Assembly: GCA_963755915.1 (NCBI GenBank) | Contig: CAVWLP010000002.1 | Span: 1,376,001-1,440,000 of the forward strand | Direction of reading: 5' to 3' | Source of the DNA: an uncultured Phycisphaerales bacterium | GTDB lineage: Bacteria; Planctomycetota; Phycisphaerae; Tepidisphaerales; Tepidisphaeraceae | Length of the DNA stretch: 64,000 bases | In this document: positions 1 to 64,000 of the stretch, one piece after another | Layout of the letters: each line of letters opens with the position of its first letter | Position numbering within the stretch: the stretch's first letter is position 1 | The notes under the pieces: model-generated | The model's input: only the letters and a program-made list of their open reading frames with translations | Databases searched by the model: none | What the model was told of the DNA's origin: nothing | Translations under genes and position numbers: made by a program

Positions 1-84
1 GAAGATGTCCTTTCCGCCCTGGTCCGAAGAAATGAATCCGAACCCTTTTTGGTCGTTGAACCACTTGACCTTGCCCGTGGCCAT
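1..84 (-). CDS. cspA: cold-shock protein, 5' part (runs off window)
   Basis: Reverse strand reads MATGKVKWFNDQKGFGFISSDQGGKDIF (RNP-1 KGFGF); GAAAGGAG ribosome-binding site upstream; too short for the ORF track. Confidence 0.95.
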   Translation of the reverse strand, partial: MATGKVKWFNDQKGFGFISSDQGGKDIF

Positions 85-261
85 ACAGCCACTCCTTTCA
101 GACGTGTAAGACGCGGAAAGCGCCCTTGGTTTGCGGGACAATTGAACTGAGTTCCGACGAGCCCTTCCCGATCGGAAAAGCGCCGCTCCGTGCCCGCGAT
201 ATGTGCGACGCCGGGGCGGGAACATACCACGTGCTTTCTGACGCTCCAAAAATACCCCTTG

Positions 262-567
262 TTTTCCCCATTCGTGACGCGAGTTATCCACAATTTTTGG
301 GCCTCTCGCGCCGATTTTGCCCAGTATTCCAAGGGTTTTTGAGCGCGGAGCCTCATTTCGCCCCGAAAATCCGGCAAGTTTTAAGGTTGTGTTTTTCCTT
401 GTTTATCTAACTCAATTAGATATAAAGATTTATGATTATGAATCGTCGCAATCCAGCATGAGGCTCATTTTCAGCTTTTGTTAGGAAATCCTCATTTTCA
501 ATTCGTAATCCTTTGATCTGCCGCGAGCAGTGCGCACGAGGTGGCGGTTATCCACGAGTTATCCACC
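262..567. promoter_or_regulatory. cluster of DnaA-box-like 9-mers flanking an AT-rich tract
   Basis: TTATCCACA 284-292 (perfect), TTATCCACG 548-556, TTATCCACC 559-567, TTTTCCCCA 262-270; AT-rich ~395-445. Confidence 0.5.
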
Positions 568-643
568 GTTTTGCAGTGGCCTTGATTTTCAGGACTTCTG
601 GGAGAGACTAATCGCCCCGTTTTGGGGCTTTTTTCAGGCAAAG

Positions 644-1383
644 ATGAACCTTCTCGAAGTGACCAAGCTTATCAAATCCTACAACGGCCGCGTTGTCGTC
701 AACGATGTCAGCTTCCTCCTCCGGCAGCAGGAGGTCGTCGGACTCCTCGGCCGCAACGGCGCCGGAAAAACCACCACCTTCCGCATGATCCTGGGGATGG
801 TCCAGCCAGACAGCGGCGTGGTCGCCTTCGATGCCATGAACATCACCGACCTCCCCATGTACAAGCGTGCCCGCCTGGGGATCGGCTACCTGTCGCAGGA
901 ACGGAGCGATTTCCGCCGGCTTTCCGTGCTCCACAACCTCCTGGCGATCCTGGAAACCCTGAACCTCAGCCGCAGGGAACGCATGCAGAAGGCCAACGCC
1001 CTGCTCGCACAATACGGCCTGACCAAGCAGCGAAACCAGAAGGCCGACACCCTCAGCGGCGGAGAACGCCGAAAGCTGGAAATCGCCCGCGCTCTCGTGA
1101 CCGACCCCAAGCTGATCCTGTTGGATGAACCCTTCAGCGGCGTCGATCCGATCGCCGTCGAAGACCTTCAGAGAGAGGTCCGCCGGCTCAAGGACGAATT
1201 CGGTAAGAGCGTACTGATCACCGATCACAACGTCGCCCAGACCCTGCGCGTGTGCGACCGGGCTCTGATTATCACGGATGGGCAGGTCTTCAAGGATGGA
1301 ACCCCGCGCAAATCATCAACGATATGGAAGTTCGCGCCGCCTACCTTGGGAACACGTTCCGAGGCGACGAATTCGATGACTGA
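644..1383 (+). CDS. lptB: LPS export ABC transporter ATP-binding protein (apparent frameshift ~1310)
   Basis: GRNGAGKTT Walker A, LSGGERRKLEIARAL, LLDEPFSGVDPI, LITDHNV; the normal C-terminus (IINDMEVRAAYLG...*) is in another frame ending at TGA 1381-1383. Confidence 0.9.
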
Positions 1384-1435
1384 TCCATTGAGCCCGATGC
1401 GGCCCCGGTCCTACAATGCCCTTTCGGGAGCTTCT

Positions 1436-2704
1436 ATGCCGCGGAAAATTGCCGTCGGTTTGATGGTGCTGGCGACCCTGGCCGTTGGGGCTTACACCTA
1501 TTCACTGTCGCGAGCGCAAGTGGCGGCTCCTGTCGCGGCCTCGCCGCAGACCGTGACTGTTTCTCCCGAGGCAAAGGACCTGCTCAATAAAATTCACGAC
1601 GCCTACGCCTCTCTCAAATCGCTGGCCCTCACCGGTTCCATCAACGGTCATTTCAATATCGACGGCGTGGAATTAAACCCCTCCGGCACCTTCACCGGCC
1701 TGTTTACCTCCTCCGGCCTCTTCCGCAGTGAGATGAAGGAGACGACGAGTACCAATTCTCCCACAACCCAGCCCACCGGCGATGCCCTCGTCGGGAACTC
1801 CGGCGACAAGGTCTACCTCTACTTCCCGCAGCAAAACCGCTATCTGATGGAGGACACCCCCAGGGGCAAGATAGACCTGACCGCCCTGGGCAGCGACATT
1901 GCCGACCTTCTGCGAAACCAGGATCTCTCCCTGACGCTTGCCCTCTCGGATGACGCCGCCGCCCAGCTTTCGCAGGACGCGACTGCCATCTCGCGCGTGG
2001 ATGACGTGAAAATCGACAATCAATCCTATCCCGCGCTCCTCTTCACCTACCCGCGTTTCGACATGACCGTGGCCGTCGATCCGCAGACGCATTTGCTGCG
2101 GCGGGTGGTGTCGGATGTCTCCAGGAATTCGCGGCTGGAGGGGGCGAAGGATGTGAAATCGGCCCTGCTGACGACCGACTACGCCTCGCAACTGAACGCC
2201 CCGACCGACCCGTCTCAATTCACCTGGACGCCGCCGCCCGGCGCTCAGCTTCTTGCCAGCAACGACTCCAACGGCGCCAACCTGGTCGGCAAGCCCGTCC
2301 CCTCGTTTTCGCTCGCCGGCCTTGATGGCAAAACCGTTTCCACCGACGACCTGAAAGGTACGGTTTACGTCCTCGATTTCTGGGCGACGTGGTGTGGCCC
2401 GTGCGTCGCTTCGTTGCCGCAGATTGACGCCATCTATCAGGATTTTAAGTCGCAGGGTGTGAAATTCTTCGCCGTCAATACGGCCGAGGACAAAGACACC
2501 GTCCAGAAATTCCTGGCCGCCAACAAGCTCTCGATCCCCGTCCTGCTGGACCTGGATGGAAAGGCTACCGATAAATTCGTCGGCGACGGGGGCATCCCGC
2601 TGACCGTCGTGGTGGGAAAAGATGGCGTCGTCGTGAACGCCGGGTTCTTCGGCGGTGACGAAAGCCAGCTTCGTCCCATCATTGATGCGGCGTTGAAGAA
2701 GTAA
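1436..2704 (+). CDS. exported LolA-like (DUF2092-type) domain + TlpA/redoxin disulfide reductase
   Basis: Signal/TM MPRKIAVGLMVLATLAVG; C-terminal DFWATWCGPC thioredoxin motif. Confidence 0.8.
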   Translation: MPRKIAVGLMVLATLAVGAYTYSLSRAQVAAPVAASPQTVTVSPEAKDLLNKIHDAYASLKSLALTGSINGHFNIDGVELNPSGTFTGLFTSSGLFRSEMKETTSTNSPTTQPTGDALVGNSGDKVYLYFPQQNRYLMEDTPRGKIDLTALGSDIADLLRNQDLSLTLALSDDAAAQLSQDATAISRVDDVKIDNQSYPALLFTYPRFDMTVAVDPQTHLLRRVVSDVSRNSRLEGAKDVKSALLTTDYASQLNAPTDPSQFTWTPPPGAQLLASNDSNGANLVGKPVPSFSLAGLDGKTVSTDDLKGTVYVLDFWATWCGPCVASLPQIDAIYQDFKSQGVKFFAVNTAEDKDTVQKFLAANKLSIPVLLDLDGKATDKFVGDGGIPLTVVVGKDGVVVNAGFFGGDESQLRPIIDAALKK

Positions 2705-2838
2705 GCGCGACACGTCCACATAAAACTATTCCCGACTCCACGTCAATTCGACGCCCCAAATCGCGGGGGTCCGAAAGTTTACGCGACAATTTGCCGATGC
2801 CATTAGCGTAAGACCGGGCTTTTCCCACAAGTGAGATA

Positions 2839-4322
2839 ATGAATAGCGATTTGATGAAAAAGATTCAGCAGTGCCCGAATCTGCCGACACTGCCGACGGT
2901 TGCCGTGCAGATTCTCGACCTTGCCGGCAAACCAAACATCGACATCGCCGAAATCGCCCGCGTCATTTCCAAGGACCCCGCCCTCTCCAGCAAAATTCTC
3001 CGCACGGTGAACAGCAGCTTTTACGGCCGCAGCCACAACATCGGAACCATCAGCCACTCCCTGGTGATTCTTGGCCTCCAATCCGTCAAAACGCTCGTGC
3101 TCGGGTTCTCCCTGGTTACCACGCTGAGCAAAAATAAAACCACCGGCTTCAACCATCTGAAATACTGGCGGCGAAGTTTCTATTCCGCCACCGCCGCGCA
3201 CACCATCGCCGCCAAGATGAATCTCGTTCAGCAGGAAGAGGCGTTTCTAGCCTCCCTGCTTCAGGACATCGGCATGCTGGTGCTCCACCAGGTTCTCAGC
3301 GCCCAGTACAACGAAATCTGCACCAAGGTGAAAACCCACAACGATCTGCTCGCCGCCGAGCAGGAAGCGTTTCAGATGACCCACTGCGAAGTGGGCGCCT
3401 ATCTGGCGCAGCAGTGGAAGCTTCCGCCGATCCTCTCGACGACCATTGGCGCCAGCCACGATGCTTCGACGGTGACGGATCCGACCCTGAAAAAAATCGC
3501 CCAGCTCGTGCAGATTGCCGGGCAGTGCGCGGATGTTTTCGTGGACGCCGAGCCGGCCCCGGCCATCGTGCAGGTCCGCGCCACTTCGCCGCCGCTTTCA
3601 AGATGACCGATGCCGACTGCGACCAGCTTCTCGCCGAGATCGGCGTCAAGACCAAGGAGGTCATTCCCCTCTTTGAGGTGAACGTCGGCGACTACGCCAG
3701 CTACGAGGCCATTCTCAAAAAAGCCAACGAAGCCCTGGTGGAACTGACCCTCGAATCGCAAATGCAGGCGACCAAGCTCCAGGAACAAAACCAGGTCCTC
3801 CAGCAGAAGGCGACCACCGACGCCCTCACCAACCTGAGCAATCGCGCATCCTTCGACGAAACCCTCAAGCAGCTCTTCGCTGCCGCCCGGACCGGCGGAA
3901 GCGCCCTGACCCTTCTCATGCTCGACGTCGACAAGTTCAAGTCGATCAACGATCAGCACGGACATCCGGCCGGCGATCGCGTTCTTGCCACCCTCGGCAA
4001 ACTCCTCAAGAGCGCCACCCGCGATAAAGACCTTGCCGCCCGGTATGGCGGAGAGGAAATGGTCCTGCTTCTGCCGGAAACGTCCCGCGCCATCGGCGCC
4101 GCCATCGCCGAGACCATTCGCCTCGCGGTCTCCAAGCAGCCCATCAACTGCGGCAAGCAGGCCGTCCCGGTCACCGTAAGCATCGGCGTCGCAACGCTCG
4201 AGCCCAACAGCCGGATGACCGAACCCGCCCACCTCCTCAAAGCCGCCGACATGGCCGTTTACGCGGCGAAAAACTCCGGACGCAATTGCGTCAAGATATT
4301 CTCCCTCGCCGCCGCGGCGTAG
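2839..4322 (+). CDS. HDOD-GGDEF diguanylate cyclase (apparent frameshift ~3590)
   Basis: LPTLP...DPALSSKILRTVNS HDOD; D.LT.L.NR, DVDKFKSINDQHGH, RDKD I-site and RYGGEE. Confidence 0.9.
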
Positions 4323-4449
4323 TCGGTCAATCCCTCAGATAACCTGATTCTAAATCGGCGACCGCAACGGCAACAAATCTCCCTTCGCGTTTAGCCGCAA
4401 CCCCGCAGGGGTGCGCGTTTCGGATCGTCGCAAAATCGTGGTCCCCCAT

Positions 4450-5575
4450 TCAGAACAACGACAATTGCCCGTTCACTACCGGCCTCCGGAAATGCGCCGT
4501 CGATAGCGGCCGGATATCCCGGTTGAGGCCGTACTTGCGGGTGAAAACGTCAAACGTCTGCGAGAGCTGCTCAACAATCACTCCCCGCCCCCGGCGCCGA
4601 TTGGCATACGACGATTCGTAAAGCTTTCCGCCGCGCGACTGCCGGATCAACGATTCAACTTTTTTAGCCCGGTCCGGGTGAACACTTCTCTTTAGCCAGT
4701 CGAGAAACAGATCTTTGAGCTGATACGGCAGTCGCAGCAGCACCCACGCCGCCCGCCGCGCACCCGCATCTGCCACGGCGCTCATAATCTGCGGCAGCTC
4801 GGTATCGGTCAGCCCGGGGATCACCGGAGCGATGTTAACAGTGACCGGGATTCCCGCCGCCGTCAGCTCGCGGATGATCCGCAGGCGAGCCATCGGCGAA
4901 GAGGCGCGCGGCTCAAGCTTCTGTGCCAGGTCGCTGTCGAGCGTAACGAGCGTGACCGTAACCCTCCCGGCGTTCATCTCCGCAAGCCGCGCCCGAAAGA
5001 TCCGTGTCGCGCAGCACCAGTGCGCTCTTGGTCATCGTCGTCACCGGCTGCCCGCACTCCGCCAGAACCTCCAGGCAGCCTCGCGAGATCCGCAGCTTAT
5101 GCTCGATCGGCTGATAGATATCCGTAATCGCCGACATGACAATCGGCTCAGGCTTCCAGTTCGGCGATGCCAGCTCGCGCCGAAGCAGCTCTGCCGCATC
5201 CGGCTTGGCCATGAGCTTGGTCTCAAAATCCATCCCGCAACTGAACCCAAGGTATTCATGATACGGCCTTGCAAAGCAGTAAATGCACCCATGCTCGCAC
5301 CCGCGGTAGGGGTTGATGGTGAAATCGAAAGGCACATCCGCCGTCGGCGCGACGCGATTGATGATGCGCTGCGTCCGGTCGAAGAAAACTTGCCGCTGGA
5401 CGCGGGCGGTTTTGCCGTCCTCGCCCTGCACTTCAATCATCTGGCGATCCAGCTCTTCGCCCAGCACGTGCAGGCGGACGGTTTCGAACCGGTTTCCCGG
5501 ATTGAGCCCAGCGCCGCGCCGATGTGCCGGACCGCTCGGCAGCGCATCGCGAAAAGCAAAATCCTCGTCGCTCAT
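4450..5575 (-). CDS. PA0069/Rv2578c-family radical SAM protein (apparent frameshift ~4985)
   Basis: NPYRGCEHGCIYCFARPYH; APVIPGLTD; C-terminal GQLSLF. Confidence 0.88.
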
Positions 5576-5663
5576 GCCCGCACAATAGGCGAGCGCGGCG
5601 TGCGGGCTCAATGGGAATCTTCACCGAATCGTTTGTTGCAAAAGCGACAAACTTTCTCAGAAA

Positions 5664-6170
5664 TCAATTCTTCGGAAGTTTCGACAGCGCCTCGCACATT
5701 CCCATCGCTCTGCGCCAGGCGGAGAGCTGTCCCAGGTGCGTCGCTTCATGGCTCATCATCACGAAGGTCAGGAACATTCCCAGGCTGCTGAAGCGCGGCG
5801 GAATGCCGGGCACACCCGGCGGCTTGGCAAGCTCTTCTGCGCCGAGTCGCGAGAAGAGCCGCACAAACTCCCCCCGCCGCTCGTCGATGATGCCCAGAAG
5901 ATCGGCCCGGGTCGGATGGCCGGCGCCGGCCGACGCGGGCGTCGAACCGCGGCCAAAGCGTTTTTCCCAATCCGGATCGAGCCTGGATTTCCCGCCAAGA
6001 ATCTGCACCAGCCGATCCTGCACGACGGCCAGGTGCGCCAGTTGCCAGGCCGGATGATTCACGATCCCCGGCGGCTGAGACGTCATTCTCTCTTCGGGAA
6101 TATCTTCCACGAGGAGGGTGAGATACTGCCGCTGAAACTGATACGCGGAAAGAATGCAATTGTTATCCAT
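5664..6170 (-). CDS. DinB/YfiT-family protein
   Basis: NHPAWQLAHL and HEATHLGQL His motifs. Confidence 0.85.
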   Translation of the reverse strand: MDNNCILSAYQFQRQYLTLLVEDIPEERMTSQPPGIVNHPAWQLAHLAVVQDRLVQILGGKSRLDPDWEKRFGRGSTPASAGAGHPTRADLLGIIDERRGEFVRLFSRLGAEELAKPPGVPGIPPRFSSLGMFLTFVMMSHEATHLGQLSAWRRAMGMCEALSKLPKN

Positions 6171-6196
6171 GACTCTTCCTCAGGTAGTAAAAAAGT

Positions 6197-6643
6197 TTAT
6201 CGCTGCGCGCGGGCTTTGATCTCGCTCAGCATCTTGCCCCATCCCTTGGTGACGCCTTCGCGGTGTTCGCTGGCGATCTCGCCAAAGCCACGGTGCGTCA
6301 GTGTCAAAAGCGTTCCCGATCCTTTTTCGGTCAGGCGATACTGAATGTGGTTGATGGCCGGGTAGGACATGAACATCGGGCCATAAATTTCTAGAAGCGA
6401 GGGCGGCTTGATGACCTGCACGTTGCCCCACCAGTGGCCGGTGCTGTTGCCCAGGTCGCGGAACCATCGCCCACCGGGCCACGGCTCCAGGCGGGCGTTC
6501 ATCGACTTGCCCTCCATCCCCGAGAAACCAGGGCCGACCTGGTGCAGGACCGAATCAAAGACGACCGCAGGCGGGGCCGAAATCTCGACCTCCTGGTGAA
6601 TGTGCAGAACAAAATTCGGCAGATTGTCCAATGACTTATCCAT
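6197..6643 (-). CDS. SRPBCC/AHA1-domain protein
   Basis: EVEISAPPAVVF, PGGRW, GTLLTLTHRGF, GW terminal helix. Confidence 0.85.
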   Translation of the reverse strand: MDKSLDNLPNFVLHIHQEVEISAPPAVVFDSVLHQVGPGFSGMEGKSMNARLEPWPGGRWFRDLGNSTGHWWGNVQVIKPPSLLEIYGPMFMSYPAINHIQYRLTEKGSGTLLTLTHRGFGEIASEHREGVTKGWGKMLSEIKARAQR

Positions 6644-7013
6644 GTGACTCTCCTTTATCGTGAGAAGGTGGTTGTGTTGCGCCGGTTTGAACTTTCGCTT
6701 CGGCGTGTGCTTTGATGCGCTGGAGATGATCGCTCCAGAATCGCTCAAAATGTTTGGTCCAGTCGTGAATCGGTTTCAGTTCCATGGCATTGATCGCATA
6801 AAGATGAGTGCGACCCTCCGTTCGCATTTTGACCAGCCCCACCTCCAGCAAAACCCGCAGATGCTTGGAAACCTGCGGCTGCGGCCAGCCGAGGTTGGTG
6901 ACGATGCCGCCAACCGAAAGCTCGGGGCCTTTGGCGAGCAGGTCGAGCAGGTCCCGCCGCTTTGGCTCGGCGACGGCGTTGAAGGGGTCGAGGGTTGTGG
7001 GGGCTCTGGCCAT
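6636..7013 (-). CDS. ArsR/SmtB-family transcriptional regulator
   Basis: FNAVAEPKRRDLL...QPQVSKHLRVLLEVGLV; overlaps the SRPBCC start. Confidence 0.9.
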   Translation of the reverse strand: MARAPTTLDPFNAVAEPKRRDLLDLLAKGPELSVGGIVTNLGWPQPQVSKHLRVLLEVGLVKMRTEGRTHLYAINAMELKPIHDWTKHFERFWSDHLQRIKAHAEAKVQTGATQPPSHDKGESHG

Positions 7014-7095
7014 TTGCGGAGAATTATATTCCCATATAGGAATATGTCAAGGAAAAAAATAGGGGATGGTTTCGGAATGGTTTTTCATTTCGCGT

Positions 7096-8280
7096 CTATT
7101 GCGGCGTATCGAGGGATTTGACCGCGGCTTGCTGGAAATATCTGCGGAAATCGGACGCGTCGGAATTCTCAAGGTCCGCGCGCTGAATCAGCAGAATGTA
7201 AATCCGTCGTTTGACGGGGTCGATCCACGCCTGCGTGCCATACATGCCGCCGTGGCCGAAGGTTCCGGGTGAAAGACCCTCGGTGATGCCGCTGGGTTGG
7301 CGGACGATTCCGAAACCTAAACCCCAGGCGCTGCCGGGAACGAAGCCGGCCTTCAGCGTCCCCGTTTGAACGCTGGTCATTTCATGGATGCTCTGGGCGG
7401 AGAGATATCGTCGCCCATCCAGCGTGCCGCCATCAAGAAGCATCTTGGTGAAGCGGTAGTAATCCGGCGCCGTCGAGAAAAGCCCGCCATTGGCGGCCGC
7501 GTAATGGTTGCGATCGCCAGGGGGGCCGGGAATGCGCGAGATTTTGGTCGGGATCAGCTTCCCGTTTTTCAAACTGTACGAAACCGCCAGCCGCTTCACC
7601 TGCGCCGCATCGGGATAAAACGTCGTGTCCTTCAGCTCCATCGGATCGAAGAGCCGCTCCTGCATGAACTCGGCAAAGCTTTCCCCCGAGACAATTTCGA
7701 TGATCCGCCCCAGCGTGTTGATCCCGGATTGGCAATAATCCCACTTGGTCCCCGGCTCAAACTTCGTCGGCCGATTGAGATAAGAGGGAATCAGCTCGGC
7801 AAGTGTGCGGGCCCTGTGCATCAATTCATCCGGCGCTTCCTGGAGTCCGCTGGTGTGCGTGATCAGTTGGCGCAGGGTGAGGTTTGCAGGCTTGCCGGAC
7901 GGCGTTTTCAGCCCCGCGAATTCGGGAATAAATTTGGATACAGGATCGTCCAGCGAAATCTTCCCCTGCTCCTGCAGCATCATGACCGCCGTCGAAGTCA
8001 TCAGCTTGGTCATCGAGGCGATCCAGAACACCGTGTCAGTGCGCATCGGCAGATGATGGTGCAGATCGCGCTGACCGACAGCCGAGAGATAGATAATGTG
8101 TGTATCATCGCCGACGAGCGTGACCGCCCCGGAGAGCTGCCCTTTATCGACAAAGGCCTGCATGGTCTGGTCGATCTTTGGATTTTTGGGGTACTGAAGG
8201 ATTTCAGGAGGTTCTTGCATGGTATGGGTGCAGGAGGCCAAAGTTAGAACGAAAAGTCCGATGATCGATATCGATTTCAT
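7096..8280 (-). CDS. serine hydrolase / beta-lactamase-family lipoprotein
   Basis: LASC lipobox; IASMTK (SxxK), LITHTSGL, FEPGTKWDY, GHGG. Confidence 0.9.
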   Translation of the reverse strand: MKSISIIGLFVLTLASCTHTMQEPPEILQYPKNPKIDQTMQAFVDKGQLSGAVTLVGDDTHIIYLSAVGQRDLHHHLPMRTDTVFWIASMTKLMTSTAVMMLQEQGKISLDDPVSKFIPEFAGLKTPSGKPANLTLRQLITHTSGLQEAPDELMHRARTLAELIPSYLNRPTKFEPGTKWDYCQSGINTLGRIIEIVSGESFAEFMQERLFDPMELKDTTFYPDAAQVKRLAVSYSLKNGKLIPTKISRIPGPPGDRNHYAAANGGLFSTAPDYYRFTKMLLDGGTLDGRRYLSAQSIHEMTSVQTGTLKAGFVPGSAWGLGFGIVRQPSGITEGLSPGTFGHGGMYGTQAWIDPVKRRIYILLIQRADLENSDASDFRRYFQQAAVKSLDTPQ

Positions 8281-8324
8281 TGCTGATAATACTTTAATCA
8301 GAAACTCCCGTGTAGCCGCCGCAA

Positions 8325-8372
8325 GAGCCGGAGGCGCTTGGGCGGTACTCCGCGAGCTTAGGCCGGAGGCCG
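8325..8372. repeat. dispersed GTAC-loop hairpin motif, copy 1 (other copies ~11655, ~14047, 16722)
   Basis: gagccggaggc..gggcggtactccgc..ggccggaggcc shared with the other intergenic copies. Confidence 0.55.
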
Positions 8373-8679
8373 TTCATGCGGCGCTTTCCCGCCCAACACC
8401 TCGAGGCCGTCCCGAACGTCGCCAGGGCAGCCTTGTGCCATCGCCGCGGAACCGCCTGTTATATACGAGCCGGCGAGTATTCTCGTCACACCAACCGTAA
8501 CCGAAAATACTCTGAATGCTTTTTCCCTTTCCACACCTTTTGCCACATAGCAATGTGGGTAAAAACGAGCCCAGTGCATTGCAAGGAGTGAAAACGCACG
8601 GATGGCCTTAAGCCGACAAGATGGAAGATAAGTTCGATCTAAAGAGGGCCGATGCCTAAAATACCAACAGGGACGCAAA

Positions 8680-9819
8680 ATGCCTCCGCTCCAAATCCTC
8701 AACGACGATCAGGCCCGCCTCAAATCCCTCAAGGACATGCTCCATCAACACGTCGCCCCCGCCGCCGACGAGCTGATCCAGCACGAAGCCGACGGCGCCG
8801 TCCGCTGCTTTGCCTGCGGCCATCGCTGCCTCGTCAAGCCCGGCCGCGACGGCGTCTGCCGCGTGCGCTTCAACGAGGGCGGCACTCTGAAAGTCCCCTT
8901 CGGCTACGTAGGCGTCCTCGCCTGCGACCCCATCGAGAAAAAACCCTTCTTCCATTGCCTCCCCGGCAGCGACGCCCTCACCTTCGGCATGCTCGGCTGC
9001 GATTTCCACTGCGGCTATTGCCAGAACTGGGTCACCAGCCAGATGCTCCGCGACCCCAAGGCCGCTGCCCCGCCCAAATTGACGAACCCCAAGCAGCTCG
9101 TAGACCTGGCCATCCAGCACGGAGCCCCGGTCATCGCCTCCAGCTACAACGAGCCGCTCATCACCAGCGAATGGGCCGTCGCCGTTTTCCGCGAAGCGCG
9201 CACCCGCGGCCTCAAGTGTGCCTATATCTCCAACGGCAACGGCACGCCGCAGGTCCTCGATTTCCTCCGTCCTCACGTCGACGCCTACAAAGTCGATCTC
9301 AAAACCTTCAATCCAAAACACTACCGCGAGCTGGGCGGCGTAATGGAAAACGTCACCACCACCATCAAAATGCTCAAGCAACGCAACTTCTGGGTCGAAA
9401 TCGTCACCCTCGTAGTCCCCGGCTTCAGCGACGACCCCGATGAGCTCAAACAAATGGCCGATTTTCTGGCCTCGGTTGATCCCCTCATGCCCTGGCACGT
9501 AACCGCCTTCCATCCCGACTACAAAATGCGCGAGGGCTTCCGCAACACCACCGCCGACGACCTGATGCGAATCGTCGAGTACGGCCAGAAAGCCGGCCTG
9601 AAATATATCTACCCAGGCAACCTCCCCGGCCAGGTCGGCGATTGGGAAAACACCCGCTGCCACTACTGCCGCGCCATGCTAATCCGGCGATACGGTTTTC
9701 TGGTCCAGGAAATCCGCGTGACCTCAGAGGGCAAATGCCCCGACTGCGGCACCGCCATCCCCGGCATCTGGGGCAAGCGCAGCGGCCACGGGGATGGAAA
9801 GGTGCGCCCCTTGGCCTAA
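8680..9819 (+). CDS. amrS: AmmeMemoRadiSam system radical SAM enzyme
   Basis: CFACGHRC, DPIEKKPFFH, GCDFHCGYCQNW, WHVTAFHPDY, NTRCHYC. Confidence 0.9.
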   Translation: MPPLQILNDDQARLKSLKDMLHQHVAPAADELIQHEADGAVRCFACGHRCLVKPGRDGVCRVRFNEGGTLKVPFGYVGVLACDPIEKKPFFHCLPGSDALTFGMLGCDFHCGYCQNWVTSQMLRDPKAAAPPKLTNPKQLVDLAIQHGAPVIASSYNEPLITSEWAVAVFREARTRGLKCAYISNGNGTPQVLDFLRPHVDAYKVDLKTFNPKHYRELGGVMENVTTTIKMLKQRNFWVEIVTLVVPGFSDDPDELKQMADFLASVDPLMPWHVTAFHPDYKMREGFRNTTADDLMRIVEYGQKAGLKYIYPGNLPGQVGDWENTRCHYCRAMLIRRYGFLVQEIRVTSEGKCPDCGTAIPGIWGKRSGHGDGKVRPLA

Positions 9820-10136
9820 TCGGGTGTAATGCTTGCTTATGGCTCACCGGTATTTCCCCTCCCCTGGTACTCCTGACCGCCCGCCACTTTTTTCTGTCGA
9901 GTCAGATTTCCCCCCGCCGGAATGATGCGCTCGGCTTCTTTCCTTTGTCGCAGGACGTGAACCAGCAAAACCGCCAATACCGTCCGGCTGGCCCCACGAT
10001 CTTCACCTGCCCGATGGTCCAAGCACAAATAGGCCTGAAAATCCGCAGCAATGCGTCTGTTCGTTGCCTTTGGCCTTGGACGGTTAGATGGCATGTTGGT
10101 TGTCGGGCTAGCCACCGTCGACTAAACCCGACAACC

Positions 10137-11276
10137 ATGAAACACAATTCTTCTAAAGGTAGCCGCAAGGCCTCCCAAGTTCGAGGGGAGAGAGTCTCGA
10201 AGCCCAATCAGTCGCACGAGGTGATCAAACTCGGCGTGGATACCCACAGCCAGCAATATACCTTCGCACGGATGGTCGATCATCAGGGGATTCAACCGGC
10301 CCAAAAACTCTCGCCGGCCGTCTTCATCGAGTTTCTCAAAAAGCAGCTGACGCTGGCCAAACGCGTGGTGATGGTCTACGAAGCCGGTCCCTACGGCTTC
10401 GCGTTGCACCGCGAAGCCACCGCCCTGGGCGTAGAGTGCCTGGTCTGTGCCCCCGAACGTCTGTCCCGCGGCCGCAAGAGAGTCAACGACAAGATCGACG
10501 CCACCGAACTGCTCTCGCGTCTGGACCGGCATCTCGCCGGCAACACGACGGCGCTGCGTCTGGTGCGTGTCCCCACGGTGGCCCAGGAGATCCACCGCCG
10601 CCTGGGGCGCGAGCGCAACACCTACCGAAAGGAACGGCAGCGCTGGATCGCCCGTGGACGAAGCCTGCTGCACAGCCTCGGCATCCATCGCCCGGGAAAA
10701 TGGTGGGAGCCGCTGGCGTGTGAGCCGCTGCTGAAAAAGCTGGAAGAACTCTACGGCTCAGAACTGATCGAACCGATCCGCAAGGAGCTTGCCCGCGACC
10801 TGGAGATGGTAGAGATGATGGACCAGAAGCGAGATGAACTGACCCGCCAGCTCTGCGCGGAGGCCAAGTCCCGCGAATCGGCCCGGATCAAGGGAATCGG
10901 ACACCTCAGCTATGAGCTGCTGGATCGTGAGATCGTCGACTGGAATCGCTTCCAGAACCGCCGGCAGATCGCCAGCTACACCGGGCTTTGCCCTGGAGAA
11001 TCCTCCTCAGGCCAGAGCCGGATGAATCTGTCGATCGACAAACATGGCAACCGCCGACTGCGCACGGTGCTGGTGGAACTGGCGTGGCTGCTGCCCAAGT
11101 TCCAGCCGGAGTATTTTCGTCTGAAGCGCTGGAAGCAGGTCTTCGAGAACCCCGGAGCCAGAGCCATGCGCAAGAAAGCCGCGGTGGCCTTGGCGCGGCA
11201 ACTGGCGGTGGACCTGTGGCGGATCAAAACCGGCCGGGTCAAAGCGCAGGATCTGGGCTTGAAACTGGCAGCGTAA
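10137..11276 (+). CDS. IS110-family DEDD recombinase/transposase
   Basis: LGVD, VYEAGPYGF, NDKIDA (D-E-D-D); YTGLCPGESSSG serine loop; GNRRLR; VALARQL. Confidence 0.95.
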   Translation: MKHNSSKGSRKASQVRGERVSKPNQSHEVIKLGVDTHSQQYTFARMVDHQGIQPAQKLSPAVFIEFLKKQLTLAKRVVMVYEAGPYGFALHREATALGVECLVCAPERLSRGRKRVNDKIDATELLSRLDRHLAGNTTALRLVRVPTVAQEIHRRLGRERNTYRKERQRWIARGRSLLHSLGIHRPGKWWEPLACEPLLKKLEELYGSELIEPIRKELARDLEMVEMMDQKRDELTRQLCAEAKSRESARIKGIGHLSYELLDREIVDWNRFQNRRQIASYTGLCPGESSSGQSRMNLSIDKHGNRRLRTVLVELAWLLPKFQPEYFRLKRWKQVFENPGARAMRKKAAVALARQLAVDLWRIKTGRVKAQDLGLKLAA

Positions 11277-11339
11277 AAAGCCGGCCAAGGTTGTCCCCGA
11301 ACTTCTGGAGCCTGGATGGACGACGGATAAAGAGCTTGG

Positions 11340-11600
11340 AATAAAAGTGAAAGAGACGAGCCACGGTGTAACGCGCCCGTTTTCCCCTATGAGCGCCCTT
11401 GAGCGTTCGGCGGTTAGATTGGGTCAGCGTGAACCGCCTGCAACGGACGTATTAGACCATGGTGTACTGGCAAACCGCCAGGTACGGATAGCAGGAAGAG
11501 CGTTGCCGCAATGATGGCAACAGCCCATGCAGAGCGGACACTGACAGGCCGAGCAACAGCTTAAAAAGACAAAAGAATAAAGGCGGCGAATGCGGCCCAC
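11340..11600 (+). ncRNA. predicted bridge/seek RNA of the IS110 element (boundaries approximate)
   Basis: Two internal-loop hairpins whose loop strands match the target flanks (11380-11388, 11411-11418) and the IS ends (11457-11461, 11488-11493). Confidence 0.75.
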
Positions 11601-11992
11601 ACTTGACAACCAACATAGCAGGGGAAAAGGAGAGGGAGTGGGGGTGCGGGGGCGGAGCCGCGGACGGCTCCGGGCCGTACTCGGCGATTACGCCCCGGAG
11701 GCCTCCGCGCCTCCGAAGAACCTCTTGGGGCCCTATGTGGCTCTCCCTCGCCCCCGCATTGCATTTGCGTTTTGTATTCAAAAAAAGCAGCCATATGGCT
11801 CACGAAAACAAAAAGTGTCGGGCGGTCAGCCTGGTACTCCGGGGGAACCCTCCCTGTCCTCTTCCGCTAGTTTCGGCACGATGGGTGGGGGGTCGGACCA
11901 CAAATGAGCGCCACAACCGCTCAACCAGTTCGCCAACATTTTTCGTGCAGCGCCCCGTTCGTGTGTTAAATTTATTGATCACGGAGAAACCA

Positions 11993-12238
11993 ATGACGAT
12001 TTCCCTCAGCGCAGAAACTCAAAAACTTCTCGCAGAAAAGCTCCAAAGCGGCGAGTTCAGTTCCGCTGACGAGGTCGTCCACGCCGCATTAGAAGCGCTG
12101 AACACTCTTCAATCACATTCCCTGGATCCGGCCACACTGGACGCAATTCATCGGGCCGAAGCTCAAATCGAGCACACCCGCGTCCACAATTGGAAGAACG
12201 TGCGCGAACAGGTACACGACCGATTCCTCGGCAAGTGA
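11993..12238 (+). CDS. ParD-like ribbon-helix-helix antitoxin (no toxin gene downstream)
   Basis: MTISLSAETQKLLAEKLQSGEFSSADEVVHAAL matches the ParD1/3/4-type pattern. Confidence 0.7.
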   Translation: MTISLSAETQKLLAEKLQSGEFSSADEVVHAALEALNTLQSHSLDPATLDAIHRAEAQIEHTRVHNWKNVREQVHDRFLGK

Positions 12239-12309
12239 CAAGCTCACTCTCGCCCACACACACTCTGACCATCCGCCGTGGCGTCCGGCGACCGCCTCGT
12301 CAGATTGAT

Positions 12310-12496
12310 TAGAGCATTTTCACTTCAGATGTAGCGTCTGCGTTGATTTGGCCGGGGCTGGCCGCAAGGAAGAGCGACGAAGCGGGTTCGCATGGACCCG
12401 TTGAGGAGCGATGACGCCGCGGACGGCCCCGGCCAAATCAACCCGAAGGGTCGCCGAAGGCGACGCAGACGCTACACCTGAAGTGAAACTGCTCTA
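12310..12496. mobile_element. 187-bp palindromic MITE with TA ends
   Basis: TAGAGCATTTTCACTTCAGATGTAGCGTCTGCGT ... ACGCAGACGCTACACCTGAAGTGAAACTGCTCTA; inner IR TTGATTTGGCCGGGGC/GCCCCGGCCAAATCAA. Confidence 0.85.
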
Positions 12497-12573
12497 AGTC
12501 TTCCCCTTGCCGCGTTCCCGCTCAGGAGCCCCAAGAATTCAAAAGCGGAAAAAGTCAAATCCTTTAAATCTCG

Positions 12574-12593
12574 GGTAGTGGGTCAGTTTGAAA
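12574..12593 (-). repeat. IS1-like terminal repeat, copy 1
   Basis: GGTAGTGGGTCAGTTTGAAA; 19 bp identical at 13282-13300. Confidence 0.75.
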
Positions 12594-12634
12594 AATAATG
12601 GTTGGAAATGAGTTTTCTGGTTATTCTCACTTAA

Positions 12635-12949
12635 ATGCCCAATGGTCACGACAAGAACTGGGTCCGCCTCGTCGGTGTCATTGATGGTTTTCGAGCAAGA
12701 TGCGATGCTTGGCCCACTCGCGTCAGAATGTTTCCTGCCGCCTTACGAGACATTCAGGATCATTTGTTTTCACCAGAATTGTTCGCGAAATTAACTCAAA
12801 AACTTCAACTTGTCGCGGATGAAGCTCCATTCATTGCCGAAGACGATCACGGCAACAGTTACTCGTATGGAAAAGATGGATTTCCAGTCAATCGGCCTAA
12901 TCCAGGTGCTCGGGAATGGCTTGGAATAGAGCCGGATAGGGGCGGATAA
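12635..12949 (+). CDS. hypothetical protein (passenger inside the IS1-like end)
   Basis: 104-aa ORF, lower GC, lying between the transposase stop and the terminal repeat. Confidence 0.6.
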   Translation: MPNGHDKNWVRLVGVIDGFRARCDAWPTRVRMFPAALRDIQDHLFSPELFAKLTQKLQLVADEAPFIAEDDHGNSYSYGKDGFPVNRPNPGAREWLGIEPDRGG

Positions 12950-12978
12950 CCGATACCCGTATCGTGTCGGTTTTTATC

Positions 12979-13281
12979 TCAGTCGATCAAAGCTACCAAT
13001 TCCTCAAGCTCCCAAACATGATCGGCCAGCCCGGCTTGCATGGCTGGAGTCACGCGAAGCGTCTGGTGAATCCGGCAATAGTTGTAGTGCATGAAGTGCA
13101 AGGCAACTTGCGCCGCGTGGTTCTCAACCTTTTTGCTGAACGCGTTTGTGAGTCGCGTGAATCGACGCATCGACATCCGCATCGTGAGATTCTGCCGTTC
13201 AACGTAGGACGTTGAAATGTGGCTGGCATCGGGCGTTCCGCAGACTTCCTCTTGCCGAATGTCAACCACTTCCGGCGGCGA
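12979..13281 (-). pseudogene. IS1-family transposase C-terminal remnant
   Basis: HISTSYVERQNLTMRMSMRRFTRLTNAFSKKVENH...HYNYCRIHQTLRVTPAMQAGLADHVW; 5' part missing. Confidence 0.85.
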
Positions 13282-13300
13282 GTAGTGGGTCAGTTTGAAA
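13282..13300 (-). repeat. IS1-like terminal repeat, copy 2
   Basis: GTAGTGGGTCAGTTTGAAA directly abutting the stop of the 13301 ORF. Confidence 0.75.
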
Positions 13301-13855
13301 TTAAATAGTACTTTCGACCAGCTTTCCGCATTCCGGGCAACGATCAGGCGTGGCGCGGAGGTCATAGCCGCAGACCTCGCAGAGGCCTCTTGCACTTCGG
13401 CGGCGGTTGCGGCGCCGATTCATTTCCTGAATCAGAATTAGCATCGGGCAAAAGGCCATTAACGCCCAATGGGGGATTCGTGCCTCTAAACATGGGATAT
13501 ACGCTCCTGATCCAAGCTCGTTGATTCCGAACTCAAATCCGCACTTGCTGAAATAGGCGCCGTAAAATACGTCGCCTAACCACTCACCGTGGGGAAGGGG
13601 AAACGATTTGAACTCGATTTCCAAAGGAAGGCTGTGGATAAAGTTGGCGTGAGTCACGTAAATATATCGCGCCCATATTTGGCCATCGCGCGACCCGATC
13701 TCGAATGCGCCCCTATATTGGCCAATTGCACTCAATTGGACAGCTATCCATTCATCGTGGTGAATGCTCCGTATCTACAGTAGCAGCGTACCCACGAACA
13801 TCAGCACCATCGAAGCGGCGATTACTCTCGACAGCCATCGGCGGAAGCGTTTCAT
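13301..13855 (-). pseudogene. membrane protein with C-terminal zinc ribbon; in-frame TAG at 13775-13777
   Basis: MKRFRRWLSRVIAASMVLMFVGTLLL*IRS ... GLCEVCGYDLRATPDRCPECG. Confidence 0.7.
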
Positions 13856-13876
13856 CGGTTGCAATTCTACCGCGAT

Positions 13877-13955
13877 TCAGTCAATCAACTTCACCAATTC
13901 CTCAAGCTCCCAAACATGGTCCGACAGCCCCGCCAGCATTGCCGGTGATAGCTTC
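13877..13955 (-). pseudogene. second IS1-family transposase extreme C-terminal fragment
   Basis: LSPAMLAGLSDHVWELEELVKLID*, paralogous to 12979-13050. Confidence 0.7.
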
Positions 13956-14000
13956 GATGAACAAAAATCCCTCTCATCCGAAAAATCCAAAACTCTTTTC

Positions 14001-14139
14001 TTTCTTGGCGCTCTTCGCGTCTTGAGCGAAGCGGGCGGTTAAAACGGAGCCGCGGACGGCGACGGGCGGTACACCGCGAAAGGTAGGCCGGAGGCCGGTC
14101 AATTTTATTAACCGCCAAGCCACCAAGAGCGCCAAGAAA
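14001..14139. repeat. inverted pair of AACCGCCAAG..CCAAGAGCGCCAAG REP-like repeats enclosing a GTAC-loop motif copy
   Basis: ttcttggcgctctt...ggcggttaa versus ttaaccgccaag...aagagcgccaagaa. Confidence 0.6.
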
Positions 14140-14253
14140 GGCAAATCAATATCAAATCTCCGCGGTGAAATGATTTGTTTAATGGTAAACAGAACGATTG
14201 TTACCGATCACTATCAAAATCCGCGAAAAATGTAAAAAAACGTAACAAAACGT

Positions 14254-15743
14254 TAATCCCGTTCGGCACGGGGTTCGCGCAAGCAGCAAGATATTGAGAT
14301 TGCGCCTTTGATCTTTTTATGGCATGCTGCCGGACGTGCAGGCAAGACTGAAGGAAAAAGAGATCCTGTGCCTCGGACATCTGCGGCGCGTCTTCGCGCT
14401 GCTGCCCACGCTGCGGGATGTGGGCTGTGAGCGGGATCGAGCCGGGAACCGCCAGCTTCACTTCGACGATTATTGCAAGCTGGTTTTGCTTTACACCTGG
14501 AATCCGCTGATCCAATCCCTGCGGGATCTTCAGGAGGTTGCTGAACTGCCCAAGGTGGCCAAGGCGCTGGGAATTAAGCGTTTTTCCGTGGGCAGTTTCT
14601 CTGAATCGGTTCGGGTGTTCGAGCCGGGGCGTTTGACGCCGCTGATTGAGGAATTGGCGGGGGAACTGCCCCAGGCGCCCGATCCGCGTCTTGCGGACTT
14701 TGGGCAGGCGATCACGCTGGTCGACGGGACGGTGCTGACGGCGCTGAGTCGGCTGGCCAAATCCGCTTGCGGCATCGATGCGCGCTACAACACCTCCCGG
14801 GACGGGAAAGCGGTCTATGGCTGGCGTTTGCACGTTCAATTCGATCTGGAGACGTTCAAAGTCCATCGCCTCGACCGCACTGGCGCTCGCAACGCGGGGG
14901 CCAACCGTGAAAACAACGTCCTGCGGCGCAGCCTGGAAGCAGGACGGTGCTATGTAGGAGACGGCGGCTACGCCGACCGGAGCCTCTTTGCGGACATCGC
15001 CGCGGCGCAAAGCTCCTTTGTGATGCGGGCCGCGGAAAACTCGGTGTTTGAGCTGTTTGAAGAACGATTGCTTTCACAGGAAGCATTGGACGGCGGCGTG
15101 GTGCGAGACGCGCTGGTGAAACTCGACGGCCTGGAGACGGCGGCGGATAGGGTGGTGCGACGGGTGGAAGTGCAGGTGAAACCCCATCCGCGCCGCACGC
15201 GCAGCGGCAACAAGCCGACGGACCTGATCATCCTGTACACGAACCTGCTGGACCTGCCGGCGGAATTGATCGCCCTGATTTATCTGTACCGCTACACCGT
15301 TGAGTTGTTCTTCCGGATCTTCAAGCAACTGCTGGGCATGCGTCACCTGCTGAGCCAACGCCAGGAGGGGATCGACATCCAAATCCACTGCGCGCTGATC
15401 GTCTGCGTGCTGATTCAGCTGATCAGCGGCAGGAAGCCGAACAAGGCGATGCGGAACATGATCGGCTGGTATCTGCTGGGGCTGGCCGAGGAACAGGACG
15501 TGCTTCGATTCCTGAACAAGCCGGATAACACCGGGATTAAGCTGAGGGCAAGAGCGGAGGCCTTGAAAAAACTGGGAGTAAACTGAAGGGGAATCCGTCG
15601 CCGCGGAGACCTCGCGGTTGATGCTGCGCTCTTGCGGACGCCGGCGTGCAGCAGGGGAAAGTAAAAGTATCTAAGCTTCAATTGTTTCGCGTCCTCCACA
15701 GCTTTGGAATGCTCCGATGAAGCCTGCGTGCCGAACGGGATTA
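14254..15743 (+). mobile_element. IS4-family insertion sequence, 1490 bp
   Basis: Perfect 17-bp TIR TAATCCCGTTCGGCACG; 9-bp TSD ACAAAACGT at 14245-14253 and 15744-15752. Confidence 0.92.
14324..15586 (+). CDS. IS4-family DDE transposase
   Basis: VDGT, GDGGY, YLYRYTVELFFRIFKQ (Y-2-R-3-E-6-K). Confidence 0.92.
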   Translation: MLPDVQARLKEKEILCLGHLRRVFALLPTLRDVGCERDRAGNRQLHFDDYCKLVLLYTWNPLIQSLRDLQEVAELPKVAKALGIKRFSVGSFSESVRVFEPGRLTPLIEELAGELPQAPDPRLADFGQAITLVDGTVLTALSRLAKSACGIDARYNTSRDGKAVYGWRLHVQFDLETFKVHRLDRTGARNAGANRENNVLRRSLEAGRCYVGDGGYADRSLFADIAAAQSSFVMRAAENSVFELFEERLLSQEALDGGVVRDALVKLDGLETAADRVVRRVEVQVKPHPRRTRSGNKPTDLIILYTNLLDLPAELIALIYLYRYTVELFFRIFKQLLGMRHLLSQRQEGIDIQIHCALIVCVLIQLISGRKPNKAMRNMIGWYLLGLAEEQDVLRFLNKPDNTGIKLRARAEALKKLGVN

Positions 15744-15812
15744 ACAAAACGTAAAATCCCCCTCCCCTAACCCCAAACTTGCCATCACTCCGCCAATCCC
15801 GAAAATGCCTCG

Positions 15813-16712
15813 GTGACAGCATTTACAAGACTCACCTGGAGGATCATGGCAATATCAACGACGATCCTGGCGGGATGCACCTGCAGCGGCAACAAGCCCG
15901 CGGAATTGCCCGAATCAACGCCCCTCTGGAACGGCACACCCCCAGGCCCCCAGGGTTTGGGCGGCCCGGAAAAGACCAGCCTTCGCACCGATCAGGGAGT
16001 TACCTTTGAGATCCTCGAAAATGTAAACGATCCATCGATCACGCCCTTCTTGCCAGCGAAGGACAAGGCAACCGGCGTAGCCGTCATCGTCGCCCCCGGC
16101 GGCGGACATCAGTTCCTCGCCATCGAGCACGAAGGATGGAACGTCGGCCGAGTCCTGGCCGACAGTGGCATCGCCGCCTTCGTCCTGAAATACCGCCTCT
16201 CCAAAGAGAAGAATTCCCCCTACAAAATGGACGATGAGCTGATGGACCTCCAGCGGGCCATCCGCCTCGTGCGTTCCCGATCCGGCGATTGGGGCGTCGA
16301 TCCCAACAAGGTCGGTGTCATGGGATTCTCGGCCGGCGGCCAACTGGCTCTCATGGCTTCGACGCAATATGCCCAGCCCGTGAAAGGTTCGGATGACCCG
16401 GTCGATCAGATCAATTGTCGCCCGGATTTCCAGGCCCTGATTTATCCTGGAGGGTTAAATGAGCCGGATAAAATCGTCGTCGACAAGAACACCCCGCCCG
16501 CGTTTCTCGCTTGCTCCTATAACGATCGAATCACCATCTCCGAGAACCTCGCCAAGCTTTATCTCAAACTGAAAGAGGCCGGCGTCCCCGCCGAACTGCA
16601 CATTTTCGAAAGCGGCGGCCACGGCTGGGGAATCCGCCCGACAACCCGCCCGGACGGAGCATGGCCCGATTTGTTTGTGGCATGGGTTAGAGATCGCGGA
16701 CTCATCAAATAG
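15813..16712 (+). CDS. alpha/beta hydrolase (acetyl esterase-like) lipoprotein
   Basis: LAGC lipobox, APGGG, GFSAGG nucleophile elbow, GGHGWG. Confidence 0.88.
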   Translation: MTAFTRLTWRIMAISTTILAGCTCSGNKPAELPESTPLWNGTPPGPQGLGGPEKTSLRTDQGVTFEILENVNDPSITPFLPAKDKATGVAVIVAPGGGHQFLAIEHEGWNVGRVLADSGIAAFVLKYRLSKEKNSPYKMDDELMDLQRAIRLVRSRSGDWGVDPNKVGVMGFSAGGQLALMASTQYAQPVKGSDDPVDQINCRPDFQALIYPGGLNEPDKIVVDKNTPPAFLACSYNDRITISENLAKLYLKLKEAGVPAELHIFESGGHGWGIRPTTRPDGAWPDLFVAWVRDRGLIK

Positions 16713-16722
16713 TTACCCGCAG

Positions 16723-16821
16723 CCGGAGGCGAGGAGCGGTACTCCGCATAGGCGGGATGCCGTTGACCCGGAGGCGAGGAGCGGTAATCCGCATAGGCGG
16801 GATGCCGTTGAGCCGGAGGCG
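16723..16821. repeat. 45-bp tandem repeat (~2.2 copies)
   Basis: ccggaggcgaggagcggta(c/a)tccgcataggcgggatgccgttga at 16723 and 16768, partial at 16813. Confidence 0.85.
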
Positions 16822-16894
16822 GATATAGCTGACTCGCAACTCGCAACTTCTGCCATTACAATCGCACACTTGTTTCGCCTGAGGTGACACTCGT

Positions 16895-18041
16895 ATGTTC
16901 CGATGGTGGTGGCTGGGCGGAGTGGTGGCGATTCTGGCTGGGGTATCCGTTTTGCTCGCGCAGAGGGAATCGTCAATACAACCGACGGGCGAACGCTTCG
17001 CGGCGATATCCAGCAGAATCCCGATGGAACAACCAACGTAAGCTTTCGCGGCGGGACCCTCACGCTGGATGCGGGCAACGTCGCTTCGATCGTCTATGCG
17101 GACGATGCACGGGCGGACTTTGACGATCGGCTCAAGAAGCTCGACCCCAACGACATCACCGGCCGCATCGAGCTTGGCCGGATGGAACTGAGCGCCGGGC
17201 AGTACGAACTGGCGACGTCGGCCGCGGAAGAGGCGCAGCGGCTCGATCCCCATAACCCGGACGCGGCGATTTTGCTCGACACGATCCAGGCCGAGCAGAC
17301 GCTGAACGTGCGCATGGCCGTCGAGGCGGCGTATCCGACGCCGGTGGCGACGAAGCCATCGGAAGGACCGTGTCTGACCCAGGCCGACGTCTATGCGATC
17401 CGGCGGGCGGAGCTGACGCCCGATGACAATGTTCGCCTCACTTTTCACAACGACGTCCGCAGCCGATATGCAAGCCTCCAGTCGGATGCGGGGGGATTCG
17501 ATCGCGAAACCGAAACGCAGCAGGCCATAGATATCATCCAGAGCGGTGACCCGAATCTTGCCAAGGACGTACACATCGAATCCGATCCAGCGGTGATTCG
17601 CGAATATCGCGCAGAAATTCAGCCCAAAATTTTGGAAGGGTGCGCCGCGGCCGGTTGCCACAGCGGAGATGCGCAAGGCGGCTTCAGGCTGATGACCGAC
17701 GCGAGCGATACGCTTCCGGCCTATACGAACTATTTTATCTTGCAGATGAGCGGCGAGAAGCTGGAAGGCGGCAGCACCTTTGGCCACGGGCCCGTCTTCC
17801 GGCCGATGATCGACCCGCGCGGGTCGATGAGTCGCTGCTCCTTCAGTTTGGCTTGCCGCAGAATGTCGCGGTCACGCCGCATCCCAATGCGCAGGGTTTC
17901 AGGCCGATGTTCCGCGGGACGGATGATCCGCTCTATCAGTTTGTATTTCGCTGGATTTCCTCGCTACGGGCGATTACGCCGGATTATGGCATTCAATTTA
18001 AGCCGTCGGTGGGCAGCGGCGCGACAACGCAGGGATCATAG
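16895..18041 (+). CDS. exported TPR-containing protein with CX4CH (CAAAGCH) motif; two apparent frameshifts
   Basis: Signal-like MFRWWWLGGVVAILAG at 16895 joins the 16903 frame; TPR-like ELGRMELSAGQYELA...AQRLDPHNPDA; the tail continues in the 17640-18041 frame. Confidence 0.6.
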
Positions 18042-18043
18042 AG

Positions 18044-18164
18044 GAAATTCGAAACTCGAAACTCGAAATTCGAAGTAAATTCGCGTGACTGAAATTCGAA
18101 AGCGTCGTTTCGAACATTCGAATTTCGAATTTGATTCGTCATTCGAGTTTCGGATTTCGAATTT
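18044..18164. repeat. inverted array of 7-mer (AAAyTCG/TTCGAA) repeats
   Basis: gaaattcgaaactcgaaactcgaaattcgaa...ttcgagtttcggatttcgaattt; shorter copy at ~47555. Confidence 0.8.
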
Positions 18165-18240
18165 GGCCCGCGAGCCCGCCGCATAATTGTGGGATCAGAT
18201 TATTTTTGCATTTTTGCTCTAAATCGGCACACTTCCCCAT

Positions 18241-18600
18241 ATGGGCTCGGAATACATCGTTACGCAGATCGACAAGGCGATCGTGGTGGAGTTTCGGATT
18301 CCGTCGCTGATGGAGCCGGCACAACTGGAGAAAATTCAACAGGAACTTTTCAAGCTCGTGGACGAGCAGGACAAGCGGCTGGTGATCCTCGATTTCTCTC
18401 GCGTGGAGTTCATTTCCAGCCAGGCGATCGGCATCGTCATCGGCCTCAATCGCCGCCTCGCGGCCCTGCCCCACAGCAAGCTGCTGCTTTGCGGGGTGAA
18501 CTCGAAATTGACCGAGCTGCTGCGCATCACCCGCCTGGACCGGGTGCTGAAGATCAAGCCGACGCAGAAAGAGGCGATTAATTCGCTGGCGATGCTGTAA
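18241..18600 (+). CDS. STAS-domain anti-sigma factor antagonist
   Basis: ILDFSRVEFISSQAIG...LLRITRLD. Confidence 0.9.
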   Translation: MGSEYIVTQIDKAIVVEFRIPSLMEPAQLEKIQQELFKLVDEQDKRLVILDFSRVEFISSQAIGIVIGLNRRLAALPHSKLLLCGVNSKLTELLRITRLDRVLKIKPTQKEAINSLAML

Positions 18601-18977
18601 CCCCACCGCGCCGGCGAATCAGAAGTGCCAGCGGTGCGATACAGAGAATTCCCATCGACGCCGGTTCGGGGACCACAAGCGAGAGCAGATAAGCGCTGCT
18701 GCCGATGGACGAGTTATTCATTAATTCCTGGCCATTCAATAATCCGAGGCCGACAACGAATTGTGGATATCCATTCACATCGTCGCCCGAGGTGCTAATA
18801 ACGCTTTGGATCGCATCCCAGCCGTTTGCGGTAAGTCCGCCGTTGACAAGCGTGCCAAGGTGTCATGGGGCGCGCAAAACCGGCCAATTGAGGGCGCGCC
18901 AAAACCGGCCATTTTGAGGCACAGGAGATTGGGTTATCGACCTTGGCTTTCGGCGGTTGCCGCAAGCCAATGGTGGG

Positions 18978-20658
18978 ATGGCCAATCAACTCAAGATGGC
19001 GGAAGTACAAGCAATTTTGGCACTTGCGCAGCGGCTGGTCCAATCGGAACATCGCCCGCCAACTCGGCGTTCACCGGGAGACCGTTGGACGCCACATCCG
19101 GTTGTCGGGCGGCGATCCTGCGGCGCCCGGATCGGATTCAAAACCGGCCAGCGCGCCCTCGGCTCGACGGTGCTCGCCGCAGGCGGCTCGACGGTGCTCG
19201 CCGCAGGCGGCTCGACGGTGCTCGCCGCAGGCGGCTCGGAGAGCGCGCCCACCGGGTTATCCGGCGCGCCCATCGGGTCGGTCAGTACGGCATCGCCCTG
19301 GCGTGAGGTCATTGTTCAGAAGTTGGAAGCCGGGCTGACGGCCCAGCGGATTTATCAAGACATCTCCAGCGATCACGGCTATGCCGGCAGCTATTACAGC
19401 GTGCGCCGGTTCATCAAGAAGCTCTCGGCTGCCGCGCCGGCGCCCTTTCGCCGGATGGAATGCGAGCCGGGAGCCGAGGCGCAGGTGGACTTCGGCCGGG
19501 GTGCGCCCTGGTCGGTCCTGACGGCAAACGCAAAGCAACCTGGGTCTTCCGCATTGTGCTGAGCCACAGCCGCAAGGGGTACGCCGAGGCGGTGGAGCGG
19601 CAGACGACCGATGATTTTCTGCGTTGTCTGGAAAATGCCTTTACGCACTTCGGCGGGATGCCGTCAGCGCTGGTGATCGACAATCTTCGCGCGGCGGTGA
19701 CGCGGGCGGACTGGTTCGAGGCGGAGTTGTGTCCCAAGGTCCGGTCGTTCGCCGAACATTATGGAATCGCCATTCTGCCCACCAAGCCGTACACGCCGCG
19801 GCACAAGGGGAAGATCGAGCGGGGCATCGGCTATGTGAAGAGCAATGCTCTCAAAGGCCGGCAATTCGCCTCGCTCTCGGATCAGAACGCGCATCTGCTG
19901 ACGTGGGAGAAGAGCGTGGCCGACACGCGCATCCACGGCACGACGCGGCGGCAGGTGAAGGAAGTCTTCGAGCAGGTAGAGAAGCCGGCACTGTTGGCTC
20001 TGCCGCCGGTGCGATTCGATCTTTTCACCGAGGCGTTGCGCAGTGTTCACCGCGACGGGCACGTGGAGATCAAGGGGGCGTACTATTCGGTCCCGCCGGA
20101 GTTTTTGGGCCAGCGGGTCTGGGCGCGGTGGGACGGCGCACGGTCCGGCTGTTCGATCAGAAGATGCGTGCGATCGCTCTGCACGCGCAGCGTCCGCCGG
20201 GCAGGTTCTCGACGCAAGACGCCCATATCCTGCCGGAGAAGATCAGCGGCATCGAGCGTGGAACGACCTGGCTTCTCCAGCGGATCGAATGCATCGGGCC
20301 GCACGCCACGCAGTGGGCGCAGTCAATGCTTCAGCATCGCGGCATCGAAGGCGTGCGCGTGTTGATGGGGCTGCTGTCGCTGGCCAATCAGCAGCCGCGA
20401 CCGGCCGTGGAACGAGCCTGCGAGATTGCTCTGGGGCATGGCGCGTATCACCTGCGCTCCCTGCGGCAGCTCATCGAACACCAAAACGGCGCGCCGGTTC
20501 AACAACACTTCGAGTTTGTTCAGGAACATCCAATCATCCGCGGACTGGCCGATTACGGACAGTTCGTACGCGACGCAATCACCCAAGCGGAGGCTTTGCC
20601 TGCCGCACAACCTTTACAGGCCTGCCCTGAGCAGAGCCGAAGGGAGTCCACCCCATGA
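18978..20658 (+). CDS. istA: IS21 transposase IstA (several apparent frameshifts)
   Basis: HTH NRNIARQLGVHRETV; EPGAEAQVDFG; VIDNLR; KGKIERGIGYVK; RIHGTT. Confidence 0.88.
19161..19238 (+). repeat. 24-bp in-frame tandem repeat x3 (GSTVLAAG) in the IstA linker
   Basis: ggctcgacggtgctcgccgcaggc repeated three times. Confidence 0.9.
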
Positions 20659-21545
20659 GACCTTCGTTGATGCAGACGCTCAAGCAACTTCGGCTTTCAG
20701 GTCTGGCGAGCAGCCTTGAAGTTCGCCTGAGCGAGGCGGCCGGCAATCGGCTCGACCACAGTGAGTTTTTGGAACTGATCCTTCAGGATGAACTGAACGT
20801 CCGATCCAGCCGGCAGATCGGCCGGCGCGTCAAGGCGGCGATGTTCCGCGACACCAAAAACCTCGACGAGTTCGACTTCTCCTTCAACACCTCCATCAAA
20901 CGCAAACAGATTCACGATCTGGCCGCCGGCCAGTTCATTCGTGACAAACGTGACGTGCTCTTGCTGGGTCCGCCCGGCGTGGGCAAATCGTTTTTGGCCC
21001 AGGCCATCGGACACCAGGCGATCAAGAGCGGCTTGGTGGTCCTGTACCGATCCATCTTCGACCTGGCCCGCGACTTTTTAGGCGACGAGGATCTGGGAGC
21101 CCAGGACAAGACGCTGGCCCGGTATCTCAAGCCTGATCTGCTTATCATCGACGACATGGGAATGAAGCAGCTTCCGCGGCGCAGCGGCGAATGCCTGCTG
21201 GAGATCGTCATGCGCCGGCACGAGAACCGCTCGACGATGATGACCAGCAACCGTCCACTGGAGGACTGGGCCAAGCTGATCGGCGACGTGCCGGCGGCCA
21301 CGGCCATTCTGGATCGGTTCCTGCAGCACGCCACGATCATCAACATCACCGGCAAGAGCTACCGCCTTCGGCATGGGGGCCATTCGACTTCGCTCACGGC
21401 AGGCCAATCCGGGACACCGGAAAAGACAAATCCAAAAGGACGGCGGAGTACCGCCGGCGATGAAGGGTGCTCCCCCCCGGAAGACACCGTGACAGAGCCG
21501 CCGTTGTCTTCTGATGTGGGGGTATCCGCCGGCCAGACGGCGTGA
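20655..21545 (+). CDS. istB: IS21 helper ATPase IstB
   Basis: GPPGVGKS, LLIIDDMG, TSNRP, AILDR, GKSYR. Confidence 0.95.
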   Translation: MRPSLMQTLKQLRLSGLASSLEVRLSEAAGNRLDHSEFLELILQDELNVRSSRQIGRRVKAAMFRDTKNLDEFDFSFNTSIKRKQIHDLAAGQFIRDKRDVLLLGPPGVGKSFLAQAIGHQAIKSGLVVLYRSIFDLARDFLGDEDLGAQDKTLARYLKPDLLIIDDMGMKQLPRRSGECLLEIVMRRHENRSTMMTSNRPLEDWAKLIGDVPAATAILDRFLQHATIINITGKSYRLRHGGHSTSLTAGQSGTPEKTNPKGRRSTAGDEGCSPPEDTVTEPPLSSDVGVSAGQTA

Positions 21546-23711
21546 ACGGGGACCAATAACTCAAGGAACAGTTGCGTCGGATAGAACGGATGCGGTATAG
21601 AATACGTCAGCACATTGGCCGGTTTTGAAGCGCCCCGCCCTGGCTGGTTTTGGCGCGCCCCGTGACACCAAGGTCATGGAAACCGTTGGACTCGCTCCAG
21701 TAGAAGGCGTCTATCCCTTCAAGGGTGGAACCATTGTATAGGTCGTAATAGCCAAGGACTGCGCCCGAGTCGGTCAGAACCTCAGGGTATGTGTCGCTGT
21801 CGCCATTGGCGCTATCGACGCTGAACTGAAGCAGGTCCGTGGAATCCGTGGCGCTGTCGAAAAACCAAGCGTCCTGGCCCAGAGAATTGCCAGTCGAGTT
21901 GTAACGATCGGAGTTTCCAATGACATCACCTGCAGCGTTCATCTGAGATATATAACTGGTTTCGTAGGTTCCGCCGGAGGTGATATAGCTGTCGCCGGCC
22001 CCGTTCACGACGATTTGCTCAGTGGTGGAACCGTTGTAATACCACGCGTCCTGTCCGAGAGGAGCCCCGCTCGAACTAAATCGCTGTGAATAACCAAGCA
22101 CATCACCCGCGTTATTAATCAATGCTGGGGAACTGTTTTGATAAGTTCCCCCCGAGGCGGGATAGCTGTAGTTCGTCCCCGTCAGGCCGATTTGCTGGGT
22201 GGTGGACCCGTTGTAATACCAGGTGTCATAGCCGAGAGAGGCTCCGCTCGAACTAAATCGCTGTGAATAACCAACCACATTCCCCGCGGAATTGATATCG
22301 TATGGGAAACTGTATTGATATGTTCCTCCCGAAGTGGCATAGCTGTAATTTGCCCCGGTCAATCCGATTTGCTGAGTTGAGGAACCGTTAAAATACCAGG
22401 CGTCGCTCCCGAGTGAGCCCCCACTGGAGTTATAGCGAAGCGATTGTCCAAGGACTTCTCCTGTCGCGTTGATCGCAAAGTCGTTACTGGATTCGTAGGT
22501 TCCTCCAGTTGTGGCGTAACTGTAGTTCGTGCCAGTCAAGCCGATTTGCTGCGTGGAGGAGCCATTGGAATACCATGAGTCATATCCAAGAAAATTTCCG
22601 GCGGAGCTATAGCGTTTGGAGTATCCGTCGATATCTCCCGCGTCGTCCATGGTGCTGTCGGCCGCCCATTCATATGTTCCACCAGTGGTGGAATAGCTGT
22701 AGTTAGGCCCGGTCAGTCCGATTTGCTGAGTCGTGGAACCGTTAAAATACCACGAGTCTATACCGAGATTATTTCCGCTGGTGCCATAGCGATACGAACT
22801 TCCGCTGACATCCCCGGCGGTACTGACCTGCCATGGCATGCTGTCTTCGTAGCTGCCGCCCGAAGCCGCGTAGCTATAATTTGTCCCAATCAGACCGATC
22901 TGCTGGGTGGAGGTGCCGTTGAAATACCACGAGTCATCGCCGAGCGCGGTTCCGGTGGTGCTATAGCGATTGGAAGTTCCGATGACATCATTCGTGCTGT
23001 TAATCTTGTCGGGAGTGCTGAATTCGTAGGTTCCGCCTGAGGCTGCGTAGCCATAGTTCGTCCCTATCAATCCGATTTGCTGCGTCGAGGAGCCATTAAA
23101 AAACCAGGCGTCCTGTCCGAGAGAACTGCCACTGGAGCTGTAACGCGCGGAATCGCCGATTAAATCCCCCACCGGATTGAAGTTGGAAACTACCTCAATG
23201 GATTGATTGCCATCGTAGGAATAAATTGTTCCGGTAAGCCCGAGTTCCTGAATCGAATAAACTGCGGAAGCAAGGGCCAGCGGGGCGGTAGACGCGAGCG
23301 CACTGAGGAAGACCACCAGAACGCGCACGACTGCCTGCAAAGAAAATGGCTTTCGCGTGCTCTTCGGAGATGTTTTTAGACTTAATGCCTGGTGCATTTT
23401 CCTCCCATTTCAACAGCTTTGAATTGCGGGATTTCGCCCGATTTCGTGCCAATCCTCCAGGATCTTGGACCAGTATATATTGAACGACCAATGTCCACCA
23501 AGAAAATCCCCTCAAACAAGCATAAGCCGCTGCTAGATTTGCAGATACGCTACGCACCCCGGACATTCATGGACCTGTTTTGTTCAGCGGGGATCGGCTA
23601 ATCGCTTGAGAATTAAGTATTTCGAAAATACGCGAGATAGGCGGTTCGCCGCTCAATCCACGCAAAGGTAGAATCACAGTTGAGATCGGATTTCTCTAGC
23701 GGAGGATAGCC

Positions 23712-24164
23712 ATGTCAGACGTTCGCAACGCGGTGCAGTTCAGCGTTTTTCTGGTGAACAAACCGGGGATCTTGGCCCAGGTTTGCCGGGCGCTGGCGGA
23801 TGAGAAAATCAATGTCGTCGCGATGACCCTGGTGGATTCGCAGGAGCACGGCGTTCTACGGCTTGTGGCCGAGAATCTGAAGGCGACACGAGATGTGCTC
23901 GCGGGGTTGAATCTGCCGATGACGGAGACGGAAGTTTTGTGCGTCGATCTGCCCAACGAATCCGGTGCGCTGGCGGATATCGCGACGATCCTGGGGCAGA
24001 ACCACATCAACATCAATTACGCGTATTGTACCAGCGGGGCGCCAGGCGGCAGAACCACAGGGGTTTTTAAGACGGGGGATCAGGCGAAGGCGACGCATCT
24101 GCTGCAAAAGGGCGGGAAGGCGCACAAGGAGCCGGATTTGCATCGGGCGCGGGGGAGAAGATAG
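23712..24164 (+). CDS. tandem ACT-domain protein
   Basis: QFSVFLVNKPGILAQV; LPNESGALA...NINYAY. Confidence 0.88.
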   Translation: MSDVRNAVQFSVFLVNKPGILAQVCRALADEKINVVAMTLVDSQEHGVLRLVAENLKATRDVLAGLNLPMTETEVLCVDLPNESGALADIATILGQNHININYAYCTSGAPGGRTTGVFKTGDQAKATHLLQKGGKAHKEPDLHRARGRR

Positions 24165-24193
24165 TGTTGGGCTAGACTAGAATTGGTTGCGTC

Positions 24194-24781
24194 ATGACAG
24201 CAATAGTCGGTCCATTTTCGTTGGAGCGAATGGTGAGTGCCGTGGAAAAAGTCCGGCAGCGGCTTCTCAAAGCGGCGGGGGCTTTGCGCGGCGCGAGCGT
24301 GCCTTATGCAGTTGCCGGGGGTAACGCGGTTGCGCTCTGGGTTTCGCGCGTGGATGAAGCCGCGGTGAGAAATACGCAGGATGTAGATGTTTTGCTTCGC
24401 CGTCAGGACTTTGATGCGGCGAAGGTTGCTCTGGAATCGGCGGGGTTTGTCCATCGAGTCGCTGGGGGGCTGGAAATGTTTCTGGATTCACCGACGGGCA
24501 AAGCCCGTGATGCCGTCCATATCGTTTTTGCCAACGAGAAAGTTCGGCCTGAGGAGGCACTGGCGAATCCGGATGTCAGTGAATCGGAAGATGCGGGCCT
24601 GTTTCAAGTCATCGGGCTGGAAGCTCTCGTGCGGATCAAGCTGACCGCTTGGCGCGACAAGGATCGAACCCATTTGCGTGATTTGATCGACGTCGGGCTG
24701 ATCGATGCCACTTGGCGGAATAATCTTCCGCCAGTTCTCGCGGATCGATTGCGGCAGCTCTTGGCCAACCCACAGGGGTGA
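24194..24781 (+). CDS. nucleotidyltransferase-fold protein
   Basis: YAVAGGNAV, RNTQDVDVL, KLTAWRDKD. Confidence 0.7.
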   Translation: MTAIVGPFSLERMVSAVEKVRQRLLKAAGALRGASVPYAVAGGNAVALWVSRVDEAAVRNTQDVDVLLRRQDFDAAKVALESAGFVHRVAGGLEMFLDSPTGKARDAVHIVFANEKVRPEEALANPDVSESEDAGLFQVIGLEALVRIKLTAWRDKDRTHLRDLIDVGLIDATWRNNLPPVLADRLRQLLANPQG

Positions 24782-24784
24782 CGT

Positions 24785-25195
24785 TCAAGGCAACGCCGTG
24801 CAGATGATCGTCCGTCTCCGCGGACGTGTATCGAATTCCATCAATACGATCTGCTGATATTCGCCCGTGAGCAGTTTGCCGTCGGCGAAGGGGATGGAGA
24901 GGCTCGGGCCAACCAGGGCGGCGCGGACGTGGCTGTGGCCGTTGTCGTCGTTCCACGTAGCTTCGTGGAAATAATGCGCGTTGTCGGGGACGAGGCGTTG
25001 AAGCACGTCGGACATATCGTGCTTCACGAGGCCCGACTCATATTCCATGGTGGTCAGCGCCGCGGTGCTGCCCACGAGGAACAGGTGAAGCAACCCTTCC
25101 CCCTTGAGCTTACGCAGGTGGTCGCGCAAGGGGATATGCAGGTTGATAATGTCGCTGTTGCCGTCGGTTTCTACTTCCAGATTAAAGCGCATCAT
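24785..25195 (-). CDS. yjbQ: YjbQ / UPF0047 family protein
   Basis: GSTAALTTMEYE, DNGHSHVRAALVG, GEYQQIVLMEFD. Confidence 0.88.
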   Translation of the reverse strand: MMRFNLEVETDGNSDIINLHIPLRDHLRKLKGEGLLHLFLVGSTAALTTMEYESGLVKHDMSDVLQRLVPDNAHYFHEATWNDDNGHSHVRAALVGPSLSIPFADGKLLTGEYQQIVLMEFDTRPRRRTIICTALP

Positions 25196-25479
25196 GGTTG
25201 GTTCCGGAGAGTACTATAGCACGCGATTTTGATCGGCAAAGCCGCGATGGGAATGTGCATGTTTGCAAAAATCCGTGCAAATAATCCTGGGAAATGGTGA
25301 TTATCGGACATTGCTCTTGTATGCGGATATATTTGGAGTTTATTTGACCCTCTGGAAAAGCGGTGATATATTCACCGGGAGCGCCTGCTGGAGGCGTTCA
25401 CATTACGCTTGTTGCGCAAAGGGTTTAGGGGATTTTTGCAGGGCGGAAGTCCAGATTTCCGCATCAGGGTGGCTGGGAA

Positions 25480-27390
25480 ATGCGTGCCGAAGCGTTCAGC
25501 ACTTTTGAAGATGTAAAGACCCGCGTTTTGCAAGCCACCGATATTGTCGCTCTGGTCGGGCAAAGCGTCCGATTGAAGCGCCGCGGAAAGGATTTTGTCG
25601 GGCTCTGCCCGTTTCACCAGGAAAAGACCCCGTCGTTTTCGGTCAGCCCTTCCAAGCAGCGATTCTATTGCTACGGCTGCGAGAAGGGTGGCAATGCGAT
25701 CGACTTCGTGATGTTCAGCGATCGGGTCGAATTTAAAGACGCCCTGCGAAAGTTGGCCGAGTCGGCGGGAATCGATATGCCGCACCTGCGGCAGACGAAG
25801 GAAACAGTCAGCGAGCGGCAGGTTCTGCTGGAAGCACAGTCGAGTGCCGCGATGTTCTTTGAAAAGTTGCTCTCCCACCCGGAGAGAGGTGCTGCCGCCC
25901 GGAAGTACCTGGTGGAACGCGGGTTCGACGCGGAGTCGATCAAGCGGTTCCGCATCGGACTGGCGGCAGATAGCTGGGACGCGCTGCTTACGAGCGTGGC
26001 GATGAAGAAATTCACACCGCCGCAAATGGCGCTGGCCGGGCTGGCTAAAGCCCGCGAGCGTCAGGACGGCGCCAGTGGCGGATTTTACGACACGTTTCGA
26101 AATCGGCTCATGTTTCCGATTCGCGATGAAGGCGGCCGCGTGATCGCCTTCGGCGGGCGCGTCATGCCGGGGTCGGAAGATCCCGCGAAATATCTCAATA
26201 GCCCCGAGACGCCCCTGTTTTCGAAGAGCCGGTGCATTTTTGGGATTGATCTGGCCCGGCCGAAGATCGTCGAAACGCGGACGGCGGCAGTTGTTGAAGG
26301 GTACACCGATGTGGTGATGGCGCATCAGTTCGGCGTCAGCAACGTCGTATCGGTGCTCGGCACAGCCCTGACGGAACATCACGTGGCGATCCTCCGGCGA
26401 TTTGCCGATCGGATCGTCCTGGTCTTCGACGGCGACCTCGCGGGTGACAACGCCGCCAACCGGGCCATGGAGCTCTTTTTGAGCCAGCCGGTGGAAATTG
26501 CCATTGCCTCGCTGCCGGATGGGATGGACCCGGATGAATTTCTGCTGAAAAACGGTGCCGAGGCGTTCAATAAATTTTTGGCCGATGCAACGGATGCGCT
26601 GACATATAAATGGAGACAGTTGGTTCAGCGGTTGAAAGAAAATAGCGGCCTAACGTCTCGGCAGGAGGCGGTTCAGCAATATCTGGAGACGCTTGCCGCC
26701 GCACGAGGTTCAGCAGCGGTCGATCCGATTCGCTGGGGCGCGGCCCTGGCACGAGTCAGCCGCCTTACCGAAACCCCCATGGAGGAGTTAAACCAGAGGT
26801 TTCGGATAAAGACGGCAAGGAAGCGACCGGCGGCAACCGGAGCAGCCAATGGAGTAGCTGGGACCGCTCAAGTTGGCGAGGCCGATCAGCCGAAAAGCAA
26901 TGTCTCAGCCACACGGTTGACCGCACGCCAGCGGGCAGAGGGTTTTATTCTGGGACTGTTGCTGTCCGAACCGCAACGCTGGCATAAAATTCAGCAAGAG
27001 CTTAAGCCAGGCGACTTTACGGATGATTCGCTGCGCCGCCTCGCCGAGATGTTCTGGCAGCATTCGCAGGATGAGGGAGAGCCGGTTTTCAACGAGTTTT
27101 TGAATTTGATATCGGACGTTGAATTGAAAAGCGCCGCTGTAAAATGGGCCAATGAATCCGGAGATGCAATTGAGAAAGATCGATACCTCGCGGACTCTTT
27201 AGGGCATATAATGAGACAGAGGGAAATCGAGGAAAGGAAACGGCTGGTCGTTGGACTGCGTCAAACGGCCGGGCCCTCAGGAGTCAACGGGCCGGAAGTT
27301 AAGCAGGGTGATGTGTCGGCAGACATTGAAACCCTGCGTAAATTGCAGGAAAAAGCTCGTCATCCGGACCTGATGCGTGTTACTCTGTAA
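25480..27390 (+). CDS. dnaG: DNA primase
   Basis: CPFHQEKTPSF zinc finger, FGGR, KYLNSPET, VVEGYTD, FDGD, DPDE. Confidence 0.97.
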   Translation: MRAEAFSTFEDVKTRVLQATDIVALVGQSVRLKRRGKDFVGLCPFHQEKTPSFSVSPSKQRFYCYGCEKGGNAIDFVMFSDRVEFKDALRKLAESAGIDMPHLRQTKETVSERQVLLEAQSSAAMFFEKLLSHPERGAAARKYLVERGFDAESIKRFRIGLAADSWDALLTSVAMKKFTPPQMALAGLAKARERQDGASGGFYDTFRNRLMFPIRDEGGRVIAFGGRVMPGSEDPAKYLNSPETPLFSKSRCIFGIDLARPKIVETRTAAVVEGYTDVVMAHQFGVSNVVSVLGTALTEHHVAILRRFADRIVLVFDGDLAGDNAANRAMELFLSQPVEIAIASLPDGMDPDEFLLKNGAEAFNKFLADATDALTYKWRQLVQRLKENSGLTSRQEAVQQYLETLAAARGSAAVDPIRWGAALARVSRLTETPMEELNQRFRIKTARKRPAATGAANGVAGTAQVGEADQPKSNVSATRLTARQRAEGFILGLLLSEPQRWHKIQQELKPGDFTDDSLRRLAEMFWQHSQDEGEPVFNEFLNLISDVELKSAAVKWANESGDAIEKDRYLADSLGHIMRQREIEERKRLVVGLRQTAGPSGVNGPEVKQGDVSADIETLRKLQEKARHPDLMRVTL

Positions 27391-27623
27391 GCAGGTGAAC
27401 CCTCGCCGGTGGCTCACATGGGCTGCCATGCGGGTTCGTGCGAGCGGGTTCATGGGCGGGACGGGCTTGGTTTGAAAAACTAAATATCGGGAATGAATGT
27501 TGGGTTCGCGTTGCAACGATCAGGAATAGCCCTGAAATCGTTGGCCCGGCTCCGCGTCATTATCAGCGGATTTGGCCGCCAGCCAAAGAACGCTGTGGCA
27601 ACTGGAAAGTGGTCGTTAAGGAC

Positions 27624-29434
<1,811 letters not shown>

Positions 29435-29465
29435 GTTGTCATTATATTTTGAAGATTAAGGAACA

Positions 29466-29497
29466 GGGCGGCGCGCACAGCGCCGCCCTTTCTTTTG
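29466..29497 (+). terminator. intrinsic terminator after rpoD
   Basis: GGGCGGCGC-gcaca-GCGCCGCCC followed by TTTCTTTT. Confidence 0.85.
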
Positions 29498-29501
29498 TGC
29501 T

Positions 29502-30622
29502 CTATCTTGTCGCGGAAAGCTCATGCGGAATCGCCCCGACGAGCACGGATGAATCAGCCGGCGTCAACTGGAGCTGCCGCGTAACCTGGTCCATCCGGCT
29601 TATGAAGTGAGTCTGGAACGTATCGCCCAGCAGATCATCGATGTGGCCGCTCAAACCGTCGGGCAGCACGATGCACGTCACGTTGCGAACGGTGAATCCG
29701 CCGAGCCGAATCGATTTGAGCGTTGCCTGGTGGACCTTGACGGTGTCCGTACCAGCCGTACCCACTTCGAAAGTGGGGTCCTGATCGGTGAAGTGGATGC
29801 CCAGTTGTTTAGCGGTATTGGCGCTGATCGCCATCTGGTCGGCGCCGGAATCCCACATCATTTCATCGGTCACGCTGCCGTTGATAACGGCCTGGACATA
29901 GAGTTCGTCGTTGCTGGGGTCGCGGCGCACCGGGACCGGCGAATCGACCACATCCTTCACCGCCTTGCGCAGGAAATCCAGGTCGGCGGCGAAGTCCGGC
30001 GTAGGACCCAGCTTCAGGGGCGGCTGAGTGTTCAGGTTGGCGGTGGTGATCGCCTGTGTCAACGATCGATCCTGCGCCAGTGTCGCATAGGCCCTGGCAA
30101 TGGATTCCCCCTGCCCGGCGACGTCCATCACGAGATTTGTATAAGCCGCCCGTGAATCCGGCACCTGCCCGAGCTTGGCCGTGGCGTCGTCCAGGTCCTT
30201 CTGCTGGCTGTCGATGTTGGCGGTGAGCGAGTTGTGCAACTCCGCGGCGGCGTTATACAGGTCGATCACCTGCGAATAAGCGGGATCGTCCTTGCTCAGG
30301 CTCCGCGACTGCGTGATGTATTGGTTGAGTTGATTGTCGTCGACAAGCAGCTTGTCTGTCAGTCCATCGAGATTTCGCCGGTCGCCCTGGATCTCAAAAC
30401 GCAGGTCGCGGCGCGAGATCGTCTCGGCATGAACCGCGTCGGCGCTGTGCTTCACCTGCCCAACGCGGTCATGGAATCCTGACTCGTAGGGAAGCACAAG
30501 CCAGGAGTCGGACACCGACAGCCCGCAGTTTTCAAATACCGTTTGCGGGGGCAGAGAGTCATCCTGCGCAGCCCAAGCGCGAAGGCGAGAATTAAAGCCG
30601 CAACTAATCGGGCTCGTTTCAT
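29502..30622 (-). CDS. secreted coiled-coil + retropepsin-like (clan AA) aspartyl protease (frameshift near the N-terminus)
   Basis: Signal MKRARLVAALILAFA; LYVQAVING, MMWDSGAD, AKQLG, LLG. Confidence 0.75.
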
Positions 30623-30630
30623 AATTCCCA

Positions 30631-32187
30631 TTACTGGAACAAGCATATCTCCGCGAAGCCCGGGTGCTGCGTGCCGGCGCCGACGGAGAAGATATCGAAA
30701 CGAATCCACTTGACAGTATGCGAGGTGAAGTGCAAAGCGAGGGGTGTTCCGTCCGTCGGCAGCTCGCCGAAAGGCACGGTGCTCCCGTCGTTGAAAACCA
30801 TCTGGCCGCTGACGATGTGGTCGGATCCATCGGGGCGGTCCCACATTTTGGCTGAGCTGATGGATACGGGCTGATCCCAGGTGAGGGTGATGGATCCGGT
30901 TGGCTGGTCGCAGGCCCATTCGTTGCGCGGATTGTCGGGCGCGCCGGCGACGATGCCGTCGATGGCGCCGCGGGGTGGATCCGTCCATTGTCGAGCTGGC
31001 GGTCGCAGTGGCGAGGCGGCCCAGATCAAAGTCTTTGGGCCGGGAGGGCGGGCGGTAGGCCGGCGACTGGGAATTTGGCTGCGAATTCTGCTGAGAAGCG
31101 AAGACGGGTTCGCCGATCGCCCCGATGTCAACCGAGGAATCGATCGGCGTCAACTGAAGTTTGCCGCTTTGCTGATCCAGCCGGCTCAGGAAATGGCTCT
31201 GGAAACTGTTGCCCAGAAGGTCCGAGCCTTCCATCACCACGCACTCGACGCTGTGCAGCGTGAAAGGACCGAGCTGAACGGAATCGAGCACAGCCTTTTT
31301 TGCCTTGATGGTCGCTCCATTAGCGATCGTGATTTCAATCGAGGGACTTTTATCGTTCAGGTCCAGGCCAAGCGCCGCGGCGGTATCACGACTCAACTGC
31401 GTATCTGAACAACCGGAATCCCAGGTCATCGAAACCGTCAATTTTCCGTTGATGATCGGCAGGACGTGAAGCCCGCCAATCGTGTTGGCTTTTTGCACGG
31501 CCACCCAGGCGCTGACAATCCTTTGTGCCGAATCGTGCAGAAATTGCTGATCTTCGGTGAACTGAGGCGAAGGCCCCAGCGTCAGCGCCTGGTCGGCATT
31601 GGCGTTCGCCTGGGCGATGGCGGCGCTCAGCACGTCATTCTGCGCCAAATGCGAATAGGTCTGGACAATCGCGTCGGCCTTGGCCTGCGCGTCCATGATC
31701 CCGCCGATGAACCGCGCCCGCGCTTCCTCGACCTGGCTCTCGCGCTGTGAGAGGCCGTCGAGCATTTCCTGCTCCCTGACCAGTTTCGACCATAACTGAT
31801 CGGATTGCGTTATCGTGCGGTTCATGGCGTCGATCGAATCGTTGTCGGTCTTGCCCTTGAAACCGTTGATCGTCTTCAGCAGCGACGCGCGCTGGTCGGC
31901 AATCGCCTCTATCGTATTTTGTCCCTGGATCAATTCGGGCTGCAGGCTTCGATGCGTGCTGGTCGCGCTCCGTACCGCTTCGTCAGATTGCTGAAGCGCC
32001 CAAACGCGGTTATGCACATCGCTTTCGGCCTGGAGCACCAGCCACTTGCCGTCGCGCACCAGGCCGTCGGTCCGGAAAATGTCGTCAGGGGTTATGCTGG
32101 TGGTGTCCGCGCGGATTGCCGCTGCCGCTGTTGCGACCAGGCGCAAATCGCGACGCGAAAGAACCCCGATTTCCCTTTTGTAAGCAT
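30631..32187 (-). CDS. paralogous secreted retropepsin-like protease with C-terminal discoidin-like domain (frameshifts)
   Basis: MTWDSGCSD, IANG, LLGNSFQSHF; tail ATATASST/AIDG/NEWA/MWDRP/GFAEI. Confidence 0.7.
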
Positions 32188-32242
32188 TGGACGCTGAAAC
32201 GATACCACACCGTGGCGAAGTATGTCTATTGGATTCAGCGAT

Positions 32243-32776
32243 CTACTGATCCAGGGTATGAAACGTCTGAAACGCCGAATCGGGAATGCATTCCACATCG
32301 ACGTTGAGTGCTTCGCCCGAGCGGGGGAGGGTCATGAACAGGCACCATCGTTTGCCGTTAATGAGGGTGGAGTCGTACACGATGATGCATTTGTCGCCGG
32401 TTTGCGGCGGCCAGAGGCCCGGGGCGACGAAACCGAATGCCTGCCCGGTAGAGGCTGAGTTAAACCGGAGATCCTCGCCGCCGGGGAGGTTGCGGAGCTC
32501 ATCGAGCGATGCCGGCATGTGGTCGTTCTCGCGGTAGTAGAGGAGGACGTACCCGCCGATGTCCTGCAGGCGACTGGCGGTTGGATCGGTGGAGACGATG
32601 TCATCCGGTGTGAGGACCTGATTGGTGGGGGAGAGCGATTCCGGCGCCCGGCTGAAATCGACGCGCGTCGGGCCGGAGGGAACCACCGTCGCCGGCGGAG
32701 GCTGCTGCTGGCAACCGAACAGCGCGAGGAGGCCGACGATTGCGAGCGAGCAGCGAAGATTCAATCGGGCAAACAT
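32243..32776 (-). CDS. hypothetical lipoprotein
   Basis: LFGC lipobox; co-directional immediately after gspD. Confidence 0.7.
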   Translation of the reverse strand: MFARLNLRCSLAIVGLLALFGCQQQPPPATVVPSGPTRVDFSRAPESLSPTNQVLTPDDIVSTDPTASRLQDIGGYVLLYYRENDHMPASLDELRNLPGGEDLRFNSASTGQAFGFVAPGLWPPQTGDKCIIVYDSTLINGKRWCLFMTLPRSGEALNVDVECIPDSAFQTFHTLDQ

Positions 32777-32805
32777 CGGGAGTACTCCATTGCCTCCATC
32801 TTATC

Positions 32806-35280
32806 TTAATGGCCGGGCTGCGGCGGTTCCATCCAGTCGCGCTGCACGGTCGGGGGGGGAATATACATCGGAGAGGGCTGGGTTGACGCATTCCCGCGCT
32901 GCATGCCGCGCAGCTGTTCCTGGAATATTCCGGGCTCGACGGCGTTGGGCGTGAGGCGCAGGCCCCTCATTTCATCGTTGGTCATGGGCCGCAGGGTGTC
33001 CGGCTCGGCCGCGACGTGCGGGGTGAGGAAGATCAGCAGCTCGGTCTTCTGCTTGGAAATTGTATTGTAGGAGAAAAGGAGCTTACCAATGACAGGGATG
33101 TCGCCCAGAAGCGGGATCTTGTTAAAATTCTCAGTTTTTTCGTCCTGCATGAGCCCGCCAATGACAACGGTCTGGCCGTCTCGCACGGTGAGGTAACTGT
33201 CGGCGGAACGAACATCGAACACTGGCAAACTCACGCCCTGCTGGATGGTAACCGTCTGGTCGGTGAGCGAGGAAATCTGTGGCGAGACCAGCATCGTCAC
33301 GAGTCCTTCAGGGTTGATGTGGGGAGTGACGGTGAGAATGATGCCGATGTCCTGGTATTGCGCGCTGTTGGTGATTCCGCCGTTCTCATTGACGAAGGTG
33401 TTGGTGATGAAGGGGACTTCGCTGCCGACGGTGATGTCGGCTTCCTGGTTGTCGCTGGTGAGAATGTAGGGGCGAGAGAGGACGTCGAGGCGATTTTCCT
33501 GGGCGAGGGCCTGCAATTTTAGATAGACGTCGTTTTCGAGGAGCGAGACGACCATACCACCTGGAGTGGACGTTGAGGCCGCGGCCGCGGCGGCGCCGAG
33601 GGTGCTGTTGATGGTTCCTTCCTTGCCGGTGCGGCTGATGTCGACGAGGGAGAAGTCGGTGCCGAAGTCGAGATTGTTGGCGTGGGTGACTTCGGCGATG
33701 AGGACCTTAATCAGGACCTGCTGCACGCGGCTATCGAGCTGGTCGATCACGTCGCGCACCTGCTTTTCATATTTGGCCGCCGTCGCGACGAGCAGCGAGT
33801 TGGTGTCCTGATCGGCGACGACGTAAACCTGTCCGATGAGCTGGGCAACGCCGGTGAGGTTGGACGCGTTGACGGACGCGGAGGCGCCTCCGCCGAATCC
33901 GGTGGTGAGTCCGCCGCTGGTGCTACCGAGGGTTCGATTGGCGGCGTTGAGGGTGCTGTTTGAGCCGAAGCTGCTGCCGCCGAGGGAGCCTCCGCCACCG
34001 CCGCCGCCAAATGCACCGCCGCCTCCTCCGCCGCCCCCGCCCCCGCCGAAGCCGCTGCTGCCGGAGACGCGGTTACCGGTTCCGCTGGAGAATTGTGAGC
34101 GGTTTGCGGTGCTGCTGCTGGCGGTGGTGCCGCTGAACAGGCCGTTGAGGGTGGAGGCCATATCTACTGCCTGGCCGTTTTTGACGCGATATATGAAGAA
34201 GTCCTGCTCGGCGGCGGGGTTTGAGTCGAGCTGGGTGAGAACGCCGTCGATGATGGCGAGCGTATCGGGAGGTCCGGAAACGACGATGGTGTTGGTGCGT
34301 TCGTCTGCGGAGGCTTCAACGTGGCCGGTATTGCCGGATTCCTGCTGCGCCGCCGCGGCCGCGCCGCCGCCGGGTCCACCGCCGAAGCCGCCGCCTCCAA
34401 AACCGCCCCCTCCAAATCCCCCGCCTCCTCCAAATCGGCCTCCGCCGCCTCCTGCACCGCCGCCACCGGCTCCGCCGCCGCCGCCCAAACGGAAGAACGG
34501 GTTGTTGCCGAATGGGCTGGCCTGCTGCGTCGTCTCCTGCGGGCTGAAAATATCCATGATGAGCTTCGCCGCCGCGGTGGCATCGGCATATTTCAACTGC
34601 TTCACGCGGATGTCACTGGCGGCCGATTCGTGCTTGTCCATTCCCGCGATGATCGACACAACGCGCCGCACGTTGGTTGACGTGTCGGTGATGATCAGCG
34701 TGTTGCTGGCCGCGTTGGCGGTGAGGTCGGCATCCGTGCTCACCATCGGTGCGAGGTCGGTCTTCAGTTTCACGGCGTCAACGTTGCGGACGGGGATCAC
34801 CTGCGTGATGAGCTGATCGGTGTCCTCGATCTGGTCCGGGTCTTCGCCGAAACGGACGGGGATGTTGGCCTTCTTGGCGTTGGCCAGGGTGTCGATCTTC
34901 AGCTCGTTGCCCATCTGGATGGCGATGAACCCGTCCGCCTTCAGGGCGCTGTTCAGATAGACGACGGCTTGTTCCGGCGTGATCGGCGTCGGGCTGAGCA
35001 TCGTCACGCGACCGGTGACGGGAACGATCGGCACGACGACGAACTTGGCGTTGGTGGCGAGATAATCGAGCACGGCAGAGATGTCGGCGTCCTTGAAGTT
35101 GAAGCTGATGAGGCGCGATTCGGGCTGGGTGGTGGGAAGGGCGACCGGATTGCTCGAGACAATGACCCCCCCATCCGGCTGCGTCGTGGCGGCATCCTGC
35201 GCGGCGCAGAGGCTTGAAAAGGTCGCCACCAGCGCGACGGAGCCGACAAAAGATGCCAAACCGCCAAAATGCCGATTCAT
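32806..35280 (-). CDS. gspD: type II secretion secretin
   Basis: FNFKDADI N0; N-domains (ADERTNTIVV); QVLIKVLIAEV; KIPLLGDIPVIG; TELLIFLTP. Confidence 0.93.
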   Translation of the reverse strand: MNRHFGGLASFVGSVALVATFSSLCAAQDAATTQPDGGVIVSSNPVALPTTQPESRLISFNFKDADISAVLDYLATNAKFVVVPIVPVTGRVTMLSPTPITPEQAVVYLNSALKADGFIAIQMGNELKIDTLANAKKANIPVRFGEDPDQIEDTDQLITQVIPVRNVDAVKLKTDLAPMVSTDADLTANAASNTLIITDTSTNVRRVVSIIAGMDKHESAASDIRVKQLKYADATAAAKLIMDIFSPQETTQQASPFGNNPFFRLGGGGGAGGGGAGGGGGRFGGGGGFGGGGFGGGGFGGGPGGGAAAAAQQESGNTGHVEASADERTNTIVVSGPPDTLAIIDGVLTQLDSNPAAEQDFFIYRVKNGQAVDMASTLNGLFSGTTASSSTANRSQFSSGTGNRVSGSSGFGGGGGGGGGGGAFGGGGGGGSLGGSSFGSNSTLNAANRTLGSTSGGLTTGFGGGASASVNASNLTGVAQLIGQVYVVADQDTNSLLVATAAKYEKQVRDVIDQLDSRVQQVLIKVLIAEVTHANNLDFGTDFSLVDISRTGKEGTINSTLGAAAAAASTSTPGGMVVSLLENDVYLKLQALAQENRLDVLSRPYILTSDNQEADITVGSEVPFITNTFVNENGGITNSAQYQDIGIILTVTPHINPEGLVTMLVSPQISSLTDQTVTIQQGVSLPVFDVRSADSYLTVRDGQTVVIGGLMQDEKTENFNKIPLLGDIPVIGKLLFSYNTISKQKTELLIFLTPHVAAEPDTLRPMTNDEMRGLRLTPNAVEPGIFQEQLRGMQRGNASTQPSPMYIPPPTVQRDWMEPPQPGH

Positions 35281-35410
35281 GATTGCCCTTTCATTCCCAA
35301 TTTATCGGACGTGTGAGTCGAGATTCTGCAATGCCAGACCGGTGTTCGGCCGGCGCGCCCGACGGGATTTTCTCTCGATTCCTGAATCATCGTTTCCCAA
35401 TTAGTTCCAA

Positions 35411-36121
35411 TCAGTGGCCCGTTTCTTCCAGCCGCCGGCGCTTCAAATAATCTTCCATCGATTCCCCCGGAGCCCGTGGGCCGGTGCGTGAAGGCATCGT
35501 TGTGGACGAGGACGACGACGAGGTCGATCCGCCGGATTGGTTGCCCGAGACTCCCCAGACATCTCCGCCGGCGAGGTTAAAGCCGACGTTGACGCGGATC
35601 GTCCGCCCGGCGGCGTCCTGATAGTCCAGCGAATCAAGCGTGATACTGACGACCTTGCCCGCGGCGATTTTCTGGCCAATCGCCACCTGCGTGACGCTGT
35701 TGGCCCCCTGATCTTCCAGGAACGCGACCCGGCCATAGTCCGACAGCGAAACGCCGGTCAGCACAAGGTCGTTGGCCGTCGGCGTGTAGTTGTAGGGCAG
35801 CGGCTGCGACGGAGCCACCGGCTGCGGCGGCAGGCTGCGCTGATTGCCGCGGATGAAGATATTGCGGCTGCCGACTTCCTCGGTGATCGCGGGGAGATTC
35901 GTCGAGATTTGCTGCTGGCTGTTCTGATCGCGCCCAAAGCGCCGTGAATATCGTCGGTTTCGGTATTCGCCGTTGCCGCCGTTATTGCCATTGCCGTCAT
36001 TTTCAAAATTCGATCGGCGTGTCGTCGGCTGCTCCTGGACGGATAGGTCCGGACGCGTGGAGACATCAGCCGCCATCGCGGCGGTGGCGCACAGAAAAAT
36101 CAAAAGCGCGGCCCGTTTCAT
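35411..36121 (-). CDS. GspC-like T2SS accessory protein
   Basis: Position; RNIF and LVLTGV...VAFLED HR-like segment. Confidence 0.55.
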   Translation of the reverse strand: MKRAALLIFLCATAAMAADVSTRPDLSVQEQPTTRRSNFENDGNGNNGGNGEYRNRRYSRRFGRDQNSQQQISTNLPAITEEVGSRNIFIRGNQRSLPPQPVAPSQPLPYNYTPTANDLVLTGVSLSDYGRVAFLEDQGANSVTQVAIGQKIAAGKVVSITLDSLDYQDAAGRTIRVNVGFNLAGGDVWGVSGNQSGGSTSSSSSSTTMPSRTGPRAPGESMEDYLKRRRLEETGH

Positions 36122-36726
36122 TGGAATCCTTCCAGGTCGTTGAACATATCGCCACCAGTATTGTTGCCGGAAGAATTGGGCCCCGTTGGCGGCATGTACA
36201 GAGCCGAGACCAGCAGCTTCACGTTCAGTTGATCGGTTCCCTCCCGGGACGATTGGAAATGGACGTCGCTCAGACGGATCGGAATCGCGGCGCTTTCGAT
36301 CGAATAAAGGAAGCGGGCGATGTGGCGCATCCCCTGGTCGCCTTCGGCGTTGAACTCCAAGTTGAAATTGATGCTCTGGAACGGCGACCCCTTTTGTGCA
36401 GGCACAGGGTCGGACCGAACATTTTCGATGTTAATCTGCGCGTCGCGGGCCCAGTTCTGGAGCATCTGCTGCGTGCGGCTCTGGGCCGTCGAATAGTCGG
36501 CCTGAAGGCCGTTTTGCATCATCACGTTCCAGTCGGGCACTTTCTTGGCTTGCAGGAGGAGCAAATCGGAGTTGTCGCCGATGGTTTTTCGGGCTGTATT
36601 CTCTTCGGTCTTGAGCTCATTGGACCTGTCAAAATAGGGACCGATCACGATGTAATAGATCACCAGGGCCGCGATCAGCCCGACGGCTCCCATTACCAGA
36701 TATCTTTCACGCTTCGATAAAACCAC
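36118..36726 (-). CDS. GspM/PilO-like protein
   Basis: LSKRERYL + TM + ferredoxin-like domain (FLYSIES). Confidence 0.75.
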   Translation of the reverse strand: MVLSKRERYLVMGAVGLIAALVIYYIVIGPYFDRSNELKTEENTARKTIGDNSDLLLLQAKKVPDWNVMMQNGLQADYSTAQSRTQQMLQNWARDAQINIENVRSDPVPAQKGSPFQSINFNLEFNAEGDQGMRHIARFLYSIESAAIPIRLSDVHFQSSREGTDQLNVKLLVSALYMPPTGPNSSGNNTGGDMFNDLEGFQ

Positions 36727-36752
36727 GTCTGCTCCAGTTCGATTGACTCAAT

Positions 36753-38258
36753 TCATTTCGCCGGTTTCGTTGGGGTTGGCTCGGGGGCGCTGGGCGGCTC
36801 GTAACCGTAGGCAATCGAGAAGGTGTATTCGTCGCTCCGTGGCACCTTGGCTTCGCCCCCCGGGCGGATGTCCTTGAACACCGTCGGACTGCGCCGCATG
36901 CGATCTTCCAGCGCCGTCACGCTTTCGATCGCCCCCGTGTGGCCCTGCAGCGAAACGTAAAGCGTCTGGTGATCTTCCGCATTGGGAACCGGGCCGGGCT
37001 GATTCGTGCCGTTGCTCGTCGGCGGCGGCTCAGCCTTGATTTCCAGGCTCGTGGCGTAGGTCTGCCCGTCCTCGGGGATGAGCGAATTCAGATCGCGCAT
37101 GCAATCGAGATAACGCGGCGTGGCGTTGTGCCAGTATTGCGCCAGCGTTGCCTTGTAGACGAAATCCTTGGCCTGCCCGACTTTCGCGGATTGCCCATCG
37201 ATCTGAGATTGAAGGCCGGCCAGCACCTGCTCTTCCTTCGAGAGATCGAGATAAGCGTAGATACCGAAGGCAATCAGCAGCGCCGCGGCAGCGCTCGCAA
37301 AATACGCCCAGCGCGGGATGTGATGCTCCTTTGGCGGAGCCAGCCGCGAATGCAGGAAGTCGATGGAGGACGCACCGGCGTCCATCCCCGAAAGCGCCAG
37401 CGCGACCGCCGAGGCAAATTTCGGACCCTGCCCGTTGATGCCTGCGCCGCCGGATTCGACGCCGAGCGTGTCCAGATCGCCCCGGCGGATGCTGAGTCCG
37501 ATCTGCTCGCCGAGGCTCGCCGCATCCAGTTCCGTCGCATCCCACAGGATCATTTCGCTGTGCCCGTTGGACGTTCCCAGCGTGGAGACCGCCCGGCGAA
37601 GCTCACTCACAAACGGCGGCTGCGGATTGGAGGGGCGGAGATTTCGGACCGAAGTCGCAGTCGCCTGCCGCTGCGACGAAAGCTCCGATGCGCCGGCGCC
37701 TGACGCAAGGACCAAAACATCCCGCTTTAGTGCCGAGCCGGTGATCGAGCCCAGCGCCATCGCCGAAGGCATGATTGCCAGTGGTTGAAGCCGGGCCCCG
37801 TCGCATAGCGTTTCGATGGCGTCGATATATTTCTTAGGCGTTGCCGCGAGGAGAACGGTTCGGCTCGCGCTGCCCTGAGCCGGCTCGCCGGCGAAGTCGT
37901 AAACCAGGTCCTTCAGCTCGGTCGAGAATTCCGATTCCGCTTCGAGCCGCAGAAGCTGGGCGACCGTGGCGTCATCCGCGGGCGGCACTTCCTTCGGTTT
38001 GACCACCAGCCATTTCAGCGGAATGCCGATGACCGCTGCACGCGTCGCGAATTCATTATCCTTCAAAAAATGCGAAAGTGCCTTGGCCAACTCCGCGGGC
38101 TGTTCGAGGGAAATCCCCTCGGGATAGATCATCTCCGCAAGCCGGTGTACCTGCGGGCGTCCCTCGGCCGCGACAACTTCGGCGGCCAGGAGCGACCGCT
38201 CACCCAGTGCCAGGCCAAGGATTTTTTTGTTCCGTGTTGGTTTCAAGGACTTCCTCAT
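36753..38258 (-). CDS. GspL/PilM-PilN-like protein
   Basis: Actin-like N-domain, IDFL linker, TM, coiled coil. Confidence 0.75.
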   Translation of the reverse strand: MRKSLKPTRNKKILGLALGERSLLAAEVVAAEGRPQVHRLAEMIYPEGISLEQPAELAKALSHFLKDNEFATRAAVIGIPLKWLVVKPKEVPPADDATVAQLLRLEAESEFSTELKDLVYDFAGEPAQGSASRTVLLAATPKKYIDAIETLCDGARLQPLAIMPSAMALGSITGSALKRDVLVLASGAGASELSSQRQATATSVRNLRPSNPQPPFVSELRRAVSTLGTSNGHSEMILWDATELDAASLGEQIGLSIRRGDLDTLGVESGGAGINGQGPKFASAVALALSGMDAGASSIDFLHSRLAPPKEHHIPRWAYFASAAAALLIAFGIYAYLDLSKEEQVLAGLQSQIDGQSAKVGQAKDFVYKATLAQYWHNATPRYLDCMRDLNSLIPEDGQTYATSLEIKAEPPPTSNGTNQPGPVPNAEDHQTLYVSLQGHTGAIESVTALEDRMRRSPTVFKDIRPGGEAKVPRSDEYTFSIAYGYEPPSAPEPTPTKPAK

Positions 38259-39535
38259 TTGGTGTTCTGCCCAACCGTTGCCGCCGAGGCCAACTGCGTT
38301 CCCAGCCATCCCAGCGGTAGCTGCTGCTTCTCGACGAGCTGCTGGAATTGCGTCTGGGAAATCATCGGCGCCAAGGGCCAGCCGTAGGCCGTTAAATCTT
38401 TTCGATAGATGATCACCGACGGCGGCGTGGTGCTGCCGGTCGAGGAGGCCAGCGGGTTGTACTGGCTCGCATCGACGACGATGCGCACGCGCTTGAAAGC
38501 CCGCCCGTCGCTGCTCACCGCGACGATGTCGGCGGAGTAGCGCGTCGATGAGCCGGTGAGATAATTCCCCAGTCCCGGCGCCATGGACGCTGCCCAGTTG
38601 GCGCTGCTGCCGCTGCTGCTGGAATTCGCCTCCCGGTTTTCAATGATGTTTTCCGCCTGCGATTCCGTCATGCCCAGCGCCTCTAGCACCGGCTCGGTGG
38701 CGGTGAAGGCGTTGATCTGGTACTGGGCCGGCTGTGGGGGCCGCGCCCTCGTGTTAGCGGCCCCTTTCAGCGAATAGACCGTCAGGTAGCTGGATATCCC
38801 CGGATTGCTGTTGTTCAGCAGCGAGCTCCCGGAGGACATCGATGTCTGCCCCATCTGCCCGTTGGCATATTCCCACATCAGCGTATTCCGGTGCGTGTCG
38901 CTTCCCCAGAGCAGTTGCGGCATCAGCATCTCCTGAACTTCCGAAGGGAAGCCGATCAACTGAAGCTCCTCGAGCGTCTCCAGCGGGGCTTCCTTGACCT
39001 GGTACGGCTCGGGCATCTGCGAATAGTCGGTGCTGGTGGCGCCGTCGCCGCCGGAGGTCGATGTGCCGTTTCTCCAGGCCGATATCGAAGCGGGAATATC
39101 GCTGATGTCGTAGGTTTCGTTGATGTTCAGCGCCTGCACTAGCGTCGGAATGTCGTTGTCGAGCGTGGTGGAGTTGACGTTGAGCTTGCCGAATTCATCC
39201 GTGATGCCGCACACGGGGCCGCCGCTGATCTGGCTCAGGTCGGCGGGAAGGATCCAGAAATATCCCGGCTTTTCGCTGCCGTCCGAAGGGAGCGGAATCG
39301 TGTCGGTCTGCACTTCGGTGCAAATCGTGTACGCGTCCGGGCGGTAGGCGTCGATCTGGGCGAGCACGAACTGCTCGGCCCCCAGCTCGATGGCCTCTGC
39401 CTGCGCCTGGCCGCGCCGATTGGCCGACTGAAGCGCCTCGGTGCGCATGCTGTTGGCGAAGACCAGTGCCAGCCCGGTGAGAATCACAATGATTCCCAGG
39501 GCCATGACGAAGATCATTCCGTGCCGGCGCCTCAT
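38255..39535 (-). CDS. gspK: minor pseudopilin GspK
   Basis: RRHG|MIFVMAL; DEFGKLNVN; PLETLEELQLI; INAFTA. Confidence 0.85.
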   Translation of the reverse strand: MRRRHGMIFVMALGIIVILTGLALVFANSMRTEALQSANRRGQAQAEAIELGAEQFVLAQIDAYRPDAYTICTEVQTDTIPLPSDGSEKPGYFWILPADLSQISGGPVCGITDEFGKLNVNSTTLDNDIPTLVQALNINETYDISDIPASISAWRNGTSTSGGDGATSTDYSQMPEPYQVKEAPLETLEELQLIGFPSEVQEMLMPQLLWGSDTHRNTLMWEYANGQMGQTSMSSGSSLLNNSNPGISSYLTVYSLKGAANTRARPPQPAQYQINAFTATEPVLEALGMTESQAENIIENREANSSSSGSSANWAASMAPGLGNYLTGSSTRYSADIVAVSSDGRAFKRVRIVVDASQYNPLASSTGSTTPPSVIIYRKDLTAYGWPLAPMISQTQFQQLVEKQQLPLGWLGTQLASAATVGQNTK

Positions 39536-40347
39536 TCGGTCGTGCCCCCGTTCACGTTGCTGTCCAGCGCCGCAGAAGAGCAGGGGAGCATGACCACGCG
39601 CGAATAAATCGTTCCCGGCACGGCCCGGCTATTGGTCGTTGTCTGATTCAGCGAAAGCGTGATCCTCACCGCGGCAGGAATGACCGGATCGGTTTCCTGC
39701 GACGAATCCCAGGTCTGGTCGCTGCTGAGATCGTTGCCGGCCGGCATCGTGCCATTCACCGAATACTGCACGACAAACTGTGAGACATTGCGGCAAACCA
39801 CCTCTTCGTCCACCGAGCCAAGTTGTCCCGTCGCCGGCAGAAGATTTCTAGTCACCCGGCGAACCAGAACCTGCTCATTGGTGCCGATCGGCTGCACGAC
39901 CTTGTATTCCACGCATTTCACCTCGCCGTTGGCCGAGGTGTGAACCGGGCTGTCGGACGTGGTGAAGAAGACCACGTCATCCGCCGGCTCGCCGCCGGAG
40001 CCGGTCGTCTGGGTGCCCAGGAAAGCGGTGGTCTCGTTGTTGTTCGCCGGATTCGCCATGCCGATCAGCGTCAGCGTGTTGCCGGTGTTCTGTCCCTTGT
40101 TCGTCGTCGCCGGCGCCTGCTGAAGGGCGTTGGAAAGATCATCCGCGATCCGGTCCAGCGCCGTGCAGGCCTGATCGACCGGCGGAAGATTGGCGTCCGC
40201 CTGATGGACGGCATGATAGGCCGTCCACAGCGTCGATGTCAGCGACGCCGCGATAATCACCACCATCGCCAGGGCGATGAGCATCTCGATCAGCGTAAAC
40301 CCGCGGATGCTGCGCGATGCATGAGAATGTTTTGTTGCCGTCATCAT
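39532..40347 (-). CDS. gspJ: minor pseudopilin GspJ
   Basis: RG|FTLIEMLIA prepilin motif; PAAVRITL. Confidence 0.8.
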   Translation of the reverse strand: MMTATKHSHASRSIRGFTLIEMLIALAMVVIIAASLTSTLWTAYHAVHQADANLPPVDQACTALDRIADDLSNALQQAPATTNKGQNTGNTLTLIGMANPANNNETTAFLGTQTTGSGGEPADDVVFFTTSDSPVHTSANGEVKCVEYKVVQPIGTNEQVLVRRVTRNLLPATGQLGSVDEEVVCRNVSQFVVQYSVNGTMPAGNDLSSDQTWDSSQETDPVIPAAVRITLSLNQTTTNSRAVPGTIYSRVVMLPCSSAALDSNVNGGTTE

Positions 40348-40766
40348 TGCTGCGAAGTCTGCGTCAGATGGTTATACGCGAGGCTGGAAAGCATCATCGA
40401 CTCCCGGTGCGAACGCGCCGGCCAGGTGACCGTCAGATGCACTTCCTGCACGTTCATTCCGCTGGTGTCGAGGGAAAACGGGGTAATGGACGATTGCCAC
40501 CGGAAATTGGGAAATCCCTGCTGCGAGAAATCGCCGGCGGAATCTCCGGCGCTCTGGCCCTGAGACATTTCCAGGATGATTTGTGCGAGCTGCGAGCGGG
40601 CCAGTTCCGCCGCCTGGTTGCGGGTGATGGAGGCGCTGCCGGCGGCAAGTGAAATGGTGATCGCGTGCATGATCGCCGGCAGCACCAGGCCGATGAGCAG
40701 CAGCGTGACCAGCGCTTCGATCAGCGTAAAGCCTCCGCGCGAGCGATGAAGAATACGACGATTCAT
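40344..40766 (-). CDS. minor pseudopilin GspI-like
   Basis: GG|FTLIEAL; SAGDF..FRW. Confidence 0.78.
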   Translation of the reverse strand: MNRRILHRSRGGFTLIEALVTLLLIGLVLPAIMHAITISLAAGSASITRNQAAELARSQLAQIILEMSQGQSAGDSAGDFSQQGFPNFRWQSSITPFSLDTSGMNVQEVHLTVTWPARSHRESMMLSSLAYNHLTQTSQQ

Positions 40767-41407
40767 CGCGCGTTCTCCACAACATGGAAGTTTTCGGTCG
40801 GTGAATCACAGGCAATTTCGACGGAATGTCCCGAGTTGTCGCTGACGTGGATGGTCATCGGATCGGTGATGCCGGTGGGGCCGAATTGGATGTAGCTCGT
40901 ATCCGGAGCCAGCGTCCAGAGCGTTTCGCTGCCGCCGCTGGTGCCGTCGAGCAATTGCAACTCGCGCTGAAGCGGCTGCGGCTGCGGATTCAGATTGGGG
41001 TCCCAAGGCAAAAGCGTAATCATGCGCGGCACCGGCTGCCCGCCCATCGCAGCGGAATAGCCCGCCGAAACATTTAGCCCCTGCGGAACCGACACTTCAG
41101 TTGGCGGCGGGGCCGCGGACTGGGATGGATTCTGATTCGCAGCCGGCGCCTGTTCGCCGGGCGCAACCGTTGTAAGCGTGATCTGCTTTGCGCTGAAGAC
41201 AATATAGTAAGCCTGCGCCTCGTTGGTTGATTTCATCCGCGCAAGCTGGCAGAGCCCGACCATCTGCCGGCCGAAATTGTCCACAATCCGGCCCTCCGTG
41301 AAACGGAATAGCGCCGGGGCGAGGATCCCCGCGATGAGCGCGATCACAAACATCACGAGCACCAGCTCGATCAGCGTGAATCCGGGATGTCTGGAGCGAT
41401 TCGTCAT
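40763..41407 (-). CDS. minor pseudopilin GspH-like
   Basis: PG|FTLIELVL. Confidence 0.78.
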   Translation of the reverse strand: MTNRSRHPGFTLIELVLVMFVIALIAGILAPALFRFTEGRIVDNFGRQMVGLCQLARMKSTNEAQAYYIVFSAKQITLTTVAPGEQAPAANQNPSQSAAPPPTEVSVPQGLNVSAGYSAAMGGQPVPRMITLLPWDPNLNPQPQPLQRELQLLDGTSGGSETLWTLAPDTSYIQFGPTGITDPMTIHVSDNSGHSVEIACDSPTENFHVVENAR

Positions 41408-41410
41408 GCT

Positions 41411-41845
41411 TCACTGCGGTTTTATGTTGTCCGGATTACCTTCCTGACCGCTCGGCCCCGTGCACAGAAGATCGAAGTCATCCCCCGGCGTATTGCTAGG
41501 GCAGCGATAGACATATGGCCGGCCCCACGGATCAACTGGAACACTGTCGGTATCCAGCGTCTTCTCCCATTTGGGCAGATCCCCCGGATTGTGAATCAAA
41601 GCCGCAAGTCCGTCGGAGCTCGACGGGAATTGTCCATTGTCGATGTAGAACGTGTTCAGCGCGCCCTTCAACGTTGTGAGATCGGCCTGCGCCTTGGTCG
41701 TCTTGGCCTGGGCGAGGTGGCCAATGACCTTGGGAACCAGGATCGTCGCCAGGATGGCGATGATGACCATGACCACCAGAATCTCAATCAGCGTGAATGC
41801 GTTTCTGCGTCGATTTTGTCTGGAATGCAAAACAAGCGAGTTCAT
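41411..41845 (-). CDS. gspG: major pseudopilin
   Basis: A|FTLIEILVV; ALNTFYIDNGQFP; DPWGRPYVY. Confidence 0.93.
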   Translation of the reverse strand: MNSLVLHSRQNRRRNAFTLIEILVVMVIIAILATILVPKVIGHLAQAKTTKAQADLTTLKGALNTFYIDNGQFPSSSDGLAALIHNPGDLPKWEKTLDTDSVPVDPWGRPYVYRCPSNTPGDDFDLLCTGPSGQEGNPDNIKPQ

Positions 41846-41854
41846 AGGTGCTCC

Positions 41855-43085
41855 TTAGTGCACTAAATCTCCGAGATTGAAGACGGGCAACAACATGCTG
41901 ATGACGATCGTGCCGATGAACGCTGCCATCGACAGGAGCATCAGCGGCTCGGCAATGGCAACCAGCAGCCGAAGCGTGCGATCGAGTTCGGCCTCGTAAG
42001 TTGAGGCCATGCGCAAAAGCTCCTTGTCCAAACGGGCGGTTTCCTCTGCTACAGCGATCATCTCAACGACGGATGCGGGAAACAGCGTGTTATTGCCGCC
42101 CAGGCTCTTGGAAAGCGGCTCGCCGCGCTGAACCTGCTCGATGGCCTTGGAGACCGAGTCGGAAAGAATCTGGTTGCCGATGGCTTCACGCGCGACTTTC
42201 AGCGACGCCACCAGCGGCACGCCGGCGCCGATCAGCGTTCCGAGCATTCGCGAAAAACGCACCAGCGCGAACTGCGCAATCGTCTTACCCAGATAGGGCG
42301 TGGAAAGCATGGCCATTTCGATCCGCCGCCGTCCGCCTGGGGTGGCCGAAGCCCTTTTCCATGCGACGACCCCCGCGATGACGAGCCCCAGCACGATCAG
42401 CGAATAATGCCGAAGAACATTGCTGCACAAAATGACGAACTGGGTCAGCGCCGGAAGATTGGCGCCGAAGCTGGAGAAAATATTGCTGAACTGCGGGATG
42501 AAGAACGTCATCAGAAAGATCACCACCCCGACGGCCAGGCAGCCGAGGATGATCGGATAAACCATCGCCGCTTTAACCTTGCCCTTCAGCTCGTTTTCGC
42601 GGGCGCGGAAATCGGCGATCTGGCCCAGCACCGTGTCCAGGAACCCGCCCGCCTCGCCGGCGCGAACCATGGCGATGTAGATCGGCGAAAAGTTCTGCGG
42701 TTGCTTGGAGAGCGCCTCGGCCAGCGACGAACCGCCGACAACGTCGTCGTGAATCACACCCCAGTGATGCCGTGCCGCCGGATGCGAGGCCTCGCGCCGA
42801 AGCAGCGCCAGGGCCCGCGCCAGCGAAACTCCCCCCGCCAGCAGATTCGCCAGCTCTCGCGTGAACGATTCCACGACCTTCGCAGGCACCTTTTTGGGCT
42901 TCGCGACCTGGGTCCGCGCCTGGGCCTTTTTCGCCGCGGCGTCCAGGTCGCGCGCCTCTTCCAGCGTCACCGGCCTCAGGCCCTTGCGGCTCATTTCCGC
43001 CAGCGCCGTCGCGCGAGTCGCTCGTCAGCGTCCCGCTGGTACGCTGACCGTCTTTGCTCAATGCTGTGTAGGCGAATACCGACAT
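41855..43085 (-). CDS. gspF: T2SS inner-membrane platform protein (frameshift ~43010)
   Basis: FAYTALSKDG; MVRAGEAGG; AMVYP; LGTLIGAGVPL; EP. Confidence 0.9.
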
Positions 43086-43141
43086 TTTTTTACTTCTTTG
43101 TGCGTGCTTCCGATGGAGTCGCGGCTAAATAAATTCTCGCT

Positions 43142-44875
43142 TCATCCTTTCGAGCCGACGGCGATCTCCTCGTTCTTGGTCAGTCGCAAAACTTCTTCCG
43201 CGGTCGTGCGCCCCTCGCGCACCAGCCGCCAGCCGTCGTCACGCAAACTCGACATCCCCTCTTCCAGCGCCGTCTTGCGGATGTCGCGCGAGCTGGCGCG
43301 ATCCAGGAGCAGCGCGCGAATTTTGTCGCTGACGGGCATCATCTCGAAAACGCCCTGGCGGCCGCGGTATCCGGTCCCCAGGCAGTTCCGGCAGCCGGCG
43401 CCGCGGAAAAGCGTCGCCGGAACCTGATCGCCGTAATCCGCCCGCAGTTTATCCGTGTCGGACTGCGGCACTTCCGTCTTGCACTTGGAGCAGATAAGCC
43501 GGACCAGCCGCTGGGCGGCCACAAGCTCCAGCGTCGACGCCACCAGGTACGGCTCGATGCCCATGTCCACCAGGCGCGTGGTCGCGCCCGGCGCATCGTT
43601 TGTATGCAAGGTGCTGAAAACCAGGTGCCCGGTCAGCGACGCCTGCACCGCGATCTCCGCCGTCTCCCGGTCGCGGATTTCCCCGATCAGCACCACGTCC
43701 GGATCATGACGCAAAATCGAGCGAAGCCCCGATCCGAACGTCAGCCCCGATTTCGCGTTCACCTGGATCTGGTTGATCCCCCGAAGCTGGTACTCAACCG
43801 GGTCTTCGATCGTGATGATCTTCAGATCGACGTTGTTGATCTTTGAAAGCGCCGCGTAAAGCGTCGTCGTTTTGCCCGAGCCGGTCGGGCCGGTCACGAG
43901 CACAATTCCGTGCGGCAAATCCAGCACCTGCTGCCACACCTTCACCTCGCGCTGGCCCATTCCCAGGTGTTCCATTCCCAGCAGCGCGTCGCCGCGGTCC
44001 AGAATTCGCAGCACCACCGCCTCGCCGTGAATCATCGGGATCACGCTGACGCGCAGGTCGATTTCCCGCCCGGCGACCTTGAGCCGGATGCGCCCGTCCT
44101 GCGGCAGCCGCTTTTCCGCAATGTCCAGATGGCTCAGAATCTTGATGCGCGAAACGATCGCCGCGTGATATTTCTTCACCTGCGCGGGGATATTCGCCTC
44201 CTGCAGCACGCCGTCGATGCGATAGCGCACCCGAAGCTGCTGCTCGAACGGCTCCACGTGAACGTCCGTCGCCCGCAGCTCCAGCGCCTCGGCCATCACC
44301 TGATTCACGAACTTGATGATCGAAGCGTCGTGGGCGGCCGTGGAAAGATCGATATCTTCGTCCGAGGTGTCTTCCAGGACGGTGACGTTTTCATCCTCGC
44401 CCATCGACTGAAGCGTGTCCGCGCCGACGCCGAGATATTTCTTGATATACCGGTCGATATCCGCCGCCGGCGCCACGACCGGATGTAGATCGAGGCCGGT
44501 GGCCAGCCGCAGCTCATCGAGCCCGGCGTTATCGAAGATGCGCGAGGTGAGGATATGAATCCCCTCGCCGTTTCCGTTTTCCCCGTTGCCGTTCTCCCCC
44601 AGCGGCATAAGCTGCCGATCGAGCAGAATCCGCGCCGGGAATTTCGAAAGAAATTCGCGCAACGGCGCCAGCTTCGCCCCATCCTTTTCAAGGTCGATGT
44701 AGGGCACGTCGTAGTAGTCCGCGAGGAATCGAAGGATCTTGTCCTCCGGCACCCCGTTGACGGCCCGCAGCGCATCGTCAAGCGGCTTGCCCGCGGCGGT
44801 GGCATCGCTCACCTGCTGTGCCTTCTCGGCATCCAGCACGCCTTCGGAAACCATCTTGGACAGAACGTTTTTCAC
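43142..44875 (-). CDS. gspE: T2SS ATPase
   Basis: TGPTGSGKTTTLY, EDPVEY, DPDVVLIGEIRD, TLHTND, CxxC pairs. Confidence 0.93.
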   Translation of the reverse strand: MKNVLSKMVSEGVLDAEKAQQVSDATAAGKPLDDALRAVNGVPEDKILRFLADYYDVPYIDLEKDGAKLAPLREFLSKFPARILLDRQLMPLGENGNGENGNGEGIHILTSRIFDNAGLDELRLATGLDLHPVVAPAADIDRYIKKYLGVGADTLQSMGEDENVTVLEDTSDEDIDLSTAAHDASIIKFVNQVMAEALELRATDVHVEPFEQQLRVRYRIDGVLQEANIPAQVKKYHAAIVSRIKILSHLDIAEKRLPQDGRIRLKVAGREIDLRVSVIPMIHGEAVVLRILDRGDALLGMEHLGMGQREVKVWQQVLDLPHGIVLVTGPTGSGKTTTLYAALSKINNVDLKIITIEDPVEYQLRGINQIQVNAKSGLTFGSGLRSILRHDPDVVLIGEIRDRETAEIAVQASLTGHLVFSTLHTNDAPGATTRLVDMGIEPYLVASTLELVAAQRLVRLICSKCKTEVPQSDTDKLRADYGDQVPATLFRGAGCRNCLGTGYRGRQGVFEMMPVSDKIRALLLDRASSRDIRKTALEEGMSSLRDDGWRLVREGRTTAEEVLRLTKNEEIAVGSKG

Positions 44876-44981
44876 TTCAAAATCCTTCGTCCCGAAAATC
44901 CTTCGCTCCGGTGAGCAGGGGCCTGCCAGCAGTTTCCGGCAGGCCCCTCAATTCACCGTTTCAAACCCTTTGTCGCGTACC

Positions 44982-45602
44982 TTAGTCGAGGTAACCCATC
45001 AGCACCATTACAGCTTCCTGACGCTGAGTGAGCACCGACTTGAGGTCCTGCTGTGCAACGACAAGATCCTGCCGCGCCTTCGAACGCGCATCGCGAAGAA
45101 TCTGTAGCTTCCCCTTGATGTCGTCCGGCGAGGCGTTCTGATCGTCCAGCGTTGTCTGAAGGTCCGTCATCGCGGCTTGCACGGCTGAAGGCTGAGTGGT
45201 CGCGCCACCGCCGCCGAATCCACCACCACCACCACCGCCGCCGCGACCGCCAAACATGCGGCCCCTGCCCGGATTGGCGTCGCGCTGATCCTGCATGACG
45301 GCAACGATCTTCGGCTGAATCGCCGCGAATTCATCGTCGCTGGCGCCCAATTGCAGCTGGATGCGCTGCAGCATGCGCTGCTGGAACTGGGCGGGGTCGA
45401 AGTTTCCGCCGCGCCGGCCGAAGCCGCCGTTTCCACCACCACCGCCGCCCCCTCCTCCGCCCCCACCGCCGCCATTACCACCGGCCGCGCCACCGCCTCC
45501 GCCGCCGTTGTCTCCGCCATTGGCCTGGCCCAAAACGGGCAACGTCAGAAGGCACACCAGCAGTGCCGACATCAAAAATCCGAATTTCTTCGGTACCGAC
45601 AT
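44982..45602 (-). CDS. exported Gly-rich helical protein
   Basis: Signal peptide, poly-Gly tracts, LKSVLTQRQEA; GAAAGGAG RBS. Confidence 0.7.
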   Translation of the reverse strand: MSVPKKFGFLMSALLVCLLTLPVLGQANGGDNGGGGGGAAGGNGGGGGGGGGGGGGGNGGFGRRGGNFDPAQFQQRMLQRIQLQLGASDDEFAAIQPKIVAVMQDQRDANPGRGRMFGGRGGGGGGGGFGGGGATTQPSAVQAAMTDLQTTLDDQNASPDDIKGKLQILRDARSKARQDLVVAQQDLKSVLTQRQEAVMVLMGYLD

Positions 45603-45705
45603 AGGGAATCTCCTTTCATTGAATATTGTCTCTCCCCCGGAAAACGTTTCCGATGGGCGATCTTTTTCTTTCGTTCGAACTCTCATCCGTTTCTTTTGTC
45701 CTGTC

Positions 45706-46239
45706 TTAATTCGAGGGCACCGTGCTCGCACTTGGCTGCGTGCCCATGCCCATCGATCCCGATCCGGGTCCATGTCTGTGCCGATTTTGAAACTGCTTCG
45801 TGAGAATGTCCCAGTTTGGTTGCTGGGCCGGCGTTAAAAGCGCCCGGCTGCGTTTGTTGGCGTCCGCAAGGATCGCTTCACGCTGCTTGTCCAGCCCTTC
45901 TCGCTGGGACCGAAAACTCTGGTCGATCTCGTTGTACTTCTCCCGCTGCGCCGGATCGAGCAGGGCCAAAATCGCGTCCTCACGCTTCTTTTCCATCTCC
46001 CACCGCTGTTGCGAGAGCTTTTGCATCTGCTGCCGAGTGTCGCCCCAGATTTTGTCCATCTGCGTCTTCTGGTCGGCGCTGAGGTCGAGCTGGTCGAACC
46101 ACGGACGCGGGCCGCTGGGCATGCCGGGCGCGGGCGATTCCACCTTTTGCAGCGGAGTCCACACCCACCCCAGCACCACACCGGCGCCAAGCGTGAGGAC
46201 GACCGTAATTAAAAGAAGAAACGCTTTTCTTCGTCCCAT
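45706..46239 (-). CDS. Spy/CpxP-like periplasmic protein
   Basis: TM then LDLSADQK...LLDPAQ...LLTPAQ motifs. Confidence 0.7.
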   Translation of the reverse strand: MGRRKAFLLLITVVLTLGAGVVLGWVWTPLQKVESPAPGMPSGPRPWFDQLDLSADQKTQMDKIWGDTRQQMQKLSQQRWEMEKKREDAILALLDPAQREKYNEIDQSFRSQREGLDKQREAILADANKRSRALLTPAQQPNWDILTKQFQNRHRHGPGSGSMGMGTQPSASTVPSN

Positions 46240-46290
46240 ATTTCCGCCGTTCAAACAATCCGGACGATCCGGCCAATTAAGGCCAACGAA

Positions 46291-46779
46291 TCAGGGGTTG
46301 TTATCCCCGCCCCGGCTCGAATCATCCGTCAGATACCACATCGCGGCCGGCGTGGTGGACGCCCCCGTGGAGGAGTCGGATGCTTCCGCAACATCCACAC
46401 CCACCCACGGGGGCGCCGCCGGCGTCGTATTCTCAACCGTTCGGTCCTGCCGCGACCTCATCACCAAAAACGCTGATCCCGCAATCAGCACGCAGGCGGC
46501 GACCGTGTTAAGCACCCGAACAAACCGCATGAGGCCTTCTTCCATCGCCTGCTCGACACGCCGATGCAGACGATGCAGCCCGATCTGAGACAGCTTTGCC
46601 GCCGGATACTCGGCCACAAGCGTCGATAGCGCGCCCAGGCGGGCGAGCTCGGTGCTGCAGGCTGGGCAGACGGGCAGGTGGCGCTGAATTTCCAGCCGGA
46701 GAGCTTCATCAAGCTCGCCGTCGTGGTAAGCGCTCAACTGCTGACTCGTCGGACAGGAGGCCATATTCATTCCATTCAC
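46291..46779 (-). CDS. zinc-binding anti-sigma factor
   Basis: LSAYHDGEL, HLPVCPAC (HxxxCxxC), TM. Confidence 0.88.
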   Translation of the reverse strand: MNGMNMASCPTSQQLSAYHDGELDEALRLEIQRHLPVCPACSTELARLGALSTLVAEYPAAKLSQIGLHRLHRRVEQAMEEGLMRFVRVLNTVAACVLIAGSAFLVMRSRQDRTVENTTPAAPPWVGVDVAEASDSSTGASTTPAAMWYLTDDSSRGGDNNP

Positions 46780-46780
46780 T

Positions 46781-47344
46781 TCAGGGCAAATACGATTTCA
46801 ATTTCTCTTTCAATTCGGCCCGGGCCCTGTGCAGTCGGGATTCAACCGTTCCGCGCGGGACATCGAGCACATCGGCGATCTCTTCATACGTCATCCTCTC
46901 AAACTCTCGCAGCAAAAGGACCTGCTGATGGTCCGCCGAAAGCTGCCGGATGGCGGCCCGAACATCGATCGCCGACTCGGCGCCGCCCGATGGGGCAGCC
47001 ACGGTATCCGGCATCGTCTCGGCCGATCGTCGCGAACGATCTCTTCGCCAGCGGGCCGCCTGGTTCACCAGAATCCGGGTGAGCCAGGTCTTCACCGACG
47101 CGCGGCCCTCAAACGATTTGAGGCCGCGGAACGCGCCGACGAACGTCTCCTGGAGCACGTCCTCGGCGTCGGTGGCGTTGCCGATCAGACTGACGGCCAG
47201 CCGAAACAGGCGCTGGGCGTGGCGATCGACCAGAGCATGGAATGCCGCTGAATCGCCGTCCTCGGCGCGTCGCAAGAGTTTGATGTCATCCGCCTCCGGG
47301 CTAATGTCTGCCACCTGCGGCGTCTCCCTCGAAGGCTTACCCAT
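46781..47344 (-). CDS. ECF RNA polymerase sigma factor
   Basis: DAEDVLQETF, TWLTRI, YEEIA...GTVESRLHRAR. Confidence 0.93.
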   Translation of the reverse strand: MGKPSRETPQVADISPEADDIKLLRRAEDGDSAAFHALVDRHAQRLFRLAVSLIGNATDAEDVLQETFVGAFRGLKSFEGRASVKTWLTRILVNQAARWRRDRSRRSAETMPDTVAAPSGGAESAIDVRAAIRQLSADHQQVLLLREFERMTYEEIADVLDVPRGTVESRLHRARAELKEKLKSYLP

Positions 47345-47761
47345 TGCCGACGGTCAGAATGAAATTCACGCATTCCGAATGCATAGTTCCGGGTAGAATC
47401 GGAATTCTTCCATGGGGAGCGGGATTTTCTGCGAGCCGAAATGTTTTTGGCGCGAACAATACATTACAAAACTTTACAGTCCGCGACAATATGGGTTGTG
47501 TGGGTAGACTGGGCAGTATTTATGGTTATTGGACGTTTTCGTAGAGCCTGCTCCGAAATTCGAAACTCGATGTTCGAAAGGGGGAAGCATGGGGCATTGG
47601 CTCCGTCTAAAAAATAACGGCGAGATATCATTCCATGTCCATGGTTATGGACAATCATCGGCGATCGTGGTTGCCTGAGCAGTCGCTTTACATTCCGATT
47701 CCGCGCGGCCCGTTCTACCTCCTGAGCGTCGCGATCGGATTGGCCGTTACGGTGGCATTTC

Positions 47762-48331
47762 TTGGGTTCTTCTGCGCTGGCGGTGAAAAATCTGCTTGAT
47801 TTCCGCGGCTCGTCGATTCTGGCAGACGTCGCCTCGGCGCTGTGGATCCTGCTCGTATCGGTCGTGACCGGCGGCATGCTCTACGCCAATGGGCCGAAGC
47901 AGGCGGTCGTAAATTTTCTGGGACATTTTTCGCGGAAACATTTTGCGGCATTGGTCCCCACCGGCGAGGGGCAGGGGCGGGTTGGATTTGGGTTTCAGCT
48001 TTTCGGATTGAAGTTTTATCGCCTTCTCGCCGACCTCGCGATGGTCGATTGGTCCAGCGGTCAGGGGAGCCACTTCGCCCGCAAGGATATCGGCGACTGG
48101 GACGTCGCGGTATGGGTGAGCCGGGAGTCCATTCGCGGCACCCGGCCGCCGGGCCTCGGTCATGACGCGATGGTCGTCTATCTCGCGGGATTCTGCCATC
48201 CGCGATCGATCGTTGAAAGCTTTGGGCGGGAGCTGGTGGAGTTTCTTCAGCGGGCGGGGGTGGATTTGCGGGCGGAGGGGGAATCGGGACACAGGTTTAC
48301 GATCGGGCGATCGCCTGCCGAAAAAGTCTGA
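47762..48331 (+). CDS. hypothetical membrane-anchored protein
   Basis: 189-aa ORF with an N-terminal TM; start uncertain. Confidence 0.5.
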   Translation: MGSSALAVKNLLDFRGSSILADVASALWILLVSVVTGGMLYANGPKQAVVNFLGHFSRKHFAALVPTGEGQGRVGFGFQLFGLKFYRLLADLAMVDWSSGQGSHFARKDIGDWDVAVWVSRESIRGTRPPGLGHDAMVVYLAGFCHPRSIVESFGRELVEFLQRAGVDLRAEGESGHRFTIGRSPAEKV

Positions 48332-48360
48332 TCCTAAGATCATTTTCAGGAGTCAAGGTC

Positions 48361-48822
48361 ATGGCTGAACACACGGCAGTAATCCGCTGGGAATTTCGCG
48401 GCGGGGATTTTTTGAAGGGGAAGTATTCGCGCGAGCATACCTGGACGTTTGACGGCGGACTGACGGTCCCGGCAGCGCCGGCGCCGGCAAACGTGCCGGT
48501 GGCGTTTGGGAACCCGGCCAACGTGGATCCGGAAGAGGCGTTCGTGGCGGCGCTTTCAAGCTGCCATATGCTCACCTTTCTGTTCGTGGCCTTTCGCGCG
48601 GGATTTAGCGTGGAGCGCTACGAGGATTCCGCAGTGGGAGTGACGAGCAAAAATGAGCGCGGGGCAAGCTGGGTCAGCGAAGTGACGCTGCGGCCGAAGA
48701 TCGTGTATGGAGCGGAAAAATCGCCGTCGCCGGCTGAGGAGGAGGCGTTGCATCACGCGGCGCACGAACAGTGCATCATCGCGAACTCGGTGAGGACAGA
48801 GGTAAAGGTAATGAAAGGGTAA
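48361..48822 (+). CDS. OsmC-family protein
   Basis: YSREHTWTFDGG, DPEEAFVAALSSCHMLTFL, HEQCIIANSV. Confidence 0.9.
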   Translation: MAEHTAVIRWEFRGGDFLKGKYSREHTWTFDGGLTVPAAPAPANVPVAFGNPANVDPEEAFVAALSSCHMLTFLFVAFRAGFSVERYEDSAVGVTSKNERGASWVSEVTLRPKIVYGAEKSPSPAEEEALHHAAHEQCIIANSVRTEVKVMKG

Positions 48823-49069
48823 AAACGGCGGAATCCTTTCGGGTTTCCGGGATCTTTTATTCTATTTGATGTATGCGGGAATCAAATCGCTCTTTACTAG
48901 AAGATATGGGAAGAAGATTTTTTTCGGTTGCGGTTTGAGTGACGAGTTGGACGCATGGGCTCGTATATCACGGGCGGCTCCGCTGCGGGGGCACATGGCT
49001 TGCCCTGGTTACGGTCGGGGCGTCGTTCAGGTGTTGGGCAGGAGCTTTTCACATCGTCGGGCGCTAAGT

Positions 49070-49672
49070 TCAGGACGGCGTTTCAGGTAAGCCGACAGTC
49101 GGGAGTTGACGAATCGCGGTGATAACCGCATGTGCGCGGTGAAAAAGACGGGACAGGGCATGGCGATTATGTCCGAGGTCCTGGTCGGGGCCCTCGGCGG
49201 TCCAGACGCCCATCGTTGTGAGGAGATAAAATCTGCTGTGTTGAGGATGAGGCAAAGGGTAGCTTTCCGTGAATTGCATTAGTGAAAGGCTTGCAATTGC
49301 GGAATTGACAAACTCGGTTGTCACAGCAGTGACGGACTTGTGGTCGCCCGCGCCGATTACACCGCCGCCCGTACTGAGATAGAGGCTAGTGGTTCCGTCG
49401 AGCAATGCGACGAGCGTTGCCACTGCGCCTTTGTATCCGGATTCCATAAGAGCGCCGATGTTGCCCTCGAATCCGGAAGCTGCTCGTTCGGTTGGGAGAC
49501 GAAGTACCCCGTCGCGTAAGCCGCAATAGACGGGCGCGGGCGAATAGTCGTCGGATGGATGTGTTAGTGAAGGCTGCAAGACTGTTCCATGTAGATATTC
49601 GACCGGGACGACGGAGCTCAGCTCGTTTGCCGGGCGGACGTTTTGGCAACACTTGAGTGAAACGATCGCCAT
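49070..49672 (-). CDS. hypothetical protein
   Basis: Protein-like ORF (LVALLDGTTSLYLSTGGGVIGAG); start uncertain. Confidence 0.55.
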   Translation of the reverse strand: MAIVSLKCCQNVRPANELSSVVPVEYLHGTVLQPSLTHPSDDYSPAPVYCGLRDGVLRLPTERAASGFEGNIGALMESGYKGAVATLVALLDGTTSLYLSTGGGVIGAGDHKSVTAVTTEFVNSAIASLSLMQFTESYPLPHPQHSRFYLLTTMGVWTAEGPDQDLGHNRHALSRLFHRAHAVITAIRQLPTVGLPETPS

Positions 49673-49812
49673 CTGGGCGGTGGCTCAAAGGAGTTTCCCA
49701 GAAGCGCCAAAAATTGGAAAGGGCGGCTTGCCCCTGTGCCGGAGGTGAGGGGATTTCGCTAAGGGTGATTGGCGGAATCAACCGCAGCATGACCATGCTG
49801 TGGCTTTTGGGG

Positions 49813-52313
49813 TCAGGGCAGTGAGATCCGATCGATCACCACGCCCGGATCGACCGCGCTGATTTTCAACGTGTGTTTGCCGGGACTCAGGCCCATGAGC
49901 GGGATTTGCAGGAGCGACTCGTTGTCCTGGACGGTGTTTCTGCGTACCGGGCCATTCTCGTCTTCGGCGCCGGCGGAGCCGGGGACTTCCATCGTTTGCG
50001 GAGGTTGCGTGTCAATGGTTATCGCGACGCGGAGCTTTGTTCCGGGGTAGATGCGGAAAGTGGGGAGGAAGGCGATCTGGGCTTGCAGGTTGGATTCATT
50101 TGTGATTTGGAAACCACACACCAATGCCGGAGCAGCGGTGTCGGAGCTGGCGAAAGGGGTTTGGAGATTTGATGGTTCAAGTGCGACTGCGCGGCCGGAT
50201 TGGCCCAGGCCTTCGATGACTTGCCAGCTGACTTTCGAGGGACCAGAAATAGAAAGCGCGTCGGCGGCATCGCGCCAGGGCAGGGATCGCGGTGGTGGTG
50301 AAGGGTGAGATGGCGTTGGCGGTTCGCCCCACGGCCAGCGGACCTGACTTGACCATTTGGTCAGGTCTTTGTTGGTTTCCAGGCCGGGCATCATAAAGTG
50401 CCATTTACCGCCGGCGAGCTGGGTGTTGTAGTTTTCGACCTGCGATTCGAGATCAGTGCGAAGGACATTAATTGCGGATTGGAAAGGTTCCGGGCCGTTG
50501 CCGTACTGGATCTGGCGATCGGCCATGAAGATTAAACCGGTCTCGGCGAGCACCTGTGCGGGGAAGCCGATGGTTTCGGTATACGCGTCGCGCTGGGCAG
50601 GGGAGATTGAGGCGGCGAGATTCTTCTCGAGGGTGAGGAGGGCCATGTAGTCATGTTCGAGTTTCATGACTTCGTAATTGGGGAGCGAAAGGGCCCAGGC
50701 GCGGTTCATCAGCTCGGGTTTGCGGATGGTGCCGAGGCGATAAAAGTCCATGAGAAGATCGGCGATGGGCTGGGCGGAATTTTCACCGAAGGTTTTGGCG
50801 GCGAAATCTTTGAGGAAGATGGGCTGCGAGTCGGGGCCGAGATTTTGCGGGCTCCAGGCCAGGGCCGCGTAGTAGCTGATGCCGATCTCGGCTGGCTTGA
50901 TGTCGCCGACGTTGACGACCCACAGATTTCCCGCGCCATTTTCCCACGCTTTGTGCAACTCTTCCCACATCAAGGCGGGGGCTGTGGTGTTGATCCAGGT
51001 GTAGGAGTGGGGGGAGCCGTAGTAGGAGATGTGATAGTAGACGCCTGCGCCGCCGGGGCGGGTCCGCTCTTGGGGCGTGCTGAGCCGGCGGATATAGCCG
51101 AAGTTGTCATCCGCCCAGACGAGCGTGACGTCGGGCGGGACCTGGAGGCCCGCGTCATAGATCGGCTGCACTTCTTTATAGGGCACGAAGCACTGGGCGA
51201 CGGGGCCGAATTGTTTGGAGGCATATTCGTCGAGCAATTGCCGTTGGTCGGCGATGACCTGGGTGACGGTTTTGACTCGCGTGGAGATATTTTTGGGGCC
51301 TTCCATCGGAGCATCGTGGATGCCGCGGATGCCCAGGGTCCAGACGGCTTCGTAGGGCCCGCGCGCTTGGGCGGCAGTTTCCCAATAGGTGTGGATGGCG
51401 TCGCGATTTTTGGTGTAGTCCCATGGGCCCTGCGTTTTTTCCTTCCAATGTACGTTGTTGCAGAGCATCGGCTCACAATGCGATGAGCCGGCGACGATCC
51501 CGTAATCGTCGGCGAGCTGAAAGTTTTCGGGGATCGAGCCGAACTCAGTCGTGCACCCGTGCATGGCGGGCCAGATGTAATTGAGGCGCAGGCGAAGGAG
51601 AAGCTCAAAGACTTTCGCGTAGGTTTTGGGGCCGATGTTTCCGAGGGTGGGGTCGAAGGTTTTGCTGGCCCAGGGGTTGATGCCCCAGTCTTCGTCGTTG
51701 ATGAAGATGCCGCGGTATTTGACGGTGGGTGCGTCGGTGTACGGGGTGGGGAGGGAGAGGTAGAGGGCGGATTTTGAGCCGGGGCGACGTCGGCCCACCA
51801 GTACCACGGCGAGACGCCGATGGCCTGGGAGAGGGTGAAGACGCCGAAGGCCGTGCCGCGGCGGTCGCTGCCGGCGATGACCAGGGCGGAGGGGATGTTG
51901 GGGGCGGGGTTGGGAATCACGGCGATGGTGAAGGCTTCCCATTTGTTTTTGATTTTTGAGACGTCGAGTTTGTTGGATCGCGCGAGGGAGTCGATAACAG
52001 AGTTATTGCCCAGGGTGCCGATGAGGATTTCGGGGGATTCCGCCGGTGAGGACACGGCTCGACTGAGCTCGCCGAAGTCCGGCGGCACTTGTGACACGAT
52101 CGGCTTGCGGCCGGTGACGCGCTGAATGTCCTCCGAGAATAAGTTGGCGGCGATCTGGACGACTTTGGCGTCGTGGGGGTCGGTACGGATGGTGGCGAGT
52201 TGGGAGGGGGTGACGAGGGGGAAGGACGTGGGGGATTCGGAAATTGATAGGTCGGCGGCGCGGGCGAGTGTTGCAATGAGGAGAAGAAGGGCGGGAAGGA
52301 GAGTGCGAATCAT
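49813..52313 (-). CDS. glycoside hydrolase family 115 (alpha-glucuronidase-like), frameshift ~51775
   Basis: GSDRRGTAFG, GVSPWYWWAD, KYRGIFINDE, WPAMH, SHCEPM, DDNFGY, NVGDIKP. Confidence 0.9.
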
Positions 52314-52388
52314 GGAGTTTCCGTTGGTTGAACGAGCGCTGGAGTTTAACCGGAAGTGAATTTTTGGTCTGCGCGGAGTGATGTCAGG

Positions 52389-52429
52389 CCCTCACCCCTG
52401 CCCTCTCCCAGAGTACTGGGAGAGGGAGG
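52389..52429. repeat. REP-like element
   Basis: CCCTCACCCCTGCCCTCTCCCAGAGTACTGGGAGAGGG hairpin overlapping the GT stop. Confidence 0.75.
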
Positions 52430-53495
52430 AATTCGCCGCGAAAAGACGGCGATATTGGTTGAGCGTTTTTTGGGAGGAGTAGATGTTTTCGACGGTGTCG
52501 CGGGCGGCGGTGGCGATGGCATTGAATTTGTCCCACGGCGTCATCGTAAGTTCTTCTAGGCGCTGGGCGAGATGGGTCGGGTCATTGGGCCGGAATTTGA
52601 AGCCATTCATATTGTCCTGCACGATGGCGCCAGGCCCGGCGGAATCGGGCACCAAAACGGCGAGATTGGCGGCCATCGCCTCAAGGATTACCAGGCCGAA
52701 GGGTTCTTCAGGGCAGGTGTGGAGGAAAAGGTCGGCGTGGGTCATGTGATTGGGGATGTCGGAACTGTAGCCGGCGAATTGGACGTTGGGATGAGCGGTT
52801 GCGGCGCGGGCCTTGAGGGCGTCGAACTCGCCGCCGGTGCCGTAGATCGTGAAGGTGATTTCGCGGAGCTTCGGCGAGCCGCGGTCGAGGGCGTCAAGGA
52901 CCAGGCCGACGCGTTTCATGGGGTCGATCCGGCAGACGATAATTACGTTGCGAATTCCCAGCACGCCATACGGCGGCCGCTTCGGGGCGGCGGCGATGCG
53001 CTCGGCGGGTAGGGCGTTGGGGATGACTTCGATCAGGTCGGCGCGGGTGCCAAAGTCGATCAATTTTTGTTTGGTCCAATCGGAGACGGCGATGAATTTA
53101 ACGCCGGTGTGGTTGAGCCATTTTTTTCGGCCGTAAGAGTGCAGGTCGCTCGAGCCGCCGTGGACGATCTGGAAATGGTTGATTCGCCGGCGGTAGAGGA
53201 GGTTGAGGGCAAGGCAAACGCCGGAATGCATCACGCCGGTGGCAACGAAGACCATCGAATCATATTTTTTCAGCATCGGCCGGAGTGATTTGGCGAATGC
53301 TTTGGCGCCGCGAAATCGGCACGCTTCGAAGCTGAGCTTTTCGGCTTCATCCATCGCCGGGCCGGGAGGACCGAAGAGGATCGGTTCGAATTCGTCCTTG
53401 AGGCCTACGGAAGTGTCGAGGGCGACGCGCTCGGTGCCGTGAAGCTTGCTGCTGTGCAGGATGTAGAGAAGGGGTGTGCGTGCGGTAGGGGGCAT
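52392..53495 (-). CDS. glycosyltransferase family 4 (paralog 4)
   Basis: LHSSKLHGTER; EPFGLVILEAM (EX7E). Confidence 0.9.
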   Translation of the reverse strand: MPPTARTPLLYILHSSKLHGTERVALDTSVGLKDEFEPILFGPPGPAMDEAEKLSFEACRFRGAKAFAKSLRPMLKKYDSMVFVATGVMHSGVCLALNLLYRRRINHFQIVHGGSSDLHSYGRKKWLNHTGVKFIAVSDWTKQKLIDFGTRADLIEVIPNALPAERIAAAPKRPPYGVLGIRNVIIVCRIDPMKRVGLVLDALDRGSPKLREITFTIYGTGGEFDALKARAATAHPNVQFAGYSSDIPNHMTHADLFLHTCPEEPFGLVILEAMAANLAVLVPDSAGPGAIVQDNMNGFKFRPNDPTHLAQRLEELTMTPWDKFNAIATAARDTVENIYSSQKTLNQYRRLFAANSSLSQYSGRGQG

Positions 53496-53519
53496 CGAAT
53501 GAAAGGCAGATGATAACGA

Positions 53520-54681
53520 TCAATCAGGCGTGAACAATCGGCGGTATTGATTGATCGAGACTTCGCCGGAGAATCGCTCGTCGCACGACTGCCGCGCGGC
53601 CAGGGCAATGCGATTGAGGAGGCTGGCGGGAGCGTTTTTCAGTTCAATCAGCCGCTGGGCAAGATGGGCCGCATCATTGGCGTGAAAGGTGAAACCGGTT
53701 TGATTTTCGGTGACGAGGGTGGCGGTGCCGCCCTGGTCGGGGACGAGGCAAACGAGGTTGAGCTCCATCGCTTCGAGGACGGCCAGGCCGAAGGCTTCGA
53801 CCGGGCACGTGTGCAGCAGCAGGTCGGATTTGGATAAGTGCGCCGAAACATTGTCGACATAGCCCGCGAAATGGACGTTGGGATGGGTCTGGGCGGCGCG
53901 GTCGCGGAGGCGGTCCAGGTCGGGGCCCCAGCCGTAAACGGTGAAATCCAGATCATTCAGCTCGGGGCCGCGGAGATCCAGGGCATCCAGCAGAAGATCG
54001 ACGCGCTTGGGCGGATCGACGCGGGAGACTATGGCTACCGATCGGACGCCGTCGCCGTCATAGCGCGGGCGACGGATCATGGCGTCGAGCTGCGCGGGTC
54101 AGGAAATTGCCCACCACGGCGATCCGATCCGGGCGCACGCCGTGGTGGATCATTCGGTCCCTCGCATACTCGGAGACAGTGATGAAGGTCGTGTCGAAAT
54201 TGTTGAATCGGTGCAGGGTGGCGAGGTCTTTCTGCTCGTTGCCGCCGCCGTGGATCATCTGGATGTTTTGGACCCGCCGGCGATAGAAGACGTTGATCGC
54301 GATGCAGATGGCCGAATAGCGCGGCAGGGTGGAGACGAAAGTGAACGATTCAAATTGCCGCAGGAGCTGGATCAGTAGCTTGATGAGCTGGGGAATCGTT
54401 TGAAATGAGCGGGTTTCGAATCCGAGTTGCCGGGCGGCGTCCAAGGCGGGGCCGCTGGGGCCGATGAAGATGAAATCGAAATCCTTTGCGAGTCCCACGG
54501 CCGTCGCCAAAGCCATGCGCTCGGTGCCATACATTTCACTGCTGTGCAGGGCGTAGACGAGAGTGGGGCGGAGCCGGAGGGATTCTCGCGCCGCATCAGA
54601 CCGGGGCGTAGAGCTTGCGATATCGCCGGAGTGCGGCGTCGGCAGAGTAGTCGGATTGGACCTTAGCAACTGCATTGGCAA
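53520..54681 (-). CDS. glycosyltransferase family 4 (paralog 3), frameshift ~54085
   Basis: LHSSEMYGTER; EAFGLAVLEAM. Confidence 0.85.
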
Positions 54682-55660
54682 CCATTCGATTCAGCAGCTC
54701 GGCCGGCGCGTCTTTCAGTTCGACGAGTCGTCGGGCGAGGTCGGCGGCGTCGTCTGCCCGGTACGTGAAGCCGCTGACACCATCCTGCACGAGCGTGGCG
54801 GTGCCGCCCTTGTCCGGGACCAGCGTCGCCAGGTTCGCACCCATCGCTTCCAGAACGGCCAGCCCGAAAGTCTCGTACGCGCAGGTGTGTACGAGCAGAT
54901 CGGCCTTGGCCATTTCACCGGCGACGTCGTTTGTGAAGCCGGCGAACGTGACGTTTGGATGGGTGCGAGAAGCCCGCTCCTTTAACTTTTCAAACTCGGG
55001 ACCGACACCGAATATCCGGAACGACGTGTCGGACAATTCCCGCTGCCGGATATCGAGTGCATCGAGCAGCAGGTCCACCCGCTTTAGATGATCGATACGT
55101 GAAACCAGGATGAAATTTCGCGTACCGTTGGAAGTATACCCGCGCCGGCGCGGCGTGTGCAGAATCTGATCGGGCGTCAGGAAGTCGCCAACGACTTCGA
55201 CGCTATTCGTAACTCGATTATCTATAAGCTTTTGCTTTGACCATTCGGAGACGACGACGAAGGTAATATTCCAAAAATTGAGGACCTTTTTCCGGGCGTA
55301 GTCCTTGTCAATTCCAGACCCTCCGTGCAAAAGCTGAATTTGCCGAATATTGCGTCGAAAAAAGACGTTCAGAGCGATGCAGACTAGGTTGTAGCGAGGG
55401 CCGGTGCCGACGAAAGTGAGGGAGGGATAGTGGCGGAGCAGCGGAATCAGCACCTTAGCCAGGTCGATGCTGCTGCGATACTCGCGGGTCTGGAAGCCAA
55501 GCCGCCGGGCTTCCTCCAGCGCCGGCCCCGGTGGTCCGATAAAAATCGTTTCGAATTCGTCGTTCAATCCCAGCGCCGTGGCCAGCGCCATCCGCTCGGT
55601 CCCATAAAGATTGCTGCTGTGGAGGACGAGGAGGATGGGATGGCGGGGGGCCGTTGCCAT
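54596..55660 (-). CDS. glycosyltransferase family 4 (paralog 2)
   Basis: LHSSNLYGTER; ETFGLAVLEAM. Confidence 0.9.
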   Translation of the reverse strand: MATAPRHPILLVLHSSNLYGTERMALATALGLNDEFETIFIGPPGPALEEARRLGFQTREYRSSIDLAKVLIPLLRHYPSLTFVGTGPRYNLVCIALNVFFRRNIRQIQLLHGGSGIDKDYARKKVLNFWNITFVVVSEWSKQKLIDNRVTNSVEVVGDFLTPDQILHTPRRRGYTSNGTRNFILVSRIDHLKRVDLLLDALDIRQRELSDTSFRIFGVGPEFEKLKERASRTHPNVTFAGFTNDVAGEMAKADLLVHTCAYETFGLAVLEAMGANLATLVPDKGGTATLVQDGVSGFTYRADDAADLARRLVELKDAPAELLNRMVANAVAKVQSDYSADAALRRYRKLYAPV

Positions 55661-55662
55661 AT

Positions 55663-56742
55663 CTATGGAGAGTCTATCGGCGCAAAGGCCTTGCGATACT
55701 CTTCCAGAGATGTTGCGGCGGAAAGGGTGGTCTCCAGTGTCCCCGCAGCGGCGTCGACGACGCGGTTGAGCACTGCCGGGTCGGCAGAACGAAGCTCGAT
55801 CAATTTTTTCGCCAGGTCGGCGGCGTCTCCGGCGCGGTATTTGAATCCGGTGACCCCCTCCTCGATGAACGATGCCGGCCCCCCCTGGTCCGGAACCAGC
55901 ACGGGAATGTGGGCGGCCATCGCTTCGATGACAACCAGGCCAAAGGCCTCCGTCGGGCAGGTATGCACCAGCAGGTCCGACTGGGCAAATCGCTCCTGAA
56001 GGTCATGCGTGAATCCCAGCACGTTGATGTGGGGATTCCTGGTTTGCGCCCGGTGGCAAAGAGCTTCGAGCGCAGGTCCGTCCCCGACAATATCGATGGG
56101 AAAATCGCGCAGCTCGGGGGCCCCTTCGGCTGCGTCGAAAAGAAGATCGAACCGTTTGACCGGAACCAGCCGGCCGGCCGAAATCGCCTTGGTCACGCCG
56201 CCGGTAAAAAGCCCCCGCCGCGGCCGGGCCGCGATTTCCGCCGGCAGCAGAAAATTCGCCGCCACCTCCACCCGGTCGGCCCGAAACCCATGCTCGATCA
56301 GCCGCTGTTTCACATACTGCGACACCGCCACGATGCGCACGTCCAACGGATTCAGATAGCGGATCCCGCCGAAGTCCTTTTCCTCCTGGCAGCTTCCATG
56401 CAACACGTACACGTGGCGGATTTGCCGGCGGTACATCACGTTCAGCGCCTTGCACATGATTGTGTAGCGCGGCAGCGTCGAGGCGACCGTCAGCGACGAA
56501 TACGTCTGCAGCAGAAGCCGCAGCGCCTGGAGCAGCGCCTTGGTGGTCTGGAAGTAATGCGTTTCATATCCCTGCCGCTCGGCTTCCCACATTGCCGGCC
56601 CGCGCGGACCCAGGAAAATCGTTTTGAATTCGGGGGGAAGCCCCGCCGCCGTGGCGAGGGCCATGCGCTCGGTGCCGTACATTTCGCTGCTGTGCAATAT
56701 GTACAAAACGGGGTGAGGCTGATTCACCGATGGGTTGTACAA
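55663..56742 (-). CDS. glycosyltransferase family 4 (paralog 1)
   Basis: LHSSEMYGTER; EAFGLVVIEAM. Confidence 0.9.
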   Translation of the reverse strand: MYNPSVNQPHPVLYILHSSEMYGTERMALATAAGLPPEFKTIFLGPRGPAMWEAERQGYETHYFQTTKALLQALRLLLQTYSSLTVASTLPRYTIMCKALNVMYRRQIRHVYVLHGSCQEEKDFGGIRYLNPLDVRIVAVSQYVKQRLIEHGFRADRVEVAANFLLPAEIAARPRRGLFTGGVTKAISAGRLVPVKRFDLLFDAAEGAPELRDFPIDIVGDGPALEALCHRAQTRNPHINVLGFTHDLQERFAQSDLLVHTCPTEAFGLVVIEAMAAHIPVLVPDQGGPASFIEEGVTGFKYRAGDAADLAKKLIELRSADPAVLNRVVDAAAGTLETTLSAATSLEEYRKAFAPIDSP

Positions 56743-56896
56743 ATTTTCAACCTCTTGTATTCATTTGTGGTCGTCAATTGTTTCGCGTCTCCATTCTCGT
56801 GCGGGCGGAGTTATACGGGGGCGGAGAGACGATACAAGCGCGAAAACAACGATACTTCAAAAATAAAAATGGTGAATGAAGCGTAGATGAAACCGT

Positions 56897-58830
56897 TCAG
56901 AATGGGAGCGACTGATCCATCCAGTCGTCATTCCGGAGCACTTGCTTCCGGTTGAACCTCGCCAGCCGCTCCGCGCGGGCCTGCGCGATGGCGATCAGCC
57001 GGGCCGCGTCGATGGCGCGCCAACTGTTTCGAAGTCTTGGGACATGGCGGACGAACACATCGTCCTGCGCAGGCGAACATCTGGCGCACCCGGGGTCTCC
57101 CTGCCGGGCCGCGCGCCGAAAAGCTGCCGATCGACGCGCCCGGAGCCGTGCGGCTCGGTTGCAATCACATGAAGCCCGCCAAGTTCCGCCACCCCTCGGC
57201 CAAGCTTAATGTCGGTCCCGCGGCCCGCCATGTTGGTGGCCACGGTGATTTTCCCCTGCTGCCCCGCCTCCATCACAATCGACGCCTCCTGCGCCGTTTG
57301 CGTTGCGTTAAGAACCCGATGCAGCTTCCCCTTGTCCGCGAATCGCCGGCTCAGCTCCTCCGACGCGATCACGCTGCGCGTTCCCACCAGCACCGGAGCG
57401 CCGGTTTCGTTGATCTCGCACACCCGCTCCACCACCGCGTCGTATTTCTGCTCCAGCGTGTCGAACATCCGCAAAGGCAGATGCTTGCGAATGCACGGCT
57501 TGTTGGTGGGGATGCGCACCATCGGCCGGCGGTAAATCTGCCACGTCTCGTTGCGGGCCTCCCATGCCGTGCCGGTCATGCCCGCCATGATGGGATATTG
57601 CCGGAAAAATCGCTGAAAGCTCAGGCGGGCGAGGTTTTCCTTGTCGGCGGTCACCGGAACGGTCTCCTTCACCTCGATCGCCTGGTGCAGCCCGTGACGC
57701 CAGGAACGGTCCGCCAGCACGCGGCCGGTGAACTCGTCGATGATCTGAACCTTATGGTCAGCCGTTACAAGATAATGCTCCCCCCGCGTGAAGCAGTGAT
57801 GCGCCGAAAGGGCCTGCACGACAAGCTCCTCGCGGCGCCGTTTCCCCTGCCAGAAGCCGTCGTCCCCTTCGCAGAGAACGTCAAGCTGCTCCTCGCCGCG
57901 CGGGGTGAGATCGACCTGGCGAAGCGTCCAGTCGATCTTGAAATCCCGCCCCGCTTTAAGCTGGATCGCCAGCGAGTCGGCACGCTCGTAAAGCGAGGCG
58001 TTGCCCTCTTCTTCCGGCGCGTTTGAAATAATCAACGGCGTAACCCCTTCGTCGATCAGCAGGCTGTCCGCTTCGTCCACGATCACCTTCCAAAGCCCCG
58101 GCACCATCAGCGGGCTTCGCTGGCTGCCCGCCATCAACATCCCCACCACGGTTTGCGTCGAGGAACGCAGATTCCCCAATGCGATCTGATCGCGAAGAAA
58201 ATCCGCGACCAGCTCCTTGCTGGTAACGTAAACGACATTACGGCGATAGTGATCGTAACGCTCGCTGGGGTTGGTCTCATGAATGACATGCCCGACCGTC
58301 AATCCCAGCATCCGGTAAACCGGCCCCATTTCCTCCGCGTCGCGGCCGACGAGATAGTCGTTCACCGTGATGATGTGCACAGGCTTCCCGTGCCAGGCCC
58401 ACACGGCCGCGGCCAGGGACGCGGTCAGGGTTTTGCCCTCACCCGTCGCCATTTCGGCGATGAGGCCTTCCATCATCGCCAGCGCGCCGGCGAGCTGCAC
58501 CGGAAACGGCCGCAAGCCGATCGCCCGCAGCGCCGCTTCCCGCGCGACCGCCATCGCCCGGTCCAGCGCCTCCCCCTGAAGTTGCCCAAGCCTGGCCAGA
58601 TCACGGGCCGCGGAAACTTCATCGCCAAATTTCTGCGCCCCCAGGTTGTGAATCTCCGGCTCAAGCTTTTCGATGCGATTGGCCTGCTCCATCAGTCGCG
58701 CCAGAACCCGGCGCTTGTTAACCGCCCATCCCACGATTCCGCTGAAGAACTGATCGAGCCCGCGAAGTTCGGGGTGCTTCACCCGTCGGGCGTCGAATAT
58801 GGACCAGAGATCATCGGAGGCGACAGACAT
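56897..58830 (-). CDS. secondary, C-terminally short SecA-like ATPase (frameshift ~57110)
   Basis: EMATGEGKT, VNDYL..RD, IVDEADSLLIDE, GMTGT, TNMAGRGTDIKL; the corrected tail ARQGDPG...DWMDQSLPF* ends at 56897. Confidence 0.88.
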
Positions 58831-58843
58831 GATATCTAAGCGA

Positions 58844-61057
58844 TTAGAGCCACTTTCCCGTGTCGTGTGCCTGGAAGAGCTGGAGGAATTTGTTCCGCCA
58901 CTGCCAGAAGAGCGTCTCGCGGTCGAGCGTCAGCCGGACGTACGCCCTCTGGCCGGGCAGGATTTGCTGATCTTGATTGTCGAGCTTCACCCACGCTTCG
59001 AAGGTCGGCATCTGGGTGCGCACGCCGTTGGGATCGTGCGGATCGACCTGGATATCCTCACCCCCCGTGGAACCCAGCGAGGGGTGAACCAGTTCGGTGA
59101 CGGCGGCAGGGGGGAGCGTGAGCGCGCCGCCGGAGATCGTCTGATCGAGCATCCCCGCCAGCCGCACTTCAACCTTCACGCGGTCGAAGGGAACGGGCCG
59201 GATCAATTCAAAATCCTTCTGATCGATATCCCCCTTGATGACCAGCTTATCGAGCACCGCCACCCGGCCGATCTCCTGCCCGCGCTGGACAAAGGTGTTC
59301 GGCAATTCATGAAGGTTTGGCGCGATCAGCCGGCCCGCGAACGGGGCCGTGATCGTCAGGTCCGCGCTTCGCCGCTGATCGTCTTTGAACTTGGTGGCCC
59401 ACGCCTTCAGGTCGTCCGTGTCCTTGATATATTCGATCTGGTCCTCGACGCTGTCCTGACGCATCTTGATGGTGATCTCACGGATCATCGCATCGTCGGT
59501 GGCCAGGTCTTTCTTCACGTCGAGGTCTTCAAGCTTGAGGATAACGTCGCCGGCGTTTATCGCCTGTCCGTCCTCCGCCAGGACAGCGACAACGTGCCCG
59601 GAGGCGGCCGCCCGCAAATCGCCGCTCTGTGCGACGCCTTGCGAATTCACCGGATCATCCGGCTGCACCATCCCCGCAAATTCAACGTGAACCGGCAACC
59701 GAAGCTGGAAAATCAGCAGCGCCACGATGGCCGCCACCGCCACGCTAAAGCCAATCGCCCGCTTGCGCTTGCGATGCAGCTCCGGATCCAGGGCAAGGTA
59801 TTTCACGAGCTGGAACAGCGGGACGCATCCCCAGGTGACGATGCCGCCGATCGCCATCAGCACGCCCACCACCGGCACCTTGTCGAACACCACAACCACG
59901 ATCATGATGCCGATGAAGACGCGATAAATGCTGCTCGCGATGGAGTAGGTCAACAGCCAGATCCGCTGCCCAAAAGGCGGTAGCGGCTGCGAAAGCTTCA
60001 TCCGGAAAATATGCCGCTTGATCAGGCCCAGGGCGTATTCCGTGCTCTTCTGGCGCAGGTTGGGGATTTCCAGAAGGTCAGACAAAATGTAGTAGCCGTC
60101 GTAGCGCAGCAGGGGGTTGGCGTTGAAGATAACCGTCGAAACGCTGGCGACGAACATCGCGTTATACGCAAGCTGCTTGACGAGCGGATACGCCGCCGCG
60201 TTCGTTCCCGCCCAGACAAATGCGAACAGTGACGCCACGAACAGTTCGACGATCATCCCCGCGGCGCCGACGAATACGCGCTCCCATTTGCTCGGGAACG
60301 ACCAGGCCGTCGACGCATCGACAAACGGCGTGGGCACCAGAACCAGCAGCATCAGCCCCAGCTCATGCACCTCTCCGCCAAATCGCCGGCACGCGAACGC
60401 GTGACCCAATTCGTGGATCAGCTTGATGACGACGAACGTGCCATAAAGAAGAAACAGGTTTTCAAAATTGTGCTGAAAATCGAGGGCCGAGCCGGCTTCG
60501 GCCTTGAGCTGGTCCCACTGCGGCAGGACCGTCATCAGGGCCAGCCCGACAACGATCAGCCAGATGATGGCTCCGACCCTGCCGAAGATCATGCGGGCCA
60601 GGGGCATCCACCGGCACAGGAAATTGTCCGGGTCCCACAGCCGGATGCGCGGGAACAGCACGTTCATCAGCCGGTTCTGCATCTTCTGCTGCACCAGCTT
60701 CTTATGCCGCCGCAAAAGCACCATCGCATCGGGCGTGATGTTGGTTTCCAGCAGATTGGCCGCGTAGAGCTGGCTGAGAACGTGGATCACTTCCGGCTGC
60801 GTCGGCGCGTCGTCGGCAAGCTGACCGCCAACCAGGTCCCACGCCTGCTGCACGCTCTTTCGCCCGTCAAGCAGGCCGACGAACCGATACGCGGCGTCGC
60901 TGAGCCGGTGGAACTGGTTCCCCGCCGGATCGCGCACGACATACCACCGGTCGCCGCGATAATACTGGCGCGAAACCTGCGCCCCGGCCCGAAGCCGCGG
61001 TTTAAGGTCCGCGACGCGGTACCATGATTCCGAAAATGTGGGTCTGAGCTGAAGCAT
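58844..61057 (-). CDS. PqqD/RRE-like + M50 site-2 protease + HlyD-type adaptor fusion
   Basis: WYVVRDP..FHRL...LLDG; HELGH; NANPLLRYDG; lipoyl/coiled-coil ITAPFAG. Confidence 0.85.
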   Translation of the reverse strand: MLQLRPTFSESWYRVADLKPRLRAGAQVSRQYYRGDRWYVVRDPAGNQFHRLSDAAYRFVGLLDGRKSVQQAWDLVGGQLADDAPTQPEVIHVLSQLYAANLLETNITPDAMVLLRRHKKLVQQKMQNRLMNVLFPRIRLWDPDNFLCRWMPLARMIFGRVGAIIWLIVVGLALMTVLPQWDQLKAEAGSALDFQHNFENLFLLYGTFVVIKLIHELGHAFACRRFGGEVHELGLMLLVLVPTPFVDASTAWSFPSKWERVFVGAAGMIVELFVASLFAFVWAGTNAAAYPLVKQLAYNAMFVASVSTVIFNANPLLRYDGYYILSDLLEIPNLRQKSTEYALGLIKRHIFRMKLSQPLPPFGQRIWLLTYSIASSIYRVFIGIMIVVVVFDKVPVVGVLMAIGGIVTWGCVPLFQLVKYLALDPELHRKRKRAIGFSVAVAAIVALLIFQLRLPVHVEFAGMVQPDDPVNSQGVAQSGDLRAAASGHVVAVLAEDGQAINAGDVILKLEDLDVKKDLATDDAMIREITIKMRQDSVEDQIEYIKDTDDLKAWATKFKDDQRRSADLTITAPFAGRLIAPNLHELPNTFVQRGQEIGRVAVLDKLVIKGDIDQKDFELIRPVPFDRVKVEVRLAGMLDQTISGGALTLPPAAVTELVHPSLGSTGGEDIQVDPHDPNGVRTQMPTFEAWVKLDNQDQQILPGQRAYVRLTLDRETLFWQWRNKFLQLFQAHDTGKWL

Positions 61058-61087
61058 CTAAAATTGCCCCGCGACCTGATCGCGAAA

Positions 61088-63006
61088 TTACATCCAAAGC
61101 TTGAACTGCAGATACTCGACAAACTTGTGCGTCCAGATCCACAGCAGGGAACGATGCGCGATATCGACGTGCGCGTACCCCGCCATGCCGGGGTTCCACG
61201 TCGGCGAGGACTGCTTCATCGTCCCATAGACCGTGAACTTGTTGTCCCCGTCCTTGGTTTCCCCCAGCGGGACAACACGGTCGATGATGAAACCATATTT
61301 TTCCGTCGGCAGTGCGGTGGTGGCCAGCTCGCCGGGCTGGCCGGGTTTCAGATATTGTGCGTCCCCTTCGCTGACCGTGATCTTGGCGCGAAGCCCGGTG
61401 TCGGCGGCGATGGTGAAGAGGTCGTCCCCCTCCTTCTTCATCGCGTTGCGCTGATCGACGAGATCGCCCGACAGAATCACCCCGTTAAACGGCGCCCGGA
61501 CCGTCCCGCGGTCGATCTTCTCCTGGTCTTCCTGCGCCTCGGCGTTTGCCCTTTCGATTTCCTGTTCGGCCGCGTCGGCCTCCGACTGCTTGCCCTGGGC
61601 GGTGTAGCTCATCCATTCGGCTTTGGCCTTGCGCATGTCGTCTTCATGGGCGTTGAGATCGAGCTGGAGGTCGAACGTCTTCATCGTCAGCAGCACCTGC
61701 CCCTTGGTGACGTAATCGCCCGGCAGAACCTTAACGTCGTCGATCTGCCCGTCGAAGGGAACCTGAAGTTTTCGCTTATCGACCGCGTCAAATTCGAACG
61801 GCGCGATCACGTGATACATCGGGCGATAAACGCTGATGAAAAGCAGCAGCAGCACGCCGAGCACCACCAGCACCTTCGCCAGCGTGTGCTGCGGGCCGAC
61901 GACTTTCTTGCCAAGCTCCTCCAGGCTCAGGCCGGCTTTGGTGATGAGCCAGCGGTCGTTCTGATAGCGGTCAAAAAGCTGCGGAGCCAAAAGATCCACG
62001 GCCACCGACAGCCCGGTCGAGGCCTGCTGCGAAAGCTTGTGCGTCGAGGGGAATTCCAGCGTCACCGCGCCGACGACATCCGCCCGCCGGCGAAGCGGCA
62101 GCGTCAGTACGACGTTTCCGCCTTCAGCGCGGGACAGATCCTGCGCCGCCCGGCTCACATTCTGCGTCCCGCCACCCTGTGGCTCAAAATGCACCGGCTC
62201 TTCCTGGTCGATGCATTCTTCCATCGCTTTTTCCAGCGTCTTGACCAGCTCCTGCCGCTTGTCGAATTGCTCGGTGTGCGAAAGAGCCTTCACTTCCACG
62301 TCCTGACTCTTCTTCATCCACCCCAGCGCCACCCGCGTCGCCCCGGTGCGGGTGGCCAATTCATTGCACAGATTCATCGCCGCCGACTGGAACCCCTCAG
62401 CCGTGGCGACCGCCGTCGCGAGCTGCAACACGTGCTGGTGCGACTGCGCCACGATCTGCGACTGCTCGTTCTGCCGGCGAAGCGTGAACAGATCGAAATA
62501 TCCGGCAACAAGGTTCATCGACATCAGCCGCTGCTGGGCGCGCCTCAAATCCAGCAGCTCGCGTGATGACCGCCGTAACCGCCACCACCTGCGCCGGCAC
62601 GCTCCGCAGCGTCGTGATCAGGCAAAACAGCGGCTCGATTCCCGTGCCCCCTTCCCCCGTATTCAACTCGATAATCGCCCCTTCTTTCCCCTGGCTCAGC
62701 GTCTGCTTGATCAGCCGCTGAAACTCCGCCGCCGCCGCGGCTCGCTTCTCGGGGGGGCTGTTGTCGGTGCGAATGTGCTCGATCAGCTTCAGCGTCGGCT
62801 CTTTGGGGTCCTGCGAGGGCTCGACCAGAAATGCCGCGGCCTCAGTCGCCGGCCACCATCACCATCTGCGCCTTGAGAATCCCCTTGATGAACTCCGGCA
62901 GACTGTCGCCCGCCATCAGCAGGTGCTGAACCAGGCCCGAAAGGGAAGACCCCTGCGCCTGCAACGACTTTTCCGAGCCTTGTGATTCAACAATTCCTTG
63001 TGCCAC
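61088..63006 (-). CDS. GAF-domain + HlyD-family membrane-fusion protein (frameshifts in the 5' part)
   Basis: GAF-like AMEECIDQE, LTLPL; TM; VPFDGQI..VLPGDYV; RAPFNGVILSGDL; PGMAG. Confidence 0.8.
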
Positions 63007-63156
63007 ACGTCACCTGCAAGGGTCTGAACATTTCAGATCAATTCGGCCCCAAGGCTCCCGATTCATCGAGAATTTGGAAGTCCGATATCCAGCAAAAGAC
63101 AAATTTATTTCCGGCCAGCAATAGTCCCGCTACCTGTCAAAATCTCCCAGCAGAGC

Positions 63157-63999
63157 TCACTGTGCCGACGGAAAACGGACCTGCACCCACAAACCCGACG
63201 GAGTATTGTTGGGATTGGACAATTCCAGCCGCACCGTCTGTTTGTCGCTGCCGGCATCAACCTCTGGATCAAGGAAGATCACTTTCGCATCGAGCCATGT
63301 ACCTTGTTCAGTTTGATACTCCACCTGTGCCGGATCGCCAATTTTCAGCTTCAGCGATTCCGATGATGGGACCTTTATCTCAACCCATAGCGGGTCGTTG
63401 GTCACGATCGTGAGCGCACCGTCCGGTTTATTGGGATCGACGACTTCCCCCTCCTGAATGCTAATCTGCTGTACGATTCCATCGACCGGGCTGAAAAGCT
63501 GCATCTTGTCGACGGTGCGTGCCTGCACGTCGACGTCCGCCAAGGACTTTTCCCGGTCCGCCAGCGACTTGCGGAGCAGCGCCTCCCGCTCCTCATAATC
63601 GAGCTTGGCTTCATCGACTTCCGATTGGCTTACCGCCTGCTCGGCGAACCCCTTTTCCTTGTTTTCGTATTCGATCTTCCGCGCATCCCGGTCGGCGGTC
63701 GCAGCCTCGACCGCCGCGGTGGAATTCGCCTGAATTTGCAGCGACCGCAGCTTCAGCGTCTCAAGGTCGGTATCTTCCTTCCCCAGAAGCTCGCCCTTCT
63801 TCACCACGTCGTCGGGCTTTACGAACCACTTGCGAACGATCCCGATCTCCATGAACGATGGCTTGGCCGTGTGCGATGGAATCGTCCGGGCGATCAGCAT
63901 CTCATCCGGCGGATTGGCGGCGTCCGCCCCCGCAAACGGCAGCAACCCGAACATCGCCAGCGCCAAAACGCTCCGCCCTAGCCATTTTCTGGAAATCAT
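63157..63999 (-). CDS. efflux RND/HlyD periplasmic adaptor
   Basis: Signal peptide; VKPDDVVKKGELL; SPVDGIV; DPEVDAGS; PSGL. Confidence 0.88.
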   Translation of the reverse strand: MISRKWLGRSVLALAMFGLLPFAGADAANPPDEMLIARTIPSHTAKPSFMEIGIVRKWFVKPDDVVKKGELLGKEDTDLETLKLRSLQIQANSTAAVEAATADRDARKIEYENKEKGFAEQAVSQSEVDEAKLDYEEREALLRKSLADREKSLADVDVQARTVDKMQLFSPVDGIVQQISIQEGEVVDPNKPDGALTIVTNDPLWVEIKVPSSESLKLKIGDPAQVEYQTEQGTWLDAKVIFLDPEVDAGSDKQTVRLELSNPNNTPSGLWVQVRFPSAQ

Positions 64000-64000
64000 G

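Follow-up and report, generated by a model that had tools for sequence, protein, structure and literature searches.

Within the 64,000-nucleotide stretch that was analysed (the window), positions 9853 to 11893 hold three layers of DNA nested in one another at a single intergenic site. The outermost is a REP hairpin, which is split by a MITE that measures 425 bp without the insertion it carries; the innermost, which interrupts the MITE, is an insertion sequence (IS) of the IS110 family. The features are as follows.

9853..9872, + strand: left half of the split REP, TTTCCCCTCCCCTGGTACTC, whose last 10 bp (9863-9872) are TSD copy 1; from the sequence, the REP family and the orthologue in sister genome G001
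9873..9892, + strand: left terminal inverted repeat of the MITE; the same end is found at other MITE copies, and a near-identical one on the IS4-like element of genome G144
9873..10088, + strand: MITE, left portion of 216 bp (W/D subtype), whose final bases, ..TTGGACGGTTAG(A), are the left half of the IS target
10089..11620, + strand: IS1111-type IS110-family insertion sequence, 1532 bp, with an AG core at both junctions; from copies, empty sites and relatives with other flanks
10093..10104, + strand: left subterminal inverted repeat of the IS, ATGTTGGTTGTC, with its partner at 11605-11616
10137..11276, + strand: transposase gene, 379 aa; from NCBIfam, Pfam and motif
11364..11497, + strand: predicted seekRNA/bridge-type RNA with two internal-loop modules; from an alignment of relatives and its consensus fold
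11380..11389, + strand: predicted top-strand guide (T), TTTTCCCCTA, the reverse complement of the target TAGGGGAAAA
11411..11419, + strand: predicted bottom-strand guide (B), CGGTTAG plus AT, the same as the left target and core on the top strand, then the first IS bases
11605..11616, + strand: right subterminal inverted repeat of the IS, GACAACCAACAT
11621..11829, + strand: right part of the MITE, the 'arm' repeat, from the IS target (GGGGAAAAGGAGAGGG..) to the right inverted end
11653..11717, unstranded: palindromic repeat of ~62-65 bp, unique to this MITE copy and a further nested layer
11810..11829, - strand: right terminal inverted repeat of the MITE; from the sequence
11830..11893, + strand: TSD copy 2 (11830-11839), then the REP's right half with its conserved tail; from the sequence, paralogues and the G001 orthologue

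Read from the sequence, a 10-bp duplication (CCTGGTACTC, at 9863-9872 and 11830-11839) encloses the MITE together with the IS. The MITE itself is bounded by CTGACCGCCCGCCACTTTTT at 9873-9892 and, on the other strand at 11810-11829, by its partner CTGACCGCCCGACACTTTTT, the two matching at 19 of 20 bp. Removal of the insert and of one copy of the duplication yields TTTCCCCTCCCCTGGTACTCCGGGGGAA. The initial annotation had described this duplication and these 20-bp ends correctly, and had supposed that excision restores a REP resembling a site at 52389; the restored sequence does belong to a real, multicopy REP family, of which that site (CCCTCTCCCAGAGTACTGGGAGAGGG) is a diverged member. The three-level nesting and its order, also proposed there, are borne out by an empty orthologous REP in G001 and by identical IS copies in diverged MITEs.

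The REP is a short imperfect palindrome present in many copies (stem CCCCTCCCC/GGGGAGGG, loop TGGTACTCC), with 126 matches in the genome to an 18-mer core at two mismatches or fewer and 200 to a 17-mer core. Three uninterrupted paralogues (C2:4684350, 766597 and 4219518) carry the same right-hand tail of 60-75 bp, and the orthologous intergenic site in G001 holds a single uninterrupted REP, CCCCCTCGCCCGGTACTCCGGGAGACCCTCC. Since that orthologous site is empty, the REP is the first of the three layers.

A query with the full-length MITE gave 26 matches in this genome (G000), and the repeats found by genome-wide BLAST, a check that had been suggested for the MITE, merge into 47 loci, short-palindrome loci included. 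Empty relatives exist, with one of the left part at C2:4000612-4000828, and a copy of the left part in G001 is 86% identical. At least five MITE copies (W, A, E, F and C2:678768) occupy the loops of canonical REPs. The accompanying duplication measures 10 bp in W, F and C2:678768 (in the last with one mismatch) but only 6 bp in A and E, and D has none that is clear; the element thus has the inverted ends, duplication, small size and many copies of a MITE, with a duplication that varies in length. The palindrome at 11653..11717 has about 10 other copies, usually flanked by TTCGAATTTCG-type repeats.

Insertion of the MITE was most likely the work of an IS4-type DDE transposase acting in trans. 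A candidate for the kind of element involved occurs in G144, a genome from another genus of the same family, as a single-copy autonomous element of 1221 bp with perfect 18-bp ends, CTGAGCGCCCGACACTTT, lying inside a REP loop within a 10-bp duplication, CGAGTACGAG. Two inverted 19-mer matches to the MITE end exactly bound its DDE gene. The 389-aa DDE protein falls below the cut-offs of both the NCBIfam IS4 family model NF033591 (79.8 bits, cut-off 152, E 2e-22) and Pfam DDE_Tnp_1 PF01609 (22.9 bits, cut-off 23, E 8e-5), and contains a Y-x2-R-x3-E-x6-K stretch, YAKRNWCEQSFRDEK, which we take to be the IS4 signature. Likeness between this element and the MITE is confined to the ends (17/19, with ~20-26 bp of end sequence in common). 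With the G144 protein as query, neither this genome nor 12 genomes of the genus gave a homologue. A search for an autonomous partner in this genome and G001 returned MITE-sized loci only, and the solo MITE end in L017 has no adjoining transposase. As this genome no longer shows an IS4-type enzyme of this kind, the MITE is probably immobile now. The earlier idea of a DDE partner aimed at REP loops is supported by the MITEs in REP loops and by the G144 relative. A separate partner candidate between MITE ends, at C2:2519143-2522516, was rejected because the element there belongs to the IS21 family (IstA/IstB), has ~30 or more copies and itself lies within a MITE.

The IS is present in six copies in this genome, identical across all 1532 bp, and was not found in 12 sister genomes. 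Every copy has the left flank ..GGACGGTTAG(A) and the right flank GGGGAA.., and empty sites read GGACGGTTAGGGGAA, which supports the limits of the element. When the empty GGTTAGGGGAA is set against the filled GGTTAG-A..IS..GC-AGGGGAA, only AG lies on both sides and there is no target duplication. The limits given initially (10089-11620) are thus exact, apart from the 2-bp AG core, which can be assigned to either side. With identical IS copies in MITEs that differ from one another, the IS is the last layer; it arrived recently, the six copies being identical and none having been found in the 12 sister genomes. Relatives of the IS have the same ends in other flanks and occur in Phycisphaerae-type metagenome bins, and a variant with 21 differences in 1563 bases occurs at the same arm target in soil DNA sequenced for a separate study (run X5). 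Contigs from two metatranscriptome libraries (X14 and X19) span parts of the IS, 11254-11477 among them, although an assembled contig reveals neither transcription nor strand or ends, and libraries of this type can include DNA. Small word shares in further runs were left aside. Gene conversion among IS copies is a process that could in principle hide IS divergence. A 45%-identical homologue occurs in G014, on which we base no claim.

The transposase matches the NCBIfam model NF033542 ('IS110 family RNA-guided transposase') at 163.8 bits against a cut-off of 140, with residues 33-363 on profile positions 3-337 of 343, and Pfam Transposase_20 at 58.6 bits against 21.3 (E 8e-16); the Pfam N-terminal DEDD model gave no match to it even at E 10. 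PMC11187229 describes IS1111 enzymes as 330-350 aa long (a typical rather than strictly defining size), with a longer non-coding region downstream of the gene and a GL-P----S(T)G motif. The C-terminal domain here contains GLCPGESSSG, which fits that motif, and the non-coding regions measure 344 nt downstream against 48 nt upstream, as in IS1111. At 379 aa the protein lies outside the typical range, with its start codon and context kept in relatives. The 12-bp subterminal inverted repeats, each 4 bp from an IS end, are likewise kept in relatives.

Among 26 relatives, the RNA region forms a conserved block with two hypervariable patches, and the consensus fold of their alignment has 33 pairs, nine of them with compensatory changes. 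Folded as a single sequence, the 344-nt non-coding region did no better than shuffles (z -1.12), and the alignment fold was used instead; an Rfam scan of 9700-12000 gave no match at E <=1. The two variable loops match CGGTT-AG-GGGAAAA, with a 10-nt and a 7-nt match that meet at the insertion point, T 5' of B. IS1111-type seekRNAs have their top-strand match 5' of the bottom-strand match, at least in the elements covered by PMC11187229, and the predicted RNA shows this order, with the two matches overlapping in the target.

Guides of the relatives were taken from the alignment columns and compared with the flanks. The T guide matches its own target at 8 or more contiguous bases in 18 of the 20 relatives with a known right flank, the match being poor in L050 and L056 (4 and 5 nt). 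Across 13 distinct T guides the mean match was 8.5 nt to the own target and 4.6 nt to the targets of others, and across 23 B guides the corresponding means were 5.5 and 2.65 nt (0 of 20000 permutations in each case). The initial suggestion that the IS guide matches its insertion site thus holds: the loops fit the target, and they co-vary with the flanks.

Taken together, the locus very probably records three successive insertions into a single intergenic position, with a different mechanism for each (REP, MITE and IS1111-type IS110). The original resident is the REP hairpin, ~35 bp downstream of a radical-SAM gene; the non-autonomous MITE of 425 bp then entered the REP loop, duplicating 10 bp, and the 1532-bp IS came last and recently. 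The sequences themselves show how the layers are built and ordered, and that guides fit their targets and vary with them among relatives. The IS would make an RNA of ~130 nt in the cell from the region 3' of the transposase gene, one internal loop of which would carry both short guides. The T guide would pair with the top strand of TAGGGGAAAA and the B guide with the bottom strand of CGGTTAG, the two overlapping at AG as the presumed strand-exchange point, where, going by published work on relatives, the DEDD recombinase would insert the circular IS into CGGTT-AG-GGGAAAA with no duplication.

What the guide is aimed at can be judged from where its target occurs. The 14-bp IS site lies at the inner edge of the arm repeat, which is ~115 bp long and carried by the MITE family; all 12 genomes of the genus that were searched have the arm, usually with no MITE ends, and sister genomes hold arms with the exact IS site that also lack them. 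All 12 exact matches to GACGGTTAGGGGAA in this genome, and both matches with one mismatch, fall in the arm repeat. It had been proposed that the guide is programmed against a multicopy MITE, and whether other IS110 copies occupy the same MITE position had been suggested as a check. The site is indeed multicopy and all six IS copies occupy the same arm site, but only four lie in MITEs bounded by inverted ends, and the target is the genus-wide arm. It is doubtful, in our estimation, that the guide is directed at the MITE as such, so that the MITE family would be a dedicated niche of the IS and the older repeat not its real target. Those four copies are in keeping with that idea, and most of the 12 empty perfect sites are in copies with at least one recognisable or degenerate end; yet copies B (C2:148622) and C (C2:276060) occupy arms with no inverted end within three mismatches, the sister genomes have arm and site with no MITE ends, and L042, a relative with 81% identity, is aimed at the arm variant seen in those genomes, GGACGGTTGAG|GGGAAAAGG.

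The arm repeat is thus our preferred target, and an IS4-type enzyme our preferred agent of MITE insertion. The 425-bp element might instead have spread via a REP-associated Y1 enzyme, REP-REP recombination or some other enzyme, its resemblance to the G144 element being due to chance or restricted to the ends. Such a route would accommodate the uneven duplications (10, 10, 10, 6, 6 and none), the lack of a partner in this genome and genus, and the two Y1_Tnp genes (PF01797 matches) that the genome encodes, but we hold it to be improbable: inverted 19-mers that bound a DDE gene and are accompanied by a 10-bp duplication in the loop of a REP of this kind are far from chance, and a search allowing up to four mismatches found no REP within 1.5 kb of the two Y1 genes. 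Y1 transposases, moreover, are not known to produce duplications or to require inverted ends, which we count against that route. The MITE and IS could also have moved as a unit of 1957 bp on the MITE's inverted ends, as the initial annotation had imagined. This would explain copies W and D, two loci of one MITE subtype that carry the IS at an identical position and in like orientation, and both ends of the composite are intact. However, comparing W with D gives 8 differences in 216 left-arm positions and 14 in 148 aligned right-arm positions, together with a 57-bp indel, yet 0 in the 1532 positions of the IS; from 22 differences in 364 aligned MITE positions against none in the IS, we infer that these MITE copies diverged long before the IS reached each. 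With no clear duplication at D, no partner transposase in the genomes searched and the IS also occupying four other, different arm copies, mobilisation by the MITE is unsupported and, in our judgement, highly improbable. A broader picture, of a coupled repeat ecosystem in which one RNA-guided IS clade retargets between layers by small guide changes and an incoming IS4-type transposase could also move the composite, strikes us as unlikely too. Sister elements L055 and L061 aim at the REP itself, inserting at GGTACTCAG|GGGGAGGG and after ..GGGAGAG, and the studied IS and L042 aim at the arm repeat, which MITEs took into REP loops. Since the IS leaves the MITE ends intact, such an incoming enzyme could move the whole composite; if true, this would be a second, guide-independent route of spread for the IS.

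Several known elements invite comparison with the preferred three-step history. IS1397 and ISKpn1 are IS3-family elements specific for REP/BIME loops, with 3-4-bp duplications; the MITE's presumed partner would share with them a DDE-type enzyme acting in REP loops, but looks IS4-like, with 10-bp duplications. IS4321 and IS5075, of the IS1111 family, insert into the terminal repeats of Tn21-family transposons, and so resemble the present IS as IS110-family elements with a fixed target inside another mobile element. They hit the terminal repeat itself and disable the transposon, whereas the site here is internal and both MITE ends are intact. IS621 belongs to the IS110 group, with a bridge RNA in its left end and REP targets. 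IS621, ISPpu9 and ISPpu10 are like this IS in having an RNA-guided DEDD recombinase, REP-type targets and a two-loop RNA (target loop and donor loop), and unlike it in that their RNA lies upstream of the gene (left end), their guide order is reversed and they lack subterminal inverted repeats. Like this IS, ISPpu9 has an AG dinucleotide at its termini (PMC12288879), and a target logo for IS4321 is mentioned in PMC11187229. As described in the latter (Siddiquee et al. 2024), ISEc11, ISPa11, ISKpn4 and ISPst6, of the IS1111 group with a 3' seekRNA, share with it the subterminal inverted repeats, the downstream non-coding region, the GL-P----SG motif, two overlapping guides with T 5' of B, insertion with no target duplication and a repeat as target. 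They differ in enzyme length (330-350 aa against 379 aa), and the target here is a MITE-borne repeat in a soil bacterium. A limited literature search, which does not imply absence from print, found no IS110-family element targeting a MITE except ISPpu9 with its own MITE-like ssr9 module (PMC12288879).

The innermost IS, with a guide that matches its site, is a clear example of a known habit and not a new kind of system, and the understanding of such systems is unchanged by these results. Landing in a repeat would presumably be harmless to the host, and a 'safe harbour' for the IS is a plausible reading. The locus offers a clean natural case in which, for each layer of a nested repeat, the mechanism is identified and the order dated, and the relatives provide a natural series of 13 distinct guide/target pairs within one closely related seekRNA clade, showing joint drift and tolerated mismatches. 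It also draws attention to an IS4-like transposase whose target appears to be the loop of REP hairpins, a preference otherwise known, to our knowledge, only from IS3- and IS110-family elements.

The assembly of the source genome G000 (6.63 Mb, 59% G+C, three contigs; the window is C2:1376001-1440000) contains a genuine family of REP hairpins, and the sequence restored in silico by taking the insert out is a member of it. The family consensus is ..CCCC[T/G]CCCC[T/C]GGTACTCCGGGGGAGGGnnGGGG[T/A]GGGG; an 18-mer core has 126 matches in the genome (up to 2 mismatches) and a 17-mer core has 200. The variant split in the window bears the tail CTGTCCTCTTCCGCTAGTTTCGGCACGATGGGTGG, for which three uninterrupted paralogues are known in the genome, and the copy at 52389 belongs to the same family in diverged form. 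The decisive evidence that the REP is the first layer is the orthologous locus of the sister genome G001, where the upstream radical-SAM gene is 90% identical and a single uninterrupted REP is followed by the same downstream gene. This makes the REP the oldest of the layers and confirms that the duplication around the insert is genuine.

Elsewhere in G000, one uninterrupted REP variant (C2:4684350-4684440) has sequence on either side whose translation resembles a histidine kinase in its ATP-binding part (..NAIKFTEKGQIIVRI.. / ..IHFEISDTGIGIP..); given these flanking kinase-like stretches, this copy may lie within a coding region. Possible REP-associated transposases are two Y1_Tnp (PF01797) hits that exceed the cut-off (C3:1125127-1125471 and C3:576500-576694); neither has a REP within 1.5 kb, with up to 4 mismatches allowed.

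The architecture described in the initial annotation, a 10-bp duplication around 20-bp TIRs with an IS110 element between them, is borne out in the sequence:

9863-9872 and 11830-11839, target-site duplication, both copies CCTGGTACTC
9873-9892, left TIR of the MITE, CTGACCGCCCGCCACTTTTT
10089-11620, IS110-family element (IS)
11810-11829, right TIR of the MITE, inverted partner of CTGACCGCCCGCCACTTTTT (19/20 match)

Minus the IS, the MITE is 425 bp long. BLAST with five cleaned MITE copies gave matches that merged to 47 loci, short-palindrome loci counted in, and a full-length query gave 26 matches in the source genome. Similarity among copies is 72-86%, and many of them are long imperfect palindromes of ~450 bp. 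Canonical REP loops house five of them (the window copy W, copies A, E and F, and C2:678768), and degenerate REP halves are found at the ends of several further copies. With the ends taken as CTGACC..GGTCAG, duplication lengths were scored as follows:

Copies W and F, 10 bp
Copy C2:678768, 10 bp with one mismatch
Copies A (C3:1156652-1158474) and E (C2:3857075-3859059), 6 bp, the repeat GTACTC only
Copy D (a second MITE carrying the IS), no clear duplication

Copies A and E combine a W-type left junction with an F-type right junction, which could have arisen by recombination between copies or by altered cut spacing.

Other repeats touch this family. A palindromic repeat of ~62-65 bp at 11653-11717, in the window's MITE arm (CGGAGCCGCGGACGGCTCCGGG..CCCGGAGGC.TCCGCGCCTCCG), is missing from the other MITE copies; ~10 more copies occur in the genome, usually set between TTCGAATTTCG-type repeats. 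An IS21-family element (IstA/IstB, ~2.9 kb) is present in ~30 or more copies that differ in tandem-repeat number near the left end; one lies in the window (~18859-21667) and another (C2:2519142-2522517; 6643-10018 of extract L001) is nested in a MITE of this family other than the window copy. On the minus strand, a 138-aa open frame at 12979-13395 (end ..RLTNAFSKKVENH..YNYCRIHQTL..) looks like the C-terminal portion of a DDE transposase.

End and repeat searches revealed no autonomous MITE copy in G000 or G001. A pattern search of 141 genomes of the order identified an inverted end pair 1221 bp apart in G144, a genome from another genus of the family. This element has perfect 18-bp ends (CTGAGCGCCCGACACTTT) starting with CTGA, is flanked by a 10-bp duplication (CGAGTACGAG) and is located in a REP loop (CCCTCTCCCC..GGAGAGGGG). 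Its product is a 389-aa DDE protein that matches NCBIfam's model of the IS4 family below its cut-off (E 2e-22) and Pfam DDE_Tnp_1 at 22.9 bits (cut-off 23), and that contains the stretch YAKRNWCEQSFRDEK, presumably the Y-R-E-K signature of the IS4 family. IS4-family elements typically begin with CTGA and create duplications of 9-12 bp. Matches to the protein occur in 7 of the 141 genomes (E ≤ 1e-10), the only close one being G144 itself, with none among 12 genomes of the genus and no homologue found in G000. The proposed DDE partner that targets REP loops thus has a candidate in G144, but none was found in the source genome, and the window MITE is therefore probably immobile at present.

The IS is present six times in G000 at 100% identity, always in a single orientation between a left flank ..TTGGACGGTTAG(A) and a right flank GGGGAA... 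Comparison of these flanks with empty target sites (GGACGGTTAGGGGAA) indicates that the AG core alone is present on both sides. The 379-aa transposase passes the NCBIfam 'IS110 family RNA-guided transposase' model. Its motif GLCPGESSSG, the 12-bp subterminal inverted repeats and the long non-coding region (344 nt) downstream of the transposase gene correspond to traits of the IS1111 group as given by Siddiquee et al. (PMC11187229). No copy of the IS turned up in 12 further genomes of the genus; together with the identity of its six copies, this points to a recent arrival. Contigs of two RNA libraries span parts of the IS, although contig presence is no demonstration of transcription.

The RNA predicted at 11364-11497 contains two guides:

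11380-11389, T (top-strand) guide, TTTTCCCCTA, the reverse complement of TAGGGGAAAA
11411-11417, B (bottom-strand) guide, CGGTTAG, identical to the top strand left of the cut

The T and B matches overlap at the insertion point and the top-strand match comes first, an order equal to that published for IS1111 elements (PMC11187229). We gathered 33 relatives of the IS (45-81% protein identity; 2 on genome contigs, 31 on metagenome contigs) and aligned the RNA of 25 with that of the window IS, leaving out L069-L072 (distant or truncated) and L048, L051, L053 and L054 (at a contig end, without the RNA region). The aligned region is highly conserved save for exactly two hypervariable patches. The T patch matches its own target over at least 8 contiguous bases in 18 of the 20 elements whose right flank is known, the exceptions being L050 (4) and L056 (5). 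For 13 distinct T guides (one row each) the mean match was 8.5 nt to their own target versus 4.6 nt to those of others, and for 23 B guides 5.5 versus 2.65 nt; 0 of 20000 permutations reached the own-target match in either case. A consensus fold on 21 of the 26 sequences (L043 and L045, truncated by contig ends, and the near-duplicates L060, L067 and L068 being omitted) has 33 pairs in two internal-loop modules, and compensatory changes are seen at 9 of the pairs. The first module bears both variable guides; the second is invariant and includes GGATAGCAGG, a match to the conserved right end of the IS.

All 12 exact matches to GACGGTTAGGGGAA in G000, and both 1-mismatch matches, fall in one repeat, and the unit that carries them is an 'arm' of ~115 bp that starts at the IS target and features a purine-rich stretch, a hairpin with a 14-bp stem and a TGCATTGCATTT tail. 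The window's arm copy has no match in Rfam. The arm is present in 12/12 genomes of the genus and conserved throughout (for example at L013, L012, L009 and L015 in G007, G008, G009 and G011, respectively), while MITE ends are confined to G000 and G001 among the genus genomes compared. In those four sister genomes the arms stand solo or in inverted pairs, lack MITE ends, and have either the same IS site or its variant GGACGGTTGAGGGGAA. Copies B (C2:148622) and C (C2:276060) of the IS in G000 likewise lie in arms without MITE ends. These observations indicate that the guide is aimed at the arm, with the MITEs as its carriers. The earlier idea of a guide programmed against a multicopy MITE needs correcting, as the target itself is genus-wide. 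In copy D the IS occupies the same MITE position as in W. A variant of the IS in a soil DNA run of a separate study (X5; 21 differences over 1563 bases) has the same arm context, and the 81% identical relative L042 targets the arm variant. Guides and flanks place two metagenomic relatives (L055 and L061, 66% protein identity) in a REP of the G000-type family, inserted between ..GGTACTCAG and GGGGAGGGTCAGGGTGGGG and after ..GGTACTCCGGGAGAG, respectively.

Copies W and D, which share a MITE subtype and have the IS at the identical place, bear on the suggestion that the MITE mobilises the IS. Their MITE parts differ at 8/216 and 14/148 aligned positions and by a 57-bp indel, versus 0/1532 differences in the IS. 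Diverged MITEs around an identical IS indicate separate recent insertions into old MITE copies, which would account for both composites where joint movement fails to; that no partner transposase was found in G000 also speaks against hitch-hiking.

The REP-MITE-IS case is well resolved. Landing in repeats (REPs, attC sites, transposon ends) is a known habit of the IS110 family, some of these targets being described in PMC11187229 and PMC12288879, and the window IS conforms to it. What the case supplies is a natural guide/target series, and it adds a candidate REP-loop-specific IS4-like element.

Follow-up and report, generated by a model that had tools for sequence, protein, structure and literature searches.

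What does the long non-coding region downstream of an IS110-family recombinase gene encode, which sequences would its product read, and across which bases are the DNA strands exchanged? We examined these questions for an IS1111-type insertion sequence located at positions 10086/10088-11619 of the window, by which we mean the whole 64-kb stretch of DNA that was analysed. The original prediction for this locus described an intact IS1111-type element in whose 3′ non-coding sequence two internal loops carry readable guides, a description that our analysis bears out, together with a crossover core of a single nucleotide, which had to be corrected. The element is very probably a typical member of the IS1111 family, hence of a known type, with a guide of the seekRNA/bridge-RNA kind. 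Its features are listed in Table 1.

Table 1. Coordinates of the insertion sequence, its target and its predicted guide RNA (positions in the window).
Feature	Positions	Strand	Details
Left target half (LT) CGGTT	10081..10085	+	Within repeated extragenic element; 6/6 copies; joined to AG-GGGAA in 12 empty sites
Core dinucleotide AG, left copy	10086..10087	+	One AG per empty site, one per junction when occupied
Insertion-sequence body	10088..11619	+	1532 bp (1534 bp with one core copy); from comparison of occupied and empty sites
Left terminal extension ATGGC, right-donor half (RD)	10088..10092	+	7 bp counting AG; ATGG complements loop-2 CCAT
Left subterminal inverted repeat ATGTTGGTTGTC	10093..10104	+	Perfect 12-bp match to 11605-11616
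Left-end stem-loop reaching A of start codon	10097..10137	+	−20.5 kcal/mol, z −2.44; inverted repeat also in L001 and L002
Transposase/recombinase gene	10137..11276	+	379 aa plus stop; NF033542, PF02371
3′ non-coding region encoding predicted guide RNA	11277..11619	+	343 nt; long non-coding region downstream, as in IS1111 family
Target-binding loop (loop 1)	11371..11430	+	Outer helix 11371-79/11420-30, inner helix 11390-96/11403-09
Loop-1 5′ arm guide TTTTCCC-CT-A	11380..11389	+	Complements target top strand T-AG-GGGAAAA, 10/10; covaries with right flank
Loop-1 3′ arm guide CGGTT-AG-AT	11411..11419	+	Equals LT + core + first two element bases, 9/9; covaries with left flank
Donor-binding-type loop (loop 2, candidate)	11438..11508	+	Outer helix 11438-45/11501-08, inner helix 11464-71/11477-85
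Loop-2 5′ arm CCAT	11457..11460	+	Complements ATGG at left end (10088-91); 4 nt only, next base varies
Loop-2 3′ arm ATAGC-AG-G	11488..11495	+	Equals right end + core + first RT base; 7-8 nt match
TTGACA, possible −35 box of junction-only promoter	11603..11608	+	17 nt from CATGTT (10092-97) after joining
Right subterminal inverted repeat GACAACCAACAT	11605..11616	+	12 bp, perfect; conserved in relatives
Right terminal extension AGC, end of left-donor half	11617..11619	+	3 bp; IS1111 convention
Core dinucleotide AG, right copy	11620..11621	+	Right of ATAGC in 26/27 right junctions
Right target half (RT) GGGAAAA	11622..11628	+	GGGAAAA in 2/6 copies, GGGAAG(G/T) in 4/6

An IS110-family recombinase between IS1111-type ends

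The element encodes a DEDD/serine recombinase that belongs to the IS110 family. Its score against the NCBIfam model NF033542 ('IS110 family RNA-guided transposase') is 163.8 bits, above the cut-off of 140, and it also matches Pfam PF02371 (E 8e-16); the Pfam model of the N-terminal IS110 domain was unreported for this protein even at E <= 10. An AlphaFold model built on 23 homologues reached a mean pLDDT of 81.4, and its best fold match in the PDB is the IS621 recombinase (8wt9_A, E 8.1e-8, TM 0.50/0.58), at about 16-19% identity in the fold alignment, with ISCro4 also matched. At the level of sequence, a phmmer search against PDB sequences returned nothing at E <= 0.01, and a profile of three homologues gave a weak C-terminal match to the IS621 transposase (E 0.0014) in which S291 is aligned with the serine of the IS621 ESGSS motif. 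All 23 homologues share residues D35, E82, D118, D121 and S291, of which we take the first four to be the DEDD motif, by reference to the motif itself rather than by superposition.

According to Siddiquee et al. 2024 (PMC11187229), the hallmarks of IS1111 members are subterminal inverted repeats of about 11-13 bp and a longer non-coding region downstream of the transposase gene, and the convention is to count a 7-bp left and a 3-bp right extension, with one AG counted with the element. In the window, the non-coding sequence measures 343 nt downstream of the gene (11277-11619) versus 49 nt upstream of it (10088-10136), and, with one AG likewise assigned to the element, the left extension is AG+ATGGC (7 bp) and the right one AGC (3 bp). 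The left subterminal repeat is unchanged in the left ends of 36 of 39 relatives, whose ends are nearly the same as those of the window element. We assign the element to the IS1111 family because four features agree with the description in PMC11187229: subterminal repeats of 12 bp, extensions of 7 and 3 bp, a non-coding region placed 3′ of the gene, and a guide order in which the top-strand complement comes first.

Empty sites reveal a two-nucleotide crossover core

A blastn search of the genome with the whole element (E <= 1e-5) returned six full copies, identical at 100% over 1531 nt, and no stand-alone copies of the RNA. All six share the same flanks, the same site and the same orientation within one repeated extragenic element, and the occupied sites read ...GGACGGTTAG/ATGGC...ATAGC/AGGGGAA... 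(slashes at the boundaries). The same genome holds 13 empty target sites, all in the same repeat, of which 12 are exactly CGGTTAGGGGAA, that is CGGTT-AG-GGGAA, and one is a GAGAA variant. Comparison of occupied with empty sites indicates that insertion added 1534 bp, and that it was specific for both site and orientation and proceeded without target duplication in 6/6 copies, a single AG being present in the empty site and one at each end of the occupied site. Since AG is common to both junctions and single in empty sites, the target is CGGTT-AG-GGGAA and the core is AG. With six identical copies and 13 target sites still free in this genome, the element is probably active.

The relatives tell the same story at their own junctions. 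Across 43 sources (the window and 42 relatives), AG stands to the left of ATGGC in 39/39 readable left junctions and to the right of ATAGC in 26/27 right junctions, the exception being AA. In one relative, L002, an empty site of the target used by that element lies about 100 nt away from it, again with a single AG. The crossover core is thus a 2-nt AG, equal in length to the CT of IS621, and the expected circle junction is ...CAACATAGC-AG-ATGGCATG... (also written ...CAACATAGC-AG-ATGGCATGTTGG...), i.e. ATAGC-AG-ATGG.

The original prediction proposed the same RNA-guided element with a 1-nt core, A, which it took for the only base common to both junctions, a target CGGTTAG-A-GGGGAAAA and a circle junction ...ATAGC-A-TGGCATG.... 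A10088 and A11620 can be read as such a shared base with boundaries at 10088/10089 and 11619/11620, and CCATG (11457-61) would then complement 5 nt of the junction. We give this version hardly any credence. The empty site that it calls for, CGGTTAG-A-GGGGAA, occurs 0 times in the genome against 12 occurrences of CGGTTAGGGGAA in the cognate repeat; the single genome matches of the shorter GGTTAGAGGGG and of ATAGCATGGC sit in unrelated contexts; AG flanks both ends in the 39/39 and 26/27 junctions counted above; and the G of CCATG is not conserved. An AG core also fits the guides better, with a loop-1 5′ arm complementary to T-AG-GGGAAAA at 10/10 positions and a loop-2 3′ arm of 7 nt (ATAGC-AG) rather than 6. 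What the two junctions have in common is AG, at 10086-87 and 11620-21, and the A-only core arose because both boundaries had been set one base too far right. The same empty sites, including the one beside L002, do away with the ATAGC-A-TGG junction by placing a single AG in the target. They also rule out a 3-nt core TAG with a target ...TAG-C-AGGGG..., another candidate that we considered; CGGTTAGCAGGGGAA is absent from the genome. A 1-nt core would have departed from the known bridge recombinases, and the corrected 2-nt core fits the published IS1111 pattern.

The repeat that serves as target is about 130-150 nt long (window 10040-10087 and 11620-11790), occurs at least 19 times in the genome, 13 times empty and 6 times occupied, and carries a long GC-rich hairpin (GGGGTGCGGGGGAGGCGGGAGA...TCTCCCGCCTCCCC). 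A search of Rfam across 9800-11900, which covers both the guide region and the occupied target repeat, gave nothing at E <= 1. The left flank of the window copy (9890-10087) and that of the copy at C2:1813845-1814050 (reverse) are identical over 122 nt and about 97% identical over 200 nt, and their right flanks differ; this may reflect a repeat unit of greater length, a small duplication, or inverted copies that recombined. In run X14, an RNA-library contig whose loose end falls at window 11620 has ...CCGGTTG immediately in front of AGGGGAA, and is an uninterrupted target of the L007 type (CGGTTG-AG-GGGAAAA) in another organism or strain.

Natural relatives share a conserved RNA scaffold

We collected relatives from 2 genome contigs of Phycisphaerae-type metagenome-assembled genomes (64-65% protein identity) and from 40 metagenome loci (48-81% identity in the best segment); a search of 400 other genomes sampled from the phylum gave no close protein relatives at E <= 1e-40. 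Of 31 elements found for the RNA alignment, 28 were kept; L025 and L036, which are near-duplicates, and the deletion derivative L043 were set aside. The resulting alignment shows a highly conserved scaffold interrupted by two short variable blocks. It supports four helices with 32 pairs, in which 91.7% of the cells are paired, compared with 21-40.5% when the partners are slid, and 12 helix pairs show two-sided changes versus 5.2 +/- 1.3 in shuffles, none of 500 shuffles reaching 12. The two helices of loop 1 are paired at 98.4% and 95.4% (two-sided changes in 2 and 3 pairs, respectively) and those of loop 2 at 83.9% and 88.8% (3 and 4 pairs). These four helices coincide with the four stems proposed initially, and the guides lie in the internal loops of this conserved stem-loop scaffold, as they do in a seekRNA or bridge RNA.

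The folding energy is no better than that of shuffles, either for the whole non-coding region (z −0.86) or for its 146-nt core (z −0.35), and Rfam offers no match, so that the case for an RNA structure rests on covariation. For the outer helix of loop 2, RNAalifold and the single-sequence fold both favor an alternative pairing of CCUGC with GCAGG, which is invariant in the relatives and would bury part of the loop-2 3′ arm.

Some relatives depart from the full-length form. L041, L043 and L044 are shortened derivatives of 1149, 631 and 505 bp that keep both ends and may be non-autonomous copies; the deletion in L043 spans from within the gene to the loop-2 5′ arm, with loss of loop 1. In L001 (1447-1500), an extra A past the usual start shifts the frame, and the open frame starts at an ATG from the first bases of the element, which may reflect an assembly error or a real variant.

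Loop 1 carries guides for both halves of the target

The segments at 11380-89 and 11411-19 relate to the flanks in the way that defines a seekRNA or bridge RNA. As noted originally, TTTTCCCCT at 11380-88 is the reverse complement of AGGGGAAAA at 11620-28, and CGGTTAGA is present at both 11411-18 and 10081-88. Chance would give 0.27 occurrences of CGGTTAGAT in the 64-kb window and 0.03 of TAGGGGAAAA. The former is present twice, in the flank and in the guide, a count reached in 3 of 100 shuffles, and the latter once, as the minus-strand guide. Only the five RT bases nearest the core are matched in every copy, given that the right flank reads GGGAAAA in two of the six copies and GGGAAG(G/T) in the other four.

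The relatives provided the guide/flank covariation check that had been proposed for this prediction, and loop-1 guides do covary with flanks. For the 5′ arm and the right flank, the longest exact match averages 8.1 nt in 19 non-redundant cognate pairs and 4.0 nt in 322 non-cognate pairs. For the 3′ arm and the left flank, 3.5 of 5 positions agree in 27 cognate pairs and 1.4 of 5 in 672 non-cognate pairs. In both cases, the observed sum was reached by 0 of 10,000 permutations, a figure that is inflated by relatedness among the elements, still with at least 10 unrelated target sequences involved. Guide lengths across the relatives are 3-5 nt on the left and 6-9 nt on the right, and single elements such as L032 and L017 show a poor guide-flank fit. 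Each of the 14 distinct 5′ arms has a complementary base opposite the core G, allowing for a slip in the G-run at the site of L024, and 4 of them have a non-complementary one opposite the core A. This looser pairing at the core A resembles the less constrained first core position of IS621.

One could instead suppose that the 3′ region acts at the DNA level or in regulation, for instance as a terminator, an antisense regulator or a site of protein binding, and that its matches to the flanks come from shared ancestry of the element and its site. The unremarkable folding energy and the lack of an Rfam family are compatible with such a reading, as is the fact that the RNA is here a predicted one. 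It leaves unexplained four helices preserved by compensatory base changes, and arms that change with unrelated targets as scaffold and ends stay constant across proteins of 50-81% identity; moreover, the family is RNA-guided by experiment (PMC11187229, PMC11208160 and PMC11208158). We regard a purely regulatory 3′ region as highly improbable, and favor a guide RNA whose loop 1 would read the target.

Loop 2 matches the predicted joined ends of the element

The strings CCATG (11457-61) and ATAGCA (11488-93), to which the original prediction assigned a donor-reading role, are present where it placed them. The second holds and extends to ATAGC-AG-G. The first is sound up to CCAT: its fifth base fits only the incorrect junction and varies between T, G, C and A in the relatives. 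All 28 relatives have the CCA, and at least 90% of them the T. In the window element, GG stands at the place of the expected CT, leaving the 5′ arm devoid of a core complement. The remark that the donor guides are short is accurate for this arm, which matches 4 nt only. A longer donor 5′ guide was sought in the rest of the non-coding region; GATGGCA at about 11514-20 equals the left end and is missing from L001, and we took it as a chance match.

Loop-2 arms and element ends are invariant across the set of relatives and hence offer no covariation signal to read. The single exception in the 3′ arm is L019, which has an A after AG in both arm and flank, and which is the only relative whose right flank starts in A. 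By count alone, ATAGCAGG is not significant, with two occurrences in the 64-kb window against 0.77 expected and 18 of 100 shuffles reaching two.

These properties leave room for a strict seekRNA arrangement, in which loop 1 alone would guide, the protein would recognize the ends by their 12-bp subterminal repeats, and conservation of the scaffold would account for the matches in loop 2. Siddiquee et al. (PMC11187229) report target matches only, with seekRNAs of 70-100 nt, and argue that recognition of IS1111 ends may differ owing to the subterminal repeats. A loop-2 5′ arm that matches 4 nt with no core complement, a count of ATAGCAGG no higher than chance, the invariance that deprives loop 2 of covariation support, and the unchanged CCAT of L008, whose left end has become ATCGC, all agree with that arrangement. 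Against it, loop 2 shares the architecture of loop 1, an internal loop between two covarying helices, and its 3′ arm equals the right end plus core exactly where loop 1 has LT plus core; L019 carries its additional A in loop-2 arm and right flank alike; and donor-binding nucleotides are predicted in IS1111 RNAs by Durrant et al. (PMC11208160). On balance, guidance by loop 1 alone seems to us unlikely, if by no means far-fetched, and we favor an RNA in which loop 2 would read the donor.

In this IS1111 clade, the bottom-strand arms of both loops may read across the core into the partner DNA (LT-AG-AT and LD-AG-G). The RNA could thereby be complementary to the two integrated junctions and not only to the free target and donor, with handshake-type positions on the arm opposite to that of IS621. 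Taken with the 4-nt donor 5′ arm, this could imply a different order or control of strand exchange, with the subterminal repeats, bound by the protein, sharing in donor recognition, a conjecture that we rate as rather improbable.

A predicted excision and reinsertion cycle

We propose that about 145 nt of the 3′ non-coding region (approximately 11365-11510) would be made as a guide RNA of the seekRNA/bridge-RNA kind and would bind the recombinase. Loop 1 would read the target CGGTT-AG-GGGAA, its 5′ arm TTTTCCC-CT-A pairing with the top strand T-AG-GGGAAAA and its 3′ arm CGGTT-AG(-AT) with the bottom strand of the left half and core; the 2-nt core AG is common to both matches and would be the place of strand exchange. 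Loop 2 would match the element's own joined ends, ...ATAGC-AG-ATGG..., through 7-8 nt of its 3′ arm ATAGC-AG(-G) and the 4 nt of its 5′ arm CCAT. The element would excise as a circle with its ends joined through one AG, and the circle would reinsert in one orientation, without duplication, into the repeated extragenic element.

Circle formation would also bring TTGACA of the right end to 17 nt from CATGTT of the left end. TTGACA is found in 26/27 right ends of the 43 sources, and a promoter scan found no sigma-70-like promoter in the linear element. Junction promoters are described for the family (PMC11208158), and the joined TTGACA/CATGTT pair, as a possible predicted promoter, agrees with them. 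In the linear element, the stem-loop at the left end may occlude the start or damp read-through expression.

Public sequencing runs were also consulted. Of the 23 listed with the element, all are kept as contigs, and the contigs of the four examined contain neither a circle junction nor a skip across the element. Contigs of a metatranscriptome run lie on 11254-11477 and on parts of the gene; being contigs, they are no proof of transcription. No conclusion can be drawn from the uncovered parts, nor from an RNA-library contig that starts exactly at 10086.

Other IS110-family elements in the same genome

The genome has 19 IS110-family genes in total, of three kinds. Besides the element of the window, a second IS1111-type element is present in nine copies on contigs C2 and C3 (loci L047-L055, e.g. 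C3:759329-761000), with a 359-aa open frame. It lies inside a palindromic repeat whose empty site reads TAACCGCCAAGAGCGCC; 8 nt (CGCCAAGA) are common to both junctions, which makes its boundary ambiguous over 8 nt, and its 3′ region holds TTGGCGTCTT, complementary to the right junction. The third kind, with a 423-aa open frame, has four copies (C2:348765-349802, C2:1052463, C2:2992898 and C3:899864), whose flanks are likewise conserved between copies.

Comparison with characterized systems and implications

The closest parallels are the IS1111 seekRNA elements ISEc11, ISPa11, ISKpn4 and ISPst6, which, according to the descriptions given by Siddiquee et al. 2024 (PMC11187229), likewise have 12-bp subterminal repeats with 7/3-bp extensions, a long non-coding region 3′ of the gene, and a top-strand complement located 5′ of a bottom-strand match and overlapping it in the target. 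They too insert in an oriented manner into repeated sequence without duplication, and relatives with other targets have swapped guides on the same scaffold. The window element differs from those described in that paper by its host lineage, a soil bacterium with relatives in Phycisphaerae metagenome assemblies, by its target and by the sequence of its guide scaffold.

As in the bridge RNAs of IS621 and ISCro4 (Durrant et al. 2024, PMC11208160; Hiraizumi et al. 2024, PMC11208158), there are two internal loops, here with a candidate top-strand and a candidate bottom-strand guide each. The description of IS621 in PMC11208158 further includes a conserved 2-nt core at both junctions (CT there, AG here) whose first position is less constrained than the second, comparable to the 4/14 arms that are non-complementary opposite A. 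The protein fold is the same, and a junction promoter would be expected in both. In contrast to IS621, the predicted RNA lies at the 3′ rather than the 5′ end and its arm order is reversed; the element has long subterminal repeats and a donor 5′ arm of 4 nt without core complement; and the bases past the core are on the bottom-strand arms (AG-AT and AG-G), whereas the handshake guides of IS621 adjoin the top-strand arms.

ISPpu9 of Pseudomonas putida, with its small RNA Ssr9, is likewise a multicopy IS110-family element in repetitive extragenic sequences (PMC12288879), and its small-RNA gene lies downstream of the transposase gene, as does the predicted RNA of the window element. ISPpu9 has extra ssr9 copies, unlike the genome studied here, in which the blastn search gave no RNA copies outside the full element.

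The locus serves as a worked case in which empty sites fix the boundaries of an element of this type. Beyond this, about 28 natural relatives with the same ends and the same RNA scaffold carry at least 10 different guide pairs, and this set tabulates the guide registers, guide lengths and core pairing that are tolerated, for the engineering of IS1111-type recombinases.

Follow-up and report, generated by a model that had tools for sequence, protein, structure and literature searches.

An ABC-less module with a SecA-like ATPase in Tepidisphaeraceae, a probable export machine for LEPR-XLL proteins, with a lineage-specific GT4 array

Gene content of the locus

The analyzed sequence, hereafter called the window, is a stretch of 64,000 nucleotides from an uncultured Phycisphaerales bacterium of the family Tepidisphaeraceae. 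On its minus strand, from 52392 to 63999, a co-directional run of eight genes encodes MFP1, GAF-MFP, RRE-M50-MFP, a SecA-like ATPase and four GT4 paralogs. All eight were found at the coordinates reported in a first-pass annotation, and their domain matches confirm the content described there: three adaptors, a SecA-like protein and four glycosyltransferases, with neither an ABC transporter nor an RND pump in the locus.

MFP1 (63157..63999; 280 aa) is complete, with its start codon at the window edge, and encodes a secreted HlyD-type periplasmic adaptor (Pfam HlyD_D23, E 2.8e-18; HlyD_3, 3e-17) with a signal-peptide-like N-terminus; its 102.4 bits exceed the cut-off of NCBIfam RND_mfp (94.9). 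In most related loci it lies upstream of GAF-MFP. The latter (61088..63006, with a GTG start at 63006; ~638 aa after removal of two 1-nt assembly insertions) is composed of a ~200-aa N-terminal cytoplasmic domain, for which no Pfam family was found, a GAF domain, one TM helix and a periplasmic HlyD-type adaptor (HlyD_3, E 4e-16). The GAF domain of the window protein scores 19.2 bits, under the Pfam cut-off of 22.4, which is exceeded by the intact ortholog from locus L084 (26.7).

The RRE-M50-MFP gene (58844..61057; 737 aa) encodes a fusion of a cytoplasmic RRE/PqqD-like domain, an intramembrane zinc protease of the M50 (site-2-protease) type and a periplasmic adaptor. It is followed by the SecA-like gene (56897..58830; ~645 aa after restoring four bases missing from the assembly) and, after a gap of 154 nt without any terminator above chance, by GT4a (55663..56742), GT4b (54596..55660), GT4c (53520..54681) and GT4d (52392..53495), which closes the run. 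A GH115 gene is found ~450 nt past GT4d.

The annotation had suggested that the substrate and TolC might lie past the window edge. The 36 kb upstream code instead for Zincin_1, S49 peptidase and VWA proteins, transposases and an unrelated MFP+MFS pair: no cargo gene and no TolC are present there, nor is an ABC or RND pump adjoining the module, whose presence just upstream, together with unlinked GT4 genes in other genomes, had been named in advance as speaking against the proposed system. Likewise, no cargo, TolC or DUF3467 gene is located in the window or adjoining it. About ten OEP genes, as well as the tagged proteins described below, are encoded at other sites of the genome.

Frame interruptions

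Indels interrupt the reading frames of three genes in the window sequence. GAF-MFP contains 1-nt insertions at 62556 and 62846, the SecA-like gene lacks bases at 57066, 57082 and 57115, and GT4c lacks a GC at 54091. Taken at face value, frameshifts in three of the eight genes could indicate a decaying pseudogene cluster. At every break, however, a frame-restoring version is present in the short-read contigs of four public runs, one of which (X1) shows no other difference from the window across 548, 497 and 1463 nt. One base is omitted at 62556 by runs X1, X4 and X17, and at 62846 by X2, X4 and X17; in the SecA-like gene X1, X4 and X17 insert GC at 57066, G at 57082 and C at 57115, in coincidence with the deletions seen relative to locus L003, and the same three runs insert GC at 54091. 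Relatives feature uninterrupted ORFs of ~635 aa for GAF-MFP (612-688 aa from stop to stop) and ~645 aa for the SecA-like protein. Since the public contigs restore the frames and the ORFs of relatives are continuous, the three frameshifts are assembly errors, and the genes are intact in the organism. Breaks aside, they are 74-87% identical to intact orthologs; moreover, the essential canonical SecA of the same assembly (3 contigs, completeness 81%) is likewise split over three frames. The probability left to gene decay is negligible.

Distribution of the module

MFP1, GAF-MFP, RRE-M50-MFP and the SecA-like gene together constitute the "secondary SecA_DEAD / T1SS-related" module reported by Kamneva, Poudel and Ward (2015; PMC4452313), whose description of the locus places it in Planctomycetes, Verrucomicrobia and Proteobacteria; the suggestion that a secondary SecA lies here beside T1SS-like adaptors, ABC-less, as noted in PVC bacteria, is borne out by this match. 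The order MFP1, GAF-MFP, M50-MFP, SecA-like recurs in other loci. The SecA-like gene directly follows M50-MFP in 68 of 80 genome loci, and in seven of the other twelve the locus is truncated by the end of a contig; L038, L043, L064, L075 and L081 have space after M50-MFP but no SecA-like gene in it. Of 103 loci retrieved, 8 contain an OEP/TolC gene within the module. Within Tepidisphaeraceae, 130 of 141 genomes, and 71 of the 72 of high quality, carry the SecA-like gene. The module is a near-universal, single-copy locus of the family, intact in the genome under study.

The SecA-like ATPase and the RRE-M50-MFP fusion

The SecA-like protein matches SecA_DEAD (E 1.9e-88), SecA_PP_bind (1.7e-25) and P-loop_SecA (8.4e-39) in Pfam, and consists of NBD1, PPXD, NBD2 and a stub of the scaffold helix, without the wing domain, the two-helix finger and the C-terminal tail. 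It scores under every SecA/SecA2 equivalog cut-off (for SecA2, TIGR03714, 432.7 bits versus 930). In an intact ortholog the alignment to B. subtilis SecA is confined to residues 20-579 of the latter, and Pfam gives no wing/scaffold match. The canonical SecA is encoded at another site of the genome.

The fusion protein matches Peptidase_M50 (32.8 bits) and HlyD_3 (35 bits), and PqqD weakly (E 0.0011). The M50 protease had been read as intact, correctly so: the gene is unbroken, and both catalytic motifs, HExxH (HELGH, residues 215-219, 60401..60415 on the minus strand) and NxxPxxxxDG, are invariant across 16 aligned homologs (H215, E216 and H219; N312, P315, D320 and G321 in alignment A1). More than 7300 homologs were found at E<=1e-10. 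The AF2 model of the fusion has a pLDDT of 73, and its C-terminal part shows the MexA/AcrA adaptor fold (E 1.6e-12).

The PqqD-like domain pointed out by the annotation (residues ~10-105; 60743..61030, minus strand) is predicted to adopt the RRE, leader-binding, fold. Its AF2 model, built on 92 sequences, has a pLDDT of 75.9 and a beta3-alpha3 topology; VIA-align relates it to the leader-bound lasso-peptide B1 protein (6jx3_B; Z 9.4, rmsd 3.0, 84 of 85 residues aligned) and to PqqD (5sxy; Z 8.3), while Foldseek alone gave no match at E<=0.001. In this domain a TFSESWYRV motif is nearly invariant across phyla.

By analogy with the daptide and YydH/LiaK proteases, such a protein might serve the maturation and export of a small ribosomal peptide, a RiPP or a bacteriocin. 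Along with the RRE fold, the alignments of its first 400 aa to daptide_HExxH (NF041824; E 4.6e-48, profile positions 1-354) and to YydH/LiaK (NF058609; E 6.9e-12) would fit, but the scores are far under the cut-offs of both families (164 bits versus 300; 45.6 versus 225). When 103 loci were screened for small conserved ORFs, no precursor-like family emerged, only DUF3467, and no modifying enzymes are recurrent in the loci. Bacteriocin clusters are patchy in distribution, whereas this locus occurs once per genome in nearly the whole family; in other genomes, furthermore, it is adjoined by giant tagged proteins. A role in small peptide export is consequently considered very unlikely.

Association with LEPR-XLL proteins

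The LEPR-XLL leader consists of a basic stretch followed by phi-E-x-L-E-x-R-x-L-L-S, and was searched for with the NCBIfam profile NF012209 (cut-off 17 bits); a similar motif, RRLxxExLExRxLLA, had been put forward as a new type of signal for export (Studholme 2004, quoted in PMC8567305). In several genomes, large proteins with such N-termini adjoin the module. The protein of L082, which begins 187 nt after the SecA-like gene, is 2620 aa or longer and scores 27.1 bits; that of L076 is 1812 aa or longer and scores 30.7 bits. In L094/L104 and L078 the SecA-like gene is followed by RTX proteins whose N-termini are LEPR-like, and in L069 such a protein lies upstream. Module and tag lie within a few kb of each other in many of the genomes used for the co-occurrence counts below (for example G200, G260, G327, G330, G332, G336, G444 and G468).

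Co-occurrence was evaluated on a larger scale. NF012209 matches are present in all five module-bearing genomes of other phyla and in none of 14 control genomes. Among 201 Burkholderiales genomes, 22 have both module and tag, 5 the module only, 2 the tag only and 172 neither (27 with a full-length M50-MFP at E<=1e-120, 24 with the tag); for 201 Verrucomicrobiota genomes the corresponding numbers are 14, 1, 0 and 186. These samples comprise related genomes, so that the counts are not independent, and the module threshold (E<=1e-120 or 1e-150) was chosen after a gap in E-values had been seen. When the threshold is loosened to E<=1e-30, 39 Burkholderiales and 46 Verrucomicrobiota genomes have an M50-MFP-like match, and 16 and 32 of these, respectively, are without the tag; the matches in the tagless genomes are partial and lack the N-terminal region. 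Six module-bearing genomes have no tag at E<=0.001, and two genomes have the tag with no strong module match.

The source genome contains six NF012209 matches above the cut-off. A LEPR-XLL regular expression finds 34 matches, 31 of them N-terminal in long frames, compared with 4 and 0 for the reversed-string control; at least 31 tagged proteins are thus encoded, all outside the locus. Gly, Ser and Thr are abundant in the candidate cargo proteins. When RRE+M50 (residues 1-460) was folded with a leader from its own genome, a score of 0.45 was obtained (runs 0.45, 0.47 and 0.44; best control 0.00), with at least 55% of contacts in agreement among runs and a partner pLDDT of at least 41. In the benchmark, 116 of 157 solved complexes pass the score mark, as do 2 of 215 mismatched pairs; of these, 18 of the 157 complexes and both passing mismatches do so at scores <=0.60; the model may be seen as a hint that RRE+M50 binds the leader. 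As a whole, comparative genomics supports a tie between the module and LEPR-XLL-tagged proteins, through adjacency in other genomes and co-occurrence in two samples, in line with the link to large proteins with LE.R.LL-type leaders that had been anticipated.

M50/S2P proteases have a classical role in signalling, and GAF domains act as sensors. The module might on these grounds be a GAF-regulated device for regulated intramembrane proteolysis, or for small-molecule efflux through TolC, with the SecA-like protein as a regulatory or unfolding subunit; in Methylobacterium, according to the expression results in PMC4452313, the GAF gene of the module alone is expressed in exponential phase. Against this stand the preprotein cross-linking domain retained in the SecA-like protein, the RRE fold, which suggests peptide binding, and the tagged giant proteins that co-occur with the module and adjoin it. 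Signalling or efflux is accordingly given even less credit than peptide maturation.

The GT4 array

The four glycosyltransferases belong to family 4 and match Glycos_transf_1 with E values of about 1e-26 to 1e-27 (GT4a 2.1e-27, GT4b 6.8e-27, GT4d 3.4e-26); the N- and C-terminal halves of GT4c, split by the 2-nt assembly deletion, match Glyco_transf_4 and Glycos_transf_1. GT4a is a cytoplasmic GT-B enzyme, the paralogs are 46-52% identical to GT4b, and a fifth one is encoded 80 kb away. In NCBIfam GT4a has only generic GT4 matches, the best being BshA (72 bits versus a cut-off of 273.7); the best solved relative of GT4b is a BshA-type GT4 (2jjm, E 6e-10).

The first-pass annotation had seen the eight genes as one glycoprotein export system, a diderm analogue of accessory Sec, in which cytoplasmic glycosylation by the GT4 proteins would be obligatory before export driven by the SecA-like protein. 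Several features are compatible with it: the co-directional run, the terminator-free gap before GT4a, the absence of signal peptides and TM segments from the GT4 proteins, and the Ser/Thr-rich composition of the candidate cargo. In 13 of the 16 other GT4-bearing genomes, from at least three genera and including the unpublished G062, the array adjoins the SecA-like gene (in three genomes the GT4 genes are on a different contig); the gap measures 33-150 nt in L084, L041, L083, L089 and L091, and the genes that come after the array in relatives are convergent and unrelated. The clade is found in only 17 of the 141 family genomes, versus 130 for the module, so that 113 of the 130 module-bearing genomes are without it, and in none of 300 other Planctomycetota. 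In G123, of the same genus, the module is present without GT4 genes, in an otherwise syntenic block.

Of the 80 genome loci, the 57 from outside the family contain no GT4 match, and the module therefore works without GT4 almost everywhere; of 40 downstream ORFs from other loci, only three are glycosyltransferases, all of different families. Accessory Sec markers are missing as well: GtfA (TIGR02918) scores 20-29 bits versus a cut-off of 574.6, every tested aSec GtfA criterion is missed, the SecA2 score falls short as reported above, and no SecY2 or Asp genes were seen. The array represents a family-restricted clade, expanded in tandem, which this genus and a few related ones have added to the operon at its 3' end. 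Judging from its distribution, the GT4 genes do not belong to the general export machine, contrary to the earlier proposal. Because of this restriction to a lineage and of the missed GtfA criteria, the analogy with glycoprotein export becomes a lineage-specific possibility, and an obligatory glycosylation step seems unlikely, though less so than the readings discussed before. The GT4 proteins may add sugars to Ser/Thr-rich cargo while it is still in the cytoplasm, ahead of export, a possible but unsupported role, or make an unrelated glycan.

Proposed mechanism

The reading that we consider probable is that of an ABC-less, TolC-dependent, envelope-spanning machine for export and maturation of LEPR-XLL cargo, to which a lineage-specific GT4 array has been appended. 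The cytoplasmic RRE domain would bind the leader, to be removed by the M50 intramembrane protease. The SecA-like ATPase, in which the preprotein clamp is retained and the SecY-inserting two-helix finger is absent, would pass the unfolded chain on to a putative conduit located at the membrane complex of M50 and MFP. From there, the three adaptors would form a periplasmic duct leading to a TolC encoded at another locus, while the GAF domains may gate or regulate the machine. The tagged proteins encoded elsewhere in the genome are its candidate cargo.

Comparison with known systems

HlyD-type adaptors, and probably a TolC-type duct and a large cargo, often with RTX repeats, are shared by the module with the type I systems that secrete RTX proteins or giant adhesins (HlyB-HlyD-TolC, LapBCE) and with peptidase-containing ABC transporters (PCATs); PCATs also couple leader cleavage to export. 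The module differs in having no ABC transporter, with a truncated SecA paralog as the putative motor, and in its protease, which is of the M50 intramembrane metalloprotease type instead of a C39 domain. Its candidate signal is N-terminal (LEPR-XLL) rather than C-terminal, and it has three different adaptors rather than one.

Like the Gram-positive accessory Sec system (SecA2/SecY2, Asp1-3, GtfA/GtfB, serine-rich repeat adhesins), the locus features a second SecA paralog beside GT4-family genes and, as likely cargo, large surface proteins. It differs in the absence of SecY2 and Asp, in a SecA-like protein devoid of SecY-engaging parts, and in GT4 genes that are far under the GtfA cut-off and whose linkage is confined to one small lineage. 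With the RiPP leader peptidases of the daptide and YydH/LiaK types it shares an RRE-like N-terminal domain joined to an M50-type HExxH membrane protease; here the protein is under both family cut-offs, is fused to a periplasmic adaptor and, in place of precursor peptide and modifying enzymes, is associated with giant proteins.

The closest counterpart is the locus of PMC4452313 (SecA_DEAD, Peptidase_M50/HlyD, GAF/HlyD and HlyD, with or without OEP): the four proteins are common to both, neither includes an ABC transporter, and both have lost the SecA wing/scaffold domain. Substrate, RRE domain and glycosyltransferases are not named in that description of the locus; in the present genome the module is extended at its 3' side by the array of four GT4 genes, and LEPR-XLL proteins are its probable cargo class.

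Organization of the locus

The run of eight co-directional genes on the minus strand, proposed in the first-pass annotation, was confirmed by ORF listing and by Pfam and NCBIfam scans. It starts, exactly at position 63999, with the HlyD-type adaptor MFP1 (63157-63999), followed by a GAF-bearing adaptor (GAF-MFP, 61088-63006), identified by the same listing and scans, by the 737-aa protein RRE-M50-MFP, where a PqqD-like domain, an M50 protease and an adaptor are joined in one chain (58844-61057), and by a SecA-like ATPase with SecA_DEAD, PPXD and P-loop domains (56897-58830). These four genes are indicated below as the module. Four glycosyltransferase paralogs, GT4a-GT4d, all Glycos_transf_1 proteins, complete the run (52392-56742). 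Within 52000-64000, promoter-like sites number 3, against a chance mean of 2.7, and terminator-like sites 9, against 12.3 by chance.

The window corresponds to C2:1376001-1440000 of the genome. No ABC or RND transporter is found in the locus, nor in the 36 kb upstream of the window edge. The same 36 kb contain neither the TolC nor the giant cargo expected past that edge, and the idea that either of them, or a pump, adjoins the module there was rejected; the window is likewise devoid of TolC-type factors. The only transporter in that stretch, an EmrA-like MFP+MFS pair about 22 kb off, is unrelated. About ten genes for TolC-type outer membrane factors (OEP; 20 domain matches) are present elsewhere in the genome, the closest some 50 kb before the window starts.

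The first gene past the window end encodes a 126-aa Zincin_1 (PF06262) metallopeptidase: it lies 282-662 bases beyond (minus strand, L001:12281-12661), is co-directional with MFP1 and separated from it by 281 nt. Its position is kept in many Tepidisphaerales loci, and it is a candidate member of the operon. A divergent Peptidase_S49 gene comes next, then VWA, transposase and amidase genes. A conserved 435-aa minus-strand ORF upstream proved to be the antisense of the Peptidase_S49 gene, and was left out of later counts.

Downstream of the module, type II secretion genes are found, encoding the GspD secretin (32809-35301), GspF (41858-43024) and GspE (43145-44947), along with an ECF sigma gene (46784-47353). 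The same genes trail the module in genome G123 and locus L091, so that synteny of the block extends across the genus. Insertion sequences of the region (window 9480-11273, 14312-15583 and 19307-21542; L001:14803-15840; L002:7482-10179) comprise an IS110-type element, two DDE_Tnp_1 elements and two IS21-type copies (rve + IstB), the latter flanking the region at a distance of about 45 kb.

Integrity of the reading frames

Three genes of the window are broken: GAF-MFP, the SecA-like gene and GT4c. The N-terminal 150 residues of GAF-MFP are spread over two other frames, the corresponding ORFs of relatives being continuous; the tail of the SecA-like gene is short by 1+1+2 bases, relative to locus L003; the frame of GT4c is split at about 54090. 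Contigs from four public sequencing runs were compared with the window over 53900-63200. The short-read contigs add GC at 54091, add GC, G and C at 57066, 57082 and 57115, respectively, and drop one base each at 62556 and 62846. All inspected indel sites (these six and 61074) fall in G/C-rich contexts. Indels aside, run X1 differs from the window by 0 letters over 548, 497 and 1463 nt, and may come from the same sample; runs X4 and X17 represent diverged strains from other studies, and agree at the frame-restoring sites. The canonical SecA gene of the same genome (C2:2913784-2915266) is also split, over three frames, in an assembly of 3 contigs with an estimated completeness of 81%. DnaG, RpoD and GspD/E/F are whole genes in the window.

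As the short-read contigs restore the frames, and the canonical SecA gene is likewise split, a pseudogene reading of the locus is rejected: the three frame breaks are assembly errors, and the module and GT4 genes are whole in the organism. Gene calls in this genome need to be checked at read level, and in long-read assemblies of this kind no gene should be declared dead because of a frameshift until the reads have been consulted. Two overlapping frames at 29505-32242 (minus strand), each with a retropepsin-like Asp_protease_2 domain, are either a tandem pair or one more frameshifted gene.

In runs X4 and X17 the summed depth of contigs over 57010-57320 increases about tenfold (to 81.7 and 71.1, respectively), and the stretch shows numerous short contigs that fit only in part, as well as apparent "skips". 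The rise is best explained by the recruitment, at this position, of conserved SecA ATPase motifs from other organisms.

Distribution of the module

Related loci were fetched from species-representative genomes (80) and from metagenomes (23). The order MFP1, GAF-MFP, M50-MFP, SecA-like gene is common to loci from Tepidisphaeraceae, Verrucomicrobiota, Burkholderiales and Omnitrophota. A SecA-like gene follows M50-MFP in 68 of the 80 genome loci; of the other 12, seven are cut by a contig edge, and five have room for the gene, which is not there. Within the family, Tepidisphaeraceae, in which the window is placed by the names of its homologs, 130 out of 141 genomes have the SecA-like gene, as do 71 of the 72 high-quality ones: the module is a core locus of the family, not a patchy accessory.

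Additional genes are found in some loci. A DUF3467 gene lies between MFP1 and GAF-MFP in 17 loci from outside the family (L034:1455-1835 and 16 others), and its product may be a chaperone or an adaptor of the system; the copy in the genome under study is on another contig, beside a reverse-transcriptase-like ORF (L108:1495-1815, corresponding to C3:959946-960236). In a Burkholderiales locus, a SapC gene (PF07277, L076:9718-10518) starts 4 nt after the SecA-like gene. An OEP/TolC gene is found within the module in eight loci (L035, L055, L057, L058, L060, L067, L070, L077). SapC and the in-module OEP are lineage-specific accessories.

Predicted features of the SecA-like and RRE-M50-MFP proteins

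Both the SecA-like protein of the window and its intact ortholog from locus L084 contain SecA_DEAD, PPXD and P-loop domains only, and the ortholog aligns to residues 20-579 of B. subtilis SecA and to no others. Domain set and alignment limits therefore indicate that the motor and the preprotein clamp are kept, and that wing, two-helix finger and C-terminal tail are absent: by this computation, the parts of SecA which engage SecY have been lost.

In RRE-M50-MFP, the M50 motifs are invariant, and the C-terminal third matches the MexA/AcrA fold (E 1.6e-12), with MacA also matched. The first 130 residues of the full-length AF2 model have a pLDDT of 26-59, and the N-terminal domain was for this reason refolded alone, from 92 sequences, giving a model with a pLDDT of 75.9 and a beta3-alpha3 topology. 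When searched by Foldseek, this model has no match at E<=0.001; the weak rows, from 6e-3 to 0.1, are headed by PqqD and lasso B1 proteins. VIA comparison gave Z 9.4 to the leader-bound lasso B1 protein 6jx3_B (rmsd 3.0, 84 residues aligned), Z 9.4 to 5v1v_A and Z 8.3 to PqqD (5sxy), the best rows, at Z 10.2-10.4, going to a domain from the C-terminus of carbamoyltransferase GdmN. The Pfam PqqD profile scores 19.7 bits, under its cut-off of 23.4. The lasso B1 and PqqD matches, with GdmN on top, thus point to an RRE-type winged helix, not exclusive to RiPP enzymes, and it is from the VIA comparison that the domain is predicted to have the RRE (PqqD-like) fold. A complex predicted between residues 1-460 of the fusion and a leader from the same genome scored 0.45, against 0.00 for the best control, and weakly favours leader binding.

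Association with LEPR-XLL proteins

Neighbouring ORFs of all the fetched loci were clustered, in order to find recurrent neighbours. Large RTX-repeat proteins, encoded on the same strand, are found by the module in L094/L104, L078, L082 and L069: in L094/L104 the gene follows the SecA-like one after 79 nt, in L082 a giant of at least 2620 aa lies 187 nt past it, while in L069 the gene is upstream. The N-termini of these proteins have in common the pattern phi-E-x-L-E-x-R-x-L-L-S. The LEPR-XLL profile (NF012209), which describes the N-terminal leader of the candidate cargo, referred to here as the tag, is matched above cut-off in L082 and L076; L094 and L078 are unmatched at E<=0.01.

The tag is present in all five module-bearing genomes from other phyla, and in none of 14 controls. 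Its co-occurrence with the module was then counted in 201 Burkholderiales and 201 Verrucomicrobiota genomes, module presence being called at a natural gap in E-values, a threshold picked after the data had been seen. In Burkholderiales, 22 genomes have both, 5 the module only, 2 the tag only and 172 neither; in Verrucomicrobiota the corresponding numbers are 14, 1, 0 and 186. These counts include relatives, which are not independent of one another, and for this reason no P value is attached to them. Of the two tag-only Burkholderiales, one has its match in a 23-aa frame, the other features a weak M50-MFP match 17 kb off. In many genomes only a few kb separate the module from a tagged giant, whose open frame can reach 25,859 aa.

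A second family of M50-adaptor fusions, giving a weaker, partial match and devoid of the N-terminal RRE region (as in G161, G276, G350 and G438), is present in 43 genomes, 12 from Burkholderiales and 31 from Verrucomicrobiota, only one of which carries the tag. It seems to be a paralogous system that acts on a different substrate.

In the genome under study, a regular expression for the motif finds 34 sites. For 31 of them the distance to the frame start is no more than 120 residues, and 250 residues or more follow; the control with reversed strings gives 4 and 0. Each motif is preceded by a basic stretch, and contains two Glu and one Arg, unlike a Sec signal. None of the 34 sites, and none of the six NF012209 matches of the genome, falls in the window, which accordingly holds no cargo gene.

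The motif RRLxxExLExRxLLA was put forward as a novel export signal in 2004 (as quoted in PMC8567305); for Tuwongella, the accessible text of the same source gives 52 motif-bearing genes, 20 of them seen by proteomics. No paper in the literature searched assigns a machine to the LEPR-XLL tag, nor is the link between module and tag in print there. The module is the best candidate for the export machine of the tag, and the leader-guided export of large proteins, as first suggested, remains a probable function.

The GT4 array

All four GT4 proteins match Glycos_transf_1 (92-96 bits, cut-off 26.4), as expected for CAZy family GT4, of retaining GT-B enzymes, and GT4c and GT4d also have a Glyco_transf_4-type N-domain above cut-off. 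The paralogs are 46-52% identical to GT4b. Further matches are generic (BshA-type, SdgA, PimA, TarM), all far under their cut-offs. A fifth copy, 58% identical to GT4b, stands alone 80 kb away (C2:1520337-1521383; L106:8337-9383). It adjoins a class-III aminotransferase gene and diverges from an open frame of 1337 aa that matches no Pfam family and has a high content of Gly, Ala, Ser and Thr.

At E<=1e-30 the GT4 clade is found in 17 of the 141 family genomes, including 10 of the 12 other members of the genus and members of five other genera; at E<=1e-50 it is found in none of 300 other Planctomycetota. Where present, the array contains two to four copies. In 13 of the 16 other genomes (one being the unpublished G062) it lies at most 3 kb downstream of the SecA-like gene, and in three on another contig; 10 of the 23 metagenome loci have it beside the module. 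The gaps between the SecA-like stop and the array are short, and the genes after the array are convergent and varied. In G123, from the same genus, the module is directly followed by the ECF sigma and type II secretion genes which lie downstream in the window; array and GH115 are therefore an insertion or a deletion in a syntenic block.

Among 40 downstream ORFs of other loci, glycosyltransferases are three (GT2 in L024, GT87 in L040, GT4 in L072): no glycosyltransferase recurs beside the module in other lineages, nor is there a trend. In the three GT4 loci that do not adjoin the module (L135-L137) no ORF with the LEPR motif is found. The association of GT4 genes with the module is real within a small clade, and can be explained by common descent. 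The glycosylation step, which the first-pass annotation had made part of export, does not hold up, the clade being found in 17 family genomes against the 130 with the module.

Proposed mechanism

Domain set, intact protease motifs, adaptor fold, occasional in-module TolC and LEPR-XLL association are results of computation; the GT4 proteins may have a part in the system. In the mechanism proposed, the RRE domain would bind the leader and the M50 protease would cut it off, the SecA-like motor would push the unfolded chain, the three adaptors would span to TolC, and GAF would exert regulation over the machine. If the module exports tagged proteins, the place held in type I secretion by the ABC pump would be taken, in this system, by a motor derived from SecA and by a membrane protease that cleaves the leader. 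Large surface proteins that start with the short conserved tag number in the dozens in Planctomycetes and several other phyla, and a few of them rank with the largest proteins known from bacteria.

A broader reading joins all these elements: a leader-guided, ABC-free, TolC-linked diderm system of a new type, driven by a truncated SecA, which would be the missing export route for the RRLxxExLExRxLLA/LEPR-XLL signal of planctomycetes; in this genus of Tepidisphaeraceae it would also have recruited a private GT4 clade, expanded in tandem, to glycosylate Ser/Thr-rich cargo in the cytoplasm ahead of export. As a whole it is improbable; if true, it would be the first Gram-negative counterpart to accessory-Sec glycoprotein export. 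The original interpretation is partly supported: its leader-guided export of large proteins is retained, and its glycosylation step and neighbouring cargo and TolC are unsupported.

The window adds that a whole family has the module as a core locus, intact and in single copy, that the module can sit far from cargo and TolC genes, and that the private GT4 array of one lineage offers a concrete case in which to test whether exported giants are glycosylated.

Comparison with known systems

As in type I secretion, membrane fusion proteins are present, three module proteins featuring HlyD_3/HlyD_D23 domains. The ABC energiser is absent from the locus, and clustering of the genes from 103 related loci shows no recurrent ABC, the sole ABC_tran ORF near the module being found in L012, 2.9 kb downstream. 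The accessible text of a 2026 preprint on Chl. chlorochromatii (bioRxiv 10.64898/2026.03.19.712371) invokes type I secretion for giants flanked by a sapC/tolC pair, resembling the SapC and OEP accessories of module loci; it mentions a recently acquired secA once, and does not connect it to this module.

The locus differs from accessory Sec systems: the SecA-like protein scores 432.7 bits with the SecA2 profile TIGR03714 (cut-off 930), the four GT4 proteins at best 19.8-29.4 bits with the GtfA/GtfB profile TIGR02918 (cut-off 574.6), and a scan of every locus ORF revealed no SecY2, Asp1-3 or adjacent serine-rich repeat adhesin. With RiPP leader-peptidase clusters the fusion shares the predicted RRE fold. 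It scores 164.2 bits with the daptide profile NF041824 (cut-off 300) and 45.6 bits with YydH/LiaK NF058609 (cut-off 225); modifying enzymes do not recur in related loci, and a small-ORF search for precursors in the 103 loci returned only antisense artefacts and DUF3467.

The correspondence is instead with the module described by Kamneva, Poudel & Ward in 2015 (PMC4452313), composed, in the accessible text, of a secondary SecA_DEAD protein lacking wing and scaffold, Peptidase_M50/HlyD, GAF/HlyD and HlyD proteins, lacking an ABC transporter and in some cases including an OEP gene; substrate and function are left open there. Here too, a second SecA without wing and scaffold exists beside a canonical one, and is neighboured by M50+HlyD, GAF+HlyD and HlyD/Biotin_lipoyl proteins, in a locus with no ABC. 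The first four genes of the run are the Kamneva module, and the locus is a known but uncharacterised module, here extended by a GT4 array.
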